DNA of 64,000 nucleotides, from positions 14,489-78,488 of the forward strand of contig JADGBR010000010.1 of assembly GCA_015231405.1 (NCBI GenBank), in the 5' to 3' direction. Positions 1 to 64,000 of this stretch are shown in pieces. How positions within the stretch are numbered: the first letter of the stretch is position 1; each line of letters opens with the position of its first letter. The notes below the pieces were generated by a model. That model was not told the DNA's origin and ran no database searches. It worked only from the letters and a program-made list of their open reading frames with translations. Position numbers and translations under genes: made by a program. This stretch comes from Candidatus Omnitrophota bacterium (GTDB lineage: Bacteria; Omnitrophota; Gorgyraeia; Tantalellales; Tantalellaceae).

Positions 1-44
1 GGCCCCGAGATCGATCTCGTCCATTATTTCGGGGTGAACTGTTA

Positions 45-365
45 TCATTTAACAATAGAACCGGTCTCGATGTCGCGTTCCGGAGAAAGAATGGCATGCC
101 CGCTCGCATCGCTCGCGGCAAGAAGCATCCCGTTAGACTGCTCTCCCCTTATCACCGCAGGATCCAGGTTAGCTATGACCACTATTTTCTTCCCGATAAG
201 AGTCTCAGGGGGATATGAAGAGCGTATGCCCGCGACTATCTGCCTTGTCTCGGCGCCCAAAGACACTTTGAGTACGAGAAGCTTATCCGCGTTAGGATGT
301 ACGGCGGCCTCAATTATTTCGGCTACCCTAAAGTCCAGCTTTTTAAAATCTTCGTAAGTCGCCAT
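45..365 (-). CDS. tRNA-binding domain protein (CsaA/EMAP-type OB fold)
   Basis: Complete 106-aa ORF with a TGA stop at 45-47. The pattern (HPNADKL.V..V..G....QIV.GI.....PE.LIGKK..V.ANL.P...RG..S.GM.L) matches the tRNA-binding domain of CsaA and the MetG C-terminus. Confidence 0.7.
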   Translation of the reverse strand: MATYEDFKKLDFRVAEIIEAAVHPNADKLLVLKVSLGAETRQIVAGIRSSYPPETLIGKKIVVIANLDPAVIRGEQSNGMLLAASDASGHAILSPERDIETGSIVK

Positions 366-386
366 ATTAAACAGCCCTTTAAAAAA

Positions 387-716
387 TTACTTTTTTCCTT
401 CCGGAGCCTTGGGAGAAGCGCCTTTCGCAGCAGCTCCAGCTTTCGGAGAGGCTCCCGCTTTCGGTGCAGCCTGAGCCTTCTGCGCACCTGCCGGGGCGCC
501 CGCCGGGGCACCTGCTTCCTGAGCCCCTTCTTCGGCCGCAGCCTTCGTCTTCTTCGCCTTAAAGAGGATCCTCTTGACCTTAGGTAATTTGTATACCGAA
601 TCCTTCTCTTCGAGCCAACTCTCTTTCTCCGCTAATTCCTTAACCCTCTCATGACGTTTTATAACTGAACGGAATTTTCCTTCAGCTCCCGACTTCAGAC
701 TTGGATGTTGTGACAT
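387..716 (-). CDS. small basic Lys/Ala-rich protein (histone H1-like tail)
   Basis: 109 aa. The N-terminus MSQHPSLKSG..FRSVIKRHERV resembles the bacterial small-basic-protein family. The C-terminal half is an (A/P/K)-rich low-complexity tract. Confidence 0.45.
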   Translation of the reverse strand: MSQHPSLKSGAEGKFRSVIKRHERVKELAEKESWLEEKDSVYKLPKVKRILFKAKKTKAAAEEGAQEAGAPAGAPAGAQKAQAAPKAGASPKAGAAAKGASPKAPEGKK

Positions 717-753
717 TAATATCCTCCCGGAAAAATAGTACCTTAAAATAAAA

Positions 754-1398
754 TTATTGTTTGTCTTCCCTTATAAAACAGCCGTTATAAGTAGCATTGA
801 ATTTTTCCTGAGCCTCAGTAGCATCATCTATCGTTTTATATCCTTTTACATATACCTGGTACAACTTACCGCTTTGAATAAAATCGGAATCATAACCCTG
901 GCTTTTCAATTTAGATGCCTCATCAACTGCATTTTCTTTCTTGGCATATGTTACCAGGCGAATAGTATATGACTTACCTTGCGTTTTAGCAACATTTTTT
1001 TGTTCTTCCTGTTTATCCTGAGCGTTTATCACGCTAACTTCATTTTTGTCATTCTGAGAAGACCGTTCCGTGACCGGAGAAACCTGCTCAGGGATAATTT
1101 TAGAGAGCAACGGCTCATTGCCGAGAGACCCAGACCCGTTCAGGATATTGTCCACTATTTCTTCCTTTATGATATCCGCACCCTTAACGTTCCTTTTGCC
1201 CTTCTCTATGCCAACCGCATAAGCGATAACGATTATGACTATCCATATCATAGCGACTATAGGGACAAATTCTATCGGAATGCGCAAATATGGCAGGTAC
1301 CTCTGCCTGGAGTATCCTGAGTTTTTTTTCATGCTCTTGTTGTCGTTCCCCTGAACTTTGTCCTCAGGGAAAAGGTCTTCTTGATATGATCTTTCCAT
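754..1398 (-). CDS. SPOR domain-containing membrane protein
   Basis: Single N-terminal TM helix (IVAMIWIVIIVIAYAV). The C-terminal block YTIRLVTYAKKENAVDEASKLKSQGYDSDFIQSGKLYQVYVKGYKT is a typical SPOR (septal peptidoglycan-binding) domain. Confidence 0.7.
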   Translation of the reverse strand: MERSYQEDLFPEDKVQGNDNKSMKKNSGYSRQRYLPYLRIPIEFVPIVAMIWIVIIVIAYAVGIEKGKRNVKGADIIKEEIVDNILNGSGSLGNEPLLSKIIPEQVSPVTERSSQNDKNEVSVINAQDKQEEQKNVAKTQGKSYTIRLVTYAKKENAVDEASKLKSQGYDSDFIQSGKLYQVYVKGYKTIDDATEAQEKFNATYNGCFIREDKQ

Positions 1399-2129
1399 TA
1401 TTCGCTCCCTATCTTTATGTCTATCTTATCCGTATTTACGTTAACCCAGTTCTTTTTGGTATTACCTTCCACCGCGATGCTGATCTTATACCAGTCTTTC
1501 CCCCCGCATTTTGAAAGGACATAATCGCGAAAATCTCCCAGGAGATCCTTGGAAAGCTTTCCCGAAAGCATTATGTCAAGGTTCACATAAATATCGCCAA
1601 GGCGCATCTGATGGACCATGTCGCCGTTCAGAAGCACGTCATCCGAAACCGCCTGAAAATCTCTTATTACCGTACTTGCGTTACCTTCCTCTATCATAAA
1701 ATTAACATGGTCATATTTTGTTTCCCGGCTGAAGATCTTACCTACGACAGGGTCAAGCGAAGGTATCTTCCCCTCGAGCCCGGATTTTTCGAAAGAAACG
1801 CCGCTCAAGCTGCAGTACCCGATAAACTTCCCTTCCCTATAGGATTCAACAAGCGATATTTTCATGACCGCCTTTTCAGCAGAGATGACAAGATCGGCTT
1901 TTTTTACAGCCAGACTGAAATTCTGGTAATAAAGCTGTTCAAAGACATTGCCGCTTCGCTGGGAAAAAGACATGTCATAACCCGAAAAATACCTGCAATA
2001 CATAATAGCCAGAACATCGACACATAGGACAGCCCATGACAATAAAGCCAAGGCCATTACTAGCACCATGACCCTCCAAAAAGTCCTTGTCTCAGGGATC
2101 CTCGCGGCTTTATTTATTATCATTCTCAA
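1398..2129 (-). CDS. hypothetical membrane-anchored protein
   Basis: 243-aa ORF with an N-terminal hydrophobic segment (MVLVMALALLSWAVLCV) and no motif I recognise. It overlaps its neighbours by 1 nt and 20 nt. Confidence 0.45.
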   Translation of the reverse strand: MRMIINKAARIPETRTFWRVMVLVMALALLSWAVLCVDVLAIMYCRYFSGYDMSFSQRSGNVFEQLYYQNFSLAVKKADLVISAEKAVMKISLVESYREGKFIGYCSLSGVSFEKSGLEGKIPSLDPVVGKIFSRETKYDHVNFMIEEGNASTVIRDFQAVSDDVLLNGDMVHQMRLGDIYVNLDIMLSGKLSKDLLGDFRDYVLSKCGGKDWYKISIAVEGNTKKNWVNVNTDKIDIKIGSE

Positions 2130-3636
2130 GCTCTTTTTTCAGAAGATTAAGTATCTTTTTCTGAGCAATGACCTCGCAGAAAATCTTAACAATGCCCGGG
2201 TCGAACTGCGAGCCGCTATTCCGTTTGACCTCTTCGACCGCGGCGGATATAGACAGTGCCTTCCGGTAAGACTTCTTCGTGATCATCGCCTCAAAGGCAG
2301 AAATAACCGCCATCACCCTGGCGGCCAGAGGTATCTCCTCTTTCTTGAGCCCGCGAGGATAGCCGGTTCCGTTATAATTCTCGTGATGGTAAAGGATGAT
2401 AGGTATTATGGGTTTAAGGGCCTTCGATTTCGAGAGGATATCGGCACCTTTAAGGGTATGCTTTTTTATGATATCGAATTCGCTGCCTGTCAAAACACCC
2501 TTTTTCATTAAAAGTTTCTCGGGGATACTGATCTGGCCTGTGTCGTGAAGCATGGCCGCGTACTGCATCATTTTTATCTCCGTCTCGTTCATGTTCAATT
2601 TAAATCCGATCGTTTTGATAAGGTGCCTAAAAGAAGCTTCTGCCACGAACCCGCCGTGGGGCCTTGCCTGCAATAAGCCCGCTATGCACTGGATGCTGCT
2701 CATGGTAAGGCGTTCCTGCTCCTCGTAAAGCTGGGCGTTCTTAATGGCTGTGATGGCCTGTTCCGCCAGAGTTTCCATTATCTCGGAATCATTTTCAGCA
2801 AAAGAAGTCCCGTCGATCTTGTCGTATAATGTGATCACTCCAAGGACATCGCCCTCTATGAGAGGTGTGGCGAGGTAATTCCTGCCCATGATCGACCTGG
2901 ATTGTTTTACTGCACGGCCCGGGGCATACCTGCCAATGGCCACCTTTTTTAGCTTCGTTTTTGTGCTCCGGAGATCTATTGTGGCCACCGGAAGAAGAGT
3001 CTTCCTTTTTTTATCAAGGAGCTTTATGGAACAGCGGTAGGCTTTCATGACCTGCAGTGATAGCCTCGCTATCCTCGGTACCAGTTCGTTAAAATCCAGC
3101 GTCGAGCTCATCAGCCTGTGCAGCGTGTGGACCGTCGACAGGGCTAAAGCCCTAGGACGGATCGTTTCGTTGAGGTCCTCGATCTCCAGTTCCTTCCTGG
3201 ATTCCCTAACGGCCGCGTCCAAATGTTCCTGGTAGAACGCCAATATCTCATTCGAAAGAACGGACGTGACTCCAGCGATAACCACGGCTCCAAGGACATG
3301 GCCGTCGGATCTCAGGAAGAAAATATACCCCTTATTATTCCTGCTCGACCGGAACTCGCCGGACTGTTTTTCGTGATAAACCCCTTTAATAGACCTTAGA
3401 AGTATATCAAGATCTTTTCTCCCTTCGCTTTTCGCTATATCCCTCGATACCATCCATTTCTGGATATTAGCCCCCATGAGCTTGTGGTCGGATTCGGATA
3501 TAAGGGGCAGAAGCAGCCAGGCATGGGTGCCGAATAACCTCAAATGTCCGGAAAACCCGTTATCCTCCTGCCATCTTGAGCGCAATTTTTCGAAAAGCCT
3601 CTGTAAGTATATCCTTTCCTTCTTCTTGATGTTCAT
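2110..3636 (-). CDS. GAF domain-containing HD-GYP phosphodiesterase (c-di-GMP)
   Basis: 508 aa. The C-terminal HD domain carries AAMLHDTGQ and HHENYNGTGYP (the HD-GYP signature). A GAF-like region lies upstream. Confidence 0.8.
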   Translation of the reverse strand: MNIKKKERIYLQRLFEKLRSRWQEDNGFSGHLRLFGTHAWLLLPLISESDHKLMGANIQKWMVSRDIAKSEGRKDLDILLRSIKGVYHEKQSGEFRSSRNNKGYIFFLRSDGHVLGAVVIAGVTSVLSNEILAFYQEHLDAAVRESRKELEIEDLNETIRPRALALSTVHTLHRLMSSTLDFNELVPRIARLSLQVMKAYRCSIKLLDKKRKTLLPVATIDLRSTKTKLKKVAIGRYAPGRAVKQSRSIMGRNYLATPLIEGDVLGVITLYDKIDGTSFAENDSEIMETLAEQAITAIKNAQLYEEQERLTMSSIQCIAGLLQARPHGGFVAEASFRHLIKTIGFKLNMNETEIKMMQYAAMLHDTGQISIPEKLLMKKGVLTGSEFDIIKKHTLKGADILSKSKALKPIIPIILYHHENYNGTGYPRGLKKEEIPLAARVMAVISAFEAMITKKSYRKALSISAAVEEVKRNSGSQFDPGIVKIFCEVIAQKKILNLLKKELENDNK

Positions 3637-3639
3637 ATA

Positions 3640-4803
3640 TCATACCCTTTCATAAGGCTCGAATAGTTTTTTATACTGGTCCAAAGCGTATCTATCCGTC
3701 ATTCCCGCTATGTAATCACAAATGGCCCGGTACTCTCCTCTTCCCGTCATTTTATCCCTGACGTTGGGAGGGAGCTGCCCGGGGTCGTCCGCATAGACGT
3801 GAAAAAGGCTTTTTAGGAACCTGGACGCCTTATTGGACATCCTGATCACCCGATAATGTCTGTAAAGTTTATTGAGCAACACTTCCCTGAAATGCGCCCT
3901 TTTCCTGTTCATTTCGTCGGAAAATTCTACAAGCCTTTCCCGGAACGCTGCAAGTTCATCGATCGACTGTATCCCCGATCTCTCCAACCGTTCTATGGAG
4001 TTGCCTATTATATCGGAGACCTGCGCGTTGATGAGAGCCCTGATCATCTGCGCCCTACGGATAGTCTGGTCCACTGTTCCATACCCCTCGAGCGCCCGGC
4101 GCGCGACTTCCTCCCATAAAGGTATCTCTTCCAGGTCACTATCGGCTAGGAGCCCGCTTTTCAATCCGTCATCGATATCGTGATTATCGTAAGCTATCTC
4201 GTCAGCCACGTCAACGACCTGTATCTCGAGAAGCCACGGCCCGGGAACATCCGTTCCGTAGCATCTGGAAAGATCGAACGGGGTGGAATGTTTAATGATG
4301 CCTCTCCTCACCTCCGAGGAAAGGTTCAGCCCCGGGAAATCCGGATATCTTTCTTCAAGCAGGTCTACTACCCTGAGCCCGTGAGAGTTATGATCGAACC
4401 CTCCGTGGTCCTTCATGAGCTCCATAAGGGTATCCTCACCCGCGTGGCCGAAAGGGGTGTGCCCGACATCATGAACAAGCGCTATAGCCTCTACCAGTTC
4501 CTCGTTAAGCCTGAGCGCCCTGGCTATGGTGCGGGCGATCTGCGCGACTTCAAGGGTATGGGTGAGCCTTGTTCTGTAATAATCCCCCTCATGGTTCACA
4601 AAGACTTGAGTCTTATACTCGAGACGCCTGAACGCCGTGGAATAGATGATCCTGTCCTTGTCGCGCTGGTAAACAGACCGGTAGGCGTGCTCGTCCTCTT
4701 TGTGGGCCCTACCCATGCTTTCCCTGCTTTTCATGGCGTACGGGGCCAGAAGTTCATATTCCCTGTTCTCTATGTCTTCTCTGGAAAGGATTCTTATACC
4801 CAT
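3640..4803 (-). CDS. dgt: deoxyguanosinetriphosphate triphosphohydrolase (dGTPase family)
   Basis: 387 aa. HD motif block LTHTLEVAQIART...HDVGHTPFGHAGE and overall dGTPase-like architecture. Confidence 0.85.
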   Translation of the reverse strand: MGIRILSREDIENREYELLAPYAMKSRESMGRAHKEDEHAYRSVYQRDKDRIIYSTAFRRLEYKTQVFVNHEGDYYRTRLTHTLEVAQIARTIARALRLNEELVEAIALVHDVGHTPFGHAGEDTLMELMKDHGGFDHNSHGLRVVDLLEERYPDFPGLNLSSEVRRGIIKHSTPFDLSRCYGTDVPGPWLLEIQVVDVADEIAYDNHDIDDGLKSGLLADSDLEEIPLWEEVARRALEGYGTVDQTIRRAQMIRALINAQVSDIIGNSIERLERSGIQSIDELAAFRERLVEFSDEMNRKRAHFREVLLNKLYRHYRVIRMSNKASRFLKSLFHVYADDPGQLPPNVRDKMTGRGEYRAICDYIAGMTDRYALDQYKKLFEPYERV

Positions 4804-4820
4804 AGTTTATGGAAAACGCT

Positions 4821-5312
4821 TCAGATGTTAATTATCTTCCCTTCTATCCGACCGCGATCGTTAATTTCTATTATCCCAAACGACCGGGTATCAGAATAGA
4901 CCATATCGGTGGGACTACCAGGGTTGAAATACAGTATGCCGGAGATGACCTCGTTGTAAGGCGTATGCGAATGTCCGAAAATGATTATATCAGGACGCTC
5001 ACTCTTGAAAGAATCCCTTACGAATTCAACCATCCTGGGAATGCTGCCCGAACCGTGAATAAGCCCTACTTTTTTACCTTGAGCCTCAAAAACCAGCTTT
5101 GACGGGAATCTCTTCTTAAGGTCAGGACTGTCCATATTGCCATGAACGACCTTAACATCGGACAATTTTGCCAGATCGTCGATGACTTCCTTAACGCAAA
5201 TATCTCCGGCATGAGCGATAACATCGCACTCGCCCAGCAGTTTAATGACTTTTTGGGGAAGACGCTCGGCGGAAAAAGGGATATGCGTATCCGACAGAAC
5301 CCCTATTTTCAT
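4821..5312 (-). CDS. YfcE/MJ0936-family metallophosphoesterase
   Basis: 163 aa with the motifs GVLSDTH, AGDI, GNMD and GHSH. It overlaps the upstream gene by 4 nt. Confidence 0.8.
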   Translation of the reverse strand: MKIGVLSDTHIPFSAERLPQKVIKLLGECDVIAHAGDICVKEVIDDLAKLSDVKVVHGNMDSPDLKKRFPSKLVFEAQGKKVGLIHGSGSIPRMVEFVRDSFKSERPDIIIFGHSHTPYNEVISGILYFNPGSPTDMVYSDTRSFGIIEINDRGRIEGKIINI

Positions 5313-6940
5313 AATACGATCTCGAATTTATTAAAAAGGCGCAATAACTGGTTCAACTGCTTAATATCCCATACCCAGACCCCGTTCTCTTTAGCCATGA
5401 GAAAAGCGTTATGATCTATATCCTGGAACGGTATGATCATACGCCTGGCTATAACTGAATTCTCAGAGGACTTACTCTTACAAAGCGCCATTACATCATT
5501 TTCGTCCGTTATGTCCTCTCGCTTAATATGGCATAGCCAGGTCTGTTTTCCTTTACGGCCCAAAACCTCGAACATGTTCCCGGATATCTTCGCCGACCTT
5601 ACCTCGTCAAAGAACGGAAGCTGCCTTTCCTGCATATTGATATTGACCTTTTCGTCCCTAAAAGACGAAAAAAGCCCGCATATAACGTCAAGAGGGTCCC
5701 TGTGGGAGAACACGGTAAAATCGGAGAAATCTTTTTCCAATATAGCCAGGAACTCACGATATTTCATGTCGGGGTCATCGACCAGCGTGCTTTGTTTGAG
5801 ATCATATACGTTCCTTAACCAGAACTCGAAAAGCGGATCATCGATCTTGTAAAAAACTCCGGTCTTATAGACGAGATCCATCTGGATGAGCGTATTCAGT
5901 TTCTCGCTGATATCCTTGATGGTCCTTTTAATATCGTTCCTGATAAGTTTTATCTTGGAATTGCCTTTAGACAGGGATATAAGCACCGGAATAAAACTTT
6001 TCCGGGAGCTTTTCTCGAGAAAAAAGTTAATATTGTTCGTGAAATACTGATTAAGAATGCCGTCCGAGTCATAAAGGACTCCCGCCAGAGCCGAGAATAG
6101 ATGCGCTTGGTGGGCTTTCCCTTCCGTGTCTCCCTTAGCATATGCCAGCAGGCTCTTAATTGTGGTCTCAATGTAAAAAGGGTTCCCCTTCGATATCTCG
6201 AGTATGTAGTTTATGACGGAGGCCGGGATATCGATATCGCGCACCTTTTCAGCGATAAAAGACCTGGCCGTCTCGTTATCGAACCCCTCGACGTTCAGTA
6301 TCTCGAAATTGCCAAAAAGGAGCGATAACTTTTTTGACAGTATCTCTTTGAGAAGGGTTTTCTGTGAACTGGAAACGATGTACATTGTGTTCTTCTGCAC
6401 CATTATGAACTTGCCGAATATCTGGAAAGGTTTTTTTAGATTAAAATTAGAGAGATTATGGAACTCATCAAAAACGACCACGCAGTTCTTACCCGTCTCG
6501 TACTTAAAGGTCGAAGTAAGGTCCAGCAGGTTCTCGTACGCTTCCGTGTCCTTCCCCTTCTCGAGCATACCTGAGATGTCGTCTATCTGCTTAGAAGTGG
6601 CCGGCAACATTTCCCGGGTAACAGCCCTGAGGTTCTCGAACTCCCCGTCATGTTTGATCCCCATCGATCTCAGGTACTGATACAGCAGAGTGGCCATGAA
6701 CCGCGTCGAAAAAACCTTGAAATCCTCTTCCATCATCTCGATGTATATCGGAACTATCGCCGGATCCTTAAGACCTTTCAAAAAATGCCTAAGTATTGAC
6801 GATTTCCCCGCCAGCATAGACCCAGCCAGCGCCAGATTCTGCCTGTACCCGCCCTTTATGGCCGCGACCCTTTTATGCAGGATCGCGAGTATAGTCTCCC
6901 GCCCGAAAAAATTTTTCCCCGATACCGGTTCTATGAACAT
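5309..6940 (-). CDS. archaeal-type AAA ATPase (Arch_ATPase with DUF234-like C-terminal region)
   Basis: Walker A GSMLAGKSS preceded by FFGRE..L..L. The track start at 6979 is a TTG, and the first ATG is M14 (6940), giving MFIEPVSGKNFFGRE, which is typical of this family. Confidence 0.6.
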   Translation of the reverse strand: MFIEPVSGKNFFGRETILAILHKRVAAIKGGYRQNLALAGSMLAGKSSILRHFLKGLKDPAIVPIYIEMMEEDFKVFSTRFMATLLYQYLRSMGIKHDGEFENLRAVTREMLPATSKQIDDISGMLEKGKDTEAYENLLDLTSTFKYETGKNCVVVFDEFHNLSNFNLKKPFQIFGKFIMVQKNTMYIVSSSQKTLLKEILSKKLSLLFGNFEILNVEGFDNETARSFIAEKVRDIDIPASVINYILEISKGNPFYIETTIKSLLAYAKGDTEGKAHQAHLFSALAGVLYDSDGILNQYFTNNINFFLEKSSRKSFIPVLISLSKGNSKIKLIRNDIKRTIKDISEKLNTLIQMDLVYKTGVFYKIDDPLFEFWLRNVYDLKQSTLVDDPDMKYREFLAILEKDFSDFTVFSHRDPLDVICGLFSSFRDEKVNINMQERQLPFFDEVRSAKISGNMFEVLGRKGKQTWLCHIKREDITDENDVMALCKSKSSENSVIARRMIIPFQDIDHNAFLMAKENGVWVWDIKQLNQLLRLFNKFEIVL

Positions 6941-7015
6941 ATTGTTTGTTTCAGGTAAGCTGGTTACGTATAAATCCAAAAAAGGAAATCATAGCGTCAT
7001 TCTTCAATACATATA

Positions 7016-7044
7016 ATGATATGATATTTAGATACGGATGTCAA
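7016..7044 (-). promoter_or_regulatory. putative sigma70 promoter for the ATPase gene (TTGACA-N17-TATCAT)
   Basis: Read on the minus strand: TTGACA at 7044..7039, a 17-nt spacer, and TATCAT at 7021..7016, about 75 nt upstream of the M14 ATG. Confidence 0.3.
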
Positions 7045-7106
7045 TAAAAGACGGGGGTTATTGTTCCAAAAGATTGGAAAAACAAAGAATATATAAATGC
7101 GTTCTA

Positions 7107-7280
7107 AGCGCGAAGCCATGCGACACAACAAGAGCGAGCAAAGCCATGCGACACCAGCGAGCAAAGCCATGCGACACCAGCGAGCAAAGCCATGCGATAC
7201 ACCAGCGAGCAAAGCCATGCGATACACCAGCGAGCAAAGCCATGCGATACACCAGCGAGCAAAGCGATGCGATACAACGC
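7107..7280. repeat. tandem direct repeat array of about 7 units of 23-25 bp (AGCGAGCAAAGCCATGCGAyAC(AC)C)
   Basis: Two identical 23-bp units (7133-7178) and three identical 25-bp units (7179-7253), flanked by degenerate copies at each end. The units are contiguous with no spacers. Confidence 0.85.
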
Positions 7281-7332
7281 AATAAGAGTCACGTGCCCAT
7301 AAGGCACACAATTTTAGGGGAAAAGGGTTCTT

Positions 7333-7366
7333 AAGGGAAAGGGGGACATTACTCCCCCTTTCCCTT
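7333..7366. other. perfect 14-bp inverted repeat hairpin (AAGGGAAAGGGGGA-cattac-TCCCCCTTTCCCTT)
   Basis: Seen directly in the sequence. A second perfect palindrome GGGGGAACC-aa-GGTTCCCCC lies at about 7470-7489. Confidence 0.6.
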
Positions 7367-7493
7367 ATATCCCTGAAATAAAAATAACATGAAATAATAA
7401 TTGCACCAATAGGAGGGGGTGACAGTGAGCGAACCCGTTATTACCCGTCTACAAAGCGAACGCCAAGAGGGGGAACCAAGGTTCCCCCTATGG

Positions 7494-7560
7494 AAAAAAT
7501 TAGGGACGTCACCCATTTTCGTAATTCATCGCTATAAATGGGTGACGTCCCTAATTTTTT
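7494..7560. terminator. bidirectional intrinsic terminator (19-bp stem TTAGGGACGTCACCCATTT / AAATGGGTGACGTCCCTAA flanked by T-runs)
   Basis: The stem is followed by TTTTTT on the plus strand (7555-7560) and by TTTTTT on the minus strand (7499-7494). It lies immediately 3' of the minus-strand tRNA. Confidence 0.7.
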
Positions 7561-7634
7561 GGAGCGAGAGAGGGGAATCGAACCCCCGTAGCTAGCTTGG
7601 GAAGCTAGTGCACTACCATTGTGCTACTCTCGCT
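7560..7634 (-). tRNA. tRNA-Gly (anticodon CCC)
   Basis: The minus-strand sequence AGCGAGA-GT-AGCA..GTGC-A-CTAGC-TTCCCAA-GCTAG-CTAC-GGGGGTTCGATTCCCC-TCTCGCT-CCA folds as a cloverleaf with a T-loop GTTCGATTC. The anticodon loop TT-CCC-AA and the CCA end are encoded. Confidence 0.85.
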
Positions 7635-8532
7635 AAAACCTTACAAGGGACATAAGGGCCTTGTACCTTTGCCGGATGTCCCGATCTTTAACTTTTAAAA
7701 GGGCGTTCACGCTGAAATCCTCGACCGTAAACGACGCCAATATACTACCATATACCAGCGACCTTCTCAAGTCTCTATCTGTGATCCGGCGCTTACCCGC
7801 AAGATAACCCAGCATCCCGCCCCCGAAAGTGTCACCGGCGCCAGTGGGGTCGACGACCTTTTTAACGAGATAGACCGGGACCATGAACGAAAGTCCTCCG
7901 GAGAATAAAAGCGCTCCGTGTTCCCCTTTTTTGATCACTACCTTCTTTGCCCCTTTCGAAATGATATATCTGGCGGCGTCAAGCAGGTTCGACTCGCCTG
8001 AGAGCTGTCTGGCCTCCTCGTCGTTAAGAAGAAGGATATCGATCTTTCCCAGAAGTTTCAAGAGTTCCTTTTTCTTAGTCGCTATCCAATGGTCCATAGT
8101 ATCGCAAGCGACTATCCCCGTGGCTGAGACATTCTTGAATATCCAGCCCTGAAGCTCCGGATCGATATTCGCGAGAAAAAGGCTTCTTGCTTTACGGAGC
8201 TCAATGGGTATGACCGGCTTAAAACCCTCGAAAACATTCAACTTAACGCTCAGAGTATCTCTATGGATAAGGTCCTTATGGTATTTAGCTTCCCATCTGA
8301 AAGTTTCCCCGTCCTTCCTCTCTACACCCAGGGTATTTACCCCCCGTCCCCGGAATATTTCGTAATATTTCCGGGGGAAATCCGTGCCGACAACGCTTAT
8401 GAGATTCACCGGTGAAAAGAAAGAAGCTCCCAACGCGGCATACGTAGCTGACCCGCCAAGCACATTATTTTTCTTTCCGTACAAGGTCTCAACGGTGTCA
8501 AACGCGACCGAACCTATTATCGCCAGGGACAT
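7633..8532 (-). CDS. PfkB-family carbohydrate kinase
   Basis: The PfkB signature DPTGAGDTFGGG is near the C-terminus. The likely start is the ATG at 8532 (MSLAIIGSVAFD), which overlaps the thiC stop as TAATG. The track extension to 8604 overlaps thiC. Confidence 0.75.
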   Translation of the reverse strand: MSLAIIGSVAFDTVETLYGKKNNVLGGSATYAALGASFFSPVNLISVVGTDFPRKYYEIFRGRGVNTLGVERKDGETFRWEAKYHKDLIHRDTLSVKLNVFEGFKPVIPIELRKARSLFLANIDPELQGWIFKNVSATGIVACDTMDHWIATKKKELLKLLGKIDILLLNDEEARQLSGESNLLDAARYIISKGAKKVVIKKGEHGALLFSGGLSFMVPVYLVKKVVDPTGAGDTFGGGMLGYLAGKRRITDRDLRRSLVYGSILASFTVEDFSVNALLKVKDRDIRQRYKALMSLVRF

Positions 8533-9797
8533 TACTTCTCCTTTTTGAATTTCAGGATTTCCTCGGTCCGCTTTATCGAACAGAGATCCTCGCACATGGA
8601 ACAAACATCCTCTTCGCTGGGATTCGTCCTTTTCCTGACCATGAATGGCAGCTCAGGGTCTATCGCAAGCCTGAACTGCTCTTTCCAGTCCCTTCTTGCC
8701 CTGGCCTTTGATATATTGATATCCCGGTCTAACGCGGACTTTACCCCCTTAGCGATGTCGGCCGCATGGGCCGCGATCCTCGCCGCTATCACGCCCTGTT
8801 TTACCTCACCAAGGTCCGGCAAACCGAGGTGTTCGGCGGGCGTTACATAACAAATGAAATCCGCGCCGTGCCAGGCCGCTATGGCACCTCCGATAGCGGA
8901 AACAATATGGTCGTAGCCCGGCGCAATATCAGTCACAAGCGGACCAAGTACATAGAACGGGGCCCCGTGACAAATGAGTTTTTCGAGTTTAACGTTGGCC
9001 TCTATCTGATCGAGCGGCATATGCCCCGGGCCCTCTATCATGACCTGAACCCCGGATCCGAGAGCTCTTTTTTGAAGGTCTCCCAAAACCAGAAGTTCCG
9101 ATATCTGGAGATGATCCGTAGCGTCCCGGACCGACCCCGGCCTCAAACTATCGCCTAAACTTAAGGTCACGTTATACTTTTTGAGTATCTTGAGCACATC
9201 ATCATAACGGGTAAAGTAGGGATTCTCCTTGTTGTTCATATACATCCAGGAGGCCAAGAGAGCCCCCCCCCGGCTGACAATGTTCATGATCCTGGGATTA
9301 TCCATGGCGTATTTCACTGCCTCGAGCGTTATGCCTGCATGTATGGTAAAGAAATCGACTCCTTCTTCGGCCTGCCCCTCAAGGATCTCTATGAAATCTT
9401 TTTCTCTGAGGGATTTAAAATCCCTATTGTCGCCGCAGGCCAGCTCATATACAGGTACTGTCCCGACCGGAACTGGCGAGTTTTCCAGTATCTTCTTTCT
9501 AACTTTATTCAGTAACGCTCCGGTCGAAAGGTCCATAATAGCGTCCGCTCCCGCTCCGATCGCTACCTCCATTTTTTTCAACTCTTCGTCCATCCCTGAA
9601 TGGCCTTTTGAAAGCCCGATATTCGCGTTAACCTTGGTCTTCAACCCTTCCCCTACCGCCATGGGACGATCGATCTTCCTCTTCAAGTTACAGGGTATGA
9701 CCACCCGGCCCTCCGAGACTTTCTTCTTAAGGACATCAGGCTCAACACCTTCCGTTAAGCATATGGCTTTAATAATTTCGCTGTTTATCTTCATCAT
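8532..9797 (-). CDS. thiC: phosphomethylpyrimidine synthase ThiC
   Basis: 421 aa with ThiC-like sequence throughout, including the C-terminal CSMCEDLCS cluster motif. Confidence 0.9.
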   Translation of the reverse strand: MMKINSEIIKAICLTEGVEPDVLKKKVSEGRVVIPCNLKRKIDRPMAVGEGLKTKVNANIGLSKGHSGMDEELKKMEVAIGAGADAIMDLSTGALLNKVRKKILENSPVPVGTVPVYELACGDNRDFKSLREKDFIEILEGQAEEGVDFFTIHAGITLEAVKYAMDNPRIMNIVSRGGALLASWMYMNNKENPYFTRYDDVLKILKKYNVTLSLGDSLRPGSVRDATDHLQISELLVLGDLQKRALGSGVQVMIEGPGHMPLDQIEANVKLEKLICHGAPFYVLGPLVTDIAPGYDHIVSAIGGAIAAWHGADFICYVTPAEHLGLPDLGEVKQGVIAARIAAHAADIAKGVKSALDRDINISKARARRDWKEQFRLAIDPELPFMVRKRTNPSEEDVCSMCEDLCSIKRTEEILKFKKEK

Positions 9798-10231
9798 TTA
9801 TGGAGGTCCCTGACCGCGGTCTTTTCTATGGAATATAAACTGAACCTGAATTTCTTGAATTGCTCCGAAAGCCGGCCGTCGAAAAGCTTCAGCACTTCCT
9901 CCAGCACGCGCAGTGATTCCTTACCCCTCTGGCTGTTGGCAAGGAATAAATCCACCAGGCCCTTTCTCTTTTTTTCGGACACTATACTTTTCTTCCCGAT
10001 ATCCATATGGACATCCCTCGAAGAAACAAGCTCTTCAAGATGATCCTCACGCAGCTTCTTGATCGCCGAGTATACGGAATGCCTTAAGGATTTCAATTTT
10101 GCCGTGCCCTTAGCGTCATCGGCCGAAAAACGGAGTATATCCTCGCAAACCCTCATACCTTCCATGACCCTGTTAAAATTTGCGTCTATTATCCTGTATA
10201 CGCCTTTATCTACAACTTTATCCACAACCAT
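9794..10231 (-). CDS. hypothetical protein, thiC-coupled (possible thiamin-related small protein)
   Basis: 145 aa with a 4-nt overlap with the thiC start. The N-terminus VYRIIDANFNRVMEGMRVCEDILRF resembles N-terminal extensions seen on some ThiE-like proteins. No assignment possible. Confidence 0.4.
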   Translation of the reverse strand: MVVDKVVDKGVYRIIDANFNRVMEGMRVCEDILRFSADDAKGTAKLKSLRHSVYSAIKKLREDHLEELVSSRDVHMDIGKKSIVSEKKRKGLVDLFLANSQRGKESLRVLEEVLKLFDGRLSEQFKKFRFSLYSIEKTAVRDLHK

Positions 10232-10261
10232 ATCCTTTTACGCCTTGCCGCAAATCCGGGG

Positions 10262-10732
10262 CTACTCCCTCATCTTTTGAATGATCCCCGTAGTCGAGTA
10301 CCCGTCCACATAGGGAACAATAACAACATCGCCTCCGTTCTCTTTGACATAACCTGACCCCACGACGGTTCCGGATGTCCAGTCTCCGCCCTTAAAAAGA
10401 ATGTCTGGGGTTATAGCCTTTATAAGTTCAAGGGGCGTATCTTCAACGAATATCACGACAAAGTCAACGCATTCCAGGGCCGCCAAAACCCGCGCCCTTG
10501 CCGATTCGTTATTTATAGGCCGTTCCGGACCCTTCAGGCGTTTTACCGATGCGTCGCTGTTGACCCCCACCACAAGTTTGCCGCATTTTTCACGCGCGCC
10601 GGCAAGATACGTAACATGCCCGACATGTAAAATATCAAAACAGCCGTTAGTGAAACCGACTGACACGCCATTGACTTTTAAAGCCTTGACGAGCCCGGCA
10701 AGTTCCTCGCGTGTTTTAATTTTTGACGTCAT
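10262..10732 (-). CDS. hldC: D-glycero-beta-D-manno-heptose 1-phosphate adenylyltransferase (RfaE domain II-like cytidylyltransferase)
   Basis: 156 aa with the nucleotidyltransferase motif GCFDILHVGH and overall RfaE-II likeness. Confidence 0.75.
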   Translation of the reverse strand: MTSKIKTREELAGLVKALKVNGVSVGFTNGCFDILHVGHVTYLAGAREKCGKLVVGVNSDASVKRLKGPERPINNESARARVLAALECVDFVVIFVEDTPLELIKAITPDILFKGGDWTSGTVVGSGYVKENGGDVVIVPYVDGYSTTGIIQKMRE

Positions 10733-10742
10733 AAAAAAGAGA

Positions 10743-11315
10743 TCACACGAATTTATCGTCGATCAGCCGGCACAAAGCGTGTATAACAATAATGTGGACT
10801 TCCTGTATTCTCGCCGTAACAGAAGATCTGACAAGGATCGAGAGGTCCGCGATATCCTTAAGTTCGCCTCCGTCCTTTCCGGTCAGAGCTATGACCGTCA
10901 TCCCGGCCTTTCGGGCGGTTTTGACCGCACCTATCACGTTCGGGGAATTACCGCTCGTCGAAATGGCAAGGACCGCGTCCCCTTTTACACCGAGGGCCTC
11001 GACCTGGCGGCTGAAAACACGGTCGAAGGAATAGTCGTTTGACATGGCCGTAAGATTGGAAGAGTTAGCCGAAAGGGCTATACAGGGAAGGGGCCTTCTT
11101 TCTTTCTCGAACCTCACCACAAGCTCAGCCGCGAAATGCTCCGAGTCACCAGCGCTCCCGCCGTTGCCCAAGGTCAATATCTTATTCCCGGCTTTAAGAC
11201 ACTTCACCATGATGTCAGCCGCCCTTAAAACTGAAGACATGGCTCCATCTTCCAGCATGAAAGCCGTGGACACCGCAACACTTTCTCTGAATATGTCCTT
11301 TATCTGGCTGTCCAT
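10743..11315 (-). CDS. gmhA: phosphoheptose isomerase (SIS domain)
   Basis: 190 aa with the SIS-domain motifs GNGGSA and ISTSGNS. True ATG at 11315. Confidence 0.85.
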   Translation of the reverse strand: MDSQIKDIFRESVAVSTAFMLEDGAMSSVLRAADIMVKCLKAGNKILTLGNGGSAGDSEHFAAELVVRFEKERRPLPCIALSANSSNLTAMSNDYSFDRVFSRQVEALGVKGDAVLAISTSGNSPNVIGAVKTARKAGMTVIALTGKDGGELKDIADLSILVRSSVTARIQEVHIIVIHALCRLIDDKFV

Positions 11316-11337
11316 ATGTTGTCTAATAACCCTTGAT

Positions 11338-11418
11338 CATAGAATATAGGATCCAGAATAAAGCAACAATAAGACATTCCATAATTCCATAATTCCGTAT
11401 TCTGGATTCTATATTCTG
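11338..11418. repeat. long imperfect inverted repeat (about 21-bp arms, 37-nt loop containing a CCATAATTCC x2 direct repeat)
   Basis: Left arm CATAGAATATAGGATCCAGAATA and right arm TATTCTGGATTCTATATTCTG, with one mismatch. It lies between gmhA and the Asp23-like gene. Confidence 0.7.
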
Positions 11419-11441
11419 CATTCTGTCTACAAATCCCGGCG

Positions 11442-12041
11442 CTAATACCTGTATGGTATCTCCGGGACTTCTTCCGAGTTTATCCCGTCGCGGGAATCCT
11501 TGGGACTAAGACTCCCCGTGATCTTACTGACCCGTATCATGAGATCGATGCTGCCTTCAAGGCCAAGCATCCCCTGGACCTTTCTCGTTACCCCGGACTG
11601 TATCTTCTCGGACACGTCAGGTATCCTTGTTCCGGCTCTCAAAACTACGTCGCTGACTATTTTCAGGCCTTTCCTTTTCAACCGTACCTTTGAACGTATC
11701 GTGCTGATCTCCGGAATATTTTTCGCGACTTTCTGGATATATTCCTCGACCGCGTAAACAGACACTATGACCTCACCGCCTGGATTTTTTAAAGTGATGA
11801 ACTTATCGGCCCTCATACCGGTCATTAGGCGGAAAGAAAGGACAACGCCCATAAGGATCAAAAGCGACCCAGCCAGATAAAGCGCGGCTTGTCCCTCTAC
11901 CCTCTCCGTAAAGATCCCGAACAGCTCGTTCCAAAGGTTTATCGAGATCTTCCCGCAGGAAAGGAGAACGAACGACGTCCCGGTCGCCACCATCACGCAC
12001 ATGAACACTAAAATGAATAACCTTTTTACGAACAGCATCAC
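11442..12041 (-). CDS. Asp23/Gls24-family envelope stress protein with N-terminal membrane anchor (AmaP-like)
   Basis: Two N-terminal TM segments. The Asp23-like core is GGEVIVSVYAVEEYIQKVAKNIPEI...IPDVSEKIQSGVTRKVQGMLGLEG. Confidence 0.55.
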   Translation of the reverse strand: MMLFVKRLFILVFMCVMVATGTSFVLLSCGKISINLWNELFGIFTERVEGQAALYLAGSLLILMGVVLSFRLMTGMRADKFITLKNPGGEVIVSVYAVEEYIQKVAKNIPEISTIRSKVRLKRKGLKIVSDVVLRAGTRIPDVSEKIQSGVTRKVQGMLGLEGSIDLMIRVSKITGSLSPKDSRDGINSEEVPEIPYRY

Positions 12042-12071
12042 GCTTCCTCCCCTAAGGGTCCAAGACCGAAC

Positions 12072-13421
12072 CTACACTTCGGTCTTGGGATAGAATTTTT
12101 CGACATAGTGCGTCGATATATCCCCATTCCTGAAATCAGTATCCTGGAGAACTCTTCTGTGAAAATCTATAGTGGTCTTTATCGGTGCTATGACAAACTC
12201 ATCAAGGGCCCGGAGCATTATATCGATGGCGTGGTCCCTCGTGTCAGAGAATGTTATAAGCTTTGCTATCATGGAATCATAATACGGGTTGATCCTGTAC
12301 CCGGGATAGACATGCGTATCTACCCTGACACCCAACCCTCCGGGAACATATAAAGATGTGATCTCCCCGGGACAGGGACAAAAATTATTGTCGGGGTCCT
12401 CGGCGTTGATCCGGCACTCGATGGAACTGCCCCTGAATTTAACGTCCTCCTGCTTGAACGGCAGTTTGGCCCCGGCGGCTATCTTTATCTGCTCTTTGAC
12501 TATATCTATCCCGGTAACCATTTCCGTCACCGGATGCTCTACCTGTATCCTGGTATTCATCTCCATGAAATAAAAGTTATTTCCGTCCACGAGGAATTCT
12601 ATGGTCCCCGCGCCCTGATAACCCACCACCTTAGCGCCTTCAACAGCCGCTTCGCCCATTTTCTTCCGCATAGTTTCAGAAAGGGCCTTGGACGGCGACT
12701 CCTCTATCAGCTTCTGGTGCCTTCTCTGTACTGTGCAATCCCTTTCCCCCAGGTGCACGACGTTCCCTTTCTCGTCGGCGAGGATCTGGAATTCTATATG
12801 CCGCGGCTGGTCGATATATTTTTCCATGTAAACGTCAGGGTTCCCGAAAGCCGCATCGGCCTCGCTTTGGGCTGTTAAAAAGGCACTGACAAGACGGACG
12901 TCGTTATGGCAAACCCTCATCCCCTTACCGCCACCGCCCGCGGAGGCCTTGATAATAACCGGATATTTTATCCTTTTAGCTTCTTTTAGCGCTTCTTCTT
13001 TCGACTTTATGATCCCCTTAGAACCGGGAGTGACCGGTATCCCGGCCTTTTCCATGGTATCTTTAGCGGTCATTTTATCGCCCATCATCCGCATATTCTC
13101 GGGGGTCGGACCGATGAACTTGATGTTGCAGGAACCGCATATCTCCGCGAAATGATCGTTCTCGGCAAGGAACCCGTATCCCGGGTGGATGGCCTCCACA
13201 TCGGTGATCTCGGCGGCGCTTATAATATTCGGTATATTGAGATAACTTTCAGACGCAGGGGCTTTCCCGATGCAGATAGCCTCATCCGCGAACCTGACAT
13301 GAAGAGACGACTCATCGGCTTCGGAATGCACCGCTACCGTCCTTATCCCGAGCTCCTTACAGGCCCGTATGACCCTTAAAGCTATCTCACCTCTATTTGC
13401 TATTAAGATCTTTTTGAACAT
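12072..13421 (-). CDS. accC: acetyl-CoA carboxylase biotin carboxylase subunit
   Basis: 449 aa. Starts [26 protein letters not shown], with an ATP-grasp domain and a biotin carboxylase C-terminal region. Confidence 0.9.
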
Positions 13422-13429
13422 GTTCTCCC

Positions 13430-13885
13430 TTAAAGCGGCTCTATCTGGAAAAGCGCCTGCCCAAACTCGACGGGCTCGGCGTTCTCCGAAAGGATATTGA
13501 CGATCTTACCGTCAACCTCTGATTTAACCTCGTTCATGAGCTTCATAGCCTCAATTATGCAAATGACATCTCCTTTGTGGATGACATCACCGACCCTGAC
13601 ATAAGGGTCCGCCTCCGGCGACGGCGCCCTGTAAAAAGTTCCAACCATCGGGGCTTTGATCTCCGCGAGATTTGACGGCGCCTTATCGGCCTTACCCTGC
13701 GACGCTGCCGGCGCTGTCTGGAATTCGCGATGCGAAACGACGGGACCGGGAATCATCGTTTGTTCCACGACACCGTATGGCCTCTTTATGAACTTCACCT
13801 TGAGACCTTCCTGCTCGAGCTCCATCTCGTTAAGCCCGTAATCTGTCATCAACTGGATAAGTTCCTGGATACGTTTTGTATTCAT
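13430..13885 (-). CDS. accB: biotin carboxyl carrier protein
   Basis: 151 aa. C-terminal biotinyl domain with EAMKLMNEV. It lies immediately downstream of accC. Confidence 0.85.
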
Positions 13886-13901
13886 CCGGCTCCTCCGTTA
13901 A

Positions 13902-14459
13902 TTACGCCCTTTCGATATACTCATCTTTGCGCGTATCTATCCTTATGAGATCACCCTGCTCCACAAAGAGGGGTACCTTTATTACTTTACCGGTCTCGAG
14001 AGTGGCGGGTTTCGTCGCGCCGCTTACAGTATTACCCTTGAAACCTGGCTCAGTCAGAACAACTTTCATTATCACATGTATCGGGACAGTTACGGTCAGT
14101 ATCTCCCCGTTGTAAATATTAGCCTGTATAGTGGTGTTATCCTGGAGATAATCCTTGGCGTCGCCTATTTTCTCCGGCGATATATGCATCTGCTCGTAAG
14201 TGGCCTCATCCATAAAACAATACCCCAAGTCGTCCTTGTAAAGATACTGCATCATTTTCTGATCGATATAGACATCCTCGAAAGTATCGTCCGGACGGAG
14301 GGTCTCGGTAATGATCGATCCGGAATTGAGGTTCCTCATTTTAGCCTTAACGAAAGCTCCGCCTTTGCCGGGTTTAAAATGGGAAGCGTCGATGATCTCA
14401 TGGAGTAGATTGTTGTATTTGATTATCGTCCCTTTGTTAAGTTGTTTAGCCGTTAACAT
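13902..14459 (-). CDS. efp: elongation factor P
   Basis: 185 aa, EF-P-like throughout (KPGKGGAFVKAKMRNLNSG). Confidence 0.9.
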   Translation of the reverse strand: MLTAKQLNKGTIIKYNNLLHEIIDASHFKPGKGGAFVKAKMRNLNSGSIITETLRPDDTFEDVYIDQKMMQYLYKDDLGYCFMDEATYEQMHISPEKIGDAKDYLQDNTTIQANIYNGEILTVTVPIHVIMKVVLTEPGFKGNTVSGATKPATLETGKVIKVPLFVEQGDLIRIDTRKDEYIERA

Positions 14460-15505
14460 ACTGAAAGCACCTCACATCCTTTCTGGTTCACCAGCACCAT
14501 GTCCTCTATTCTTACACCGCCAAGGCCCGGCACATAAAGGCCCGGCTCTATCGTTATGACCATGTTATTTTTGAGAACGCTGTCGTTCACGCCCGAGATA
14601 AAAGGCCGCTCATGAACATCCATGCCCAGCCCGTGGCCCAACCCGTGCGCCACGTATTTACCGAAATTGTTATCTATGAAATATTTATGAGACCGTTTAA
14701 CGAGCGAGGAGATCTTTATACCTGGCTTGATCATTTTGATCGCTTCGTCATGAACATGTTTGACAGCGTCATAGAGAGCGCTAATTTCGCGTTTCATTCT
14801 ACCGTTCGATAAAACTCTTGTCAAGTCAGAACAGTAATTGCCGGCGACAAGCCCGAAATCCAGGATGAGATGATCGTTCTTTCGGTACACTTTAGAGCCG
14901 GGTATCGCGTGGGGAAAAGCGCTGTTGGAGCCGGCGGCTGCTATAGTCTTGAAGGAGTTCGTATACCCAATTTCCCTTATGCGGCTATCTATCATGTGCG
15001 CGACCTCGACCTCAGTCATGCCTGTGGCGATGTTCTTAACCGCGAATTTCCAAACGGCGGATGTCAGCTTCGCGGCTTTTTTTATTAGGGTTATCTCGCC
15101 GTCATCTTTGATCTCTCTAGTCCGCCCGATGGGCTCTGAAGCGTCCACGAAGTCTACGCGGGGGGCCTCACTTTTCACGTTCATGAAAATATCCAGGCTG
15201 AAACTACCGTAATCGATACCGAGTTTTTTTACGCGAGCGTTCCTTATCCAGTCAGACAAGAAAGCGGCCTTATCACTGGACATTACGACCTCGATCGGCT
15301 GAGCTTTCAGTTCAGACGCGGCCAGGGAATGGTTCATCGTGTCGATCAGATAGACAGTCCTCTTCCCCGGCGTGACGATCAACATCGCCTTTTCACAGAA
15401 AAAACCCGCGAGGTAGACGATATCGGTACTTTTAGTCAGCACAGCCGCGTGAAGACCGTGCGATTTCATAGCCCTGGCAAATTTACTTAAGCGTTCTCTA
15501 TACAT
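14453..15505 (-). CDS. Xaa-Pro aminopeptidase (M24 family)
   Basis: 350 aa with the M24 metal-ligand motifs [13 protein letters not shown] and pita-bread fold signatures. Confidence 0.8.
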
Positions 15506-15939
15506 GATCTTTCCTTCAACATCATTCGAAGCGCATCAAAACCCAGCACATAGCTCTCCCTGCCGAACCCGCTTATCTGGCCTGTCACAACAGGCGCGAT
15601 CAAAGATTTGTGCCTGAATTCTTCCCTGGCGTAGATATTGGACAGATGGACTTCAACGGTCGGAAGTCTTTTAGCGGACAGGGCGTCCCTGATAGCGATA
15701 CTGGTATGGGTATACGCGGCTGGATTTATAAGGATCCCGGACGCGTCAGTATCGCGTATTTTGTCAACTATATCACCCTCGTGGTTAGACTGGAACGTCT
15801 CGATCCCTACACCGGTCTCTTTCGCCTTTGAGATAAGGACGCTATTGATATCGTCGATGGTCTCGGCGCCGTAAATATCCTTCTCCCTTTTCCCGAGGAG
15901 GTCAAGGTTCGGACCGTGAATAACTATTATCTTTTTCAT
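15487..15939 (-). CDS. aroQ: 3-dehydroquinate dehydratase, type II
   Basis: Start taken at the internal ATG at 15939 ([16 protein letters not shown], the type II DHQase hallmark). The upstream part of the track ORF is occupied in another frame by the Trm112-like gene, and the junction is ATGA. Confidence 0.85.
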
Positions 15940-16112
15940 GTTCTCCCTTCCTTTCCGGGCAATATCGCCTCGTCTATCAGCATTACCGGTATATCGTCCT
16001 TGACCGGGTACTTCCTGCCGCATTTAACGCAGACTATGTATTCACCTCTAAGCTCAACATCGGTCTTACATAAAGGGCACGCTAGTATTTTCAGCAATTC
16101 CTGACTGATCAT
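15936..16112 (-). CDS. Trm112-like / UPF0434 small zinc-ribbon protein (not in ORF track, 58 aa)
   Basis: Hand translation gives [58 protein letters not shown]. It has CPxC..C..CG motifs and the family-typical DGIPVML. A GGAGG SD sits 8 nt upstream. The stop overlaps the aroQ ATG. Confidence 0.6.
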
Positions 16113-16163
16113 ATTTTCCCCTCCTCGGCATTTGAAATATTCGTTCCACCCGCGTCCTTCTTT

Positions 16164-17111
16164 TTACGCACTGTTACCCAATAAAAATATACTCCCCCCC
16201 CCAAGAAAACTGATGCAAATAAGCCCGAATAAGTGGAGTATGCTGGCCGCAAATGCCGCCTCCTTACCCACAAAAGGCGCGAAAAGGGCAACCATAGCCC
16301 CCTCCCTGACGCCTAACCCACCTATCGAAGGCACCATACTTATAAAAACAACGATAGGCATCAGCAGAAAGACCTGTCCCAGCCTTATGTCCGTCCCCAA
16401 TGCGACCAGAAAAAGATAGATCGCGTAAAAGAAAAGACACTGGTTAACGAACGATATAATGATAGCCTTCATGACAACATCAATGCGGTTGCGGTAATCA
16501 TGCACGATCTTATAAACGGAGTCCAGCTTATTCCCAAGGTCCCAGAGGCGAAAACGGACAAAAGTCTTTTCCATCAATTTCGCGATTCTCATGCTTGTCA
16601 CTGCCATAAAGATCAGGACGCCGACGGCTATTAACGAAAAAACGACAGGCCTTAACAAGGGGATCTGGGTCTTTCCCTTGTCAACAACGAGCGCTATACC
16701 CGCGAACAGCAGAAAAGAGTATAGACCTATTAACCTGTCCATAAGAACGCTGGCATAGGATCTTATGCGCTCCTCCTTGGATTTCACCGACAGATGGGCT
16801 TTCACAATATCCCCGCCTACTGAAGTCGGCATGAAATTATTAAAGAAATAACCCATCCAGGTCAACTCCAGCGACTCAATGAACGATAATGAAAGATTTT
16901 CTCCCTCAAATACAACTTTCATCCTGAGAGCCAGCCATACCGTCAATACAACGAAGATAGCCATAGCTACGCCTATGGTCTCCTTATTAGCCGCGGCCAG
17001 TACCATCTTTATCTCAGAAAAATCCTTCCTCAATATCCAGGCGAGAGCACCGAGAAGACCGAAACTCACCAACAACCTTAGGATCACCGACAACTTAGCA
17101 TTCTTCCCCAT
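16164..17111 (-). CDS. flippase-like / lysylphosphatidylglycerol-synthase TM-region family membrane protein (UPF0104)
   Basis: 315 aa, polytopic. The motif FFNNFMPTSVGGDIVKA matches the conserved core of the PF03706-type TM domain. Confidence 0.55.
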   Translation of the reverse strand: MGKNAKLSVILRLLVSFGLLGALAWILRKDFSEIKMVLAAANKETIGVAMAIFVVLTVWLALRMKVVFEGENLSLSFIESLELTWMGYFFNNFMPTSVGGDIVKAHLSVKSKEERIRSYASVLMDRLIGLYSFLLFAGIALVVDKGKTQIPLLRPVVFSLIAVGVLIFMAVTSMRIAKLMEKTFVRFRLWDLGNKLDSVYKIVHDYRNRIDVVMKAIIISFVNQCLFFYAIYLFLVALGTDIRLGQVFLLMPIVVFISMVPSIGGLGVREGAMVALFAPFVGKEAAFAASILHLFGLICISFLGGGSIFLLGNSA

Positions 17112-17150
17112 CTTTCTCCTGACGTTTAGCGGACCATAACGGGGCCGGGG

Positions 17151-17951
17151 TCAAGTTATGACCATTCCGGCATATCCTACCACCTCGGAAATATCCCCGG
17201 TCCGCGCGCCGCTATCGTCGTATTCTATCAGCCTGGCCCGGCAAGCTCCAAGAGCCTTTGCCGAAAACAACATGATAGCCGCGGGTATCACTCCGCACAT
17301 GGATATCTCCTTACCCACAACTGTTCTTATCAAGCCTTCCGGGTCGAGTTTCTCGATACACTCTATCGCGAGCTTATCTTTTTTTGAAGCGGATGCTCTC
17401 GATTCATAATGGCTCATATCGCTCGACGCGATAACGGCAATATCACGTCCAGTTTTAGCAGCCGCTTCGTTTATAGCCAAGGCGATATCCTCTAGCTCCG
17501 CTATCGAACCCATTTGCGCGCAGATGGCGACCATACGGGAGTCTTCAAACTTCGCCTTCAGGAACGGGAGCTGGACCTCTATGGAATGTTCCCTGGCATG
17601 AGCCTTTTCGTCGATCTCAAGTATATCCGAAATTCCGGACAAGATCTCTACGAATTCTGAGTCAGCCGTTAACGTGCCCAATGGAATACGCCATGACTCA
17701 GCGCTCAAGGCGAACCTCTTGCCGTTACCCGTGTGATTCGGACCTAATATAACAAATGTTTCTTTTTCTTCAAGCGAAGAGATCGTCCTGCCTGCGACGC
17801 CTCCCGAATAGATATACCCGGCATGGGGTGAAACCGCACCTTTCGCGTCGTATCCAGTCACCTGATGGGACATGAGTTCCTCGACCAGGGCGTACAACTC
17901 CGTCTTGCCTGATGGATAAAAACTTCCAGCGAATACCGGTTCTCTTGTCAT
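17151..17951 (-). CDS. MEMO1-family protein (AmmeMemoRadiSam system protein B)
   Basis: 266 aa with the hallmark motifs AGSFYP, SPHAGYIYSG and GPNHTG. Confidence 0.75.
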   Translation of the reverse strand: MTREPVFAGSFYPSGKTELYALVEELMSHQVTGYDAKGAVSPHAGYIYSGGVAGRTISSLEEKETFVILGPNHTGNGKRFALSAESWRIPLGTLTADSEFVEILSGISDILEIDEKAHAREHSIEVQLPFLKAKFEDSRMVAICAQMGSIAELEDIALAINEAAAKTGRDIAVIASSDMSHYESRASASKKDKLAIECIEKLDPEGLIRTVVGKEISMCGVIPAAIMLFSAKALGACRARLIEYDDSGARTGDISEVVGYAGMVIT

Positions 17952-18036
17952 TATTTTCTTTCATCCGTTAAGATAGTAATTATAGGAATAAAAGGGGATT
18001 TAGGCAACTTGTATTTAGGCGGAACTAATAAATTAT

Positions 18037-18065
18037 TTGCTTTGAAAGAAAAACCATGCTAAATT
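18037..18065 (+). promoter_or_regulatory. sigma70-type promoter TTGCTT-N17-TAAATT, giving an essentially leaderless mRNA for the 18075 gene
   Basis: -35 at 18037-18042 and -10 at 18060-18065. The ATG at 18075 is only 9 nt after the -10, and there is no SD. Confidence 0.45.
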
Positions 18066-18074
18066 GCTCGGATC

Positions 18075-18341
18075 ATGAAAAGAATTATTCTGATCCTGAC
18101 CATACTGACCATCGGAGCACTGACATTTTCTGTTACTTGCAGGGTCTTTGACTCTTCTTTCGCCGATGCCACGATAGACTGGTTCGCTTTTCTTGCAGGT
18201 ATATTTCTTATTACCGAGGGTTTGTTCAAGATGCTTACCGACCGAAAAAAGATCCTATCGAATCAACTACTGCGCCTCTTTAGGATCATGATCGGCACCT
18301 GTGTTTTTACGATCCACCTTCTCCAGTTCATGCGCAAGTGA
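18075..18341 (+). CDS. small hypothetical membrane protein (3 predicted TM helices)
   Basis: 88 aa. It is the only convincing plus-strand gene in the first 62 kb, convergent with the pilin gene, and a shared terminator follows. Confidence 0.5.
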   Translation: MKRIILILTILTIGALTFSVTCRVFDSSFADATIDWFAFLAGIFLITEGLFKMLTDRKKILSNQLLRLFRIMIGTCVFTIHLLQFMRK

Positions 18342-18353
18342 ACAAAAAACAGA

Positions 18354-18387
18354 ACGGGGCGTTACGCTTTCGCATAACGCCCCGTTC
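18354..18387. terminator. bidirectional terminator hairpin (AACGGGGCGTTA ... TAACGCCCCGTT)
   Basis: 12-bp stem between convergent genes. Confidence 0.55.
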
Positions 18388-18407
18388 GATATAACCTGAC
18401 ACCTGAG

Positions 18408-18758
18408 CTATGACAACGTATGTGACGCAAAACTACCCACATTGGGACATGTCGGGTTGGTAGTATAACTTCCGATTGTATAAGAAGCCGTACCAGCCGG
18501 GCATTTGGGCTCTTTCTTGATATAAGAAGGCACCAGATCTGTCCAAGCCGCCGTTCCTGTATGTCCGTCAAGCCCCCATAGAGTCTTCGCGCCGTCGATC
18601 TGTTTCAGATTAGCTATACAAGCGTTCTGCTGTGCTTTTTCCCTGGCCTTTAAAAAGTTCGGGATAGCTACAGCCGCCAATAAACCTATAATTGCAACTA
18701 CTATCATTATTTCGACCAGCGTAAAACCCTGTTTACCTAACAGTTTTTTTATCTTCAT
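18408..18758 (-). CDS. type IV pilin / GspG-like pseudopilin with prepilin leader
   Basis: Start taken at the ATG at 18758, preceded by AAGGAGGTGA 7 nt upstream (the track start is a GTG). The leader MKIKKLLGKQG is followed by FTLVEIMIVVAIIGLLAAVAIP, a class III signal with Glu at +5. Four Cys lie in the C-terminal half. Confidence 0.75.
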   Translation of the reverse strand: MKIKKLLGKQGFTLVEIMIVVAIIGLLAAVAIPNFLKAREKAQQNACIANLKQIDGAKTLWGLDGHTGTAAWTDLVPSYIKKEPKCPAGTASYTIGSYTTNPTCPNVGSFASHTLS

Positions 18759-18903
18759 TTTTCTCACCTCCTTCACAATTTTGTTTGATATTCTTGAATT
18801 GCTTTCCTATCTCACATACATTTCAAGTATACCTGGTGTAAATGAAAAAGGCAAATTTAATGTCTCTTAATCTTTAGCTGGCTATTATATACTGCTAACA
18901 TTA

Positions 18904-20124
18904 TCAACCGCCCAGTACTGAAGATAATTGGAAAATTGGCAGGAACATGCACATAACTATCCCTCCTATAACAATACCCAGAAACGCAATGATAAGCGGC
19001 TCGATCATGCTTGTCAACCCTTCCACAGCGGCATTAACCTGACTGTCGTAAAAATCGGATATCTTTGAGAGCATTTTATCCAGCTGCCCGCTTTTTTCGC
19101 CAACCGACACCATTCTTGTGACCATCGATGGAAAAACCCCGGATTTTTCGAGAGGCGTGGCGATGCTTTCGCCGTCCCTCACTTTGTCCCTTACATCGAT
19201 TATGGCTTTTTCTATTATCACGTTCCCCGACGTTTTCGCCACTATTTCAAGCGCTGAGAGTATTGGAACTCCGCTCTTAACAAGAGTGCTGAGTGTCCTT
19301 GAGAATTTGCTTATGGCGAATTTCCTGATCAGAGGGCCGAATAATGGGATGTTCAACTTCAGTCTGTCGATCTTTTTCATTCCTTTTTCCGTGCGGGCAT
19401 AGTACCTGAACCAGAAGATAAAGGCAATGACTAAGGCTATTATGATAAGAAAGTAATTGCGGAGTATATCGCTTATGTTAATGAGGATCTGCGTTGGCAA
19501 AGGCAGCTGAGCGGAAAAGCCAACGTATATCTCCTTGAACACTGGAATGACCTTTACCATTAAAACAAGCGTGATAAAAACCGCCATAGACGAAACGATC
19601 ATCGGGTACATCAGCGCCGATTTGACCTTTTTCTGCAGGTCATTGGTCTTTTCGATATAGGTAGCTACCCTGTCCAGTATAGTGTCAAGCATCCCGCTGG
19701 ATTCGCCTGCATCGATCATGTTCACGAACAAAGGGGTAAACACATCGGAGTGCTTCAGGAATGCGTCGGAAAGGCTTGATCCCGTATTTACCGAGTCCCT
19801 GACATCGGTAAGGACCTTTTTGAGTGTTATGTTATCGGTCTGGTCTATCAATATGTCCAGCGCGTTGACGACCGGTATACCTGATTCGATCATAGTGGCC
19901 AGTTGGCGGAAAAGTATGACAAGGTCATCCAGTTTGATCTTTTTTCCGCCCTTGATCCTGAAGATCGCGGCAAAGCCCTCGGGCTTTTTAACTTCTTCGA
20001 GCTTCAGGACCATCAACTGTTTCGACCTCAATATTTCGACAGCCTGACCCTTTCCCTGGGCCTCGAGATCGCCTTTTAAGGTCTTCCCGCTCCTGTCCTT
20101 GGCTGTGTAATTAAAATTCGGCAT
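18904..20124 (-). CDS. type II secretion / type IV pilus platform protein (GspF/PilC family)
   Basis: Two T2SSF repeats and three TM segments. Start taken at the internal ATG (MPNFNYTAKDRSGK), because the track extension overlaps pilB. Confidence 0.8.
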   Translation of the reverse strand: MPNFNYTAKDRSGKTLKGDLEAQGKGQAVEILRSKQLMVLKLEEVKKPEGFAAIFRIKGGKKIKLDDLVILFRQLATMIESGIPVVNALDILIDQTDNITLKKVLTDVRDSVNTGSSLSDAFLKHSDVFTPLFVNMIDAGESSGMLDTILDRVATYIEKTNDLQKKVKSALMYPMIVSSMAVFITLVLMVKVIPVFKEIYVGFSAQLPLPTQILINISDILRNYFLIIIALVIAFIFWFRYYARTEKGMKKIDRLKLNIPLFGPLIRKFAISKFSRTLSTLVKSGVPILSALEIVAKTSGNVIIEKAIIDVRDKVRDGESIATPLEKSGVFPSMVTRMVSVGEKSGQLDKMLSKISDFYDSQVNAAVEGLTSMIEPLIIAFLGIVIGGIVMCMFLPIFQLSSVLGG

Positions 20125-20209
20125 GGAACCTGCCTCCGGAAAAGGATCCACGGCCCCCGGATGACTTTCCCATACAGCTCTCGGATAATTTATTCCCCAT
20201 AATTTCACC

Positions 20210-21940
20210 TCAAGTAACCCTATACACTTCCTGGAGCGTCGTATCACCCGAACAGAATTTCCTGATCGCGTTCTCCCTCAGGTTCTTGAACCCTTTTGAC
20301 CTTAGGTTCTTCTTTATCTCTTCCTCGGAAGCTCCCTTATTAATAAGCCTGGCAAGATCTTCGTCCATCATCATCGTCTCTATCGCGGCGAGCCTGCCTC
20401 TGTACCCTGTGTTATTGCACTTGGCGCAGCCTTTTCCTGTATAGAAGGACTTAACATTCCTGATTGCCGGATATCTTCCCTCCAGGCTCTGTCTTATCTC
20501 CGGAGAAAGGTCCATTTCTGTTTTGCAATACGGGCAGATCTTCCGTAATAGCCTTTGGGCACAGCACATTATCAGGCTTGAAGAAATGAGGAAAGGCTCA
20601 ACCCCCATGTTGATAAGCCTCGTTATCGCCCCGACCGAATCGTTGGTATGAAGGGTTGTAAGGACAAGATGCCCGGTCAATGAGGCTTTTATCGCGATAT
20701 CGGCTGTTTCCTGGTCCCTTATCTCGCCTATCAGGATTATATCCGGCGTCTGTCGAAGGATCGAGCGCAAACCCTCGGAAAAACCGAGCCCGATATCCTC
20801 GGAAACCGGGACCTGGGTTATCCCCTGGACCTGATATTCAACGGGATCCTCTACGGTTATTATGTTCTTCTCGGGAACATTCAATTTAGAAAGTACTGAA
20901 TATAATGTTGTGGATTTACCGCTCCCGGTAGGGCCGGTTACAAGGATAATGCCATATGGGCTTGCGATCGCCTTGTTAAAATCGGCCAGAGGTTCCGGTA
21001 GAAATCCCAAAGACTCAAGGCCCACCGACAGGTTGCTCTTATCAAGGGCCCTAAGAACTATTTTGTTCCCGAACACGGTAGGAAGCACCGATACCCTGAA
21101 GTCAATTTCCTTACCGGACATCTTTATCCTGAACCTCCCGTCCTGTGTCGTCCTGGAATCGGTGATGTCTATATTGCTCATTATTTTTATCCTCGTAGTC
21201 ACCGCCCCCTGGTTCTTTTGCGGGAGTTCAAAAGCCTCCTGTAGTTCACCGTCTATCCTGTACCGAATCCTGAGATGTTTTTCCTGGGGCTCGATATGTA
21301 TATCGCTGGCTCTCCTTTTTATCGCCTCGCTTATTATCACGGAAACAATTTTTACGATCGGAGCCCCTCCGCTTTCGGCCGAATCGGCGGAAAGGTCGAA
21401 CTCCTCGAGCTTTGTATCCCTGGACACCATCTCTACCGAAGCTATGTCCTTATTTGCGTCGAGAATGCTGTCGACGTCAAGATCATCGTTCCTGCCGGAT
21501 GAAAGGCTGGCCTCAATATCTTTACGCAAAGCCAGAAGAACGCTGATTTCACAGCCGGTCACTGTCTTCACGTCGTCAAGCGCCATTATATCCGACGGGT
21601 CGGAGATGGCTACGGTCAGGAAATCATCGATCCTGGATACCGCGATCACCTTATACTTGTGCGATATCTTGTCCGGGATGAGATTTCGGATATCAGGCGA
21701 TATCTCTATCCTGGAGAGAATGACCGGCACGATCCCGAAACAAACGCTCATCGAAGAAAGAAGATCGTCCCGTTTGACCATTTTTTCATCCAATAAACGG
21801 GTAAATAGGTCGACTCCAGGCCCAAGAGGCTTTTCCGTTGACGAGCGCCACTTTTCATCCAGGCATCCTTTCTTCTGAAGGATATCAAGTATCTTTTCCT
21901 GTGTTTTCTTATCCATTGCTATTATCCATACTCCTGTCAT
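20210..21940 (-). CDS. GspE/PilB-family secretion ATPase (copy 1)
   Basis: 576 aa with an N-terminal T2SSE_N-like domain, Walker A GPTGSGKSTT, an Asp box, and a C-terminal CxxC...CxxC zinc finger. Confidence 0.85.
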   Translation of the reverse strand: MTGVWIIAMDKKTQEKILDILQKKGCLDEKWRSSTEKPLGPGVDLFTRLLDEKMVKRDDLLSSMSVCFGIVPVILSRIEISPDIRNLIPDKISHKYKVIAVSRIDDFLTVAISDPSDIMALDDVKTVTGCEISVLLALRKDIEASLSSGRNDDLDVDSILDANKDIASVEMVSRDTKLEEFDLSADSAESGGAPIVKIVSVIISEAIKRRASDIHIEPQEKHLRIRYRIDGELQEAFELPQKNQGAVTTRIKIMSNIDITDSRTTQDGRFRIKMSGKEIDFRVSVLPTVFGNKIVLRALDKSNLSVGLESLGFLPEPLADFNKAIASPYGIILVTGPTGSGKSTTLYSVLSKLNVPEKNIITVEDPVEYQVQGITQVPVSEDIGLGFSEGLRSILRQTPDIILIGEIRDQETADIAIKASLTGHLVLTTLHTNDSVGAITRLINMGVEPFLISSSLIMCCAQRLLRKICPYCKTEMDLSPEIRQSLEGRYPAIRNVKSFYTGKGCAKCNNTGYRGRLAAIETMMMDEDLARLINKGASEEEIKKNLRSKGFKNLRENAIRKFCSGDTTLQEVYRVT

Positions 21941-23669
21941 CCATGGTCACCCTTAATATTTCCTCAAGGGAAGTGACGCCTAGAATGACGTTCTCCATAC
22001 CGTTCATCCTGAGAGTAATCATCCCCTCCTCTCTGGCCTTCTTCTCAAGCTCAGGCTCATCAGCTCCCCTGAACAATATCTCCTTTATAGCCGGAGTCAT
22101 CCTGAGGCACTCAACGATCACCGCCCTCCCCTTGTATCCGGAATTCATACAAACGGGGCACCCTTTCGGACGGTATATGCCTTTTATCTTACCATCGGGA
22201 CCTATGAGCCCGAATTTCCTGGCGGTCTTCTCCTCGGGAACAAAATACTCCCTGCATTCCCTGCAGAGCTTTCTGACAAGCCTTTGGGCTATGATCATAA
22301 TGACCGACGACGCGATAAGGAAAGGCTCAACGCCCATATTGACCAGACGGACGATTGACCCTGAAGCGCTGTTGGTATGCAATGTACTCAGCACCAGATG
22401 CCCTGTCAGAGCGGATTTGATAGCTATATCCACCGTCTCAAAATCCCTGATCTCCCCTATCAGTATAATATCCGGGTCCTGTCTGAGTATTGACCTCAAA
22501 CAACTCGAGAATGTCAGCCCTATTTCACTCTTCACATTCACCTGGTTTATCCCCGATAGCTCATATTCGACCGGGTCCTCTACGGTGACTAGGTTCCTGC
22601 CTGGAGAATCGACATATTTCAGTATTGAGTAGAGTGTCGTAGTTTTACCGGAACCGGTGGGGCCGCAGGCGAGTATCATCCCATGAGGCTTTTCGCTTTC
22701 CTCTATAATAGATTCCCTGTCACGGTCCTGAAGCCCCAGCCTGTTTATATCCACCATCACCTGGTCTTTGTCCAGTATCCTGAGACATGCCTTCTCACCT
22801 GTGATGGAAGGAAGTATGGATAAACGGAAATCAACCTTCCGCCCCTCGACCTTTATCTGGAACCTTCCGTCCTGGGGCAGCCTTCTCTCGGCGATATTCA
22901 GCATGGACATGACCTTCAGCCTCGAAATAAGCGAAGCGTGATATTTTTTCGGGGGCGTCTCTATCTCATGGAGTATCCCGTCGATCCTGTACCTTACGCG
23001 GAAAGTCCTTTCCATAGGCTCTATAAGTATATCGCTGGCTCCCTGTTTTACGCCGCGTCCGAGAATTAGATTGGCAAGTTTGATAATAGGGGTATCTTCG
23101 GCCGCGCTTAGGAGATCCCCGGAAGTGGCTTCTTCCTCTTCTCCGAGCATCTGCATCTCGGAGGCACCGATATCGTCGACTATCTTCTCTATCTCCTCGT
23201 CGGCCGAACGTTCGTAAAACCGGGTAATGGCTTCCCGCATCACGTCCTTATCGGAAAGAACGGCCCTCAGATTAAGCTTTGTGATGGCCTTCAGGTCGTC
23301 CATGGCGAAAATATTAGTCGGGTCGGTAATAGCCACCGTCAGCACATCACCCAATCTGGCCACCGGTAGGACCATGTACATCAAAGCCACCCTTTTAGGT
23401 AAGATACTGACGAGGTCTCTGTCAATGTTGATCCGGGAAAGGTCCAGCGGGGTAATACCGGTCAACATACTGACCGATGAAAGAAAAGTCTCCCTTGATA
23501 TCTTATGGAGCTTAATAAGGATATCCGTGACATTCTCGCCGCTTTCGAAAAATATTTCGCGCGCCTCTTTAAGATCAAGGGCGGACAGCTTCCCACCCTT
23601 TACCATATGATCGCAGATTTTATCTTCCAGGGTCATACCCATTGTTCCCCTCTTCCAGAGGCTGTTCAT
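21909..23669 (-). CDS. GspE/PilB-family secretion ATPase (copy 2, paralogue)
   Basis: 586 aa with the same architecture as copy 1 (GPTGSGKTTT; CPVC..GYKGR). It overlaps copy 1 by 32 nt. Confidence 0.85.
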   Translation of the reverse strand: MNSLWKRGTMGMTLEDKICDHMVKGGKLSALDLKEAREIFFESGENVTDILIKLHKISRETFLSSVSMLTGITPLDLSRINIDRDLVSILPKRVALMYMVLPVARLGDVLTVAITDPTNIFAMDDLKAITKLNLRAVLSDKDVMREAITRFYERSADEEIEKIVDDIGASEMQMLGEEEEATSGDLLSAAEDTPIIKLANLILGRGVKQGASDILIEPMERTFRVRYRIDGILHEIETPPKKYHASLISRLKVMSMLNIAERRLPQDGRFQIKVEGRKVDFRLSILPSITGEKACLRILDKDQVMVDINRLGLQDRDRESIIEESEKPHGMILACGPTGSGKTTTLYSILKYVDSPGRNLVTVEDPVEYELSGINQVNVKSEIGLTFSSCLRSILRQDPDIILIGEIRDFETVDIAIKSALTGHLVLSTLHTNSASGSIVRLVNMGVEPFLIASSVIMIIAQRLVRKLCRECREYFVPEEKTARKFGLIGPDGKIKGIYRPKGCPVCMNSGYKGRAVIVECLRMTPAIKEILFRGADEPELEKKAREEGMITLRMNGMENVILGVTSLEEILRVTMDDRSMDNSNG

Positions 23670-23692
23670 TCCCGCCTGGATAGGATCAGATA

Positions 23693-23746
23693 CCCGGAAT
23701 TCAGAATTCAGATCCCGGAACTCAGAAGCCAGGAGCCGGAATTTAG
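23693..23746. promoter_or_regulatory. three direct repeats CCGGAA(Y)T(Y)AGAA phased at exactly 21 bp
   Basis: CCGGAA at 23694, 23715 and 23736, in the 73-nt gap between the MshEN-domain gene stop and the pilB-2 start. Confidence 0.6.
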
Positions 23747-24192
23747 CTTTTTGAAGAATAGATCTTATTCAAGGCCGAATCAATATCAGAAATCACAGCG
23801 ATAAAGGATCTCACCGTTCTCATAGAGATCTCTTCCACATATTCAACGCTCTTCGTGTCCAGTGGATTCGCCATGGCAACGACGAGTATATCCCCGATAA
23901 GGTCGATAGGCGCGACTTTGTGTTCCCTGGCCATGGCTTCAGGTATGAACTTCGAGGCGTCCTTATTGAATTCGAACGATCCAAGAGTTATGAACGGGCA
24001 ACCGTATTGTGTTATAATGGCCTTCGTTATATCCCTGTCGGTCATAAAATTGAGCTTTACCAGGTTTTCGCCGAGAAGACCACCTTCGTTGGATTGCAGC
24101 TCCAAAGCCTCTCTTACCTGGCTCTGGGAGACCACACCCTGCCTTATAAGTATTTCACCTATCTTATCGTCGGTCAGCCTCTTGAACGTCAC
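23743..24192 (-). CDS. stand-alone T2SSE_N / MshEN-like domain protein (putative c-di-GMP receptor)
   Basis: 149 aa. The N-terminus KIGEILIRQGVVSQSQVREALELQ closely matches the MshEN c-di-GMP-binding motif RLGxxLVxxGxIxxxQLxxALxxQ. There is no ATPase domain. Confidence 0.6.
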   Translation of the reverse strand: MTFKRLTDDKIGEILIRQGVVSQSQVREALELQSNEGGLLGENLVKLNFMTDRDITKAIITQYGCPFITLGSFEFNKDASKFIPEAMAREHKVAPIDLIGDILVVAMANPLDTKSVEYVEEISMRTVRSFIAVISDIDSALNKIYSSKS

Positions 24193-24251
24193 TGTTTCCT
24201 CCCTTCGTCGTTCACTCGAACCCCATGAGCCTTATCCGTGCGCCATGACGA

Positions 24252-25313
24252 TCACCCTATCAGTTTCATCAGCTCCTCAACGTCCTGGCTTCTTGAGAGA
24301 GCATCGTCATATGAAATTATATCTTTTTTATAGAGCTCAAGAAGCGACTGATTCATCGTTTTCATACCCAGCCGCTGAGAGGTCTGTATCGTAGAATAAA
24401 TGTGATGAACCCTTTCATCCCGGATCATGTTCCGGATAGGAGGCGTAACAACCAGGATCTCGGCCGCCAGCACCCGGTCTGTCATCGTCTTATTAGTGAT
24501 CAACTGCTGGGACACTATCCCGAGAAGGACGAAAGAAAGCTGCGTGCGTATCTGTTTCTGCTGATGGGCCGGGAAGACGTCTACTATCCTGTTTATCGTC
24601 TGTATACTGTCGGATGTATGGAGCGTCCCAAGAACAAGATGGCCTGTATCGGCTATGACCAGGGCGCTTTGAATGCTTTCATAATCGCGAAGCTCGCCGA
24701 TAAGGATCACGTCCGGATCCTGCCTCAGAACATGCCGTAGAGAGTTATTAAAAGAGAGTGTGTCGAACCCCACCTCCCTCTGGTCAATAACCGCGGAAAT
24801 GTTATGGTGAACGTACTCTATAGGGTCCTCGACCGTTACGATATGGCACTTACGCGTTTTGTTGATCTCATTTACCATGGCCGCCAATGTAGTGGATTTA
24901 CCGCTTCCCGTCGCCCCCGTAACGAGAACAAGCCCTTTGGGGAACCGGCAAAAGTCTTTAAGAACGCTCTCAGGAAGGCCGCATTCTGAAATACTCCTTA
25001 TTTTTATGGGGATCATCCTTATCGCGCACCCTACATGACCTCTCTGCAAAAATACATTGGCCCTGAACCTGGATACGTTCTTGATAAAGAAAGCGAAATC
25101 CATTTCCTTATGTTCTTCGAATTTCCTTATCTGATCCTCCGACATCAGGCTGTACGCCATCCTTTTGGATTCCTCCGGAGACGTTATCTCCTCTCCTATC
25201 TTCACTAGATCGTTATTTATCCTGTAATGGAGCTGGCTTTCCGCTGAAATATGGAGATCGGAGGCGTTTTTAGCGGGCATAGCCTCGAGTAACTTTCTTA
25301 TTTTATCGTCCAT
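24252..25313 (-). CDS. pilT: twitching motility ATPase PilT
   Basis: 353 aa. Walker A GATGSGKSTT and PilT-like sequence throughout, with no N-terminal GspE_N domain. Confidence 0.85.
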   Translation of the reverse strand: MDDKIRKLLEAMPAKNASDLHISAESQLHYRINNDLVKIGEEITSPEESKRMAYSLMSEDQIRKFEEHKEMDFAFFIKNVSRFRANVFLQRGHVGCAIRMIPIKIRSISECGLPESVLKDFCRFPKGLVLVTGATGSGKSTTLAAMVNEINKTRKCHIVTVEDPIEYVHHNISAVIDQREVGFDTLSFNNSLRHVLRQDPDVILIGELRDYESIQSALVIADTGHLVLGTLHTSDSIQTINRIVDVFPAHQQKQIRTQLSFVLLGIVSQQLITNKTMTDRVLAAEILVVTPPIRNMIRDERVHHIYSTIQTSQRLGMKTMNQSLLELYKKDIISYDDALSRSQDVEELMKLIG

Positions 25314-25343
25314 CCATGGCCTCCTCCCAGTAGGCTAACATTA

Positions 25344-25372
25344 ATAATACCTTAATGGCAGGTGAAAGTCAA
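25344..25372 (-). promoter_or_regulatory. sigma70 promoter TTGACT-N17-TATTAT upstream of pilT
   Basis: -35 at 25372..25367 and -10 at 25349..25344. A GGAGG SD lies 7 nt before the ATG at 25313. Confidence 0.55.
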
Positions 25373-25492
25373 AAAGGGCGCTTAGAGCAAAGAAGAATAA
25401 AAAAATGCCATCCCCGCAAAAACTGTGACCCAATAAAATTATTTTCATGTGATCCCCGCTTTCCAGAGGATAACGTCACTTGTCCCTTATCT

Positions 25493-27253
25493 CTAACTCG
25501 AAGCCCCATCCCGACGATACAGCCCGCTCTCCCTAAGTTCCTCCCTGAGCGACTCGTCGGATAACTCCGTACGAATATGCCCCCAGGGTAACGGGTCATC
25601 CGGGGAAAGGGTTTTCCCGGCCTCGCGCCTCATGTCCATCGAATTTTCGGCAAAAGCTCTCTCCCATGCCGCGAGATCGAAGAACTCCGACCACCCGTCC
25701 ATCTTCGCTCCGTTCTTCCAGGCGGAATGAATGACATCCCCCATCGAATAGTCGCCTCTGGCCATACAACCTTCCAGGAGCGACCTCGGGATGTCATGGA
25801 ACTTGATCTCTACGTTATTGCTGGATCCGTTGACAAGGTGTTTTTTAGCTTCTATAAGATTAATTTCGGGGGCCATTCCGAGCCATTGCAGGGAGGTCTG
25901 TGGTTTTGGTATGAAGGGATTAACGCTGACGCTTAATTTAGCGGCTTTCTTCCCGTATTCCCTTCGGAGTGAAGATATACTCCGGCACCAGCCTATTATC
26001 CCGGTTGTTTCCTTGAGCGGGTCTTGAGTAAACCCTACCATGAAATAAAGTTTGAGCCGGTCCCACCCCATGGAAAAAGCCCTGCCGGCCGATCTTTTTA
26101 GCACTTCGTAATCTATATCCTTTCCTATCGCGGACATAACTTCGGGAGAGGCCGTTTCCGGGGCGAAAGTCAACCCGGCTTTCTTTATCATCGATATTAC
26201 CTCGGGCAATTCGTAAAATGACTCGTCCACCCTAAGCGAAGGAATGTTTATCCCCATACCTTTTCCTGCGAAACGAGCGTTCAAGACCTTTACAAGAGTT
26301 ACAATGTCGGGATAATTCACGCTTGAAAGAGATAAAAGCGATATCTCATCATACCCGGTATTCAAATATGTTTCCCAGCATAATCGCTCGATGACATCCT
26401 TGCTCCTGATCCTGAGAGGCCTGTTCACTGCGCTCGCCTGGCAGAACCGGCACCTGTTCGGGCACCCTCTCATTATTTCGACCATAATGCGCTCATGCAC
26501 TATCTTTATGAAAGGAACTATCTGTTTTGTCGGGTAATACGCCTTATTGAGATCTTTAACCGAAGCTTTACTGACGGTCTTGGGAATACCCAAGCCCAAG
26601 GGCTCGACTATCGTTATCTTCCCGATTTTCTTTTTCTGGTAGAGCGCGGGCATGTAGATCCCAGCCATCCCGGCCAGCATTGCCAGTTTTTGCTTTCTGC
26701 CCAGTGGTCTTTCACGGATCGCGCCGTATTTTTCAAGAAATTCAGGCAACGTATCTTCGGCGTCGCCTATGAAAAAGACATCGATGAACCCGCTCATGGG
26801 CTCGGGGTTATAACAGCAGGAGCCACCGGCGATAACAAGGGGCTCCTCATCGCCCCTTTCCGCGGATAAGACCGTTATCCCCGACAACTCGAGCATGTTG
26901 AGGACATTCGTGTACGTGAGCTCGTACGACAGGGAGAATCCCAGGACATCGAACTTATTGATGTCGGTCTTGGACTCCAGGCTGAACAGCCTTCTTCCGC
27001 CCGACCTCAGTTCCCGCTCGATATCAGGCCATGGAGCGAAAACCCTTTCGCATGATACGTCATCGATTTCATTCAGCAGATGATAGAGTATCTTGATCCC
27101 TAAATAACTCATACCTATCTCATAGACATCGGGATATGCCAGAGCCACTGTTATCCGTCCGTCTCGCGGCTTTTTCCGGACAATGTTCGTCTCTTCCCCG
27201 ATGTACCTGCCGGGCTTTTCGACTTTCTTGAATATTTCCAAAAGATCGGTCAT
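25493..27253 (-). CDS. B12-binding-domain radical SAM protein (TIGR03960-like)
   Basis: 586 aa. Radical SAM cluster motif CPNRCRFC and an N-terminal B12-binding-like region. Confidence 0.7.
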   Translation of the reverse strand: MTDLLEIFKKVEKPGRYIGEETNIVRKKPRDGRITVALAYPDVYEIGMSYLGIKILYHLLNEIDDVSCERVFAPWPDIERELRSGGRRLFSLESKTDINKFDVLGFSLSYELTYTNVLNMLELSGITVLSAERGDEEPLVIAGGSCCYNPEPMSGFIDVFFIGDAEDTLPEFLEKYGAIRERPLGRKQKLAMLAGMAGIYMPALYQKKKIGKITIVEPLGLGIPKTVSKASVKDLNKAYYPTKQIVPFIKIVHERIMVEIMRGCPNRCRFCQASAVNRPLRIRSKDVIERLCWETYLNTGYDEISLLSLSSVNYPDIVTLVKVLNARFAGKGMGINIPSLRVDESFYELPEVISMIKKAGLTFAPETASPEVMSAIGKDIDYEVLKRSAGRAFSMGWDRLKLYFMVGFTQDPLKETTGIIGWCRSISSLRREYGKKAAKLSVSVNPFIPKPQTSLQWLGMAPEINLIEAKKHLVNGSSNNVEIKFHDIPRSLLEGCMARGDYSMGDVIHSAWKNGAKMDGWSEFFDLAAWERAFAENSMDMRREAGKTLSPDDPLPWGHIRTELSDESLREELRESGLYRRDGASS

Positions 27254-27308
27254 AGTGTCCTTTTAGCTTTTTCTCGTTCCCTCGGCATGCTGCCCTTATC
27301 AAGAAACG

Positions 27309-27377
27309 CGTGATTCGTGGTTCGTGGTTCGTTTCAAGTAATAGCCCCACCTTCCCGCACCACGAACCACGAATCAC
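27309..27377. repeat. palindromic intergenic element copy 1 (GTGATTCGTGGTTCGTGGT-N24-ACCACGAACCACGAATCAC)
   Basis: Near-perfect 19-bp arms, lying between the rodA stop and the radical SAM start. Confidence 0.8.
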
Positions 27378-27391
27378 AAATGTATATTTTC

Positions 27392-28486
27392 TTACCTAAC
27401 CCTCTGTCTGCTAACACTTAACATGAGCCCCGTCCCGACAAGGAACACGATCGCGCTCGACCCGCCGTAACTGATGAGCGGCAGCGGAAAACCCACGACG
27501 GGCATAAGCCCTATTGTCATCGATATATTTACGACTACCTGCACCGCGAAAAGAGTGACTATTCCCGTCACAACACCTTTCCCGAAAATATCGTCAGTGC
27601 CGGATATAATCCGCACCCCTCTGGCCACTACGATAGCGTACAGCAAAAGAAGGACAATGGCTCCGGCAAAACCCCATTCTTCCCCTATCACCGAAAAAAT
27701 AAAATCTGTATGGCGCTCCGGAAGGAATTTCAGCTGGCTTTGTGTGCCATGAAGCCACCCTTTCCCTAAAAACCCTCCGGAGCCTATGGCTATCTTAGAC
27801 TGAATGATCGTATAACCCGCACCAAGAGGATCAAGGTTAGGGTTCAGGAAAACCATAAGTCGGCTCTTCTGGTAACCTTTCAAGAGGTTCCAAAAGAGGG
27901 GCGTACTTATCAGCCCTAATATGATGGTCGTCATCATATATTTAATGTTCTCGCCGGAGACGAACAATACCGCGTAAACTACCGGGACAAGTATCATGGC
28001 GGTCCCAAGATCCGGCTGTTTAAATATCAGCAGAAAAGCGGGAGCGACAAGGGCTAATGCTAGAACAAAATTTCCAAGCGACCGGGCTCTTTCTTTTCTG
28101 GCGCGCAATAATCCCGATAGGACAAGTATGACCGCCAGTTTCACGAACTCTGAAGGTTGTATAGAAAAGAACCCAAGACCTATCCACCTTTTCGCGCCGA
28201 ACCTTTCGCCGCCCAGCATGAGCAGGAACACCAGCAGCACCAAAATAACAAGATAGAATATCGGCGCGAAATCCATGCTCCGCCTGTAATCCGAATTAGC
28301 AATGAGGACCATGACGGCCAATCCGGCAAATATCCAAATAGCCTGCTTGATCACGATCTGGCTTATCACAGGACCATCAGTGCCTCTCTGTGACGAGGCA
28401 CTGAAAACGAAAAATATGCCCAATAATGATATCGTAATAACTGCAGCCAAAAGTGTCTTATCCATCTTGCCGTATCCTGATCTCAT
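27392..28486 (-). CDS. rodA: SEDS-family peptidoglycan glycosyltransferase RodA
   Basis: 364 aa polytopic FtsW/RodA-family protein. It lies downstream of PBP2 and overlaps it by 4 nt. Confidence 0.8.
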   Translation of the reverse strand: MRSGYGKMDKTLLAAVITISLLGIFFVFSASSQRGTDGPVISQIVIKQAIWIFAGLAVMVLIANSDYRRSMDFAPIFYLVILVLLVFLLMLGGERFGAKRWIGLGFFSIQPSEFVKLAVILVLSGLLRARKERARSLGNFVLALALVAPAFLLIFKQPDLGTAMILVPVVYAVLFVSGENIKYMMTTIILGLISTPLFWNLLKGYQKSRLMVFLNPNLDPLGAGYTIIQSKIAIGSGGFLGKGWLHGTQSQLKFLPERHTDFIFSVIGEEWGFAGAIVLLLLYAIVVARGVRIISGTDDIFGKGVVTGIVTLFAVQVVVNISMTIGLMPVVGFPLPLISYGGSSAIVFLVGTGLMLSVSRQRVR

Positions 28487-30201
28487 AATAACCCGAGTTC
28501 CTTAGCTTTCATGAACACCTTACCGGCAGCCTGAGCGGCGAACTGTCCGCCGGCGCCGCCGTACTCATCGAACACAACTACGGCGAGTTTCGCGTCATCG
28601 TAGGGGGCGAAGCCCGCGAACCACCCGTGATTCTCGGCTTTTGAGGTTTGCGACGTCCCAGTCTTGCCGGCGACCACGAAATCCTTATTATAAGCCTTTC
28701 CACCCGTGCCACCGGGATCATTAACACAGTCGTAAAGTCCCTTTCTTATCGTGTCTATAGCGTACTCTGAAATATTCATGTGATCCCTCTGGGGATTTTC
28801 TATAGTAACATCTCCTATCTTAGCCGTTAAGTACGGGTTCACAAGATACCCTTTATTCGCGAAAACGCTTATGACTTTAGCCATCTGCAGGGGGCTGGCT
28901 AGAAGGTACCCTTGGCCGATCGAATAATTGACGGTATCACCATCGAACCACTTCTGCTTGAAACGTTTCTTTTTCCACTCGGGTGTAGGCAATAAGCCCG
29001 GGTTCTCCGCCGGGAGGTCTATCCCGGTAGACCTGCCTATCCCGAATTTCTCGGCGTATTCGATGATATTGTTAACTCCGGAAGCCAGACCCGTCCTATA
29101 GAAGAATACGTCGCACGAATTCTCTAGCGCCAAAATAACATTTTGAACGCCGTGCCCGTCTTTTTTCCAGCAGCCGAATTTTATCGAACCCAGATCTAAG
29201 AACCCGTTACAGGTAAATTCCGTAGATGGTTTTATCTTGCCCCTTTCCATAGCCGCCAGAGCGACCACGACCTTGAAAACCGATCCCGGCGGATATATGC
29301 CTGATATGGCCCTCATCACCATGGGTCTGTCATCGTTTTTCAATAGCGGTGTTACCTCTTTCTTTCTTTTCTTGTCGATGAACACAGCCGGGTCGAAAGC
29401 CGGTGACGTTACAATAGCCTTTACTGCACCGTCCCTCGGGTCCAGCGCGACTATGGCTCCTTTTCTGCCCTTAATGAGCGAATAGCAGTAATTCTCGAGG
29501 TCAAGATCTATCGTAGTGGTTATATTTTTTCCCGGGACAGGCTCGAGAAACCCTAGCATCCTGATCTCGCGTCCGCGATGGTCTACCTCGACCTGTTTTC
29601 CTCCGTCCTCCCCCCGGAGATAAGTATCATACTGTTTTTCCAGCCCGCTCCTGCCGATAAGGTCATCGATGGTATATCCGTACGGTTTCATTCTGCCGAG
29701 CTCGGCGCTGTTAATTAGCCCCAGAAACCCGATGACTCCCGACGACGCTTCGCCGCCGGGATATTCGCGTTTTGTAGCGACATCGACCATTAGCCCGGGG
29801 TGATCGGAAAGCATCTCCTCAATGAGCGTAGCGCCTTTTATCCCGACATCGTCGACAACAGGCTGGGTAAGATAGCCTTTCCCCCTACAATTCTTTATCC
29901 TTTCTTCTACGGTTTCCAGCGGGACCTCAAGTACCCTGCTAAGTTTTTCGGCAAGAAGCTTCCTATCGCTCATCTGGTTGTAAACTATGGCCGCGTTAAA
30001 GCAGATAACGTCCTGGGCCAATGGGCGGCCCTTATTGTCAAATATCCCGCCTCTCGGGGCTTTAAAAGGTATTACCCTGAGACGGTTACCCTCTGACATT
30101 TTCCTGAACGCTTCATGCCCGATTATCTGTATATTAAAAAGCCCGGCGATGACAAAAACCAGAGCCAGGAACAATATTCTGACAAATACCTTTATCCTCA
30201 T
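28483..30201 (-). CDS. mrdA: penicillin-binding protein 2 (elongasome transpeptidase)
   Basis: 572 aa with a PBP dimerisation domain and a transpeptidase domain (SVFK, SGN, KTG motifs). It lies in the mre cluster. Confidence 0.85.
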   Translation of the reverse strand: MRIKVFVRILFLALVFVIAGLFNIQIIGHEAFRKMSEGNRLRVIPFKAPRGGIFDNKGRPLAQDVICFNAAIVYNQMSDRKLLAEKLSRVLEVPLETVEERIKNCRGKGYLTQPVVDDVGIKGATLIEEMLSDHPGLMVDVATKREYPGGEASSGVIGFLGLINSAELGRMKPYGYTIDDLIGRSGLEKQYDTYLRGEDGGKQVEVDHRGREIRMLGFLEPVPGKNITTTIDLDLENYCYSLIKGRKGAIVALDPRDGAVKAIVTSPAFDPAVFIDKKRKKEVTPLLKNDDRPMVMRAISGIYPPGSVFKVVVALAAMERGKIKPSTEFTCNGFLDLGSIKFGCWKKDGHGVQNVILALENSCDVFFYRTGLASGVNNIIEYAEKFGIGRSTGIDLPAENPGLLPTPEWKKKRFKQKWFDGDTVNYSIGQGYLLASPLQMAKVISVFANKGYLVNPYLTAKIGDVTIENPQRDHMNISEYAIDTIRKGLYDCVNDPGGTGGKAYNKDFVVAGKTGTSQTSKAENHGWFAGFAPYDDAKLAVVVFDEYGGAGGQFAAQAAGKVFMKAKELGLL

Positions 30202-30203
30202 GA

Positions 30204-30698
30204 CTAAATCATCCCGGTTCTCTCTAAATAGTTGTTCAAGGGCATAAAGATGATCGGTGAAAGGATCAAAGTGACGACCACCACCCTCCAGTTATCCGCA
30301 ACCGCCGAAAGGAACCTGATGTCGTTACCGGTGAGGATATTGAGGTAGGCCGTATGCGCAAAGACCAGAGAGATCATGGCAACGAGCATGACAAATATGT
30401 GCAGAACAGGGCTGTTCCTGTAGAACATACCGGACATCATGCTCGAAAAGAGCGCTATGAGTGGAAAGACCACAATATCAGCGGGAAGGGTATGCGCCGA
30501 AAAAAAGCCCCTAAGGGCGCCGAGAAGAAATCCGGAAATGACCCCGTTCCCCATCCCTCCGAAGATAGAAATAAAAACTACCGCAAGAAGAATAAAATCG
30601 GGGCACCATACTGAGCCCGGGCTGAAGCGGATCTGGGCAAGAAAAGCCATAAAGAAAAATAGATAAATTCCCGGCAATTTTCTTATTTCAGAACGCAC
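30204..30698 (-). CDS. mreD: rod shape-determining protein MreD
   Basis: 164-aa polytopic membrane protein. Assigned by its position between mreC and mrdA. Confidence 0.6.
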   Translation of the reverse strand: MRSEIRKLPGIYLFFFMAFLAQIRFSPGSVWCPDFILLAVVFISIFGGMGNGVISGFLLGALRGFFSAHTLPADIVVFPLIALFSSMMSGMFYRNSPVLHIFVMLVAMISLVFAHTAYLNILTGNDIRFLSAVADNWRVVVVTLILSPIIFMPLNNYLERTGMI

Positions 30699-31462
30699 AG
30701 GACCTCTTCTTCGGATATAAGATCGGCAAAAGGCTTTATCATGGCATACTGATAAAGGCCTGTCCTGCTTCTGTGTACCGACACTACCTCTCCGACCTTT
30801 ATCCCTTTCGGGAAAATACCGGAAAGGCCCGAAGTCAGGACTTCCTCTTTGGGCTCCACGTTCTTGTCCAGTGGGATATACAGCATTTTCAGTTTACCTG
30901 TACCTGCTCCGGCCAGGACTCCGCTAGTCCTTGTTCCGGCCAGGACGCCTCCGCACCTGAAACTGGGATGAGTTATCATTACGGCCATACTGGCTTCCTC
31001 GCCGGGATCCGTGAGCATTCCCACCAGCCCCTTTCCGCTGCAAATAGCCGTATGTGCAACAAGCCCTTCCCTTGTTCCCTTGTTTATAATGAACCCTCCG
31101 GCCCATGCGTTAGGCTCACGTCCGATTATCTCGGCCGGAACGGTCCTGAAATCAAAACTCTTCCTGAAACTCGCCAGGTCCCTCAATCGGTCGTTCTCTT
31201 TTTTTAGCTCGTCAAAAGCAGACGTTTTCAACAAAAGGACGTCTATTCTGCTTTTCAGCCGGGTATTCTCCGCGATAAGTTCGCCCCTGGACATTAAAGA
31301 CATTGATACATTATCAATGACATTCAGTGGAAAGGTAAAGACCTTAATTGCCAGGAATTTCAGATCATGAAGGGACGATGGGTCACGGAAGAAAAAAAAG
31401 ACCGAAGCCAGTATTAAAGCTATTATTAAACGGTATCTCTGTTTGTAATATACCTTGGGCAC
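30683..31462 (-). CDS. mreC: rod shape-determining protein MreC
   Basis: 259 aa with an N-terminal TM helix, a coiled coil, and MreC-like beta domains. Confidence 0.75.
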   Translation of the reverse strand: MPKVYYKQRYRLIIALILASVFFFFRDPSSLHDLKFLAIKVFTFPLNVIDNVSMSLMSRGELIAENTRLKSRIDVLLLKTSAFDELKKENDRLRDLASFRKSFDFRTVPAEIIGREPNAWAGGFIINKGTREGLVAHTAICSGKGLVGMLTDPGEEASMAVMITHPSFRCGGVLAGTRTSGVLAGAGTGKLKMLYIPLDKNVEPKEEVLTSGLSGIFPKGIKVGEVVSVHRSRTGLYQYAMIKPFADLISEEEVLCVLK

Positions 31463-31517
31463 ATCAAAATAAATTGTCAGACTTGAATGAACCTCTATCC
31501 CTCACTGATAAAAAGAT

Positions 31518-32579
31518 CTACCTGTGAAGTTTAGGGGCTACGGTCAACCTCTTAAGATAACTGATCTCGCTCAATACCTTCCCTGTCCCCATAGCAACCG
31601 CCGTCAAAGGATCATCGGCAATATGCACCGGAAGACCGGTCTCTTCGGAAATAAGTTTGTCAAGGCCTCTCAAAAGCGCTCCGCCGCCTGCTAGGATGAT
31701 ACCTTTCTCGATAAGGTCGGCCGAAAGCTCGGGTGGGGTCCTTTCAAGTGTGGTCCTTACGGCTTCCACTATCTGTGAAATAGGCTCCGAAAGTGCTTCG
31801 CGTATCTCTTCACTGTTGATCGTCACGGATTTGGGAAGGCCGGCTACCTGATCACGGCCCCTTACCTCCATCGTCATTTCCTCCTCAAGGGGATATGCGG
31901 ATCCAATGCTGATCTTGATATCTTCCGCCGTCCTCTCCCCTATCATGAGGTTGTAGGTCCTTCTCAAATAGTTAACGATAGCCTCGTCCATCACATCCCC
32001 TCCGGTCCTTATGGATTTGGAGAAAACAAGACCCGCCAGGGATATAACCGCCAATTCTGTAGTACCTCCGCCGATATCAATTATCATGTTCCCCGAAGGC
32101 TCCTGTATCGGAAGCCCTACCCCGATGGCGGCGGCCATAGGCTCTTCGATCATATAGACCTCTCTCGCTCCGGCGTGTATAGCTGAATCTCTCACTGCAC
32201 GCCTTTCCACTTCGGTTATACCGGATGGGACCGCTATTACTATACGAGGCCTGACCAACCTGCGGGAATTATGTACTTTCTTAATGAAATATCTGAGCAT
32301 GCTCTCCGTAATATCAAAGTCGGCTATAACGCCAGCCTTCATAGGTCTGATGGCCACTATATTCCCGGGAGTACGCCCGAGCATTCTCTTCGCTTCTTCC
32401 CCCACGGCCAGAACATTCGTCGTCCCGGCCTCTACGGCGACCACGGAGGGCTCGCAAAGAACTATTCCCTCATTCTTAAGATACACAAGGGTGGATGCTG
32501 TTCCAAGGTCGATCCCTATGTCGCTTGAAAAGAAACCAAGCAAATTACGCATAAAGTTCACAAAACGATTCGGGACCAT
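31518..32579 (-). CDS. mreB: rod shape-determining protein MreB
   Basis: Actin-like ATPase with [14 protein letters not shown]. The track start is a GTG at 32585. The ATG at 32579 is preceded by AAGGTG 5 nt upstream. An alternative ATG lies at 32552. Confidence 0.9.
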
Positions 32580-32647
32580 ACCCACACCTTCTTTCTTATA
32601 TTTAAAGGATTTAAAGCGGATAAATTACACAAAAAGAAGCTCATTGG

Positions 32648-32676
32648 ATAGTAGCAAATATATGGGGGTTTGTCAA
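32648..32676 (-). promoter_or_regulatory. sigma70 promoter TTGACA-N17-TACTAT upstream of mreB
   Basis: -35 at 32676..32671 and -10 at 32653..32648. Confidence 0.55.
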
Positions 32677-32756
32677 ATAATTTCTAAATAACGTGGAACG
32701 TGTGACATGGGACGAGAAATCTAGGACGTCCTACGTCCTACCCCGTCCTCCTTTAA

Positions 32757-34058
32757 TTACTTACCGGCAAGTTTAACGACACGGGTAAGATCTTCAAGAA
32801 AACCGGGATAAGATGTCGCAACGCAATCAACGCTGTCAATAATGCTTTCTCCCGACGAGAAAAGCGAGGCTATAGCCATGCTCATGGCGGTGCGGTGGTC
32901 TCCGTAACTAATGAACCGTGATGGCTCAAACCTCCTCCGCCCTCCAGGGATGACCACATCGTCGCCTGAACTTATGATCTCTATTCCGGCCTTCAGAAGG
33001 TTTTCCCCCATGCTTTTTATCCGGTCAGTTTCCTTGACTTTCAGCTCTGAGATCCCGCGGATGACGGTTTCACCCGAGGCCATAGCGGCCGCGACCATGA
33101 GAACGGGTATCTCGTCTATTAAAAGAGGTATCTCCGAAGGAGCGACAACTGTCCCTTTCAAATGTGAGTTTTTAACCCGGATATCGCCGTAAGGTTCCGG
33201 GCCTTTTTTAATGTCCGATATCCTTACGTCCGCGCCCATCCGTAAAAGCACGTCCAAAATCCCCGTCCTGGTAGGATTAAGCCCGACGCCCTTTAAAAGG
33301 AGATCGGATTTTTCGGCCAATAAAGCGCCGACCAGGAAGAAAGCCGCGCTTGAGATATCACCGGGTACAACTATGTCCTTTGGCTCGAGCTCTTTGAGCC
33401 CATTGACGCTTACCGTTAACTTATCCTTTCGGATGTCAGCTCCGAAAAGCTCCAAAATCCTTTCAGTATGGTCCCGGGAAATGAACGGTTCGGTAACGGA
33501 AGTGACCCCGTCAGCGTACAACCCGGCGGCGAGAACCGATGATTTTACCTGGGCGCTCGCGATCGGCATAGAATATGCTATAGGTTTAAGGGGCGCCTTA
33601 GCGCCTTTGATAATGAAGGGCGCGAACCCTTCTTTTTCGAGAAAATCTATCCTTGCTCCCATTTTCGCGAGCGGCTCTATTACCCTTTTCATCGGCCTTC
33701 CCGAAAGAGACTCATCGCCCGTGAGGATGACCTCTATCTCCTGCCCCGCCAGTATGCCCGCGATGATGCGCATGCTAGTCCCGGAATTCCCGAGATATAA
33801 CCTGCCCTCGGGCGCTTTAAGCCCCTTAAGTCCGACCCCCTTGATCCTAAGGATGTCTCCATTAACTTCGATAGGGACGCCCATGGCCTTAAAAGCCGAG
33901 AGCGTGCTCATACAATCCTCTCCGGTAAGGAAGTTCCCGACCTTCAAAGAGCCTTTTGAGATCGCCCCGAACATCACGGCGCGGTGCGAGATACTCTTGT
34001 CAGGGGGAACAGCTATTGTTCCTTTTATCTCATTAGCAGGATTAATTTTCCAATTCAT
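32757..34058 (-). CDS. aroA: 3-phosphoshikimate 1-carboxyvinyltransferase (EPSP synthase)
   Basis: 433 aa, EPSP synthase-like throughout (KSISHRAVMFGAIS...). Confidence 0.9.
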   Translation of the reverse strand: MNWKINPANEIKGTIAVPPDKSISHRAVMFGAISKGSLKVGNFLTGEDCMSTLSAFKAMGVPIEVNGDILRIKGVGLKGLKAPEGRLYLGNSGTSMRIIAGILAGQEIEVILTGDESLSGRPMKRVIEPLAKMGARIDFLEKEGFAPFIIKGAKAPLKPIAYSMPIASAQVKSSVLAAGLYADGVTSVTEPFISRDHTERILELFGADIRKDKLTVSVNGLKELEPKDIVVPGDISSAAFFLVGALLAEKSDLLLKGVGLNPTRTGILDVLLRMGADVRISDIKKGPEPYGDIRVKNSHLKGTVVAPSEIPLLIDEIPVLMVAAAMASGETVIRGISELKVKETDRIKSMGENLLKAGIEIISSGDDVVIPGGRRRFEPSRFISYGDHRTAMSMAIASLFSSGESIIDSVDCVATSYPGFLEDLTRVVKLAGK

Positions 34059-34984
34059 ATTGTCTCCGGTATTGAGTAATCCCCGCGTTTAATTACCCTA
34101 AGCATATCTTCCGGCACCGGCGCAACGAACTCGACGAACTTGCCTGTATCCGGATGAGTGAACCCAAGTTTATCCGCATGGAGGGCGTGTCGCGGCATTT
34201 CATTACCGATACCGTAAACTTTATCACCCAGAACGGGGTGCCCGATATGAGCGAGATGGACCCTTATCTGATGGGTTCGTCCCGATTCAGGCTCCAATTT
34301 CAACACTGTGAACCTCTCGAACCTTTTGGCCACGTGGAAAACTGTGCAGGCGGGTTTGCCCCTTTCGTGGTCGACCACGATCCTCCGGTGATCCTTAAGG
34401 TCCCTGGCAAGCGGCTGATCCACGATACCATTATCAGGCCCAACAACCCCGCGAACGAGCGCTATATATCTTTTTTTCACATTTCGCTTCTGGAATTGTT
34501 TCGACAGCGAGCGGTGGGCCCTGTCATTCTTAGCCACTACTATCAGCCCCGAAGTATCTTTGTCAAGCCTGTGCACTATTCCCGGCCTCGCCCCGTCTCC
34601 CGAGGAGGCCACCTCGCGGCACCTAAAAAGCACCGCGCTCACAAGCGTCCCATTTTTATTACCCGCGCCGGGATGAACTACAAGACCAGCGGTTTTATCT
34701 ATAACCATTATCCAATTGTCCTCGTAAATGACGTTGACAGGTATTTCCTCCGGCTCGATATCCGAGGATCCTTTAGGTGCGAATAGGCAGGAAACCGAAT
34801 CACCGGGCTTCAGAACATAGCTTGGTTTGACGCTCGCACCGTTCACCGTGATGTGGCCTTCGGTAATGAGATCCCTTACATATGTCCTTGAGCGTTCATC
34901 CCCGAGCATCGTGGCGACATATTTATCCACCCGGCACGGCGGCTGATCATCTGAAATAAGATATTTTGTCTCTTCCATCGGCAT
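34055..34984 (-). CDS. rluD: RluA-family 23S rRNA pseudouridine synthase (RluD-like, S4 domain)
   Basis: 309 aa with an N-terminal S4 domain and the catalytic motif HRLDKDTSGLIVVAKN. Confidence 0.85.
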   Translation of the reverse strand: MPMEETKYLISDDQPPCRVDKYVATMLGDERSRTYVRDLITEGHITVNGASVKPSYVLKPGDSVSCLFAPKGSSDIEPEEIPVNVIYEDNWIMVIDKTAGLVVHPGAGNKNGTLVSAVLFRCREVASSGDGARPGIVHRLDKDTSGLIVVAKNDRAHRSLSKQFQKRNVKKRYIALVRGVVGPDNGIVDQPLARDLKDHRRIVVDHERGKPACTVFHVAKRFERFTVLKLEPESGRTHQIRVHLAHIGHPVLGDKVYGIGNEMPRHALHADKLGFTHPDTGKFVEFVAPVPEDMLRVIKRGDYSIPETI

Positions 34985-34988
34985 TGTC

Positions 34989-35777
34989 CTAGAAAACCTT
35001 TTTAAAAGCCTCGCCCCGCCTCATACGGAAAAAATACGCCCCTACGATGAATATGCCTACGCTCAAGACCTGGGCGAGGGTTAACGAGAAAAAGATCCCG
35101 GGGTTATCCGCACGGAGAAAATCGGACAAGAACCTTACGAGCGAAAAGATCAGTAGGTATACAAGGAAAACACTGCCGTCGAATGGTTTCCTCTCCCGGT
35201 ACGACGTAAGGAAGAGGAACAAAAGCGCGAGCACGAGCGATGAGTACAGCTGCACCGGGATCCTCGCCGCGACGTCGCCGGGAAAAACAACGCCGAATCC
35301 GTTATCGACAGTTCTTCCGTAACAACAGCCGTTCAAATAGCAGCCTATCCTTCCGATGGAATGCCCCAACGCAATGTAAGGCGCTACGACGTCTGACATT
35401 TTCCAGAATGAAAGTTTTTTAACGCGGCATGTTATTATCCCGGCAGCGGCACCCGCGATCAAGCTCCCGTGAAAAGCCATCCCGCCGTCCCTAAAAACCG
35501 GGATGAGCCATGGGTTACTGGCGAAATACCCTATATTGACGATAACGTACAGCATTCGCCCGCCAACGAGCCCGGACAACAATACCCAGAAAAAACAATC
35601 AGCTATTTCGTTAAATGGTTCTCCCGTACGACGTGAATACCCGTACGCGAGAAAGGCGCATGTGAGGAAGGCGGCCGCCACGCAAAAACCGTACGTGTAT
35701 ATTTTAAAACCAAAGACATCAAGAAGAACCGGATGCATTATCGACCTTCTTTCTGGCAAAAATGATAGCCGCGGCAA
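34989..35777 (-). CDS. lgt: prolipoprotein diacylglyceryl transferase
   Basis: Lgt signature GRIGCYLNGCCYGR. Alternative start at the ATG at 35738 (MHPVLLDVFGFKIYTYGF). Confidence 0.85.
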   Translation of the reverse strand: MPRLSFLPERRSIMHPVLLDVFGFKIYTYGFCVAAAFLTCAFLAYGYSRRTGEPFNEIADCFFWVLLSGLVGGRMLYVIVNIGYFASNPWLIPVFRDGGMAFHGSLIAGAAAGIITCRVKKLSFWKMSDVVAPYIALGHSIGRIGCYLNGCCYGRTVDNGFGVVFPGDVAARIPVQLYSSLVLALLFLFLTSYRERKPFDGSVFLVYLLIFSLVRFLSDFLRADNPGIFFSLTLAQVLSVGIFIVGAYFFRMRRGEAFKKVF

Positions 35778-36186
35778 GAACTATCGCCCCGGACGTAATA
35801 AAACTGTCAGCAACGTTAAAAACCGGCCATATCCTGAAATCGAAAAAATCCACAACGTAACCCAGCCTGACCCTGTCCGTAAAGTTCCCAAGCGTCCCCG
35901 AAAAAATGAACGTAAGGCCCGTCCGCTCAAGTGTCCCGATAGAGTCAAAACGCCTGGCCATGAACCAGGCAATGAACAAAAGAGCCGCGACGGAAGCGAT
36001 CACAAAGATGCCGGGACTCGACCTCATTATCCCGAAAGCCGCGCCCGTATTATGAACAAGGGTTATATGAAAAACGTCTTTTATGACCGGCGAGCTTTCC
36101 CCGATCGATAAGGAACTGAGGACAATGTACTTTGTCAGCTGGTCAACCGCGAAAATAAAGACCGCCGACAACATTAAAATGATCAT
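35719..36186 (-). CDS. lspA: lipoprotein signal peptidase II
   Basis: LspA motifs NTGAAFG and FNVADS. Start taken at the ATG at 36186, which overlaps the upstream stop as ATGA. The track extension runs into the neighbouring gene. Confidence 0.85.
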   Translation of the reverse strand: MIILMLSAVFIFAVDQLTKYIVLSSLSIGESSPVIKDVFHITLVHNTGAAFGIMRSSPGIFVIASVAALLFIAWFMARRFDSIGTLERTGLTFIFSGTLGNFTDRVRLGYVVDFFDFRIWPVFNVADSFITSGAIVLAAAIIFARKKVDNASGSS

Positions 36187-36671
36187 TTGCTTTCTGATCG
36201 TTCTCTTTTCTCCTGGCATTTTATGCAATAGTGCGCCTGGGGCATAGCTTCCAGTCTCTGCCTGGATATTTTCTCGCCGCACATCTCGCAGCCCCCGTAC
36301 AAACCTTCATCGATCTTTTTTATGGCTTCGTCCAGCGAATAGAGCAGCTGCCTTTCACCCTCCGCCAGGCCGAGTATGAACTCACGATCGTACATGTCGG
36401 TCGCCATGTCGGCCATATGGAAAGAATAACCGGACAGATCCCCGGAGGCGTCTTTCTGGGATTTGCTGGCATCCTTCTTTATACGCTTCAGCTCCTCCAG
36501 TATCCCGGCCCTCTCCTCGACAAGGCTATCGCGCACCTTCATCAGTTCCGGGCTTATCTTCACATTTTTCTTTTTCGGAGCATTCAATTCATTCTTTTTC
36601 TGCGCCTTTACGGTTTTCTGTTTGGGCTTGGAACTTTCGATCTTTTTAACCGGTTTTTTCTTATTGGCCAT
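36183..36671 (-). CDS. DksA/TraR-family C4 zinc-finger protein
   Basis: C-terminal CEMCGEKI...CIKCQ with a coiled-coil region. Start taken at M25 (MANKKKPVKK), just after the ileS stop. The track start is a TTG that overlaps ileS. Confidence 0.6.
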   Translation of the reverse strand: MANKKKPVKKIESSKPKQKTVKAQKKNELNAPKKKNVKISPELMKVRDSLVEERAGILEELKRIKKDASKSQKDASGDLSGYSFHMADMATDMYDREFILGLAEGERQLLYSLDEAIKKIDEGLYGGCEMCGEKISRQRLEAMPQAHYCIKCQEKRERSESK

Positions 36672-39495
36672 CGCTATTTCTCCTTTCGTCCATGACATTC
36701 CCGCATCTTTGGCAAAGTTCCGGGTATTTTGAGTTGACTCCAACTATTTCGGCGTAGTTCCAACACCTGGGACATTTACAGCCCCTGGCCTTCCTTACTG
36801 ATATTAATAAAAGGCGCCCGCCGACCTTTTCCATATCTACGGCTGGACAGGCGACGATCTCCACCTGCGAAACCCTAAAAATAAAAGCCATAAGATCCCT
36901 CGAGCCCGAAAGAAAATCCGACTCTTTTGCATCCTCGGAATAAAGCTCAATTCTAGCATCAAGCGAGCTCCCTATCAAGCCTGTCGCCCTTTTTTCTTCA
37001 AGGGACTTCATCACCTCATTCCTTAAAGCGATGAGCCCGTCCCATTTGATCATAAGCGGCTCATCGTTCCATCCGGAGATGTCGTTCGACAACCCGGGCC
37101 ATAGCGACATATGCACGCTTTCCTCTTTTCCGTCGCATTTCACATATTCCCACACCTCATCCATCGTAAAAGCCAGTATCGGAGAAAGTATCCTGGTAAT
37201 GACGTCAAGGAGATGGAATATGACGGTCTGCCCGGAACGCCTCTGGGAAGACCCGGGAGACACTACGTACATGATATCCTTCTGTATATCAAGGTAAAAA
37301 GAGCTTATATCGGTCACGCAAAAATCATAGACCGACCTGTAAACTTTGTAAAACTCGAAATTGGCGTAATATCCGTCGTTATCCTTTACCAGCCTGTACA
37401 GTCTCGAAAGCATCCACCTGTCCACCTCATGCAATTCCCCGGGCGGCACACAATCGCGGGCATGGTCATAATCATAGAGGTTGCTTATGAGATATTTCAG
37501 CGTGTTCCTTATTTTCCTGTAACCGTCCGCGAGCCTCGCGAGTATCTCATCCGATAGTTTAATATCGCCCGAATAATCGCTGGAAGATACCCACAGGCGC
37601 AGGACATCCGCGCCGTACTTTTTCATTATCTCTTCCGGCTGGATGACGTTCCCCAGAGACTTTGACATCTTTTTCCCTTCGCCGTCCACGACAAAACCGT
37701 GCGTCAATACCTTCCTGTAGGGTGGGACGCCGTTTATGCCCATGGAGGTTATAATAGCGGCCTGGAACCAGCCCCTGTGCTGGTCAGAACCTTCGAGGTA
37801 GAGGTCGGCTGGGAAAGACAATTCCGGCCTCGCTTGCAGGACCGCCCTGAAACTGACTCCGGAATCGAACCATACGTCAAGTATATCCTGTTCCCTCACA
37901 AGGTCATCTTTCGCGCATTCAGGGCATTTTGTACCGGCGGGAACTATCTGGTCGATGGCTTTTTCGAACCACGCATCGGCCCCGTCCTTTTCGGTCAGCT
38001 TCGCCGTATTCCTGATGATCTGAGCAGTAGTGAACGCCTTGCCGCAGGAGCGGCATTTGACGGCCGGTATAGGAACGCCCCAATAGCGCTGCCTGGAGAG
38101 ACACCAGTCGGGTCTACCGGAGATCATTGCGCCTATTCGGTCAACGCCGCCTCCGGGAACCCACTTAACTTCATTATTTATGGCATGGACCATTTTCTCT
38201 CTGAGCCCGTCATGGTCGATCTTCATGAACCATTGTTCCGTCGCCCGGTAAATTATCGGGTCCTTGCATCGCCAACAATGCGGGTATGCATGCGTTATCT
38301 TATCGGCTAGGACAAGAGAACCGTTACCGGCCATTTTTTCTATTATCGCCTTATTCGCCTTGAAAACATCCTCACCCTCGAATTCTCCCGTCCCTTTCTT
38401 GAATCTCCCGCGTTCATCGACGGGCATAATAACGGGAAGCGAGAATTTTTTACCCGTGATATGATCGTCAGCTCCATGCCCGGGGGCCGTATGCACCGAG
38501 CCAGTACCTTCCTCTTTTGTAACATACGCCGCCGGGACAAGAACGGAATCCCTTTCAATGAATGGGTGTCTGACTGCCTGGATATCCTTTATGACCCGCT
38601 CGCCTGACATTTTCTCGAGTAAGGAGTAATTCCCCGCCGAGAATCTTTTCATTAACGGCTCAACCAGCTCGGACAACATCACCCATACTTCAGCGCCGAC
38701 CTCTACAAAGCTGTATTCAAATCCCGGGTTCAGGGCCACCGCCACGTTACCGAGAAGCGTCCATGGCGTCGTGGTCCATACGATGAAAACCAGATTTTTC
38801 CCGCGGTAAAGGTTTTTGGCGGGGAACTTCACGTATATGGACGGCGAGACCTTGTCCTCATACTCTACCTCAGCTTCGGCAAGCGCCGTTTCGCAGGTCT
38901 TACACCAGTTGACCGGCTTTAAGCCTTTGTAGATGAACCCTTTTTCATAGAGGTCTGCCAAAGCGTAAAGTATATTAGCCTCATAGGCTCTCGACAGTGT
39001 CAGATAAGGGTCATCCCAGTTCCCGAAAACCCCGAGCCTTTTGAACTCCTCTGCCTGTATCTTTACGAATTTCATGGCGTATTTATAAGCTTTTTTCCTG
39101 AACTCGACCTGAGATATATCGTTCTTGGTCATATTGAGCTCTTTGAAAAGCTGATGTTCTACCGGAAGGCCATGGCAATCCCATCCGGGTACGTACGGGG
39201 CATAATTTCCTTTTAACGCAGCGTATTTTACCGAGATGTCCTTAAGTATCTTGTTAAGGACATGACCCATATGTATGTGTCCGTTGGCGTAAGGCGGACC
39301 GTCATGAAGGATGTAAGTTTTCCCCGACGGCCTTCTCAGTGCGAGTATCTTTTCGTAAACCTTCATACCGTCCCATTTTCTTAGCGTCTCAGGCTCTCGC
39401 CTGGGAAGGTCCGCCTTCATCGAAAAAGTTGTTTTCGGAAGGTTCAGGGTATCTTTATAATTCGGTTTATCGTTCATTTGTTCCCTTGGATGCAT
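36661..39495 (-). CDS. ileS: isoleucine--tRNA ligase
   Basis: 944 aa with the HMGH and KMSKS motifs and a C-terminal zinc-ribbon cysteine cluster (CPRC..C..C). Confidence 0.95.
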   Translation of the reverse strand: MHPREQMNDKPNYKDTLNLPKTTFSMKADLPRREPETLRKWDGMKVYEKILALRRPSGKTYILHDGPPYANGHIHMGHVLNKILKDISVKYAALKGNYAPYVPGWDCHGLPVEHQLFKELNMTKNDISQVEFRKKAYKYAMKFVKIQAEEFKRLGVFGNWDDPYLTLSRAYEANILYALADLYEKGFIYKGLKPVNWCKTCETALAEAEVEYEDKVSPSIYVKFPAKNLYRGKNLVFIVWTTTPWTLLGNVAVALNPGFEYSFVEVGAEVWVMLSELVEPLMKRFSAGNYSLLEKMSGERVIKDIQAVRHPFIERDSVLVPAAYVTKEEGTGSVHTAPGHGADDHITGKKFSLPVIMPVDERGRFKKGTGEFEGEDVFKANKAIIEKMAGNGSLVLADKITHAYPHCWRCKDPIIYRATEQWFMKIDHDGLREKMVHAINNEVKWVPGGGVDRIGAMISGRPDWCLSRQRYWGVPIPAVKCRSCGKAFTTAQIIRNTAKLTEKDGADAWFEKAIDQIVPAGTKCPECAKDDLVREQDILDVWFDSGVSFRAVLQARPELSFPADLYLEGSDQHRGWFQAAIITSMGINGVPPYRKVLTHGFVVDGEGKKMSKSLGNVIQPEEIMKKYGADVLRLWVSSSDYSGDIKLSDEILARLADGYRKIRNTLKYLISNLYDYDHARDCVPPGELHEVDRWMLSRLYRLVKDNDGYYANFEFYKVYRSVYDFCVTDISSFYLDIQKDIMYVVSPGSSQRRSGQTVIFHLLDVITRILSPILAFTMDEVWEYVKCDGKEESVHMSLWPGLSNDISGWNDEPLMIKWDGLIALRNEVMKSLEEKRATGLIGSSLDARIELYSEDAKESDFLSGSRDLMAFIFRVSQVEIVACPAVDMEKVGGRLLLISVRKARGCKCPRCWNYAEIVGVNSKYPELCQRCGNVMDERRNSDGQ

Positions 39496-39519
39496 CCGCC
39501 ATGCATTTTATCATTGTCT

Positions 39520-40383
39520 TTAAATAAACCCCTTAACGATCGGCCCCAGCTTATCCAGCGTTGCGCGAGGAATGGCGTCTTTGCTTGTTATTATCGCGTC
39601 CTTCAACGCGTTCATGCAAGAGCATGTCCTCTTTCCCGGGATACCGGCCACGGTATTAAGGAGCATTTTTTTTGAAGTTTCCGCGTTCTTCATAAGATTC
39701 GCTATTATCATCTCCACCGTTACACATTCGGCGGAAGGACCTTCGCGCCAGCAGTCATAATCGGTTATCATGGCTATCGAAGCGTAACATAACCCGGCCT
39801 CGCGGGCAAGCCTTGCCTCGGCGATATTTGTCATGCCTATGACATCCGCCCCCCATGAACGGTAAAGTTCGGATTCGGCTTTAGTAGAAAAAGCCGGACC
39901 TTCCATGTTTATATATGTACCGTCGCGGTGTATCTTTACGGGCATTTTCGCGTTCAGGTCATAAATAGCCGCTCGAAGTGACGGGCAAACCGGCTCCGCA
40001 AAAGAGATGTGCGCGACGATGCCTTCCCCGAAAAAAGTCATTCTCCTGGCCGAATTCGTCCTGTCGATGAACTGATCCACCAGGAGCATATCTAGCGGCT
40101 TAAGTTCTTCCTTAAGGCTGCCTACAGCCGAAATTGCTATAATGCGGTCAACTCCCAGGACCTTAAAACCGTATATGTTCGCCCGGTAATTTATTTCAGA
40201 AGGCATCAGGCGATGACCTTCGCCGTGCCGGGCAAGAAAAACTACCTCTTTTCCCGACAATTTCCCTTTCATATATTCCCCTGAAGGCTCTCCGAAAGGG
40301 GTCTCAACCTTCACCTTCTCGTCAACCTCTAGACTCTCAATATTATAAAGCGCCGATCCGCCTATCACCCCGATCTTCGTCAT
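39520..40383 (-). CDS. mtnP: S-methyl-5'-thioadenosine phosphorylase (PNP/MTAP family)
   Basis: 287 aa, MTAP-like throughout (MTKIGVIGGS...GMTNIAEARLAREAGLCYASIAMITDYD). Confidence 0.8.
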   Translation of the reverse strand: MTKIGVIGGSALYNIESLEVDEKVKVETPFGEPSGEYMKGKLSGKEVVFLARHGEGHRLMPSEINYRANIYGFKVLGVDRIIAISAVGSLKEELKPLDMLLVDQFIDRTNSARRMTFFGEGIVAHISFAEPVCPSLRAAIYDLNAKMPVKIHRDGTYINMEGPAFSTKAESELYRSWGADVIGMTNIAEARLAREAGLCYASIAMITDYDCWREGPSAECVTVEMIIANLMKNAETSKKMLLNTVAGIPGKRTCSCMNALKDAIITSKDAIPRATLDKLGPIVKGFI

Positions 40384-40385
40384 AT

Positions 40386-40601
40386 TTACAAGACCTCCAA
40401 TATCTTGTTCCTGCTTTTCTCCCCGGCGATTATCCGAACCCTGCTTTTAGGGACCTTATACCTCGCGGCTACCAGCTCGATCACGGACTTGTTGGCTTTT
40501 CCCTTTTCGGGAGCAGCCGAAACATACGCTCTTATCACTCCATCCTTCTCGACAAGCTCCTCTCTCGAAGCCTTAGGGTGGACTTTTACCTCCAGCCTCA
40601 T
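40386..40601 (-). CDS. DUF167 / YggU-family protein
   Basis: 71 aa with a YggU-like sequence (KVHPKASREEL...GKANKSVIELVAARYKVPKSRVRIIAGEKSRNKIL). Confidence 0.7.
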   Translation of the reverse strand: MRLEVKVHPKASREELVEKDGVIRAYVSAAPEKGKANKSVIELVAARYKVPKSRVRIIAGEKSRNKILEVL

Positions 40602-40653
40602 CTCTACCTGCGCTTGCGCTTGATGACCAGGTACTAGTTTTAGGTTATAGATG

Positions 40654-40702
40654 TTAGGTTTTAGGTGTCAATGCTTTACAACAACGAACACCTAAAACCT
40701 AT
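40654..40702. other. intergenic hairpin (TTAGGTTTTAGGTGT-N19-ACACCTAAAACCTAT)
   Basis: 15-bp stem with one mismatch, between yggU and yggT. Confidence 0.55.
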
Positions 40703-40709
40703 AAACCAG

Positions 40710-41006
40710 CTAACCCAACCTGTACGCCAACTGATACAGTATCCCGACTATGACGTTCTTGACCACGCTCAACAAAAGGAACGCCACGATCGGCGAAAAA
40801 TCTATCATGCCCACCTGAAGCGGAAGCCTTCTCAGAGGGGCCAGTATGGGATCGGTGACAGAGTACACTATGCGTACGATCTCGTTATATTCATCCGCTC
40901 CGACCCAAGATATCACTATACGGATCACCAGAATAAAATAGACGACGCTAAAGAGTATCGAGACCAGGAGTGCAAGGCCTCTTATGATCTCAGCAACTAT
41001 GAACAT
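40710..41006 (-). CDS. YggT/Ycf19-family membrane protein
   Basis: 98 aa with two TM helices. It shows YggT-like conservation and sits next to yggU as in yggS-yggT-yggU-type arrangements. Confidence 0.7.
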   Translation of the reverse strand: MFIVAEIIRGLALLVSILFSVVYFILVIRIVISWVGADEYNEIVRIVYSVTDPILAPLRRLPLQVGMIDFSPIVAFLLLSVVKNVIVGILYQLAYRLG

Positions 41007-41030
41007 TGTATCCTTTCGCTCCCCGTTTCA

Positions 41031-41828
41031 TCACCGCGACAATTCTACGGAACGGCATTTCGCCTTATCCACGGCGTTAATTACGATCTTTTTAAGACCT
41101 TGTTTGTCGAATATCCTAAGGGCGGCTTCGGTTGTCCCCCCCTTGGAAGCTACTTGCTTGACCAACTCAGCCGGAATAATTCCATCATCCATAAGAAGAG
41201 CGGCACCCCGAACGGTCTGGCGGACGATCTTAAGTGCGATATCCCTGGACAGACCCATTTTTACCGCCGCTTCGACCATGGAAGCGGCCATGAAGAATAA
41301 ATAAGCCGGTCCACTGCCGGCGACGGCCGTAAATGCGTCAAAATACTTCTCATCAAGAGGAACGACATCCCCAATGGCCTTGAATATGCCTATCGCCTCT
41401 TCCTTCTTCGTTACGTGAATATTAAAGGCTATCGCGGTGACGCTGGCGCCTTTTTTTGCCGCAAGGTTGGGCATCGCCCTGGCGACAGGTGTCTTTTTAC
41501 CTATATATCTGTTTACGGTCGCGATCCTAACCCCGGCCATGATAGTTATTACCATGGTCTTTCCCGTAATATGCCGGGCTATCTCAGGAAAAAGGTCGGA
41601 TGAGTCCTGGGGTTTAACGGCTATTATTATGTAGTCCGACCCCTTAATAAGCGACTCGAGATCCACGCCTACGGCACCTGTCCTTTTAGAAAGGCCCCTC
41701 TGTTTTAAAGCATCCTTATCACTCAGAAAGATCTTCTCCGGCACGCATATTCGCTTCGCTAATAAGCCCTCGGCGATGGAAGCGCCCATGATCCCACACC
41801 CAATAATGCCGACTTTTATTTGTCCCAT
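41031..41828 (-). CDS. proC: pyrroline-5-carboxylate reductase
   Basis: The first ATG is at 41828 (MGQIKVGIIGCGIMG, a Rossmann motif). The track start at 41855 is a TTG. Confidence 0.85.
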   Translation of the reverse strand: MGQIKVGIIGCGIMGASIAEGLLAKRICVPEKIFLSDKDALKQRGLSKRTGAVGVDLESLIKGSDYIIIAVKPQDSSDLFPEIARHITGKTMVITIMAGVRIATVNRYIGKKTPVARAMPNLAAKKGASVTAIAFNIHVTKKEEAIGIFKAIGDVVPLDEKYFDAFTAVAGSGPAYLFFMAASMVEAAVKMGLSRDIALKIVRQTVRGAALLMDDGIIPAELVKQVASKGGTTEAALRIFDKQGLKKIVINAVDKAKCRSVELSR

Positions 41829-41884
41829 TTTATGCGAGTTCCTATGTATACCCAATTGATTTAGAGGACAAAAATATCATACTT

Positions 41885-42123
41885 AGGAGAGAAAGTCAAC
41901 TGAAGAAGGCTCGCACTCGTTAACGCCTTCGGCGCGGGAAACAATGGACCCTTGGGGAACAATTAATACACAGGCTTGAAAAAGCAGGAACAAAATACCC
42001 GCACTCGTCAGCCAAACACGGTTAATGGACCCATACTACTCCCCGGGTTGAAACCCTGGGTTTCCAGGTAAAGACCCATACTGAGGCGGCTTACATGTAA
42101 CCCCGCCTTTAACAGCGGGGTTT
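41885..42123 (+). ncRNA. candidate structured small RNA (unassigned family) ending in an intrinsic terminator
   Basis: The 284-nt gap has no ORF. On the plus strand there is a possible TTGATT-N16/17 promoter at 41856-41884, internal hairpins (GGGTT-ga-AACCC, CCTGG-gttt-CCAGG, GGCGG..CCGCC), and a terminal CCCCGC-cuuuaaca-GCGGGG followed by UUU at 42101-42123. Confidence 0.25.
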
Positions 42124-42139
42124 AGCGCCTCCGAATGTA

Positions 42140-43195
42140 TCAAAAATATCTATCCAGAAAGGTTACGATCTTCTTGTAAGCGTACCTGATAGGATTATCG
42201 GAAGGGACCTCCGCCTTTCTTTCGGCGGCTAAAAGTTCAAGAACGCCTATACAACCCGCGTATCCCATCCTGTCCTCCACTGAAAGCTCATCGAAAGGTT
42301 TCATGATATAGGGAGCTGAACGAACGGGTTTATCGACGCTTTTTTCGAGATATTCCAGCGTTTCGTCGCTGATACCCGATTCGCTGGTAACTATGATCTT
42401 CTTAGCCAGAGCCCATCCGTCCATTTCTTTCACGAAGTCTATGAGTCCGCTGAGATTCTCTTCTGAGACGTTAAGGTCCCCTGCTTTTGAAGATAAATCC
42501 TTGACCGGGATCACACGCGCTGAAAGTGCCTTGCCTTGGAAGAACACCGATAGCTCAATGATATCCTCGTACTGGTTGATAAAAATAACGCCGTCATTCC
42601 TGTCCTTTTCTGGGACAAGGCTGTGGGAATTCGCCAGGCCAGAAAATATTTTACCCCGGCAAGAATATCCCGCGAAAGCGATACTTTTCTCTATGTTCCT
42701 GAGTATCGAGGAATCCATTAAAAGAATATTCATTTCAACCCCGAGTCTCACCCCTTCCAATCCCACAGGCTCAGCGATCCCTCTTTCATTGTCGATCTCA
42801 AACCCGCTAACTATAACGTGAAGGGGTTCCTTACTTTCCGGCAATCTCACTATCGATCCCAATTGAACGCATTTATCCCTGTCCCGTCGGGTGATCTCTC
42901 TGCCATACCTCGAAAGAAGTATGGACCCTTTGGCGGGAAGCATTTCCATTGAGGTGGATGAGACCGCGAAATAAAGATCATATACTTTTTTCCCCGTCTT
43001 CTTCCGCAATTTTTCCATGACTTCCTGAACGGATTCGGAGGCGAATCCTATATCGGTTACCACTCCGCGCTTTATCCCTTTCGCCTGGGCCTTTGCCGAG
43101 CCTTCGATCGCATATTCCGATCTCCCCCGCCATGACGCTATTATCCCGTAAACTTCCTTGCCTTTAAAATCCAGTACGGCGAAACTTTTTGTCAT
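42140..43195 (-). CDS. ftsA: FtsA-like actin-family cell division protein (short, divergent)
   Basis: 351 aa. It aligns with E. coli FtsA through the 1A/1C/2A regions (PLHVIVSGFEIDNERGIAEPVGLEGVRLGVEM against [29 protein letters not shown]). The glycine-rich phosphate motifs (DIGGGT, LTGGA) are not conserved. Confidence 0.65.
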   Translation of the reverse strand: MTKSFAVLDFKGKEVYGIIASWRGRSEYAIEGSAKAQAKGIKRGVVTDIGFASESVQEVMEKLRKKTGKKVYDLYFAVSSTSMEMLPAKGSILLSRYGREITRRDRDKCVQLGSIVRLPESKEPLHVIVSGFEIDNERGIAEPVGLEGVRLGVEMNILLMDSSILRNIEKSIAFAGYSCRGKIFSGLANSHSLVPEKDRNDGVIFINQYEDIIELSVFFQGKALSARVIPVKDLSSKAGDLNVSEENLSGLIDFVKEMDGWALAKKIIVTSESGISDETLEYLEKSVDKPVRSAPYIMKPFDELSVEDRMGYAGCIGVLELLAAERKAEVPSDNPIRYAYKKIVTFLDRYF

Positions 43196-43323
43196 TGCGG
43201 CTCCTTATATCCTATTTAATGATCCAATGTGCTGAGCGGTGAGTGGCCGAAGGTAAAAGTGATCGTGTTCATTGTATTGGACCATTTCCCCTTCCGAGAC
43301 CCGTTCCCCTTGACCCTTAACGA

Positions 43324-44121
43324 TCATTTCGGCGATATCACTATTTTCTCAAACCTCAGGTCGATGTATGCGATCTCTTTCAAATTAACTTTCGGATCCG
43401 ACAGTACCATCTTCAATCGATCTATGTTCCTAGTGAAATCCGAGCGCCCGAGTTTTATAGTGACGCCCGAAAGGTCCATGGTGATATCGTTAATATTGCC
43501 GACATCTACAAAGGTGACCGGAGCTTTTTCTTTTATCCTTTGTTTTTCGACAAGGTTTAATATCTCAAAGGCCTTTTCGACCTGACGCGTAAGCAATACT
43601 TCCCCGGGCCTGGGCGTATTAATAAAAAATTTTACCCCTTTTATCCTTAATAGGTCTTTAACGGACGTATTGTCAGCCATAACCACCGCTTCCCGGTCTA
43701 TAACTACAGCTGGCTTAGCGTCGATGACGGCGTACGGCTCCCTCTCCGTTATTATCACATCTATCCTGTCGGGCAGGACCCTTCGCACTTCGATATACTT
43801 GCACTGAGGACGCGCTTCTTCTATGAAAGCGCGTATCTGCCTTAGATTTATCGAGAATATATTCCGGCCCATGTAAAGGCCTTCGAGGTCAAGGCCCGGC
43901 TTAAGAGAATACTCTTCCGCCCCTTTCTTTACCGATATTTCCTTTACGGAAAAATTATCACTGTCATTCAAAAACCTCCATGTGCCAAATCCAAGGGCCG
44001 AAACAAGAACAGCCGAGGCCAGGAAGGCAACGGTCAACCTGTGGCGCGTCAACCACATAAGATCGATCACTCTTTTAGTGCCGGATCTTTTTTGTCTGGG
44101 CGTTCGTTTTCTCCCCGTCAC
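43324..44121 (-). CDS. ftsQ: cell division protein FtsQ/DivIB (POTRA domain)
   Basis: TM helix plus POTRA-like region. Start taken at the GTG at 44121 with AAGGGG 6 nt upstream, overlapping the ddl stop as TAGTG. The track start at 44166 is a TTG. Confidence 0.7.
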   Translation of the reverse strand: MTGRKRTPRQKRSGTKRVIDLMWLTRHRLTVAFLASAVLVSALGFGTWRFLNDSDNFSVKEISVKKGAEEYSLKPGLDLEGLYMGRNIFSINLRQIRAFIEEARPQCKYIEVRRVLPDRIDVIITEREPYAVIDAKPAVVIDREAVVMADNTSVKDLLRIKGVKFFINTPRPGEVLLTRQVEKAFEILNLVEKQRIKEKAPVTFVDVGNINDITMDLSGVTIKLGRSDFTRNIDRLKMVLSDPKVNLKEIAYIDLRFEKIVISPK

Positions 44122-45074
44122 TATTTTCCCCTTTTTTTGAGCGCGCTGTAAAGTATGACAAGACAAAGCTCATCGAACTCTATCCCAGCCTGTTTTGCCG
44201 CCATCGGCAAAAGGCTTCTCGAAGTAAGCCCGGGGATAGTGTTAACCTCAAGAACGAATATCCTGTTATGTTCGTCCAACCTGAGATCGACCCTGGAAAA
44301 CCCGTCGCAACCAAGGGACATGTGCGCCCTCAAACCGATCTCGCTGGCTCTCTCGGACAACTCCTTGGATATTTCAGCCGGGACTATGTACCTGGTCTCT
44401 TTCGACATGTACTTGGCATTGTAATCGTAGATCCCGCCTTCCGCTCTGATCTCGATGACGGGAAGGGGCCTGTTCTCCAGCACACCTACCGTCAATTCCT
44501 TCCCTGGCACATAATCCTCGACCATCACCTTATCGGAATAATCGAGAGCCGTCTTGACGGCCTTCCTTATATCATTGCCGGTAAATACCACGCTAAGCCC
44601 AATGCTGGAACCCTCGGAAACCGGCTTTACAACGCAAGGATACTTTATTACACGCGATATATCTCTGTCAAAATCCTCGATCACGACATGCCCGGGGGTG
44701 TCTATGTTATCTTTCATGAATTGTTCCTTAGCCGCGAGTTTATCAAGGGCCTTTCGGGAGGAAATATCGTCAGATCCCGTGTATGGTATCCCGAGCCCGG
44801 AAAGCTTTTTCTGTACGGTCCCGTCCTCACCGAACCTCCCGTGAAGGGCTAGAAAAGCGATGTCAAAATCCCTTTCGACGAGAAAATCGAACGATTCGTC
44901 CTTAATATCGATAAAGACGGGATAAAACCCGCATCTTAAAAGAGCGGCTTCGACGGCTCTGCCGCTTTTGAGGCTTACTTCCCGCTCGCTTGAAGGACCT
45001 CCGGCCAGGATGGCTATCCTGAACTCCTTGAGCTCTTCCGCCATTTTTGTGAAGCGATTTTTTTCGTCGGCCAT
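44121..45074 (-). CDS. ddl: D-alanine--D-alanine ligase
   Basis: ATP-grasp, Ddl-like throughout. Start taken at the ATG at 45074, preceded by AGGAG 7 nt upstream. An alternative ATG lies at 45044, and the track start at 45131 is a GTG. Confidence 0.9.
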   Translation of the reverse strand: MADEKNRFTKMAEELKEFRIAILAGGPSSEREVSLKSGRAVEAALLRCGFYPVFIDIKDESFDFLVERDFDIAFLALHGRFGEDGTVQKKLSGLGIPYTGSDDISSRKALDKLAAKEQFMKDNIDTPGHVVIEDFDRDISRVIKYPCVVKPVSEGSSIGLSVVFTGNDIRKAVKTALDYSDKVMVEDYVPGKELTVGVLENRPLPVIEIRAEGGIYDYNAKYMSKETRYIVPAEISKELSERASEIGLRAHMSLGCDGFSRVDLRLDEHNRIFVLEVNTIPGLTSRSLLPMAAKQAGIEFDELCLVILYSALKKRGK

Positions 45075-45090
45075 GCGCTTACTCCTATTC

Positions 45091-45150
45091 GCGATTCGTA
45101 TCGAAAATCGCAGATCTACCCCTACAAACACGAACCACTATCCACGAATC
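45091..45150. repeat. degenerate copy of the GTGGTTCG-type palindromic element
   Basis: The right half CACGAACCACTATCCACGAATC matches the right arms of the copies at 27309 and 58931. The left half retains only GATTCGT. Confidence 0.45.
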
Positions 45151-45177
45151 TAGACCACTATCTTTCATCCCCGATCA

Positions 45178-46092
45178 TCATCCTATTATCTCTATTTCCG
45201 GCTCAAGTTCAACACCGAACATCTTAAAAACCTTATCCCCGGCAACACCCATAAGCCTGGCAACGTCATCGCTCGAAGCCCCTCCCGAATTAACTATAAA
45301 ATTTGCGTGCTTTCCGGATATCAACGCACCGCCGACCCTTGCACCTTTAAGCCCGGCATTCTCTAAAAGTTTTCCAGCCGGCAAAAAATTACCGGCTGGA
45401 TTCTTAAAAACACAACCGAGCGTTCTTTCTTCCAAAGGCTGTTTGAGAAGTTTCTCGATAAAAGTCATTTTTATCCGCTCTCGGATCTCTGACGAAAGCT
45501 TACTCTCCATCAGAAATTCAGCTTCTAAGATAATAGTTTCCCTGAGCGAACTTCTTCTGTAGCTGAACTCAGCCTTCTCTTTTTGTATAACTTCAACTGC
45601 TCCGTCCCTGTTTATGACCTTCACGGACAAAAGGTTCTCGCTGACGGCGCACTTATTGCTCGCATTGTTTATCAGCGCCCCTCCGAGAGTCCCGGGGATA
45701 CCCGCCAGGCCTTCGAATCCGGAAAGACCGTTCTTCGCCGAAAAGGTTATCAAGGAGCTCAGTTTAGCCCCGGCCCCGCTTATCAATATCTTTCCGGATA
45801 CAGTCATGCGCTTAAAATTCTCATGTTCCAGCAATATGAAGACCTTGTCATAATAAATATCCTTAAACAGAAGATTGCTTCCTTTCCCGATGACCATATA
45901 TTGAATGCCGTTCCCAATTAGATATGCGACGAGCGATCCGAGCTCAACCCCGCATGAAGGGCTGTAAACGGAGAAAGCCGTGCCGCCCGCAAAGAAAGTA
46001 TTGTATTTTGCCAGAGGCTCGTCGAAAACGACGGCTCCCCCCATAGCCGCGGCATGAGCCCACAGTGACCGTCTGACCTGCTCTTTATTCAT
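45178..46092 (-). CDS. murB: UDP-N-acetylenolpyruvoylglucosamine reductase
   Basis: 304 aa with an FAD-binding domain and a MurB C-terminal domain. Confidence 0.9.
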   Translation of the reverse strand: MNKEQVRRSLWAHAAAMGGAVVFDEPLAKYNTFFAGGTAFSVYSPSCGVELGSLVAYLIGNGIQYMVIGKGSNLLFKDIYYDKVFILLEHENFKRMTVSGKILISGAGAKLSSLITFSAKNGLSGFEGLAGIPGTLGGALINNASNKCAVSENLLSVKVINRDGAVEVIQKEKAEFSYRRSSLRETIILEAEFLMESKLSSEIRERIKMTFIEKLLKQPLEERTLGCVFKNPAGNFLPAGKLLENAGLKGARVGGALISGKHANFIVNSGGASSDDVARLMGVAGDKVFKMFGVELEPEIEIIG

Positions 46093-47494
46093 TTTTTCCG
46101 CTCTTACTCCCCGTCCCTTTCACTCCGGAACCAGCCCGTATGTTTTCCAGTATCGGCTTACCGGATTCTCTTATATCCCCGGCTCCCGCTATCAGAACAA
46201 GATCCCCCTTCCTGCATATCCCGGAAACATATCCGGGAACATCCTCTTTATTCATGAACTCGACGGACTCGAAATGCTTCCTGTCTATCTTCCTGAATAT
46301 TTCCTCGGACCCTACCTTAAAAGAGTCTGATTCATCGGCAGAATAGATATCCGTAAGTATGAGTATATCTGCTCCCTTAAAACACCCGGCAAATTCATCT
46401 TTAAGGTCAATGGTCCTTGAATACCTATGGGGCTGAAAAACCACAATAAGCTTTCCATCCGGGGAAAAATCACGCGCGGCAGTAATTACCGCCCTAAGCT
46501 CCGTCGGATGGTGTGCGTAATCCTCGTACACTTTCACTCCCCTGGCTTCGCCGACGGGATAAAATCTCCTTTTCACGGTCCGGAAGCTAAGAACGGCCTC
46601 AACAACCTCCTCAAATGAAAGGCCCAGCTCCAGGCACATTCCCACGGCCGAAATGAGGTTCATCACATTATGCCTGCCGATAAGTGTCGACATAACGTCT
46701 CCCCTGATTTTGCCGTTGGCGCAAAACTTGAATTTTATCGACCTTGCGTGTTCGGCGTCCTTCGAATAATATCGCGAAGCCGATGTTTTAGCGAACGAGA
46801 ACGGGACCTTCCTGGACGGAGCGTCAGCGACAAGCTCTTTCAAAAGCTTGTCATCGGCGTTGTATAAGAGCACACCCTCACGGGGCATATTGCCGAAAAA
46901 TTTTCTGTATCCGAGTTTAAGGTTCTCCATGGACCCGTAATGTTCCATGTGCTCCCTTTCCACATTCGTCACGCAAACGTTCGTCGCTCTTATATCCCGG
47001 AAAAAACCGTCGCTCTCGTCAACTTCGGCGACTATCAGGTCATCGTCGCCTAAAAGCGCGTTCCCGCCTATGGATTCTATTTCGCCTCCCACCAGCACCG
47101 TAGGTTGACGTTCGCACTTCCAGAGTATATGCGCGATAAGAGCGCTCGTCGTGGTTTTCCCGTGCGTTCCGGTCACGCCCACCGATATCTTCGCCAGTGA
47201 CATAACCCGCCTTAACAATTCCGACCTCGATATGATCTCAAGGCTCATTTCTTCAGCTTTGATCATTTCCGGGTTATCGTTCGGTATGCTGGTCGATCTG
47301 ACCACTATACGGGCGTCGCCTGGTATATTTAAAGGAGAATGCCCCTTTTTAATGACAGCGCCTTTTCTGGCGAGATGTTCGGTGAGATTATTACTTCTCA
47401 GGTCCGACCCGGAAATACGGTTCCCCTTAGCCAGAAGCACATGCGCCAGAGCGCTCATCCCTATCCCGCCTATTCCGATAAAATGATAATTCAT
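46085..47494 (-). CDS. murC: UDP-N-acetylmuramate--L-alanine ligase
   Basis: 469 aa Mur ligase (GTHGKTTTSAL). Confidence 0.9.
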   Translation of the reverse strand: MNYHFIGIGGIGMSALAHVLLAKGNRISGSDLRSNNLTEHLARKGAVIKKGHSPLNIPGDARIVVRSTSIPNDNPEMIKAEEMSLEIISRSELLRRVMSLAKISVGVTGTHGKTTTSALIAHILWKCERQPTVLVGGEIESIGGNALLGDDDLIVAEVDESDGFFRDIRATNVCVTNVEREHMEHYGSMENLKLGYRKFFGNMPREGVLLYNADDKLLKELVADAPSRKVPFSFAKTSASRYYSKDAEHARSIKFKFCANGKIRGDVMSTLIGRHNVMNLISAVGMCLELGLSFEEVVEAVLSFRTVKRRFYPVGEARGVKVYEDYAHHPTELRAVITAARDFSPDGKLIVVFQPHRYSRTIDLKDEFAGCFKGADILILTDIYSADESDSFKVGSEEIFRKIDRKHFESVEFMNKEDVPGYVSGICRKGDLVLIAGAGDIRESGKPILENIRAGSGVKGTGSKSGKNE

Positions 47495-47531
47495 GTCACC
47501 CCGTTGTTTGTCATATGCTCTCGCACCTTCG

Positions 47532-48629
47532 CTACATTTCGCTCAGAACCAAATCAGCTAACAGACGACCCGCCTCAGGCCTGGCGAGCGAGCCGGCGGC
47601 GGCGCTCATTTTTGCGTAAACTTCACTGCTCTTAAGTATCCTCAATACTTCTTCCGCCAGAAGTCCCGGAGTAAGGTCATTTTCTTCGATCCGGATAGCT
47701 GCTCCGGCTTTAGCGAAATATGCCGCGTTAGTCCTCTGGTTATTATCCCTGGAGGGATACGGAACGAGTATCATGGGCTTCCTGTGATAAGCCAGTTCGA
47801 ACACCGCCGCGGATCCTGACCTGGAGATAGCTATATCCGCAGCCGAATAGGCCGCGTCCATCCTCTCAAGAAAAGAGAAAACGGCCGCGTTAATACCGTT
47901 ATCCCTGTAAAAATCTTTTATCGCCGCATGATCCTTAGCTCCTGTCAAATGTATGAATTCGATATCCAGCGACCTGTCTTCTTTTAGCAGACTAGCCGCT
48001 ATCGACGCCACCCGGTTTAGCGATGAAGAACCCTGGCTCCCTCCCATGACGAGCACTTTTTTTGAGCTCCCGGAGAGTTCCAGGTACTCCATGGCCCCCT
48101 CGCCTATATCCGTCAGATTACAGGACCTTATGGGATTCCCCGTCAATACTACCCTGCCGCGAGAACTACAAGGAAAGAATTGTCCGCTTTCCGGAAAACT
48201 CACCGCTATTTTTCGGGCTATGTTCGACAATATCATGATAGCCCTCCCCGGGGCATGGTTCTGCTCGTGTATCACAAGCGGGATATTAAAGGCTTTCGCG
48301 CAAAGGGAGATCGCTCCCGAAGAATAACCTCCGAAAGCGACTACACGACCGGGTCTTATCCATACCAGAATAGCCGCCGAAAGGAAAGCGTCGGAGACGA
48401 TCTTAAAGGCGAACACCACCCATTTCAGGATATCCTTTCTAAAAGGCATGGGGTTCGCGGAAAGATAAAATGATCTGTATCTAGAGGCGCCTAAAATATT
48501 CCGGTCAAGCTTCCTGTCGCTCGCTACGAAATATATTTCTTTCACGCCTTTTTTTTCAAGTTCCTCGGCGACAGCCGTCGCCGGAAAAATATGTCCACCG
48601 CTCCCGCCAGCGGCGATGATAACCCTCAT
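47532..48629 (-). CDS. murG: undecaprenyldiphospho-muramoylpentapeptide beta-N-acetylglucosaminyltransferase
   Basis: 365 aa GT28 enzyme (GGSGGHIFPA). Confidence 0.9.
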   Translation of the reverse strand: MRVIIAAGGSGGHIFPATAVAEELEKKGVKEIYFVASDRKLDRNILGASRYRSFYLSANPMPFRKDILKWVVFAFKIVSDAFLSAAILVWIRPGRVVAFGGYSSGAISLCAKAFNIPLVIHEQNHAPGRAIMILSNIARKIAVSFPESGQFFPCSSRGRVVLTGNPIRSCNLTDIGEGAMEYLELSGSSKKVLVMGGSQGSSSLNRVASIAASLLKEDRSLDIEFIHLTGAKDHAAIKDFYRDNGINAAVFSFLERMDAAYSAADIAISRSGSAAVFELAYHRKPMILVPYPSRDNNQRTNAAYFAKAGAAIRIEENDLTPGLLAEEVLRILKSSEVYAKMSAAAGSLARPEAGRLLADLVLSEM

Positions 48630-48632
48630 CCT

Positions 48633-49727
48633 TTAATCCGACTCCTCTATATGCCTTGCCATATTCAATATCACCCCTATCGCGGCCAGGTGGACGAGAA
48701 GGGAGCTCCCCCCGTAGCTGATGAACGGGAGCGGGAGGCCTTTAGTCGGGAGCGCTCCGACCGAAACCCCGATGTTGACGATCGACTCAAAAGCGATCAT
48801 TACCCCTATACCAAAAACTACCCTCGACATGAAAACATCCTTCAGTTTAAAAGATATCCTCATCGTAAAGAATACGATCAGAAAGAAGAGCGACAAAACG
48901 GCTATCGCTCCTAAGAACCCCATTTCCTCTCCTATGATCGAATAGATAAAATCGGTATATGATTGCGGCAGATAGAACAGCTTTTGTTTAGAACTGCCCA
49001 GCCCGACGCCGAATATCCCGCCAGAACCCAACGCTATGAACGATTGGATCAATTGAAATCCGGCGCCTTTAGGATCGTTCCATGGCTCGAAAAAGACCAT
49101 CACCCTTCTCAGCCTGTACGGGGCGCTCACTATCGCGAGAAGCAGAAGCGGCATGGCGGACAGAACGATAACGAAAAGATGTTTCAACTTTATCCCTGAG
49201 GCGAACAACATCACCAGCCCGATAACCCCGATCGAAACTGCGGTCCCAAGGTCAGGTTCAAGAAGGACAAGGAGCGACATTAACGAAATGACAGCCACAG
49301 ACGGGACAAATCCGGTAAAGAGGTGATGCATCTTATATCTATTACGGCCGGTAAAATCAGCCAGATAAAAAATAACGGCGAGCTTCGCTATTTCCGACGG
49401 CTGAAGCCCGAACCCTCCTATCCTTATCCATCTTCTGGCTCCGCCGGCGAGTGTGCCAAATCCCGGAAGTGCCACTAGAATGAGCATAGCCAGCGACAGC
49501 AGAAAGAACCACCTGACATTGCCCCTCATCTTCTCAGCCGACATCGACATGCAGAATATCGCCGCTATCATGCCGATGAAGATAAAAATAAGATGCCTTT
49601 TTACAAAATAGAGGCTGTCGCCCAGGGTCTCATATGAATAAACAGCGCTGGACGAATAGATCATGACGATCCCTATCATCATAAGGATGGATACGGATAG
49701 CAAAACTATTTTCGCGTTTATATTCAT
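48633..49727 (-). CDS. ftsW: SEDS-family lipid II flippase / peptidoglycan polymerase FtsW
   Basis: 364 aa polytopic protein, assigned by its position between murD and murG. Confidence 0.85.
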   Translation of the reverse strand: MNINAKIVLLSVSILMMIGIVMIYSSSAVYSYETLGDSLYFVKRHLIFIFIGMIAAIFCMSMSAEKMRGNVRWFFLLSLAMLILVALPGFGTLAGGARRWIRIGGFGLQPSEIAKLAVIFYLADFTGRNRYKMHHLFTGFVPSVAVISLMSLLVLLEPDLGTAVSIGVIGLVMLFASGIKLKHLFVIVLSAMPLLLLAIVSAPYRLRRVMVFFEPWNDPKGAGFQLIQSFIALGSGGIFGVGLGSSKQKLFYLPQSYTDFIYSIIGEEMGFLGAIAVLSLFFLIVFFTMRISFKLKDVFMSRVVFGIGVMIAFESIVNIGVSVGALPTKGLPLPFISYGGSSLLVHLAAIGVILNMARHIEESD

Positions 49728-49749
49728 TTATTTTATGACAGATGAAAGA

Positions 49750-51099
49750 TCAGTTTTTAGCGCCGTAAAGAGAAAGAACTTCCCGCCTGAATACGTCCCC
49801 TCTTTCCTTGTAACCTGAAAACATGTCAAAACTGGAGCACATGGGTGAAAGAAGCACTATCTCGTCCTGCCGGGCGTTCTCCGACGCCGCTTTGACCGCT
49901 TCGGCCATATTTCCGCAGGCGATAACATTGACGAAAGGGCCAAAAGCATCGCGTATCTTTTCCTTCGCCTCACCTATGACGACGATAAGCTTGACATGTT
50001 CTTTTACCGAACTAAGTATCTGCCTGTAATCCCCTCCCTTATCCCTGCCCCCGGCGATAAGTACTACTGGTCTCAAAAGCGAATCCAGGGCCACCCTGGT
50101 AGCATCAATATTCGTCGCCTTGGAATCGTCGATGTACTGGATCCCGCTGAACGACCCTATGGTCTCAAAGCGGTGGTCAAGTGTCTTAAAAGTCTTAATT
50201 GCCGAAAAAATCTCTTTATCGGCCAGACCCATCAACCGTGACGCGGCTATGGAACAGATCATATTGTCGATGTTATGTTTGCCCTTAAGAGGGATATCCC
50301 CGGAGTTCAGGACCTCATGATCGGGATCGGGCTTATTCACGATATTTGCGGCCGGTCTTTTGTCTTCTGCCGCGCGGCTGTGTCCGTAAAAAATGACATT
50401 ACTTTTCAGGTCTTTTACCAGCGGATCTCCCTCCAGGTCGGTATGTATTATCGCCCAGTCGCTGGAGTCCTGGTTCATGAATATCTTGAATTTCTCTTTT
50501 TTATATTCTTCCAGACCGGCGTGCCTGTCATAATGGTCGTCGGTGACATTAAGCAGAAGGGCGATCTTTGGACGGAACCTGTCGATCGTCTCCAACTGAA
50601 AAGAGCTCACCTCTATCACGGCGACGCTGTTCGCGGTCATGGACCCTACGACCCTGGTAAAAGGGATGCCGATATTGCCGCACACGAACGCGTCCACGGC
50701 AGAACTCTTAAGGATATGCCCTATAAGCTCAACGGTAGTACTTTTTCCGTTTGTCCCGGTCACGGCTATTATCGGACTTTCGCAAAAGATGTAACCAAGT
50801 TCTATCTCTCCGATGATCTTCGCTCCCGGAGGTATAAGATCTTTCATCTGCTCGGTGCGGAGGTCCACCCCGGGCGAAGGGATAACGATCTCGGCCCCCT
50901 CGAAGAATTCTTTTGTATGTTTTCCGGACTCGGCGAATATCCCTTTGGCCGAAAGCTCGCGGGTAATAGCCGAAAATCTGTCTGCGGCTGCGGCCTCCGA
51001 CACATATACCCTGGCGCCTTTACTTTTCAAAAGCTCGGCAGATGAGATCCCGCTGACTCCCATGCCTATTACGATCGCTTTTTTGTTCTTGAGATCCAT
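49750..51099 (-). CDS. murD: UDP-N-acetylmuramoylalanine--D-glutamate ligase
   Basis: 449 aa Mur ligase (GTNGKSTT). Confidence 0.9.
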   Translation of the reverse strand: MDLKNKKAIVIGMGVSGISSAELLKSKGARVYVSEAAAADRFSAITRELSAKGIFAESGKHTKEFFEGAEIVIPSPGVDLRTEQMKDLIPPGAKIIGEIELGYIFCESPIIAVTGTNGKSTTVELIGHILKSSAVDAFVCGNIGIPFTRVVGSMTANSVAVIEVSSFQLETIDRFRPKIALLLNVTDDHYDRHAGLEEYKKEKFKIFMNQDSSDWAIIHTDLEGDPLVKDLKSNVIFYGHSRAAEDKRPAANIVNKPDPDHEVLNSGDIPLKGKHNIDNMICSIAASRLMGLADKEIFSAIKTFKTLDHRFETIGSFSGIQYIDDSKATNIDATRVALDSLLRPVVLIAGGRDKGGDYRQILSSVKEHVKLIVVIGEAKEKIRDAFGPFVNVIACGNMAEAVKAASENARQDEIVLLSPMCSSFDMFSGYKERGDVFRREVLSLYGAKN

Positions 51100-51147
51100 T
51101 TAAGCCATCCTTGTTCTCATAAATGAACACATGTGCCGCATAGCGCG

Positions 51148-52236
51148 TTACTGAGCTTTGATCGCCGCCAAAGCCAAAAGCGCCAGTATCGCCGATATGA
51201 TCCAAAACCTTATCGTTATCTTCGACTCTGGCCATCCTTTAAGCTGAAAATGGTGGTGTATGGGAGCCATCAGAAATATCCTCTTCCCTCGCAACTTAAA
51301 AGACGCCACCTGCAGAATCACAGAAAGCGATTCTACCACAAAAATACCCCCGACCAGGAGCAGAAGGAACTCCTTTTTAAGGAACACGCTGATTATCGCT
51401 ATGGTCCCCCCCAGGGACAAAGAACCCGTATCCCCCATGAAGACCGATGCGGGATGGCTATTGAACCAGAGGAACCCCAGGCCCGCTCCGACCATAGCTC
51501 CGCAGAAAGGGGTCAGCTCTCCGGCCCCGGGAAGATAAAAGACATTGAGGTACCCGCTCACAACCGCGTTCCCGGCAATATAGCTCATCAGGGCGTATGT
51601 GAGAGACACGAAGATCATGCAGCCTATAGCAAGCCCGTCCAACCCGTCAGTAAGGTTGACCGCGTTCGACGCACCAACTATAACAAGCCATGCGAAGACA
51701 ATATACAAGATCCCAAGATTGGCCACTGAGTTCTTAATGAACGGAAGATAGAGCTCGGTCCCCATATGTTTATCCGAGACAACATATAACCCTATGATAA
51801 GCGCGACCACGGTCTGGCCAACTATTTTAGTCATCGACCTGATCCCCTTAGCGCTTTTATTACGTATTTTTGTCAAATCGTCCATGAAACCTATCATTCC
51901 AAGCCATAACATCCCGAACAAAAGTAGCAGGACCAGCGCGTTATCAAGCCGGCACCAGAGGATCGCCGAAACGCATACAGAAAAAATTATTATCGCCCCG
52001 CCCATCGTAGGCGTCCCCTTTTTCGTTGTCAGGAAATCATCAAGTTTCTCGACATGCTGGTTCCTGACATATTGCCCTAGCTTTAAGGTCTTAAGCCATT
52101 CGATCATTATCGGGCCTAACCAGATACATAGAACAAAAGAAGTAACCGTAGCCATGCTGGCCCTGAAAGTCAGGTATTTAAAAACGTTGAACCCGAACCA
52201 AAGATCCCTTAGCGGATATAAGAGGAAGAAAAGCAC
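51148..52236 (-). CDS. mraY: phospho-N-acetylmuramoyl-pentapeptide transferase
   Basis: 362 aa. The N-terminus GFNVFKYLTFR matches E. coli MraY. Confidence 0.9.
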   Translation of the reverse strand: MLFFLLYPLRDLWFGFNVFKYLTFRASMATVTSFVLCIWLGPIMIEWLKTLKLGQYVRNQHVEKLDDFLTTKKGTPTMGGAIIIFSVCVSAILWCRLDNALVLLLLFGMLWLGMIGFMDDLTKIRNKSAKGIRSMTKIVGQTVVALIIGLYVVSDKHMGTELYLPFIKNSVANLGILYIVFAWLVIVGASNAVNLTDGLDGLAIGCMIFVSLTYALMSYIAGNAVVSGYLNVFYLPGAGELTPFCGAMVGAGLGFLWFNSHPASVFMGDTGSLSLGGTIAIISVFLKKEFLLLLVGGIFVVESLSVILQVASFKLRGKRIFLMAPIHHHFQLKGWPESKITIRFWIISAILALLALAAIKAQ

Positions 52237-53582
52237 TTGAGTATCTCCTCCATTTTAGTTTTTCTTGAGCCTTTTATAAGAACTGTATCGCCTTCCGCCG
52301 CCACTTCGGACAATATCCTGGACGCGCCTTCGGCGTCGGAAGCTCCGTAAATGTAACGAGGATCGAAACCGTTATCTATCGCTCCGGACGCTATGGATGA
52401 AGCCCCGGCCCCGACCGTTATGAGACGGTCTATCCCGAGCCCGGCTATTTTCCTGCCGATCTCTATATGTAACTGCTCGCTCAATTTGCCCAGTTCCATC
52501 ATCTCACCGGATACAACTATCTTCTTCCCGAACTCACCCAATGAGGAAAGAACGCCGAGCGCCGCTTCGAAAGAGGAGGGGTTGGAATTATACGAGTCGT
52601 TGATGAAATCTATCCCGTGAGCTTTCACTTTTTCCAGTCTCATTTTCGGAAGGGCCGCCGACATAAGTTGTTTACCGATAAGTCCGGGGTCGACCCCAAG
52701 ATAGGACGCTACCGATACCGCCGCTGCGGCGTTATGTACGTTATGCGCGCCCGGGACCGGTATAAAATACGCGTTGCCGTTAAGCCTGAACGATGATCCG
52801 TTCGTCTCGCACTTTATATCCGTGACCCTGTAATCACACTCCCTGCGTTCGCCATAGAACAGTACCTTAACGTCGTCCCTGTTCACGCGCCGAAGATAAT
52901 TATCGTCGCCGTTGAAAAAGGCCGCTCCGCCTTCGCCCAAACCTGAGAGAATATCGGATTTTTCCCTGAACACGCCGTCCCTGTCCCCCAGGAACTCAAG
53001 ATGGCTGTCCCCGATATTCGTGATAACGGCGAGACGAGGTCTGACCAACCCGGCGAGGTCACGGATCTCTCCGGGATGGTTCGTTCCTAATTCCATGACG
53101 GCTATCTCGTGGTCGCTTTGGGCATTGAAAAGCGTCAGGGATACACCAAGAACATTGTTATATGAAGCCTGGCTTTTAAGCGTTTTAAACTTAGCGGAAA
53201 TGATAAGGGCGATAAGTTCTTTTACCGTTGTCTTACCGTTAGACCCTGTAACGCCGATAAAAGGGATATCCAGTTTTCCGCGTATATCTTCCGCGACACG
53301 TCGTATCGCCCCGGAGGATCCTTTTACCGTTATAAGGGCTGCCTTCCCGTTCGCCTCCGAACCGATAAAAGTCTCAGCGATAACGCCCAAGGCTCCCTTG
53401 GCGAGCACCTCGCCGATAAAATCATGCCCATCGTGATTATCGCCTTTTAAAGCGATAAATACATCGCCTTTTTTTATAGTGCGGGAATCAATACTTAAAT
53501 CCCCTATCCGGGCGGAGGTATCTCCCGAGATCACCGTTCCCAGAGCCGCCTCGGCCAGGTCTTTCAACGTGTAGTTGATCAT
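52209..53582 (-). CDS. murF: UDP-N-acetylmuramoyl-tripeptide--D-alanyl-D-alanine ligase
   Basis: 457 aa Mur ligase (GVTGSNGKTT). Confidence 0.85.
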   Translation of the reverse strand: MINYTLKDLAEAALGTVISGDTSARIGDLSIDSRTIKKGDVFIALKGDNHDGHDFIGEVLAKGALGVIAETFIGSEANGKAALITVKGSSGAIRRVAEDIRGKLDIPFIGVTGSNGKTTVKELIALIISAKFKTLKSQASYNNVLGVSLTLFNAQSDHEIAVMELGTNHPGEIRDLAGLVRPRLAVITNIGDSHLEFLGDRDGVFREKSDILSGLGEGGAAFFNGDDNYLRRVNRDDVKVLFYGERRECDYRVTDIKCETNGSSFRLNGNAYFIPVPGAHNVHNAAAAVSVASYLGVDPGLIGKQLMSAALPKMRLEKVKAHGIDFINDSYNSNPSSFEAALGVLSSLGEFGKKIVVSGEMMELGKLSEQLHIEIGRKIAGLGIDRLITVGAGASSIASGAIDNGFDPRYIYGASDAEGASRILSEVAAEGDTVLIKGSRKTKMEEILKCFSSSYIR

Positions 53583-53597
53583 TAAATATTCTTTATC

Positions 53598-55034
53598 TTA
53601 ATTTTGTAAAAGCCGGTTCACTGTTTCTATGTCACTAAAGTCAAATTTCGTATCGCCTATTATCTGGTAGTCCTCGTGACCCTTACCGGCAATAATAATA
53701 ACATCTCCGGGCGCCGCCGTCCTGACCGCATGGGCTATGGCTTCCTCTCTAGGACGTATTATACAATAGTTATCTTTTCCGCATATACCTTTTTCTATGT
53801 CTTTTACAATATCATCGGACTTTTCTCTTCTGGGGTTATCGTCCGTAACGATAACCCTGTCAGCGATGTCTGTGGCAATTTTGCCCATTACGGGCCGCTT
53901 TTCCTTATCTCGGTTGCCTCCGCACCCGAAAACACATATAAGTTGACCTGATGCGAAACCCTTTAAACATTCCAGCACATTAAGCAGCGCGTTGGGAGTA
54001 TGCGCGTAATCCACGTAAACGTCAAAATCCTTTCCGGAACGTATCTTTTCGAGCCGGCCCGGAACTTTTATCCCGCTTTCCAGCCCTTTCTTAATGACCA
54101 AAGGCGGTATCCCGGAATAAAGAAGAGCCGACGCGGCAGACAACGAGTTATAAACATTATGCCTGCCTACAAGATCCGTTCTGATATCAATTTCCCCGAA
54201 ATCCCTGGACGATATCAGGAATTCACTCCCGTCCCGGCTCAATTTAATATCTCTGGCGGTCACATCGGCTTCATTCTCGATGCTGAACGTTACTAGCCCT
54301 TTTATTCTCTTATCCTGTTTGAGAGTAGCTATCATCGCGTCATCGATATTAATGGCGGTATGCCCTCCGTCAGCCACAAGCTCGAATATCTTTGATTTCG
54401 ATTTCAGGTATTCCTTCATATTGTGGTGATAGTCAAGATGTTCAGGCGTGATATTCGTGAATACTGCCGAACGTACCGATATCCCGGAAGCCCTCCCCTG
54501 CTCCAGAGCGTGGCTTGAAAGCTCCATGGCTGTGTACTTACAGCCATTCGCCGATATCTCCTGGAGATACCGGTTAAGCTCGTCTCCACCGGGAGTGGTC
54601 AGCGCGGATGGAGAGATCTTTCCTTTACCGGTTATATTGCAAACGGTCCCGAGAAGCCCGCAATCGATCCCGGATCTCCTGAGGATATCGTAGATCATGA
54701 AGACCGTAGTTGTCTTGCCGTTGGTGCCCGTTATGCCGAATATAGACAGGGACGACGCCCTTTTCTCGAATATCCTTTTGTTGACGTAAGTGAACGCTTG
54801 CTGCGCATTATCGACCTCGATGATCCGCTCTTGGGCTGTAACTCCACCCGGGCCCCGTTCCGCGATAACGCGTTCCGCACCCGCCTTAATAGCGTCGTCG
54901 ACGAAGAGCCTGCCGTCTATGGCGGTCCCCTTCAGGGCAATAAAGATATCCCCTTTGTTAACCCCTCGCGAATCAATCTTTATCCTATTGGCGTCGTAAG
55001 AAACCTTTTCCAGCAATTCATCGATATTTTTCAT
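53598..55034 (-). CDS. murE: UDP-N-acetylmuramoyl-L-alanyl-D-glutamate--2,6-diaminopimelate ligase
   Basis: 478 aa Mur ligase (GITGTNGKTTT). Confidence 0.9.
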   Translation of the reverse strand: MKNIDELLEKVSYDANRIKIDSRGVNKGDIFIALKGTAIDGRLFVDDAIKAGAERVIAERGPGGVTAQERIIEVDNAQQAFTYVNKRIFEKRASSLSIFGITGTNGKTTTVFMIYDILRRSGIDCGLLGTVCNITGKGKISPSALTTPGGDELNRYLQEISANGCKYTAMELSSHALEQGRASGISVRSAVFTNITPEHLDYHHNMKEYLKSKSKIFELVADGGHTAINIDDAMIATLKQDKRIKGLVTFSIENEADVTARDIKLSRDGSEFLISSRDFGEIDIRTDLVGRHNVYNSLSAASALLYSGIPPLVIKKGLESGIKVPGRLEKIRSGKDFDVYVDYAHTPNALLNVLECLKGFASGQLICVFGCGGNRDKEKRPVMGKIATDIADRVIVTDDNPRREKSDDIVKDIEKGICGKDNYCIIRPREEAIAHAVRTAAPGDVIIIAGKGHEDYQIIGDTKFDFSDIETVNRLLQN

Positions 55035-55037
55035 GGT

Positions 55038-56714
55038 CTATTTCTTTTTCTGCTTATTGTTTTCAAGATACTGTACTATCTTCTCAGTAATGTTCTTAAA
55101 TGTCGGGCCGGCCACGGTCCCGCCATAATGCAGCGGATGCGCGTCTTCAGCCGTAACTACCATACAGATGCTGGGATCGTCCTTCGGCGCGAACCCAACA
55201 AAAGTCGACTGGTATCGGTCGCTGTAATATCCACCCGCGGGGTTGACCCTCTGCGCTGTCCCGGTCTTCCCGCAGATGGAAACTATTTTAGAGCTCGCGG
55301 TCTTACCCGTCCCTTCCAGGACAACTTTTTCAAGGAAATCCTTTATCACAAGAGCGGTGCTTTCCTTAAGGACCCTCCGCTTAATTTCCGGAGCGAACTC
55401 CTCCACCACTTCTCCGTCCATAGTCGTTATTTTTTCGACGATGTACGGCTTTACCAGCATGCCGCCGTTAGCTATGACGGCCGTCGCCGCCAGGAGCTGC
55501 ATCGAAGTTACAGCGATCCCCTGTCCGATCGGCACCGTGGTGATATCGCTTTTCGACCAAACTGACGGCGCCCTGACAAGCCCGGGGATCTCACCGGGGA
55601 GATCGATCCCTGTCACCTCGCCGAACCCGAATTTCTTTATGTATTCGAAAAGTATTTTAGGGCCGACCTTTATTGCGGATTTGACCGTTCCGATGTTGCT
55701 GGACTTGGCGATCACCTCCGAATATTGCATATTCCCGTAAGGATGGACGTCGTGCAGTATCCTGCCGCAAATATTGTAGTTACCGTTCTCGCAATTGAAC
55801 ACGTCGGTAGGTTTGACTATATCGGTATCAATGGCGGCGCTGGCTGTTACAATCTTGAAAGCGCTTCCCGGCTCGTACACGCTCGCGACCGATATGTTCT
55901 TTCTGTTTTCGCTCGGCGACTCAGGGTATTTGTTCAGATCGCAGTTGGGGTAATTGGCAAGCGCCAGCATTTTACCTGTCGACGGTTCCATAACGGCGAT
56001 GGTTGCGCTCGAGCAGTTGAATTTCTCGACCATTTTAAGGATCTCTTCTTCGACGATATACTGCACCACGCTGTCAACCGTCAAAACAAGGTTCTCCCCG
56101 TTCTCCGCGCGCATCGAAGCCTTATCGTCGAAAAGGACCGGCTTCAGTCTCGCGTCCCTCATGAAATGCCTGTACCCAGGCGCCCCTTTCAGCTTTTGGT
56201 CATAAATAAGCTCAAGTCCTTCGAGCCCGTTGTTGTCTATGCCCGAATACCCGATCATATGCGAAGCGAACGTGTCGTTAGGATATATACGCTTGCTCTC
56301 CGTGACAAAGAACACTCCTTTCAATTTTATTTTCTTGGCTTCATCTATTTCCTGGTGGTCGATCTTCCGTTTTATCCATACGAAGCCTTTGCCGGAGGAG
56401 AGCCTTTTAAAGATCACATCCCTGTCAAGTCCGAGCTTATCAGCCAGGGCGTCAGAGGTCGAGGCTGGATCGTCGACCATCCTCGGGTCGGCGTAAATAG
56501 AGATCGTATCAAGGTTCACCGCCAACGGCTCCATGAACCGGTCATAGATCGCCCCCCTCACCGGATCGATCTTGATTATCTTGTTATGCTGCTCCAGGGC
56601 CATTGTGCTGTACTTCTCAAAATTCATCACCTGAAGAAAGAACAGACGGCCGGAAAGCACAAGATAGGCAAAAGCAAAAAGCAAAAAAACTATGTATGAT
56701 CTGGCCCTGAACAT
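55038..56714 (-). CDS. ftsI: penicillin-binding protein 3 (divisome transpeptidase FtsI)
   Basis: 558 aa with a TM helix, a PBP dimerisation domain and a transpeptidase domain, in the dcw position. Confidence 0.85.
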   Translation of the reverse strand: MFRARSYIVFLLFAFAYLVLSGRLFFLQVMNFEKYSTMALEQHNKIIKIDPVRGAIYDRFMEPLAVNLDTISIYADPRMVDDPASTSDALADKLGLDRDVIFKRLSSGKGFVWIKRKIDHQEIDEAKKIKLKGVFFVTESKRIYPNDTFASHMIGYSGIDNNGLEGLELIYDQKLKGAPGYRHFMRDARLKPVLFDDKASMRAENGENLVLTVDSVVQYIVEEEILKMVEKFNCSSATIAVMEPSTGKMLALANYPNCDLNKYPESPSENRKNISVASVYEPGSAFKIVTASAAIDTDIVKPTDVFNCENGNYNICGRILHDVHPYGNMQYSEVIAKSSNIGTVKSAIKVGPKILFEYIKKFGFGEVTGIDLPGEIPGLVRAPSVWSKSDITTVPIGQGIAVTSMQLLAATAVIANGGMLVKPYIVEKITTMDGEVVEEFAPEIKRRVLKESTALVIKDFLEKVVLEGTGKTASSKIVSICGKTGTAQRVNPAGGYYSDRYQSTFVGFAPKDDPSICMVVTAEDAHPLHYGGTVAGPTFKNITEKIVQYLENNKQKKK

Positions 56715-56832
56715 TTAGCTCCAAAAACACAATTATTTTCAAAAGACTAAGTTTTTATATTGTACCAGATTACCTATTGGTTTTGAAAGGCAGTTTTAAT
56801 GAATTATGGCGCGGCTCTTTCAGGCCCGGAGT

Positions 56833-57198
56833 TCATTTATTTGTCCTGGCTTCGGCAGAAACGGTAAAAAGGTCCATGACCCTCCCCATCAGCCCATCGG
56901 ACTCATAATTCCTGTTATTCCTTGCGCGCGAAAGCTGGTAGGTGTCATCCTTCTCTTCCCGTTGTCCCGAGAACTTGATCGTATTCATATCGATCGTGGA
57001 CAATAGGTTCTTTGGAGATTCGAGCCGTGACAGTGAGTACACAAGTTTTGAGTTCTCGTCTGCCAGGCAGGCTAAATACCTTTTGTTCTCCTGCAGCGCA
57101 TAGCCCGCTTTAATTATTTCTATCCTTTGGTGTACATATCCCACCGCAAGGAGCGTCACAACAAAGAACATCAGTACAGGTCTGCCTATTGATGTCAT
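56833..57198 (-). CDS. ftsL: cell division protein FtsL-like
   Basis: 121 aa with one TM helix and a coiled coil. It lies between rsmH and ftsI and overlaps rsmH as ATGA. Confidence 0.55.
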   Translation of the reverse strand: MTSIGRPVLMFFVVTLLAVGYVHQRIEIIKAGYALQENKRYLACLADENSKLVYSLSRLESPKNLLSTIDMNTIKFSGQREEKDDTYQLSRARNNRNYESDGLMGRVMDLFTVSAEARTNK

Positions 57199-58079
57199 AT
57201 TTTTTTACATGTCCTTAATTTGGCGCTCCTGGATCTGGGATTATTCTCGATTTCGCGCATATCCGGACAAACCGGCTTTTTGGTGAGAACTTCGAATTCT
57301 CCGCGCATTTTATTTTCACGGAAAATATTCTTGATCATCCTGTCCTCGAGCGAATGAAAAGATATCACGGAAATACGCCCACCGCTTTTTAATTTCCTCA
57401 TGGCTGCTCTCACGCCGCCCTCGATCGCCTCGAGTTCCCTGTTAGTCGCTATCCTTATCGCCTGGAAGGTCCTAACCGGCGATGAGAGCCTCTGCCCTCT
57501 ATACATTTTCCCTATAGCCCCTTCTATGATCGATGCGAGCTCAAGTGTAGTTTCGATCTTTTTCCTTTTCCGGGCTTCGCAGATACTCCTGGCGACCCTG
57601 TAAGCGTACCGCTCCTCGCCATACTCTCTTATGAGGTCCTGAAGCTCTTTCTCGCTGAGGCCGTTCACCAGATCCCGCGCGCTTAATTTTCCATTCGTAT
57701 CATATCGCATATCGAGAGGGCCGTCTTTCATGAAGCTAAACCCTCTTCTCGGATCATCCAGCTGATATGACGAAAACCCGAGATCAAAAATAGCCCCATC
57801 GATCATTTCTATCCCCTCTTCCGTCAAAACTTTTTCAATGTCGGCAAAATTGGCTGAACGGATTATTACTTCTTTCCCGAGATCTTTGAATCTAACGCGC
57901 GCCATCTCTACGGCGCGTTCATCCCTGTCTATCGCGACGAGCCTTCCTCCAGGCGCGATCTTCTTCAGTATCTCCTCCGAATGTCCGCCCCCGCCCAACG
58001 TCGCGTCTACGATCGTTTCGCCTTTAACAGGCCGCAAGTACTCCATGACTTCATTTAAAAGGACCGGGATATGACCCAT
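57195..58079 (-). CDS. rsmH: 16S rRNA (cytosine1402-N4)-methyltransferase
   Basis: 294 aa, MraW-like throughout (MGHIPVLLNEV...DATLGGGGHS). Confidence 0.9.
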   Translation of the reverse strand: MGHIPVLLNEVMEYLRPVKGETIVDATLGGGGHSEEILKKIAPGGRLVAIDRDERAVEMARVRFKDLGKEVIIRSANFADIEKVLTEEGIEMIDGAIFDLGFSSYQLDDPRRGFSFMKDGPLDMRYDTNGKLSARDLVNGLSEKELQDLIREYGEERYAYRVARSICEARKRKKIETTLELASIIEGAIGKMYRGQRLSSPVRTFQAIRIATNRELEAIEGGVRAAMRKLKSGGRISVISFHSLEDRMIKNIFRENKMRGEFEVLTKKPVCPDMREIENNPRSRSAKLRTCKKI

Positions 58080-58109
58080 TTATATTACTTCCAATCCACT
58101 CGGCAAAGG

Positions 58110-58331
58110 TTATTTCTTCTTTCCTTTATCCAGGTTTATCCTGTCGCAACTTTTCAGGGTGAAATGCAGATTCTCTCCCCCTCCGGAAGATGTGAGCACA
58201 TACCTCTTAACCCCTAAATGCGAAATACCCGATGGAAGAGCTCTCGCTTTTTTCACGCGTTCGACCATGTTCACGCAATTCACGAATTCGACCTGTTTCT
58301 TATTGAACTTCACCGCGCAGCGACGATACAT
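58110..58331 (-). CDS. small hypothetical basic protein (73 aa) between mraZ and rsmH
   Basis: The ATG at 58331 is preceded by GGAGG 5 nt upstream. The protein is MYRRCAVKFNKKQVEF...GENLHFTLKSCDRINLDKGKKK. I recognise no family. Confidence 0.35.
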   Translation of the reverse strand: MYRRCAVKFNKKQVEFVNCVNMVERVKKARALPSGISHLGVKRYVLTSSGGGENLHFTLKSCDRINLDKGKKK

Positions 58332-58351
58332 ATCGCCTCCTTGATCATCTA

Positions 58352-58807
58352 TTATCGATTGTCGATTGAACCCTCTTCCCCCAAAAGCTCCGCGATATCC
58401 GCGTAATCTTTCTTGGAATTGGCGTAAAATTCCTCCCACTTCACCACGTCCCATATTTCTATACGGTCGGACACACCGACCATTTTCACTTTCTTATTGA
58501 TCTTCGCGTACTCCCTAAGATAATCAGGAATGAGGATCCGCCATTGCTTGTCCAAAGTCATATCAACTGCCCCACCAAAAAACTGCCGCTGAAAAGACCT
58601 CACGTTCTTTCTTGTAAAAGCCATTTCGCTGAACTTTTTTTCCTGGGTTTTCCAGACGCTATCCGGGAACATGAATATGCATTCCTCAAGACCCCTGGTG
58701 ATATAGAACTTCTCTATTCCTTTGTCCTTTATCACGTCACGGAATCTCGAAGGAATTATCAACCTTTTCTTGTTATCCAGTATGTGTAAATACTCTCCGT
58801 AAAACAC
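58352..58807 (-). CDS. mraZ: transcriptional regulator MraZ
   Basis: Start taken at the GTG at 58807 (VFYGEYLHILDNKKRLIIPSRFR aligns with the E. coli MraZ N-terminus [23 protein letters not shown]), giving about 151 aa. The track N-terminal extension contains the promoter. Confidence 0.75.
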   Translation of the reverse strand: MFYGEYLHILDNKKRLIIPSRFRDVIKDKGIEKFYITRGLEECIFMFPDSVWKTQEKKFSEMAFTRKNVRSFQRQFFGGAVDMTLDKQWRILIPDYLREYAKINKKVKMVGVSDRIEIWDVVKWEEFYANSKKDYADIAELLGEEGSIDNR

Positions 58808-58808
58808 T

Positions 58809-58870
58809 CCACTTCCCTCCACTTTGCACCACTTGGGATTAAGTATACCCGCAGGTATTGAAAAAGTCAA
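58809..58870 (-). promoter_or_regulatory. dcw promoter TTGACT-N17-TATACT with three AGTGG direct repeats at 10-bp phasing (MraZ-type operator)
   Basis: -35 at 58870..58865 and -10 at 58847..58842. The AGTGG repeats (minus strand) sit at 58833, 58823 and 58813. GGAGG lies 8 nt before the GTG. Confidence 0.6.
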
Positions 58871-58930
58871 TCGGAATTGTGACGGAAATTGAAAAGCAAA
58901 TGGGCTCGAGTCGATTGAAAAAGATTTTTC

Positions 58931-58998
58931 TGGTTCGTGATTCGTGGTTCGTAAAAATGTACCCTACAAAAACCGAATCACGGACCACGATCCACGAA
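58931..58998. repeat. palindromic intergenic element copy 2 (TGGTTCGTGATTCGTGGTTCG-N22-CGAATCACGGACCACGATCCACGAA)
   Basis: Imperfect arms of about 20 bp, between the PilZ gene and the dcw promoter. Confidence 0.7.
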
Positions 58999-59091
58999 AC
59001 ACTATTGTATTAACGCGAAAAAAAATGCTGGAATGGAAAAATCACATGGGAACGTTCACTTCCTGAAGATCATCCCGGAAAGAAACGAATA

Positions 59092-59523
59092 TCACCAGTA
59101 AAGCTTCTTGAACCTCTCCGAATAACGCTTGATCCACTCCTGCGAAGCCTCGGAAAGGGACATGTCCCTCCCCAGCTGAAGCGACCTGAGCACGCGGTAT
59201 TCCTCAATGAGATATATCTGTTCGATAAGTTTAACTTTGAAGGCGTCAGAGTAGGTAAGAAAAGCGACGCCTATTTTAAAGAGTCCGGTCTCAGGATCTT
59301 TCGCAGTATGAACGACTTTGGCTTTGATATGGAACGTTCTTTCGTACAACGGCATATTTATATTGATCCTCTTTTCTATTTCAACGTCATCCTTAGCCAT
59401 GAACAAAAGGCCGCCCTCGCTGATATCCAGGGTCTGCGTTTTGGTAAATTCCGGCCCGTCCTCTATCTGGTATTCAAGGGGACTTACAAGAAGGTGCCTT
59501 ATGAATCTTCTTTTCTCTGACAT
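59092..59523 (-). CDS. PilZ domain protein (c-di-GMP binding)
   Basis: Start taken at the internal ATG (MSEKRRFIRH). PilZ motifs RRFIRH (RxxxR) and DISEGGLLF (D/NxSxGG) are present. Confidence 0.7.
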   Translation of the reverse strand: MSEKRRFIRHLLVSPLEYQIEDGPEFTKTQTLDISEGGLLFMAKDDVEIEKRININMPLYERTFHIKAKVVHTAKDPETGLFKIGVAFLTYSDAFKVKLIEQIYLIEEYRVLRSLQLGRDMSLSEASQEWIKRYSERFKKLYW

Positions 59524-59560
59524 AGTACTTCCTTTTATTTGGCAACTATGCGCTATCGGA

Positions 59561-59794
59561 TCACAACAGCCTGTTATCAACAAGTTCTTTCTCCAGCTTA
59601 TTTATCGCTTCCTTAAGCTGCGAGAATAACTTAACGTTGATATTTATCCCTTTGCCTGTCGGCACTTTCTCATTCCCCTGGGGCGGCTGAGTCCATATCC
59701 TAATATCGATAACATCATTTCCCTGATATTCGGATATGCGAACCCTTATGTCCTGATACTTGTTCTTTTCAAAAGAGGCTATATCCTTTTCCAT
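59561..59794 (-). CDS. PC4/YdbC-like ssDNA-binding protein
   Basis: 77 aa with the pattern DIRVRISEYQG..VIDIRIW....G.......KGININ that is typical of bacterial PC4-fold proteins. Confidence 0.45.
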   Translation of the reverse strand: MEKDIASFEKNKYQDIRVRISEYQGNDVIDIRIWTQPPQGNEKVPTGKGININVKLFSQLKEAINKLEKELVDNRLL

Positions 59795-59920
59795 GATTCC
59801 CCCTCCGTTTATTAAATTATTAATATAAATAATACCTAATAATAATAAAAATACAAGGGTTCAAGTATTGAAATGTCAGATTACCGGATCAAAGATCGCG
59901 GTTAGTGGGTGTGGCTATAT

Positions 59921-60325
59921 TTAAGCGGTAAAATTGTTTTTTCGTCTTGAAGCCTTTTTCTCGGAGCGCTTCCTTTTCGATTCGAGTATTTTTTCCTTAA
60001 GTGCCTTAGGCCTCTTCCTCATCGCTCTCTTTTTCTTTTCGGCCGCCTGCCTATATGAAAACTCTTCGCTGGAATGTTTCTTCTCGATCTTATCCACCAG
60101 AATAACCAGGGCTGAGTACCGGTTAAGGGACTGCGACCTCTCACGGGAACTCTTTACTTCCATACCCGTAGGACCATGTTTCAAATACACGCAGCTTGAC
60201 GTTTTATTCACCTTTTGTCCGCCGGGTCCGCCTGACCTTATGAACCGACAGATGATATCCTTTTCATGGATACCGAGCCGCCGCATTTTCTCTTCCAGTT
60301 CATGGTCACCTGTTAAAGCACGCAT
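59921..60325 (-). CDS. arfB: alternative ribosome-rescue factor ArfB (peptidyl-tRNA hydrolase, GGQ domain)
   Basis: 134 aa. The GGQ motif SGGPGGQKVNKTSS is followed by a basic C-terminal tail. Confidence 0.8.
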   Translation of the reverse strand: MRALTGDHELEEKMRRLGIHEKDIICRFIRSGGPGGQKVNKTSSCVYLKHGPTGMEVKSSRERSQSLNRYSALVILVDKIEKKHSSEEFSYRQAAEKKKRAMRKRPKALKEKILESKRKRSEKKASRRKNNFTA

Positions 60326-61253
60326 CTATTAGGTCATCCAGCTTCGCCGTTGCGAGGCACTGTACTGTATCGGCGCCCCCGTAGTATATCTTTACCTCCC
60401 GGTTATCCTCCAAGACCGCCCCGCATGTGAACACTACCGCATAGCTCAATCCGTTAAGCTCGTAATCTGTCGTCGGGGATAATATCGGGGAATCGGAACG
60501 GGCTATGATCTTCGACGGATCATTGAGGTCCGTCAGCATGACTCCAAGATGATAAACATACTGCGCCGCGCATTGCACGTTGACGGCATGGTATATAATG
60601 AGCCACCCTTTATCGGTCTTGATAGGAACCGCGCCTGGACCGTTCTTTTTCCATCCCCACTCGTCCTTAGCAAGAGCTACCGCCTTGGACCCACCCCAAT
60701 GGATGAGGTCCGGAGAATAGGAAACCCACATATAGGCCCTCCCGTCGCTGGTATTGGGCCTGTCATAACGGCAATAGAGCCCGTTGATCTTTTCGGGAAA
60801 AAGTACCCCGTTCCTGTTGTCAACCTCCGAGATAAAGCCCATCCACTTAAAATCGACCATATCGGTCGAACGGAGGAGGCCCAGACGGCAGGAGTGTGTG
60901 CTGTGGCACGCGAATATAATGTAGTATTTTCCCTCGATCTCGGTAACCCTCGGATCGTAATACATCCCTGTCGTATACTCAAGGAATTCTGGATCCTTAG
61001 GCATTATTATCGGTTCGGGGCGAAGCTGGAATTTTACGCCGTCAACGGAGTCAGCAGGCCATACGAACTGTTTCATGGATGGTGTTTCCACCCTGCAAAG
61101 CATCACGTATTTCCCGTCTTTCTTTTTGATGATCCCGGAGTTGAATACTCCTTTAGCCGCCAGAGGAACATCATTCTTGGTCAATATAGGATTACCCGGA
61201 TACCGAACGACGATATCCTGTTTCGATTTAGCGTACAAGTAACGTTCTGCCAT
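60306..61253 (-). CDS. glycoside hydrolase family 130 protein (beta-mannoside phosphorylase-like)
   Basis: 315 aa. Five-bladed propeller signatures (VFNSGIIKKKDGKYVMLCR, YYDPRVTEIEGKYYIIF) are typical of GH130/DUF377. Confidence 0.7.
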   Translation of the reverse strand: MAERYLYAKSKQDIVVRYPGNPILTKNDVPLAAKGVFNSGIIKKKDGKYVMLCRVETPSMKQFVWPADSVDGVKFQLRPEPIIMPKDPEFLEYTTGMYYDPRVTEIEGKYYIIFACHSTHSCRLGLLRSTDMVDFKWMGFISEVDNRNGVLFPEKINGLYCRYDRPNTSDGRAYMWVSYSPDLIHWGGSKAVALAKDEWGWKKNGPGAVPIKTDKGWLIIYHAVNVQCAAQYVYHLGVMLTDLNDPSKIIARSDSPILSPTTDYELNGLSYAVVFTCGAVLEDNREVKIYYGGADTVQCLATAKLDDLIDACFNR

Positions 61254-61339
61254 TTTGATACCTTCCCTTTTAAGTTAGTTGCGTTCAACAAGGAAACAAC
61301 GGACATAATTATACATACAAACCCGGAGGTTGTCGAGAG

Positions 61340-61382
61340 TTAGCGGTTTGCGTGTTAGCGGTTAGCGATTAGCGATTAGCGG
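61340..61382. repeat. tandem heptamer repeats TTAGCGR (4 perfect plus 2 variant copies)
   Basis: TTAGCGG TTTGCGT g TTAGCGG TTAGCGA TTAGCGA TTAGCGG, upstream of the GH130 gene. Confidence 0.8.
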
Positions 61383-61419
61383 AGGGCGGTAAGGCAACAT
61401 ATGGAAATGATTTATCGGT

Positions 61420-61460
61420 AAAAAAGGAGGGGCCTCGCGGGCGATAAGCGCCCGCGAGGC
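61420..61460 (-). terminator. intrinsic terminator after the ParA-like gene (12-bp GC stem followed by CCCTCCTTTTTT on the minus strand)
   Basis: GCCTCGCGGGCG-ataag-CGCCCGCGAGGC at 61432-61460. The A-run at 61420-61425 becomes a U-tract on the minus strand. Confidence 0.75.
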
Positions 61461-61470
61461 AGGGTTGGAA

Positions 61471-62514
61471 CTAGAGTTCGATGACTGAATCTATGCTGCC
61501 GAAAATATTGCTTTCCAGAACGGGATTACTGTCGTCATGCATCCAATTCCCGTCGACCAGGAATTTGTAACGGTGCCTTCCTTTGGGAAGGCTGAAATGT
61601 CCTCCCCATTTACCGTCCTCAAACTTTGTCAGTTTGTTCACTTCGGTCTTTTTCCATCCGTTAAAATCGCCAAGGACATAGACGGAGGACGCTAGAGGCG
61701 CGCTTACAAGAAATTCCTTAACATGGAGGTTCATATCCCTGGAGCCCATTTCCAGGAGTTCGGTTGTCACGTTGTAAAAATCCAGAGCGGCCTGGGATTT
61801 GGGATCGTGTTCGAAAATGCTCTTACCAAGCCCGGAAGCTTCTCGCAGCCTGACGCAAGAGCGTATCTTGGTAGACATCAGGAAATTTCCCACCCTGGCT
61901 TTCACATCCCTCTCAAGCTGCATTGCGAAATTAGACCGTCCGTCAAAAATATTAAGGACAAAAAATACCTCAGGCTGTTTTCCGGTCTCGCTGTTCAATA
62001 TCCCTTTAACACGGTAAATGCTGTTTATGGCGTTGAACGAGAAATAGCTGAGGTCGATCGGGACCAGAAGTATATCGGCCGCGTACATCGAATTGAGAGT
62101 TAGGAAGCCGAAGCTGGGCGGCGAATCGATTATGACATACTCATAATCCTCGCCTTTGTAATTGGCGAGGCTTTCGGAGAGGATCGCAGCGGCTCCTTCC
62201 ACGTTACCAAGGTTAATTTCAGCCGTGCTCAAAACCATGTTTGACGGAATGAACGAAAAGTTCGGCCTGTTGCGTAAAATTATGTCGTCGAGCGCGATCT
62301 CCGATTCATCGAGATGGGCTCTAAAGATGTCGTAAGAGGTTTTTGCCTCTGCGGCTTTTCTCGAATACCCCAGGGCGTATGTAGCGTGCGCCTGCGGATC
62401 GAGGTCAATTAAAAGAGTGTTTTTTCCGAATTTTGCCAATGTCGCTGCGATATTAACGGATAATGTTGTTTTCCCACAGCCACCTTTTTGGTTAACAATA
62501 GAAATTACTTTCAT
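61471..62514 (-). CDS. ParA/MinD-family ATPase fused to a C-terminal AMPK-beta-like glycogen-binding domain (CBM48)
   Basis: N-terminal deviant Walker A KGGCGKTT and a ParA fold spanning about 255 aa. The C-terminal 85 aa (VYVLGDFNGWKK...GRHRYKFLVDGNWMHDDSNPVLESNIFGSIDSVIEL) align closely with the AMPK beta GBD (VYLSGSFNNWSK...GEHQYKFFVDGQWTHDPSEPIVTSQLGTVNNIIQV), including both carbohydrate-binding Trp residues. Confidence 0.8.
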   Translation of the reverse strand: MKVISIVNQKGGCGKTTLSVNIAATLAKFGKNTLLIDLDPQAHATYALGYSRKAAEAKTSYDIFRAHLDESEIALDDIILRNRPNFSFIPSNMVLSTAEINLGNVEGAAAILSESLANYKGEDYEYVIIDSPPSFGFLTLNSMYAADILLVPIDLSYFSFNAINSIYRVKGILNSETGKQPEVFFVLNIFDGRSNFAMQLERDVKARVGNFLMSTKIRSCVRLREASGLGKSIFEHDPKSQAALDFYNVTTELLEMGSRDMNLHVKEFLVSAPLASSVYVLGDFNGWKKTEVNKLTKFEDGKWGGHFSLPKGRHRYKFLVDGNWMHDDSNPVLESNIFGSIDSVIEL

Positions 62515-62701
62515 TTTCTTAACACCCCCCCCTTATGTTGTATCTGAAAAGCCAAAGTAACCTTCAGATAGCGATATCCAACTTTCTTAAAAAAAATTAT
62601 ACATTACTAACAGTGTAATGACAAATTTTTTAGTAATATATTTTGTGACCGGCGTTTCCTCTGTATCGTTTCCCGATATTTTATCGAATAACAGTTGATT
62701 A

Positions 62702-63724
62702 ATGTTGCCCCTCGGGAATACAATGGTGTCGATGGATAATAAAAATAACTACGATGAAATTGACCGAGAAATATCTAAGACGTATTTCGCCCATTCCGTT
62801 AAAAAGCTAAAAAAGAAGCTGCCCGAGACAGAAACAAAAAATGTTCCCTGCGTTGAAAATTCACCGGATGAGCAAAAAATATCACCTCCCCAAAACAATC
62901 CGGTCCCACCCGAAATACCTATACCCCTCACCATCCCGCCGGTTCCGTATTCACAACCCATCGATAAAATGGAAAAGGCCAACCGTGGGTCTAAACGATC
63001 TAAAAAACCGCTCTTTTTACTTATATTGATCCTCGCGCTCACGGCTTGTACCGTCTCCGTCGCACTCTACTACTCAAAGGATAAAATTTTTTTTCTGGCC
63101 ATAACCGACAAAAAAGGGACTCAGCTCGCCTTCTTCGGCAAAGCCCAGTTCTCTTTTAACCCTTTTTCCCCGGCAAAGGTAATTCCCACGGAAGGGTCAA
63201 ATATTCTTTTTGATTTTGAGAATGACAAAGGCGGTTGGGAGATCCCTTCATGGGCAATGGATCAGCCCGACCACGTAGCTATTTCTTTAAAACACTCCGA
63301 TTATATCGCCTCTAACGGCAAAGGCAGCATTGAGTGTCTTGCGGATTTTCCGGGAGGTGAGTGGTCGGGGGCCTTTATTGAGATCCCCCAGTATTTCGAT
63401 CTCGGCAAGTATCTGACCATGGCGGCGGATATCTATATACCTCCCGCCTGCCCCAAGGGGCTTAAAACAAAGTTGATATTGACAGTTGGAGATGACTGGA
63501 AATTCATCGAGATGTCGCGTTACGTATCACTTGTCCCGGGAAAATGGGTGACCCTTTCGGCGGATCTTTCGGATACCTCCAAAGATTTCCGGAGCACGGA
63601 AGCCAAGGCCGGATTCAGGTCAGATATCCGTAAGCTTGGGATCCGGGTAGAATCGTTCAACAAACCCGTCTACAAAGGTCCGTTCTACGTAGACTGCGTG
63701 AGGGTATACGGCGAGAAGAAATAG
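62702..63724 (+). CDS. membrane-anchored protein with C-terminal beta-sandwich carbohydrate-binding-module-like domain
   Basis: 340 aa with a Pro-rich linker and one TM helix (LFLLILILALTACTVSVALYY). The C-terminal region (FDFENDKGGWEIPSWA...GEWSGAF) has a CBM/CIA30-like pattern. The start is uncertain because there are several in-frame Met codons. Confidence 0.5.
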   Translation: MLPLGNTMVSMDNKNNYDEIDREISKTYFAHSVKKLKKKLPETETKNVPCVENSPDEQKISPPQNNPVPPEIPIPLTIPPVPYSQPIDKMEKANRGSKRSKKPLFLLILILALTACTVSVALYYSKDKIFFLAITDKKGTQLAFFGKAQFSFNPFSPAKVIPTEGSNILFDFENDKGGWEIPSWAMDQPDHVAISLKHSDYIASNGKGSIECLADFPGGEWSGAFIEIPQYFDLGKYLTMAADIYIPPACPKGLKTKLILTVGDDWKFIEMSRYVSLVPGKWVTLSADLSDTSKDFRSTEAKAGFRSDIRKLGIRVESFNKPVYKGPFYVDCVRVYGEKK

Positions 63725-63768
63725 CAATTAGGCTCAGGAAGCAGGAAGTCGTGGTCCAGAATAGTATA

Positions 63769-64000
63769 TCAACCGAAAAGATCTTTGCCGTTAACGATAT
63801 TACCCGTACCCTTATCCTTGGCATCTTCCCTGAGGGGTTCCCTGACGAAGTATTTTCGGGATTTTATGGAAACATAATCGCTCCACTCCCTGTCGGAACC
63901 TTTCTGCGAGACCAATATCTCCCTTACGGCGCTAGCCTGTGAAACGAGGTCATCGGCCTGGTACACGACCGTAGCCTCAAGGGTTTTAGGCAGTACAGGG
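63769..64000 (-). CDS. 3' portion of an unidentified gene that continues beyond the window end
   Basis: The minus-strand frame is open from the window edge down to the stop at 63769. No recognisable motif. Confidence 0.25.
   Translation of the reverse strand, partial: PVLPKTLEATVVYQADDLVSQASAVREILVSQKGSDREWSDYVSIKSRKYFVREPLREDAKDKGTGNIVNGKDLFG

Follow-up and report, generated by a model that had tools for sequence, protein, structure and literature searches.

Between a tRNA-Gly(CCC) gene and an ATPase gene of a Candidatus Omnitrophota bacterium lies a run of nearly identical 23- and 25-bp direct repeats followed by perfect hairpins, and the question that this locus raises is whether the repeats serve the genes beside them or record the way in which such spacers change. 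The preliminary description of the DNA had put forward three possibilities, namely an iteron-like array of binding sites, a small-RNA locus and a scar left by integration at the tRNA gene. We considered these and further explanations in the window (the whole 64-kb stretch of DNA that was analysed) and in related Omnitrophota loci. Judged from its sequence, the array is, with a probability that we place slightly above even, a young, lineage-specific minisatellite born of slippage and without a demonstrated sequence-specific role. The array alone matters little, at most as a strain-typing marker for an uncultivated Omnitrophota lineage, and more worth lies in the heptamer excess of the surrounding non-coding DNA, the linkage between tRNA and ATPase gene and the overlap of a stop codon with the tRNA. 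The context of interest is that tRNA-Gly(CCC) is linked phylum-wide to the gene of an uncharacterised Orc1/Cdc6-like ATPase.

Architecture of the tRNA-ATPase spacer

The spacer measures 619 bp and is the largest gene-free gap of the window (Table 1). Read along the minus strand, which carries nearly all genes of the window, the order is ThiC, PfkB, tRNA-Gly, terminator, three hairpins, array, sigma-70 promoter, ATPase and a YfcE-like phosphodiesterase, whose gene overlaps the ATPase gene by 4 nt. The neighbours of the locus (ThiC, PfkB, ATPase, YfcE-like, dGTPase-like and HD-GAF) occur in the same order in the related locus L002. The ATPase is 100% identical to NCBI MBF0216477.1, which comes from a Ca. 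Omnitrophica metagenome-assembled genome (MAG; 91-kb contig). Its AF2 model (pLDDT 85.8) comprises an AAA+ domain, a winged helix and a C-terminal alpha/beta domain, and the best PDB folds for the model are 2qen and 2fna, two uncharacterised archaeal ATPases, followed by Orc1/Cdc6; a sequence-profile search for solved relatives of the ATPase found none. PADLOC flagged the HD protein alone, as dGTPase-type, and not the ATPase, on which basis a defence-system context was rejected. At the other edge of the spacer, the PfkB gene ends in a TAG stop codon whose G doubles as the first base (+1) of tRNA-Gly(CCC), and a stop codon that abuts or overlaps the tRNA start was seen in 9 of the 47 relatives examined.

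Table 1. Features of the spacer and its flanks, in window coordinates
Feature	Position	Strand	Basis and remarks
AAA+ ATPase gene, downstream of spacer	5309-6940	minus	Pfam ATPase_2/AAA_16
Sigma-70-type promoter of ATPase gene, TTGACA-17-TATCAT, 11/12	7044-7016	minus	promoter scan
Decayed first repeat copy, AGCGCGAAGCCATGCGACACAACAAG	7107-7132	no strand	repeat-family search and sequence
Two identical 23-bp units, AGCGAGCAAAGCCATGCGACACC, ending in GACACC	7133-7155, 7156-7178		TRF, 19-mer search
Three identical 25-bp units, AGCGAGCAAAGCCATGCGATACACC, ending in GATACACC	7179-7203, 7204-7228, 7229-7253		TRF, 19-mer search
Last repeat copy, AGCGAGCAAAGCGATGCGATACAAC, 2 mismatches	7254-7278		19-mer and fuzzy unit searches
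Small hairpin, GTGCC/GGCAC core 7293-7307 (GTGCC-cataa-GGCAC)	7289-7311	minus	terminator-like on minus strand; promoter/terminator scan, fold
Perfect 15-bp-stem hairpin, 6-nt loop	7332-7367 (arms 7332-7346/7353-7367)		inverted-repeat search; segment z -5.4/-5.7
Perfect G+C-rich palindrome, GGGGGAACC, 10-nt arms	7468-7477/7480-7489		effectively 9-bp stem and 4-nt loop; inverted-repeat search, fold
Bidirectional intrinsic terminator, 25-nt perfect arms	7494-7518/7536-7560		inverted-repeat search, folds; directly after tRNA
tRNA-Gly(CCC)	7560-7633	minus	ARAGORN; Rfam 70.3 bits
PfkB-family sugar kinase, last protein gene of ThiC-PfkB-tRNA unit	7633-8532	minus	Pfam; MBF0216478.1

The array is the strongest tandem repeat of the window: TRF assigns 7133-7276 a score of 253, with 5.9 copies of period 25 that match at 97%, and all other TRF arrays in the 64 kb score 70 or less. 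All six occurrences of its 19-mer core, AGCGAGCAAAGCCATGCGA, fall within the array, one of them with one mismatch and the other five exact, compared with 0.00 in shuffles, and array and hairpins together exceed chance expectation. The 23/25-bp array described earlier at 7107-7280 was recovered by TRF and the 19-mer search as five perfect or near-perfect units between two decayed copies; the five inner copies are perfect and both terminal copies degenerate. Successive units start 23, 23, 25, 25 and 25 bp apart, no stretch of identical units exceeds 75 bp, and neither period is a multiple of 3. Within each unit, two sub-repeats centred on GCGA recur at distances of 14 and 11 bp. On its plus strand the unit is poor in T and lacks structure, and folding of the array is no better than that of shuffled sequence in either orientation (z +0.73, plus strand; z -1.14, minus strand). 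The units follow each other contiguously without unique spacers, in keeping with the earlier remark that this is not a CRISPR array. Upstream of the -35 element of the ATPase promoter found by the promoter scan, the array takes up the interval from 63 to 236 bp, which matches the distance of about 60-240 bp first estimated from that putative promoter.

The segments with hairpins have folding z-scores of -5.4 to -8.65 against shuffles. All of the stacked hairpins that had been described are present, although two stems were given too short: the supposed 14-bp stem has 15-nt arms and the supposed 19-bp terminator has 25-nt arms, which consist of a 19-bp core plus A6/T6 and whose final base is the 3' A of tRNA-Gly. 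The tRNA of relatives L010 and L021 is also followed by a long perfect terminator comparable to that at 7494-7560, and relatives with long spacers likewise have further perfect hairpins beside a long perfect post-tRNA terminator. The stacked hairpins would represent the tRNA terminator together with back-up stops or insulators against minus-strand read-through from the tRNA unit.

The interval 6985-7555 is overlapped by ten open reading frames (ORFs) with 30 aa or more; eight fall inside the spacer, and all of these cross repeats or hairpins. Pfam gave no match for four spacer ORFs, and an exact look-up of all eight in a collection of 15 billion proteins found none of them present. The flanking proteins MBF0216477.1 and MBF0216478.1 bear consecutive accessions, so no coding sequence is annotated between them, and no gene spans the region in the source genome. 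The initial view of the spacer as non-coding DNA devoid of a credible ORF is borne out by these results. Two candidates were looked at individually. A plus-strand ORF at 7419-7595 has a strong AGGAGG-GTG start, but was rejected as it reads across the terminator and on into the antisense strand of the tRNA gene, and an ORF at 7097-7285, considered as a basic repeat peptide resembling the 'Tpr' of tyrT, was rejected for want of a ribosome-binding site.

Distribution of the repeat unit and of the locus in Omnitrophota

The repeat unit is confined to the array within the 64-kb window: neither BLAST of the spacer nor a 19-mer search returned a further copy, and a fuzzy search with up to 4 mismatches found none in 84 related Omnitrophota loci. 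The reading of the unit as a common dispersed repeat of the genome was therefore rejected as far as the 64 kb and these loci extend. Fuzzy searches for each hairpin across the same 84 loci also found none. In metagenome contigs, the exact 19-mer has 16 isolated single matches with unrelated flanks, none in tandem and several inside one conserved coding gene, and these are chance hits. Viral contigs gave 0 matches to the exact 19-mer, and plasmid and phage collections no match to the unit, the sole hit of any kind in these collections being a 32-bp match outside the array to an Enterococcus plasmid. A second strain, sought by exact look-up of three window proteins, was not found.

The ATPase is conserved across the phylum Omnitrophota. 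A scan of species-representative genome contigs retrieved 541 encoded relatives, the nearest 66% identical and most 50-59%, and identity across the near clade ranges from 50 to 66%. An upstream tRNA-Gly(CCC) on the same strand is present at 50 of 81 related loci examined, the order ThiC-PfkB-tRNA-ATPase-phosphodiesterase is kept in L002 and L101, and a TTGACA-16/17-TAxxAT site recurs 60-125 nt upstream of the ATPase ATG in many near-clade loci. The tRNA-ATPase spacer ranges from 28 to 1056 nt among 27 near-clade loci, that of the window being longer than most, and can rarely be aligned between species; none of the relatives' spacers aligned to the window spacer. Rfam found nothing but the tRNA in 14 relatives' loci. 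The spacer contains a LysM-M23 lipoprotein gene in a distant clade whose ATPases are 35-44% identical, and a pseudogene of this kind in the window spacer was rejected because tblastn gave no signal. Synteny is intact at the tRNA-Gly locus, with neither homologous spacer sequence nor the motif in relatives. A motif shared with the 14-mer array of L002 was also rejected: the best register matches at 10 of 14 positions (TATCGYAT core), which is not significant because many registers were tried, and the motif is not seen in the other relatives.

Unrelated arrays occupy the same spacer in other species, namely 14 nt x 4.5 in L002, 53 nt x 2.2 in L021 and 14 nt x 2 in L027, while in L013 five copies of ATCAGTT and 9.9 copies of its complement form a giant hairpin. 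With its changes of length, unrelated repeats, one att-like duplicate and assembly breaks, the tRNA-ATPase spacer is a turnover hotspot. It is not a repeat-enriched locus, a proposal that was rejected because near-clade tRNA-ATPase spacers hold 0.58 tandem repeats per kb versus 0.73 per kb in all non-coding DNA, so that enrichment specific to the locus is lacking. These densities come from a census of non-overlapping arrays with a TRF score of at least 40 in the window and the 84 loci, in which about 69.5 kb of Omnitrophota non-coding DNA yielded 51 tandem repeats versus 1-4 in dinucleotide shuffles, an excess of about 20-fold. The period was 7, 14, 21 or 28 in 23 of the 51 arrays.

Most of the sizeable intergenic gaps of the window hold heptamer repeats, and several of these are hairpins with heptamer-built arms directly after stop codons. 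Another array of the window, CGCTAAN x 6 at 61339-61382, stands directly upstream of a promoter-like site. Across about 738 kb of Omnitrophota sequence, all other arrays with at least 3 copies score lower than the 25-bp array, which is also the only intergenic one there with a 25-bp period; score and period therefore set it apart from the heptamer-dominated background. It belongs to a general tendency of Omnitrophota towards non-coding repeats, though it is atypical in period. A full-text literature search combining Omnitrophota with tandem repeats returned nothing relevant, and we know of no prior description of the heptamer-repeat richness of Omnitrophota non-coding DNA.

Origin of the array and alternative readings

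Identical inner copies, variant blocks and degenerate ends are the textbook signature of recent slippage or unequal exchange, and the copy pattern of the array points to such an origin. Slipped-strand mispairing or unequal exchange would have multiplied an ancestral segment of about 25 bp into head-to-tail copies. Those on the inside remain identical as two blocks, one of two 23-bp and one of three 25-bp units, and the outer copies would have decayed because slippage no longer homogenises them. The setting is a fast-evolving spacer between the strongly terminated ThiC-PfkB-tRNA unit and the separate promoter of the ATPase operon, and at most the array would act as variable-length spacer DNA upstream of that promoter. 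Absent evidence is nevertheless not neutrality, and a species-specific regulatory site would escape conservation tests, since the nearest ATPase is only 66% identical. The search for further copies in the source genome, moreover, covered 64 kb. The distance from the promoter also counts against neutrality, as -63 to -236 relative to the -35 element is typical of upstream activator sites.

That distance is one reason to consider a cis-regulatory array, in which a transcription factor bound to the direct repeats would control the ATPase promoter 63 bp downstream, a reading that we regard as unlikely yet not far-fetched. The promoter is a well-supported sigma-70 site in a conserved position, the array offers six near-identical direct repeats whose two GCGA-centred sub-repeats per unit could be tandem half-sites, and the CGCTAAN array of the window likewise lies just upstream of a promoter-like site. 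However, no upstream motif or array is shared in the near clade despite an ATPase identity of 50-66%, and no other copy of the motif exists within the 64 kb. All 19-25 positions of the units are identical, rather than a subset of contact bases as selection would leave, which argues for recent duplication. Periods of 23 and 25 bp correspond to 2.2 and 2.4 helical turns, so that successive sites would not lie on one face of the helix, and the distance between sub-repeats also changes in the 23-bp variant. A sigma-54 promoter with enhancer sites was rejected, as inspection of the sequence revealed no GG-N10-GC element. The iteron-like array of the preliminary description gains no support on similar grounds: a Rep or replicon context is missing, the spacing is off the helical register, and the motif is absent upstream of the orthologue in 84 relatives. 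The neighbouring protein is an ATPase_2 AAA+ protein and not a Rep, the chromosomal synteny is conserved, and the spacer is without plasmid or phage similarity. Cumulative GC skew falls steadily to about 61 kb, far from the locus, with no switch at 7 kb, and a replication origin at the locus was rejected on this account. A DnaA-box-like pair at 10206-10226 was discarded as an origin signal because it is a coding VVDK repeat. From the AAA+/winged-helix model of the ATPase, a DNA-binding neighbour is conceivable, and the Orc1/Cdc6-like ATPase may load on the array, with autoregulation or an origin- or partition-like site as the outcome. We consider it exceedingly improbable that the array is such a multi-site landing pad or, alternatively, the longest-unit member of an undescribed functional class of Omnitrophota tandem repeats. 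If the latter were true, these mostly heptamer, STRR-like repeats, often post-stop hairpins, could insulate or terminate transcription in compact genomes.

Transcription of the repeats into a small RNA, for example an A/C-rich plus-strand sponge for protein or RNA that ends at the hairpins or the bidirectional terminator, is very unlikely in our estimate. Because the terminator at 7494-7560 works both ways, plus-strand transcription towards the tRNA is possible, and the T-poor plus strand of the unit, with its lack of structure (z +0.73), resembles what sponge RNAs often show. A weak promoter-like site exists on the plus strand at 7373-7401, but it is the only one there and lies downstream of the array, and the promoter scan of both strands detected no sigma-70-like site facing the array. 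Rfam gave no match at E<=10 in the window apart from the tRNA, the relatives show neither conservation of the array nor a known RNA in the 14 loci scanned, and inspection of the unit by eye showed no known motif such as GGA or ARN runs. With no facing promoter, no structure signal and no conservation, the suggested small-RNA locus finds no support. A remnant of a mobile element inserted at tRNA-Gly(CCC), of which the spacer and its array would be the scar, is highly improbable. tRNA genes are classic integration sites, the window spacer is long for the near clade, and in L021 the tRNA 3' end recurs, with 17/18 matches, 154 nt downstream of the tRNA gene. Contigs end within 1 kb upstream of the ATPase at 14 of 76 loci versus 4 downstream, and those of L102 and L104 break at the same base. 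In the window, however, searches with an 18-mer and a 25-mer at up to 3 mismatches located no duplicate of the tRNA 3' end, and the detection of the L021 duplicate means that this test works. There is no nearby integrase or mobile gene, gene order is as in L002 and L101, no similarity to plasmids or phages was found, and no remnant of the distant-clade spacer gene is left, all of which tells against the earlier suggestion of an integration scar. An error of short-read metagenome assembly, in the copy number or in the whole array, appears extremely unlikely. The contig is part of a MAG, de Bruijn assemblies are prone to errors at tandem repeats, and the tRNA-ATPase spacer is a breakpoint in several related assemblies; yet the array is interior to a 91-kb contig, and its decayed ends and two variant blocks are unlike the product of a collapse or expansion. 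Since the identical run of 75 bp lies between distinguishable variants, the array should be resolvable with common k-mers and 150-nt reads.

Comparison with known repeat systems

Among known systems, the array recalls iterons and type Ib par centromeres in consisting of direct repeats of about 20 bp upstream of the gene of a winged-helix NTPase. It differs from them in lacking a Rep or ParA family protein and in lying on a chromosome, where gene order is conserved. Its identical copies are, moreover, spaced off the helical register, with a period that shifts along the array, and relatives with the same gene show nothing equivalent. Tandem repeats downstream of a tRNA gene are also known from Escherichia coli, where the distal repeats of tyrT comprise 3.14 copies of 178 bp, each unit carrying a tRNA 3' fragment and forming part of the tRNA transcript. 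The position of our array is similar, but a strong terminator and three more hairpins separate it from the tRNA, and unit and tRNA are not significantly similar, sharing only a CTCGCT hexamer; searches with the tRNA 3' end found no tRNA-like segment in the units, unlike in the tyrT repeats.

The short tandemly repeated repetitive (STRR) sequences of cyanobacteria are heptanucleotide repeats. STRR sequences have been used for fingerprinting (PMC5088731). Omnitrophota non-coding DNA resembles them in being rich in repeats, with the 7-based periods of 23 of the 51 arrays and several heptamer-armed hairpins in the window, and the 25-mer array shares with the heptamer repeats of the window an intergenic position between terminator and promoter. 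It differs from STRR sequences in its period of 23/25, which is not 7-based, and in its unit, which is unique and not a genome-wide heptamer. The comparison that fits the minisatellite reading is with bacterial intergenic minisatellites or variable-number tandem-repeat (VNTR) loci, such as the MIRU-type loci of Mycobacterium tuberculosis; polymorphism in copy number is what defines a VNTR operationally. The unit of the array differs in belonging to no dispersed family within the examined DNA. The likeness lies in head-to-tail units of tens of bp that are intergenic, non-coding and lineage-specific, with near-identical inner and decayed edge copies. Intergenic minisatellites of bacteria are a known kind, to which the array adds one more example.

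The ATPase and its association with tRNA-Gly(CCC)

The uncharacterised 543-aa ATPase is kept across Omnitrophota, and 541 encoded relatives were found. It combines an AAA+ domain and a winged helix with an alpha/beta domain at the C terminus and falls in the Pfam family ATPase_2, with 2qen/2fna and Orc1/Cdc6 as the closest folds; neither NCBIfam nor PADLOC returned a match. Among 81 related loci (within L002-L084), 50 have tRNA-Gly(CCC) upstream of the ATPase gene in the same orientation, and the gap between the two is as short as 28-31 nt in some of them. In the distant clade (L051-L084, with ATPase identities of 35-44%), the space between tRNA-Gly and the ATPase holds a gene for an NlpD-like lipoprotein of about 220 aa, which combines a LysM domain with an M23 peptidase domain. 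Neither the near clade nor the window has this gene.

Junctions and structural variation at the tRNA

On the other side of the tRNA, the G of the TAG stop codon of PfkB, the upstream sugar kinase gene, is also position +1 of tRNA-Gly. Such contact between the PfkB stop and tRNA-Gly, by overlap or by abutting, is not confined to the window but recurs in 9 of 47 related loci. Given this arrangement, RNase P, when processing a PfkB-tRNA co-transcript, would be expected from the sequence to cut the mRNA in or right at the stop codon.

Contig ends crowd just upstream of the ATPase, being found less than 1 kb upstream in 14 of 76 loci versus less than 1 kb downstream in 4. L102 and L104 were assembled from different samples, and both break at one and the same base (position 1), about 65 nt past the tRNA, whereas two other assemblies continue across this point with identical sequence. 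The clustering of contig ends, together with a shared break base that other assemblies read through, suggests strain-level structural variation at tRNA-Gly. In the L021 spacer, between tRNA and ATPase, a second copy of the tRNA-Gly 3' end (17/18 match) is present 154 nt downstream of the tRNA, along with larger duplicated blocks and 53-bp repeats; judged by these duplications, the spacer resembles an att-type scar left by integration at tRNA-Gly.

Gene-like and origin-like signals in the window

In the window spacer, near a weak promoter-like site, a 58-codon plus-strand frame opens with GTG behind a strong Shine-Dalgarno-like AGGAGGGGG. This frame is probably not a gene, because it passes through the bidirectional terminator (7494-7560) and ends in the antisense of the tRNA. 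A short plus-strand transcript that stops at the terminator may still be made. Further along, a 12-bp tandem repeat includes TTATCCACA, a perfect DnaA box, and a second copy of the box with one mismatch. The repeat is coding sequence for VVDK-VVDK in the 5' end of a minus-strand ORF, and the DnaA-box match is therefore most likely coincidental.

Coordinates of features in the window and at related loci
Feature	Locus	Position	Strand
ATPase gene	window	5309-6940	minus
tRNA-Gly(CCC)	window	7560-7633	minus
PfkB stop/tRNA-Gly junction	window	7633-7635	
PfkB stop, 1-nt overlap with tRNA-Gly	L009, L012, L014, L043, L079		
PfkB stop abutting tRNA-Gly	L022, L027, L047, L061		
Duplicate of tRNA-Gly 3' end	L021	3341-3358	
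53-bp repeats	L021	3524-3634	
Weak promoter-like site	window	7373-7401	
Shine-Dalgarno-like sequence and 58-codon frame	window	7407-7595	plus
DnaA-box-like repeat	window	10204-10235	
Short tandem repeats	window	11376-11425, 23686-23741, 27309-27377, 32726-32741, 40637-40668, 58934-58952, 61339-61382	
Heptamer-arm hairpins	window	27254-27391, 58871-59091, 40640-40709	minus
ATCAGTT tandem repeats	L013	3844-3878	
ATCAGTT tandem repeats	L064	3272-3297	

Tandem repeats and heptamer-built hairpins

Directly after stop codons, in terminator-like placement, the window carries hairpins with both arms made of tandem heptamers (TTCGTGG/CCACGAA at two sites, TAGGTTT/AAACCTA at one). The same design occurs in L013 between tRNA-Gly and the ATPase start, as ATCAGTT x5 ... 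AACTGAT x10. ATCAGTT tandem repeats are common to L013 and L064. These two Omnitrophota genomes are distantly related, with ATPase identities to the window's protein of 56% and 38%, and in both the repeats lie downstream of tRNA-Gly(CCC), within about 5-30 nt of it.

Short tandem repeats are very abundant in Omnitrophota non-coding DNA, with 51 per 69.5 kb compared with 1-4 in shuffles, and outside the window they occur in L013, L064, L016, L018, L083 and others. A full-text literature search combining Omnitrophota and tandem repeat returned no description of this richness. Periods of 7, 14, 21 or 28 account for 23 of the 51 repeats, and in these 7-based periods they resemble the STRR heptamers of cyanobacteria.

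Follow-up and report, generated by a model that had tools for sequence, protein, structure and literature searches.

A protein of 149 residues encoded in a pilus gene cluster of Candidatus Omnitrophota bacterium is, to judge from its sequence and predicted fold, a complete MshEN domain, with a four-helix c-di-GMP pocket and a T2SSE_N1-type alpha/beta subdomain, that is now a separate polypeptide. The c-di-GMP-sensing part appears to have decayed in both assembly ATPases of the cluster and to be encoded instead as this strongly conserved small protein. The region probably encodes, as one operon, the motor of a type IVa-like pilus, with the 149-residue protein as a receptor for c-di-GMP that acts on the motor in trans. 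The DNA analysed, referred to here as the window, is a 64-kb stretch of assembly GCA_015231405.1 (contig JADGBR010000010.1).

The order of the genes on the minus strand, established from the list of open reading frames (ORFs) and profile searches, is pilT, the MshEN-only gene, pilB-A, pilB-B, pilC and the pilin gene (Table 1); both the order and the gene sizes agree with the initial annotation of this DNA. The set is flanked by a promoter-like site and a strong predicted terminator. The former, a candidate promoter by consensus match alone, lies within the 180-nt gap that follows a radical-SAM gene, and the hairpin is located 20 nt past the pilin stop codon. The MshEN-only gene starts with GTG, and a GGGAGG ribosome-binding site can be read in the sequence 5 nt before it. 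The two ATPase genes overlap as had been claimed, although the proposed 32 nt holds only for the first ATG of B (longest ORF 20210-21940, 576 aa); the ATG at 21916 (MDKKTQEKIL...), which leaves 8 nt, is the likely start because it places the first helix at the residue number found in the orthologues. The ORF of pilC reaches 20247, and its alignment to the PilC models begins at ORF residues 39-45. An Rfam gathering scan showed neither a c-di-GMP riboswitch nor any other RNA element in the operon. The sole Rfam match was a tRNA at 7563-7633.

Table 1. Predicted features of the pilus gene cluster and two other genes of the window (positions are those of the window)
Feature	Positions	Strand	Basis
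Promoter-like site, TTGACT-17-TATTAT, 5' of pilT	25344..25372	-	Consensus scan, 10/12 matches
pilT, retraction-type ATPase, 353 aa	24252..25313	-	TIGR01420, T2SSE
Stand-alone MshEN protein, 149 aa, predicted c-di-GMP receptor	23743..24192	-	PF05157, NF053729
PilB-type assembly ATPase A, 586 aa, degenerate MshEN N-domain	21909..23669	-	T2SSE, MshEN
PilB-type assembly ATPase B, 568 aa by likely start	20210..21916	-	T2SSE, MshEN
pilC platform protein, ~406 aa from MPNFNY...	18904..20124	-	Two T2SSF domains
Pilin, class III (prepilin) leader ...GKQG/FTLVEIM, 122 aa	18408..18776	-	N_methyl PF07963
Intrinsic terminator-like hairpin, 16-bp stem, 10 G-C pairs, T tail	18352..18387	-	Terminator scan
GAF-HD-GYP protein, predicted c-di-GMP phosphodiesterase	2110..3636	-	PF13487 HD_5 135 bits + GAF
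PilZ-domain protein, second type of c-di-GMP receptor	59092..59583	-	PF07238 47.5 bits

The small protein had been described as an N-domain only, with a near-consensus MshEN motif, and both statements are borne out. Its sole domain match is MshEN (PF05157, 58.1 bits, above the curated cut-off of 23.1), with no PilZ, EAL or GGDEF domain, and it is recognized by the NCBIfam model NF053729 'c-di-GMP_motif' (53.1 bits, cut-off 38). The MshEN motif comprises two tandem 24-residue units, RLGxx(L/V/I)(L/V/I)xxG(L/V/I)(L/V/I)xxxxLxxxLxxQ, joined by a 5-residue spacer and with Gly at position 3 of each (PMC5013675); in V. cholerae MshEN the replacement G11L abolishes c-di-GMP binding and G40I weakens it 72-fold, according to the supplement to that paper. 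Counted over the 22 relaxed positions of the two motifs (Wang et al., 2016; PMC5013675), the region KIGEILIRQGVVSQSQVREALELQ-SNEGG-LLGENLVKLNFMTDRDITKAIITQ matches at 20, and the key glycines (Gly12 and Gly41) as well as both terminal Gln residues are retained. Motif 1 fits the relaxed regular expression in full and motif 2 fits at 9/11 positions, the deviations being R1 to L and G10 to N; because of this Leu for Arg and Asn for Gly, the affinity may differ from that of MshE. The protein can be aligned end to end with the N-domains of PilB, PilF and MshE of solved structure. Its AlphaFold2 model (pLDDT 94.9) predicts helices at residues 11-17, 23-36, 40-46 and 52-63 with an alpha/beta part after them, and the top Foldseek match of this model is V. 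cholerae MshE with c-di-GMP (5htl; TM 0.76-0.80, rmsd 2.6 A). The PilB N-domain in 7lko is also clearly matched; 2bh1 and 4pht give weak partial matches (E about 0.3 over about 65 columns).

The ATPases A and B, annotated initially as two full-length paralogues side by side, are 42% identical and present Walker A, Asp box, Walker B, His box and the two CxxC pairs of a tetracysteine zinc site in intact form (T2SSE E 7e-137 and 6e-132; MshEN 62.8 and 40.6 bits, for A and B respectively). On sequence grounds they are ancient paralogues, both predicted to be catalytically competent. A pseudogene or truncated ATPase was considered and rejected, as both are full length with every catalytic motif. 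Their N-domains, on the other hand, match the motif poorly, as previously suggested: A fits at 14/22 positions, with Cys and Thr replacing the glycines, and B at 12-14/22, with neither glycine. In a comparison of the three N-domains only the 149-residue protein passed NF053729, which had no match in A or B at E<0.01.

Relatives of the small protein indicate that the detached-sensor arrangement is conserved, occurs mainly in Omnitrophota and is not peculiar to this window. The stand-alone family numbers at least 842 members (E<=1e-10), almost all of which are 145-152 aa long and carry PF05157 as the only domain; eight members have a source name (six Omnitrophota, one Planctomycetota and one unclassified). 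In 8/8 further sequence-distinct loci (nine with the window) the A-B pair is immediately preceded by the stand-alone gene, a figure that is not an unbiased census because the loci were retrieved via the stand-alone protein. These loci are L001-L003, L008-L011, L014 and L015, of which L008 and L009 are near-identical copies; in L002 the contig end cuts the B gene and only its start is present. In the 8/8 fully resolved A-B loci the stand-alone proteins carry both glycines, whereas the A N-domains have T/S, C/T, C/S or Q/S at these positions and the B N-domains never carry both. Conversely, two loci with a single PilB, L007 (Omnitrophota) and L005 (Desulforamulus), encode Gly at both motif positions in PilB itself and have no stand-alone gene. 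A search for related loci with an alignment of four sequences returned five loci, four of them full-length PilBs. Among 42 stand-alone homologues G12 and G41 are the only invariant columns, and conservation reaches at least 90% at L15, L30, L44 and Q62. Mean inter-locus identity is 70% for the stand-alone protein, 67-69% for the ATPase cores, 60% for the A N-domain and 52% for the B N-domain. The initial proposal that c-di-GMP sensing resides on a separate MshEN subunit, next to ATPases with degenerate N-domains, thus gains support from motif, predicted fold, invariant glycines and synteny, and what would have spoken against it was not seen, since the small protein keeps the conserved residues and neither ATPase is truncated.

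The same data bear on whether the 149-residue gene might be a functionless leftover of a pilB that was split or duplicated, produced by fission, assembly error or pseudogene decay. Such pilB fragments do arise, given that the PilB-A orthologue of L001 is broken by a single in-frame TAG that leaves a 145-aa N-domain ORF; for Paenibacillus thiaminolyticus, too, a shortened MshEN piece of pilB that is still transcribed has been reported (PMC9765702). However, the stand-alone family has conserved length and its own start and stop codons throughout its many members, forms a clade apart from the N-domains of A and B, is conserved to the level of the ATPase cores with invariant ligand-site glycines, and in the window has a strong ribosome-binding site of its own. 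The conservation data largely refute the remnant explanation, which is scarcely credible. As for L001, natural fission of its PilB-A was rejected: the TAG replaces a conserved Ser codon and is followed by conserved in-frame sequence.

With regard to the machine that the operon serves, the window encodes the type IVa pilus components PilB, PilT and PilC together with a prepilin that carries a class III leader. PilT scores 451 bits against TIGR01420 (PilT/PilU, cut-off 319; T2SSE E 2.8e-46) and carries Walker A, Asp box and His box. The two T2SSF domains of PilC (E 1.3e-66) are accompanied by scores of 427 and 417 bits on PilC models and 390 bits on the GspF model. The pilin displays the N_methyl motif GFTLVE (PF07963, 30.5 bits; TIGR02532, 33 bits), which agrees with the class III leader assigned earlier, and its N-terminal helix matches PilA, ComGC and GspG models, each below cut-off. 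A and B fall under both equivalog cut-offs, with 614 and 579 bits on the PilB model TIGR02538 (cut-off 675.65) and 584 and 570 bits on the GspE model TIGR02533 (cut-off 630.25); the PilB model is slightly better and is covered in full length, from residue 2.

Closeness of the PilB and GspE scores, a short pilin whose N-terminus resembles GspG and ComGC, and the GspF score of PilC would also fit a type II secretion system, or another pseudopilus machine, with GspE-like ATPases and a small GspG-like pseudopilin. This is nevertheless improbable in view of the retraction ATPase in the operon, the preference of PilC for PilC over GspF models, the full-length match of the ATPase N-domains to the PilB model, and the cluster of relative L003, which has PilM (PilM_2), PilO and a secretin beside a TPR protein and lacks GspC/L/M. 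The type II secretion set (GspC/D/L/M and pseudopilins GspG-K) was not found in the 64-kb window. Nor did the window, in which all ORFs of at least 110 aa were read and unclear ones were searched with Pfam, contain PilM/N/O/P, the secretin PilQ, GspC/D or the prepilin peptidase PilD, in agreement with the first description. That description had presented the module as compact; the absence of a secretin and alignment complex from the 64 kb stands, but it probably reflects gene placement and not a reduced machine: L003 holds PilO, secretin and PilM within its cluster.

Returning to a c-di-GMP receptor acting in trans on a pilus motor, we infer that the protein has c-di-GMP as its ligand, what it docks onto and in which direction it regulates, as follows. 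The 149-residue protein would bind c-di-GMP via its two 24-residue half-motifs and dock, by its N1-type subdomain and surface, onto the ATPases PilB-A/PilB-B or else onto the PilC/PilM platform; once docked it would couple the c-di-GMP level to pilus extension, while the N-domains of both ATPases would retain a scaffold or docking role alone. c-di-GMP signalling appears to be in use, since the window itself encodes HD-GYP and PilZ proteins; the HD and GYP motifs of the former and the RRFIRH and DISEGG motifs of the latter are visible in the translations. In four sequence-distinct loci of relatives (L003, L008/L009, L010 and L014) GAF-GGDEF genes stop 1-10 nt short of the stand-alone gene; the cyclase ORF of L011 extends into that gene, and in L001 the two are separated by pilT; REC-GGDEF, GGDEF-AAA-HEAT or HD-GYP genes also occur inside the clusters. 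The adjacent diguanylate cyclase of most relatives is absent at the window locus, where pilT takes its place.

The sign and the partner could be different. The c-di-GMP-controlled protein might mimic the ATPase N-domains and compete for a docking site of the PilM/GspL or PilC type, thus blocking or swapping A, B or PilT as a decoy or brake rather than activating PilB directly. Its C-terminal subdomain has the T2SSE_N1 fold, with a clear Foldseek match to 7lko and weak partial ones to 2bh1 and 4pht; in GspE this fold binds GspL, and the PilB N-domain of 7lko binds PilZ. A second stand-alone paralogue lies 3 nt 5' of pilC in L003, L011 and L014, translationally coupled to it, the window protein groups with this pilC-adjacent subgroup, and its gene is situated between pilT and pilB-A. 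However, the other subgroup is coupled to pilB-A, with 4-nt overlaps in two loci, so that PilB fits equally well as partner, and the known MshEN cases under c-di-GMP (MshE, PilB2, PilF) promote extension (established knowledge and PMC5013675). A decoy or brake of this kind is possible but unlikely.

A further reading, speculative and quite doubtful at present, is that Omnitrophota possess a private c-di-GMP circuit in which dedicated cyclases produce the signal beside one or two detachable MshEN sensors, and these sensors choose whether A, B or PilT occupies the PilC platform, a 'gear shift' between two motor modes. If this were true, one mode could, for instance, be pili for adhesion or predation and the other secretion or uptake of DNA, and the degenerate MshEN N-domains of many PilB/GspE proteins would be docking sites for detached sensors, not dead relics.

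c-di-GMP is known to control type IV pili only through an MshEN sensor that is part of the ATPase chain, or through unrelated adaptors such as FimX and PilZ. The detached subunit is conserved like the ATPase cores and stands beside cyclases and two paralogous motors with predicted disabled sensors. Since sensor and motor could be purified and mixed separately, this would be a simple natural system for studying how MshEN occupancy is transmitted to the hexamer. If correct, the model would also provide a function for the at least 842 proteins whose present label is 'hypothetical' or, wrongly, 'PilB'. Omnitrophota are an uncultured group, frequently ultra-small and perhaps dependent on hosts; as their pili are prime candidates for attachment, the predicted regulatory switch would be a useful handle.

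Among characterized systems, the closest are the extension ATPases of type IV pili MshE (V. cholerae VC0405), M. xanthus PilB, C. perfringens PilB2 and T. thermophilus PilF, which share with the 149-residue protein the two 24-residue motifs, 5-residue spacer and T2SSE_N1 subdomain. In MshE-type systems a functional MshEN is part of the chain of a single ATPase, whereas here the sensor is a separate polypeptide and there are two conserved paralogues whose N-domains lack both motif glycines. PilF has three tandem GSPII/MshEN domains, of which only some are c-di-GMP-competent, and the small protein matches these domains with E 2e-34. Several MshEN copies per motor are thus common to both, but in PilF all are fused in one chain, while here the copy predicted to be competent is detached; unlike PilF, relatives also have a duplicated detached MshEN, whose two copies are coupled to pilB-A and to pilC, respectively. 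The FimX-PilZ-PilB (Xanthomonas) and FimX-PilB (P. aeruginosa) systems follow the same logic, with a non-sensing PilB and a separate receptor that docks on its N-terminal domain (PMC5595344), a docking that is only proposed here. FimX has an unrelated fold (degenerate EAL, with a PilZ adaptor) whereas the present receptor would be a homologue of the PilB N-domain, and the likeness to FimX/PilZ receptors would therefore be functional and not one of family membership. P. aeruginosa PA3740 is likewise a small MshEN protein without ATPase domain, listed as 'MshEN - xT2SSE_N1' in Supplementary Table 4 of PMC5013675 and used as an MshEN reference; it has a highly diverged N1 subdomain, is reported from beta- and gammaproteobacteria and is linked to swarming. 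The Omnitrophota protein, encoded in a pilB-pilC operon, differs in its canonical N1 subdomain (PF05157, 58 bits) and its distinct, mainly Omnitrophota clade. No description of this arrangement emerged when the literature covered, from which subscription journals are mostly absent, was searched for MshEN proteins that stand alone, are orphan or have a single domain, and for pili or PilB of Omnitrophota.

Degenerate N-domains vary among the relatives. Some A N-domains keep 17-19/22 motif positions and miss the glycines alone, so that weak residual c-di-GMP binding is possible. In the Verrucomicrobiota locus L004 there are two PilBs, both degenerate in the motif, and a stand-alone gene is absent within 17 kb; degenerate cis domains are therefore not always paired with a nearby stand-alone gene. 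P0092, from a different lineage, lies on a contig of 1.2 kb that offers little context, and the gene downstream of it also starts with a degenerate MshEN N-domain.

The 149-aa protein encoded between pilT and the two assembly ATPases constitutes a complete MshEN domain of the canonical kind. It scores above the cut-off of the Pfam MshEN model and, with 53 bits against 38, above that of NCBIfam NF053729, which models the c-di-GMP-binding motif over 53 residues, and matches 20 of the 22 relaxed motif positions when scored against the consensus of Wang et al. 2016 (PMC5013675), with the 5-residue spacer, the glycine at position 3 of each half-motif (Gly12 and Gly41) and both terminal glutamines present; the near-consensus motif proposed in the initial annotation is thus confirmed. 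Over its full length the protein can be aligned with the N-domains of Geobacter PilB, Thermus thermophilus PilF and Vibrio cholerae MshE, and its AlphaFold2 model (42 homologues, mean pLDDT 94.9) has c-di-GMP-bound MshE (5htl) as its top structural match, with a TM score of 0.76–0.80 and an rmsd of 2.6 Å. The gene starts with GTG, preceded 5 nt ahead by GGGAGG. A protein of identical sequence is recorded in the protein database for a Candidatus Omnitrophica MAG.

Six genes in this region run in the same direction, and their order as first described (pilT, MshEN, two ATPases, pilC, pilin) was recovered by ORF listing and profile searches. A promoter-like site precedes pilT and a hairpin follows the pilin gene, which gives the unit the appearance of a single operon. 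The start of pilC is likely at 20124, since family alignments start near ORF residue 42.

Positions of features in the window and in related contigs (L001–L014)
Sequence	Feature	Coordinates	Strand	Remarks
Window	pilT	24252-25313	-	TIGR01420 451 bits vs cut-off 319
Window	MshEN-only protein, 149 aa	23743-24192	-	ORF listing, profile search
Window	ATPase A, full-length PilB/GspE-type, 586 aa	21909-23669	-	
Window	ATPase B, full-length PilB/GspE-type	20210-21940	-	as ORF
Window	pilC	18904-20247	-	as ORF
Window	pilin, 122 aa	18408-18776	-	class III leader GFTLVE
Window	promoter-like site	25372-25344	-	5' of pilT
Window	hairpin, 16 bp	18387-18352	-	after pilin; G+C-rich, T tail
Window	GAF-HD-GYP protein	2110-3636	-	
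Window	radical-SAM protein	25493-27253	-	
Window	dcw cluster	41031-58870	-	
Window	FtsA-like gene	42140-43195		SHS2_FTSA 51 bits
Window	PilZ protein	59092-59583	-	RRFIRH...DISEGG
Window	ParA/MinD-like ATPase	61471-62514	-	
L001	PilB-A orthologue	10482-12206		
L003	GGDEF-AAA_16-HEAT gene	5579-9730		
L011	GGDEF-AAA_16-HEAT gene	13960-18087		
L014	GGDEF-AAA_16-HEAT gene	14894-18997		
L004	PilB-PilT-PilB-PilC	7830-13762		

ATPases A and B share 42% identity, and each carries Walker A, Asp box, Walker B and His box motifs and two CxxC pairs. Both being full length with all of these motifs, a reading of either one as a pseudogene is rejected, and the initial description of two full-length paralogues stands. 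The overlap reported between them also exists, but its length of 32 nt depends on starting B at the first ATG of its ORF; a start at ATG 21916, which brings the protein into line with its orthologues, gives 8 nt. Both proteins score slightly higher with the PilB than with the GspE model while falling under both curated cut-offs. All three N-domains of the operon match Pfam MshEN, and in the profile search NF053729 recognized the 149-aa protein and neither of the ATPase N-domains. The latter match 12–14 of the 22 motif positions and have both motif glycines replaced (by Cys/Thr in A and by other residues in B), as expected from the poor motif match first ascribed to them. In V. cholerae MshEN the substitution G11L abolishes binding and G40I weakens it 72-fold (Wang et al. 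supplement, PMC5013675). To judge from their sequences, A and B are intact enzymes with disabled sensors.

Stand-alone MshEN proteins are evidently no isolated case but a conserved family. Among 15,345 MshEN matches from an exhaustive HMMER search, about 40 of the top 150 cluster representatives consist of a single domain and measure 145–185 aa, every one having a start of its own and a short tail. The two motif glycines are the only invariant columns when 42 such proteins are aligned, and conservation reaches at least 90% at L15, L30, L44 and Q62. A profile search at E≤1e-10 retrieved at least 842 proteins, nearly all of the best 120 being 145–152 aa long and containing PF05157 alone; the eight matches with a named source (six Omnitrophota/Omnitrophica, one Planctomycetota and one unclassified "bacterium") are labeled "hypothetical protein" or, wrongly, "PilB". 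Identity between loci is 70% for the stand-alone protein, 67–69% for the ATPase cores, 60% for the A N-domain and 52% for the B N-domain. In a neighbour-joining tree the stand-alone proteins form one clade, separate from the A and B N-domains, with three subgroups; the one to which the window protein belongs, together with those of L001 and L002, has the pilC-adjacent type as its sister. In a related Omnitrophota MAG (L001) the PilB-A orthologue is split by a single TAG, in frame and at the position of a conserved Ser codon, into a 145-aa MshEN-only ORF and a 412-aa ATPase core; the TAG probably stems from a recent nonsense mutation or from an error in sequencing. This split gene shows how inert fragments can originate, but such a reading of the 149-aa gene is ruled out by conservation.

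Nine further loci were examined (L001, L002, L003, L008/L009, L010, L011, L014, and L015), of which L008 and L009 are near-identical, leaving eight sequence-distinct loci. In all eight, the stand-alone gene is directly followed by genes for ATPases of types A and B. The backbone shared with the window is (lgt-rluD-)aroA-mreBCD-PBP2-rodA followed by the stand-alone MshEN gene, A, B, pilC and pilins, except that the 2.8-kb contig of L002 stops at the start of B and is without the flanking part. A GAF-GGDEF diguanylate cyclase is encoded just upstream in six of the eight, ending 1–10 nt from the MshEN gene in L003, L008/L009, L010, and L014 and extending into it in L011; in L001 pilT lies between the two. 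An HD-GYP gene sits between pilB-B and pilC in L010, and a second stand-alone MshEN gene is found 3 nt 5' of pilC in L003, L011, and L014. The same three loci encode a conserved GGDEF-AAA_16 (STAND-like NTPase)-HEAT protein of about 1,370 aa, an uncommon cyclase architecture, located within the pilus cluster with pilB-B on one side and the second MshEN gene on the other; L003 and L014 add a REC-GGDEF gene in this region. Beside the MshEN gene of the window there is no neighbouring diguanylate cyclase; a predicted c-di-GMP phosphodiesterase (GAF-HD-GYP) and a canonical PilZ protein are encoded at a distance from the pilus operon.

The L003 cluster goes on in the order pilin, PilO, T2SSB-like protein, secretin, TPR protein and PilM, with additional pilins after that, and the lineage therefore has the full diderm type IVa machine. 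The window does lack a secretin and alignment genes, as originally noted, but this appears to be a matter of gene placement. A type II secretion system is disfavoured for the same module, because PilT is present in the window operon and PilM/PilO in relatives.

Wherever an A-B pair is resolved (eight loci), both motif glycines are present in the stand-alone protein. The A N-domain carries Thr/Ser, Cys/Thr, Cys/Ser or Gln/Ser in their place, and in no locus does the B N-domain have the two glycines together; this extends the initial picture of a detached MshEN beside degenerate ATPase N-domains to every resolved locus. The pattern is repeated in another lineage (L012, a short contig). Loci with a single PilB (L007, Omnitrophota; L005, Desulforamulus) have Gly at both positions inside PilB and no stand-alone MshEN gene. 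A counter-example is a Verrucomicrobiota MAG (L004) with two PilBs, both N-domains of which are without the motif glycines, and no stand-alone MshEN gene on its 17-kb contig. A MAG titled Halobacteria archaeon (L006, CAWKAE010000022.1) encodes PilC, a pilin and a PilB of bacterial type that has an MshEN N-domain, which may reflect mis-binning or transfer.

The best-supported reading is that the 149-aa protein acts in trans as a c-di-GMP receptor of the pilus motor, on the observed basis of MshEN domain, motif, and fold identity. The ligand site of the stand-alone protein is under purifying selection, its gene is tightly coupled to pilB-A, pilC, and cyclase genes (overlapping in some loci) and the glycine pair is consistently lost in the adjacent ATPases. 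The protein would bind c-di-GMP and dock on the ATPases or on the PilC/PilM platform, and binding might promote pilus extension by analogy with MshE. The main rival is a c-di-GMP-dependent decoy, in which the stand-alone MshEN and the ATPase N-domains would compete for the platform; the N1-type subdomain of the 149-aa protein and the pilC-coupled second paralogue fit this scheme.

Among known systems, MshE and PilB resemble the putative receptor in function and domain but have the domain fused to the ATPase, whereas FimX-PilZ-PilB follows the same separate-sensor logic with unrelated folds. The closest architecture in the portion of PMC5013675 Supplementary Table 4 that was accessible is PA3740 ("MshEN - xT2SSE_N1"), with a diverged N1 subdomain and reported from beta- and gammaproteobacteria. 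Neither the pairing of a stand-alone canonical MshEN with twin PilBs nor its distribution in Omnitrophota was found described in the searchable literature or in the accessible part of that table. The individual components are familiar; a detached sensor, present in duplicate, and cyclases embedded in the cluster seem to make a coherent module.

The flanks of the operon are core chromosome, with mreBCD, PBP2, rodA, and a radical-SAM gene upstream, the dcw cluster farther out, and efp, accBC, and thiC downstream. The radical-SAM gene, between rodA and the pilus operon, has orthologues of the Radical_SAM_N2 type and occupies an equal position in L001, L008, L009, and L010. The dcw cluster comprises mraZ, rsmH, ftsL, ftsI, murE, murF, mraY, murD, ftsW, murG, murC, murB, ddl, ftsQ, and an FtsA-like gene with proC next to it; no ftsZ was seen in the whole 64 kb window. 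All credible genes in a stretch of about 62 kb (1-62600) lie on the minus strand, with a GC skew that stays negative along its whole length, as would fit a single replichore and strong gene co-orientation. Near the end of this stretch, a ParA/MinD-like ATPase is apparently fused to a C-terminal AMPK1_CBM-type, glycogen-binding-like domain, as judged by eye from the translation.

Follow-up and report, generated by a model that had tools for sequence, protein, structure and literature searches.

A conserved FtsA orthologue without subdomain 2B closes the dcw cluster of an Omnitrophota bacterium with no adjacent ftsZ

The window analysed here, a 64,000-nucleotide (64-kb) stretch of a contig from a Candidatus Omnitrophota bacterium, carries a complete dcw cluster that lies co-linearly on the minus strand and runs from mraZ to ftsQ and then into a short ftsA gene. 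The original prediction for this locus had described the cluster as complete and co-linear, and the gene order is now backed by NCBIfam and Pfam assignments; ftsL, which that prediction had counted among the genes, is a candidate by position only, its place being taken by a 121-aa ORF to which neither NCBIfam nor Pfam gives a family. The claim that the cluster ends with a short FtsA-like gene was confirmed (351 aa, 42140-43195). The features of the locus are as follows.

44121..58870, minus strand: the rest of the dcw cluster, comprising mraZ, rsmH, the ftsL candidate, ftsI, murE, murF, mraY, murD, ftsW, murG, murC, murB and ddl
43324..44166, minus strand: ftsQ, with POTRA_1 and FtsQ_DivIB_C domains; the true start is likely the GTG at 44121
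43201..43206, minus strand: Shine–Dalgarno sequence AAGGAG, 5 nt 5′ of the ftsA ATG, read directly from the sequence
42140..43195, minus strand: ftsA, encoding a 351-aa FtsA orthologue that lacks subdomain 2B and has degenerate nucleotide-binding motifs
41856..42139, minus strand: intergenic gap of 284 bp at the usual place of ftsZ, with a terminator-like hairpin (42021-41999) and a promoter-like segment (41899-41871)
36661..41855, minus strand: proC, yggT, yggU (DUF167), an MTAP-like phosphorylase gene and ileS, the conserved downstream neighbours

The 284-bp gap had been put forward as an sRNA candidate. Evaluated as a structured RNA, it gave a z-score of −1.1 and no Rfam match at gathering thresholds, and we treat it instead as an ordinary terminator-plus-promoter spacer. 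Beyond it, the predicted run of proC, yggT, yggU and mtnP was recovered, with the phosphorylase being MTAP-like and ileS following it (Pfam). The order ftsQ, ftsA, proC, yggT, yggU, MTAP, ileS, dksA-like, lspA, lgt, rluD, murA, mreB is common to loci L001-L005, and the genes for MreB, MreC, MreD, PBP2 and RodA are encoded in the window, 8 kb downstream of ftsA. In L001-L005, L014 and L015, too, ftsA follows ftsQ as the last gene of the cluster. Locus L014 has the order ftsQ, ftsA, yggS, proC, yggU, MTAP, and in L010-L012, which encode a longer FtsA, either gcvT-gcvH or a 1034-aa ORF comes after ftsA. Many bacteria, such as Bacillus, have the arrangement ftsA-ftsZ-...-ylmE(yggS)-sepF-ylmG(yggT)-...-ileS, and because of this order the arrangement in the window looks like the extended cluster minus ftsZ.

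The absence of ftsZ from its canonical position, which had also been predicted, was confirmed by a six-frame scan of all 64 kb and by tblastn. The tubulin signature GGGTG[ST]G is absent from all six frames of the whole window, and the motif scan itself works, because the MreB encoded in the window shows intact DLGTAS and DIGGGT motifs. Searches by tblastn with three FtsZ proteins (E ≤ 10) against the window, the gap and all loci returned noise only, and at the same threshold the 284-bp gap contains no remnant of a degraded ftsZ or yggS. Of about eight distinct Omnitrophota loci (three metagenome matches being duplicates of genome loci), none has an ftsZ in the 10 kb to either side of ftsA. The same scans found ftsZ immediately 3′ of ftsA in the Stahlbacteria and Saccharibacteria controls.

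The original prediction had suggested an FtsZ-less PVC lineage and had asked for a taxonomic placement of the contig. Full-length relatives of the window FtsA occur in Candidatus Omnitrophota MAGs (L002-L005) with the same synteny and with NCBI names that agree, which places the contig in Omnitrophota and, together with the literature, supports the suggested lineage. Two MAGs with relatives carry the submitter label Planctomycetia. Omnitrophota have been reported to lack ftsZ except for one archaeal-like occurrence, attributed to contamination or recent transfer (Seymour 2023, Suppl. Note 1). In another study, FtsZ was absent from four of four true Omnitrophica genomes and FtsA was present in three of the four (Pende 2021, supplement), and a figure legend lists Omnitrophica with the FtsZ-less PVC phyla (Pende 2021). 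Two PVC reviews credit Omnitrophica with FtsZ; this claim is based on OLB16, an ftsZ-bearing “Omnitrophica” genome that is misclassified and lies outside Omnitrophota (Seymour 2023, Suppl. Note 1). Henriques 2025 lists no Omnitrophota in its supplements. As Seymour 2023 and Pende 2021 both report the absence, the missing ftsZ is a known trait, already documented for the phylum.

The ftsA gene encodes 351 aa from an ATG start codon (ORF list), and its start Met aligns with the same Met in the homologues. The sole Pfam match of the protein is SHS2_FTSA (PF02491; residues 88-158, E = 1.4e-13); PF14450 gave no match at E ≤ 1. Both curated FtsA equivalog models score the protein below their cut-offs: TIGR01174 gives 131.3 bits against a cut-off of 175.85, with only residues 6-231 aligned (to model positions 3-226 of 371), and NF007009 gives 84.6 against 409. 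In a PDB sequence search with the protein alone, FtsA entries are the only real matches (7q6f, E = 8e-20), and the family profile against PDB sequences yields E values of 4.5e-64 for FtsA and 4.9e-8 for PilM. An AlphaFold2 model built from the family alignment (pLDDT 87.3, pTM 0.84) has its nearest matches among the crystal structures of FtsA (TMq 0.75-0.78, lowest E 4e-29); its similarity to PilM is lower (TM 0.49-0.59, E 1e-14 to 1e-18), and the fold matches to MreB and to the cytoplasmic domain of GspL are far weaker. The SHS2 (1C) insert within the actin-like fold is present, as indicated by both PF02491 and superposition of the model. With its position in the dcw cluster and its best sequence and fold matches all pointing to FtsA, the protein is a real FtsA orthologue. 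It retains the 1A/1C/2A core, including the cleft between 1A and 1C; the 1A/1C part of this core had been predicted and is confirmed by the PF02491 match and the FtsA fold (TM 0.76-0.78). Its parts map to the DNA as follows.

43154..43171, minus strand: phosphate-1 position, residues 9-14, DFKGKE instead of DIG[ST]xK (alignments)
42713..42955, minus strand: subdomain 1C (SHS2 insert), residues 81-161, PF02491, conservation 0.59, model pLDDT above 90
42557..42577, minus strand: phosphate-2 position, residues 207-213, NQYEDII instead of DIGGGTx (compared with E. coli and Vibrio FtsA)
42410..42502, minus strand: 2B remnant, residues 232-262, a loop and one helix in place of the roughly 95 residues of canonical FtsA
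42374..42388, minus strand: adenosine-motif position, residues 270-274, TSESG instead of TGG[GA]x (alignments)
42143..42205, minus strand: short linker followed by the amphipathic C-terminal helix (...PIRYAYKKIVTFLDRYF), which probably directs the protein to the membrane

When the family profile is aligned to E. coli FtsA, its positions 3-236 fall on residues 8-239 and its positions 246-327 on residues 310-392, leaving about 70 E. coli residues (about 240-309, which make up subdomain 2B) without a counterpart in the window FtsA. A multiple alignment places a gap of 55-65 columns in the window FtsA relative to five canonical and three long Omnitrophota FtsA proteins, and in the model the 2B region consists of a loop (residues 237-241) at low pLDDT and a single helix (residues 245-257). 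The small size of the window FtsA is thus due to the deletion of about 65 residues from subdomain 2B; the shortfall of about 70 residues is a clean deletion of the FtsZ-binding lobe, which the original prediction had missed. Strands S12-S13 of 2B are required for binding FtsZ, and 1C is responsible for self-interaction and for recruiting later division proteins (PMC4281207). In FtsA filaments, the longitudinal contact is formed between IIA and IIB and the lateral contact between IC and IC, and the FtsN tail binds FtsA at the IA-IC cleft (PMC7613929). The deletion therefore takes away the site for FtsZ together with one half of the polymer contact and spares the cleft for bitopic partners. With the IIB half of its longitudinal contact gone (PMC7613929), the window FtsA is predicted to be impaired in ATP-dependent polymerisation on membranes. 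Loss of FtsZ alone does not force the loss of 2B, since the long FtsA proteins of L010-L012 keep 2B without an adjacent ftsZ.

The earlier view that the nucleotide-binding motifs are absent was also borne out when the protein was aligned with its relatives and with FtsA sequences of solved structure. Conservation was compared between the 13-member clade around the window FtsA and the other short FtsA members. The values for the clade and for the other short members are 0.36 versus 0.69 in the phosphate-1 columns, 0.40 versus 0.62 in the phosphate-2 columns and 0.45 versus 0.69 in the adenosine columns, so that the pocket columns are among the least conserved in the clade and the most conserved in the other short members. 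The region of highest conservation is subdomain 1C (0.59). Two changes recur across the clade, Asp to Asn in phosphate-2 and Gly to Glu or Asp in the adenosine motif, and the pocket residues vary between clade members. As judged from these alignments, the three nucleotide-binding motifs are degenerate and no longer constrained in the clade, and ATP binding has probably been lost in the window FtsA.

At the other end of the protein, the model has a helix at residues 335-350. The last 16 residues have a hydrophobic moment of 0.62, compared with 0.30 in shuffled sequences, 2.6% of which reach 0.62, and the tails of most relatives have similar amphipathicity. The family ends in ...F(L/I)DxYF, with the terminal YF invariant in 29 of 29 members (alignment). 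The helix probably corresponds to the membrane-targeting helix of FtsA. Its retention had been overlooked in the original prediction.

An exhaustive HMMER search returned about 30 full-length relatives of 343-361 aa with 23-41% identity; the next matches are canonical FtsA proteins of about 410 aa, aligned to residues ~8-232 only of the window FtsA. A word-index protein search gave one match, a 90%-identical fragment. NCBI names the relatives “hypothetical protein [Candidatus Omnitrophota bacterium]”, and JGI calls some of them FtsA. Comparison with the 90%-identical homologue at L016 gave a dN of 0.05 and a dS of 1.07, that is, a dN/dS of 0.047, and the degenerate NQYEDIIE stretch is the same in both proteins. 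The gene is under strong purifying selection and belongs to a conserved family. Neither the family nor the selection had figured in the original prediction.

The relatives also include short FtsA proteins with largely intact motifs (P0018-P0022, P0030, P0031, P0045, P0049, P0058; L014), which share the 2B deletion and the YF tail with the window FtsA and, in L014, the ftsQ-ftsA-(yggS)-proC order without ftsZ. Unlike the window FtsA, these proteins keep D[IL]G[ST]SK, D[IV]GxxxTE and (T/A)GG, and because the motifs are retained they may still bind nucleotide. The long FtsA proteins of the phylum (L010, L011, L012; 411-414 aa) are likewise encoded by the last dcw gene with no ftsZ after it and are about 20% identical to the window FtsA. 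In contrast to the latter, they keep 2B, PF14450 and the phosphate-2 and adenosine motifs, with only the phosphate-1 Asp replaced, by Tyr or Cys. An order of events in which 2B was lost first and the motifs decayed afterwards is only suggested, because the neighbour-joining tree of FtsA is unbootstrapped and star-like.

We propose, with a probability of roughly 0.7, that the window protein is the FtsA orthologue of ftsZ-less Omnitrophota, cut down within its clade, and that it most likely works as a nucleotide-independent, membrane-anchored divisome adaptor. It would lie at the inner membrane face, anchored by its C-terminal amphipathic helix and independent of nucleotide, and canonical polymerisation would not be part of its function. 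Subdomain 1C and the 1A-1C cleft would hold the cytoplasmic tails of bitopic divisome proteins and so tie these tails to the septal peptidoglycan synthase FtsW-FtsI. By analogy with Chlamydiota, MreBCD-PBP2-RodA could provide positional or synthetic functions here. A candidate partner of the window FtsA is FtsQ, the product of the adjacent gene, through its basic N-terminal tail; this cytoplasmic tail is Lys/Arg-rich in the window and in L002, L003, L005, L014 and L015. The tail recalls the basic FtsN tail bound by FtsA (PMC7613929), but the idea of such a pairing is a weak one, because basic tails are common among bitopic proteins (positive-inside rule).

Other explanations of the locus have to be set against this adaptor reading. 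If ftsZ had merely been relocated, the short FtsA might use another surface for it, or another protein might have replaced FtsA as the anchor. The genome evidence spans the 64-kb window only, the long-type Omnitrophota FtsA proteins retain 2B and two PVC reviews assign FtsZ to Omnitrophica, all of which would fit relocation. However, those reviews stand on OLB16, which is not a member of Omnitrophota (Seymour 2023), and ftsZ is reported absent throughout the phylum (Seymour 2023), including from the four true Omnitrophica genomes (Pende 2021); moreover, the window FtsA has no FtsZ-binding lobe, and ftsZ is cleanly missing from an otherwise conserved ftsA-(yggS)-proC-yggT-...-ileS order. We consider relocation unlikely. 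Quite unlikely, too, is an active but unusual FtsA ATPase that still binds or uses nucleotide through non-canonical residues. Such an enzyme would be in keeping with the retained fold and the cleft between two lobes, with the DIGSSK, DIGxxxTE and TGG motifs of related short FtsA proteins and with the atypical residues that some actin-fold proteins use for nucleotide, but within the clade no part of the protein is less conserved than the pocket positions, these differ between members, and glycines have been replaced by acidic or bulky residues (NQYED; TGE/TSE).

A length of about 350 aa is also that of PilM, the window also contains type IV pilus genes (18408-25313), and GspL/EpsL cytoplasmic domains (1yf5, 4pht) are among the weaker fold matches, so that the protein might be thought a PilM- or GspL-like SHS2/actin-fold adaptor that serves these pilus genes. 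This assignment is highly improbable: ftsA adjoins ftsQ at a distance of 17 kb from the pilus genes, a position kept in the relatives, the fold comparison favours FtsA over PilM (TM 0.76 versus 0.5-0.59; E 1e-29 versus 1e-17), as does the family profile (E 4.5e-64 versus 4.9e-8), and the C-terminal tail is of the FtsA type. The scores and the context, with ftsQ and proC as neighbours, rule out membership of the PilM/GspL family. The least probable explanation of all, and a barely credible one, is that the ORF is a decaying, functionless relic of ftsA. The loss of the catalytic motifs, an NCBIfam score under the cut-off and the annotation of the relatives as hypothetical proteins by NCBI might suggest decay, whereas a dN/dS of 0.047 at a dS of about 1, a reading frame of about 350 aa that is unbroken in every relative at 23-41% identity, the invariant C-terminal helix, a strong RBS and a confident model fold all speak against it. 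A pseudogene is ruled out by the dN/dS value.

The adaptor reading can be extended to the phylum, although we advance this extension tentatively and would not be surprised to see it fail. After the loss of FtsZ, Omnitrophota may have kept FtsA and turned it into the cytoplasmic organiser of a divisome that works without FtsZ, in a graded series from long to 2B-less to pocket-dead proteins, the window FtsA being an endpoint, a membrane adaptor that would neither polymerise nor carry nucleotide and would nucleate FtsQLB-FtsWI alone. If true, this would be a third, mechanistically distinct mode of FtsZ-less division in the PVC group, besides those of Chlamydiota and Planctomycetota.

An FtsA state in which 2B is missing and the pocket is degenerate, yet the protein is under selection, is new and, within the literature that could be searched, undescribed. 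FtsA is usually described as the membrane tether of the Z-ring, and its FtsZ-independent roles, such as the recruitment and activation of the septal synthase via 1C, are difficult to isolate by genetics in model organisms. Here the separation has been made by evolution: FtsZ, the FtsZ-binding lobe and, as inferred from the pocket, the ATP site are gone, and the remainder is under strong selection as the last gene of an intact dcw cluster. What is left, 1A-1C-2A plus a membrane helix, is a minimal FtsA whose partners are directly testable; it offers a natural system in which to ask what role FtsA has once FtsZ is absent, with a bearing on FtsZ-free division of peptidoglycan-bearing bacteria. 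Tracing the claim of an Omnitrophica FtsZ to the misclassified OLB16 also resolves a contradiction in the PVC literature. Because the proteins fall below the curated thresholds and NCBI annotates them as hypothetical, FtsA will be under-called in phyletic profiles of Omnitrophota.

Canonical FtsA (TIGR01174, PF14450 + PF02491), as known from E. coli, Vibrio maritimus and Thermotoga maritima, shares with the window protein the position after ftsQ, subdomains 1A/1C/2A, the fold (TM 0.75-0.78) and the C-terminal amphipathic helix. The window FtsA differs from it in lacking 2B (about 65 residues), in the degeneration of three motifs, in a shorter linker before the tail, in a score below the NCBIfam cut-off with no PF14450 match, and in having no adjacent ftsZ, with none reported in the phylum. 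PilM and the GspL/EpsL cytoplasmic domain also combine an actin fold with an FtsA-like 1C lobe, and each acts as an adaptor for a bitopic partner with a short cytoplasmic tail. The GspL/EpsL domain has no 2B and is not known to bind nucleotide. The tail of PilN sits in the 1A-1C cleft of PilM (PMC7613929). Structure and profile similarity to PilM and GspL is much weaker, the genomic context is another one and an FtsA-type amphipathic tail is lacking; the likeness may indicate a possible way of working and not family membership. Chlamydiota and Planctomycetota are, like Omnitrophota, PVC bacteria that have peptidoglycan and dcw genes and no ftsZ. In those two phyla FtsA is reported to have been lost as well (PMC8178401, PMC12283558, PMC12673574), whereas Omnitrophota have kept it.

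In alignment A1, which contains relatives of the window's 351-aa FtsA-like protein (FtsA*), the motif RPFExLPxDRMxYxxxLGxLDxL is conserved in the FtsA* clade, corresponding to residues 299-322 of the window protein. W22, Y97 and H126 are further clade-specific positions, and both the motif and these three residues are missing from other short FtsA proteins and from canonical FtsA. Together, they may constitute a new interaction surface of FtsA*.

Full-length FtsA proteins of 411-414 aa, with subdomain 2B present and PF14450 detected, are encoded at three loci in other Omnitrophota:
L010, 9887-11122: full-length FtsA
L011, 4011-5255: full-length FtsA
L012, 9674-10918: full-length FtsA
In these proteins, Tyr or Cys occupies the position of the phosphate-1 Asp (FYIGSTK, FCIGSTK). 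The genes that follow ftsA at the three loci are gcvT-gcvH or a 1034-aa ORF, and ftsZ is never the next gene.

The division and cell wall (dcw) cluster of the window is accompanied by the following features:
41856-42139, minus strand: gap after ftsA*, containing local hairpins; a stem-loop at 42021-41999 resembles a terminator, and a site at 41899-41871, ahead of proC, resembles a promoter
43324-44166, minus strand: ftsQ reading frame, encoding a Lys/Arg-rich cytoplasmic tail ahead of the membrane helix
59092-59583, minus strand: PilZ-domain protein, immediately upstream of mraZ
27392-34058, minus strand: murA, mreB, mreC, mreD, PBP2 (mrdA) and rodA, ~8 kb downstream of the cluster and on the same strand
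The overall structure of the gap is unexceptional (z -1.1), and no Rfam match to it was obtained. The Lys/Arg-rich FtsQ tail is also encoded at five related loci (L002, L003, L005, L014 and L015), and the window ftsQ probably starts at the GTG at 44121, directly after the ddl stop, rather than at the ddl-overlapping TTG at 44166. At the ftsL position, the 121-aa ORF (56833-57198, minus strand) has no match in Pfam. The murA-mreB-mreC-mreD-PBP2-rodA order recurs in the related locus L001. Because these genes share the strand of the dcw cluster, the divisome and elongasome genes form, with lgt, lspA and ileS, a single long co-oriented block.

Two further features were annotated in the window:
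18408-25313, minus strand: type IV pilus block
61471-62514, minus strand: fusion of a ParA/MinD-type ATPase (AAA_31, CbiA, MipZ-like) with a glycogen-binding module (AMPK1_CBM / CBM48) at the C-terminus, an unusual domain pairing
A pilin-like protein of the pilus block carries an N-methylation motif; the block also includes PilC, a PilT-like ATPase, two PilB-like ATPases with MshEN domains and a stand-alone 149-aa MshEN-domain protein.

The short FtsA proteins P0003 and P0006 are annotated as hypothetical by NCBI, whereas JGI labels some (P0005, P0012) 'cell division ATPase FtsA'; automated FtsA presence/absence profiles for Omnitrophota will therefore disagree by source. Claims of FtsZ in Omnitrophica, and of Planctomycetes as the sole free-living FtsZ-less bacteria, contradict the Omnitrophota survey, which reports ftsY and ribosomal protein L30 as missing from the phylum too (PMC10066038 Suppl. 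Note 1; see also PMC5147048, PMC5945725 and PMC12673574). The conflict arises because OLB16, an ftsZ-containing genome labelled "Omnitrophica", was misclassified.
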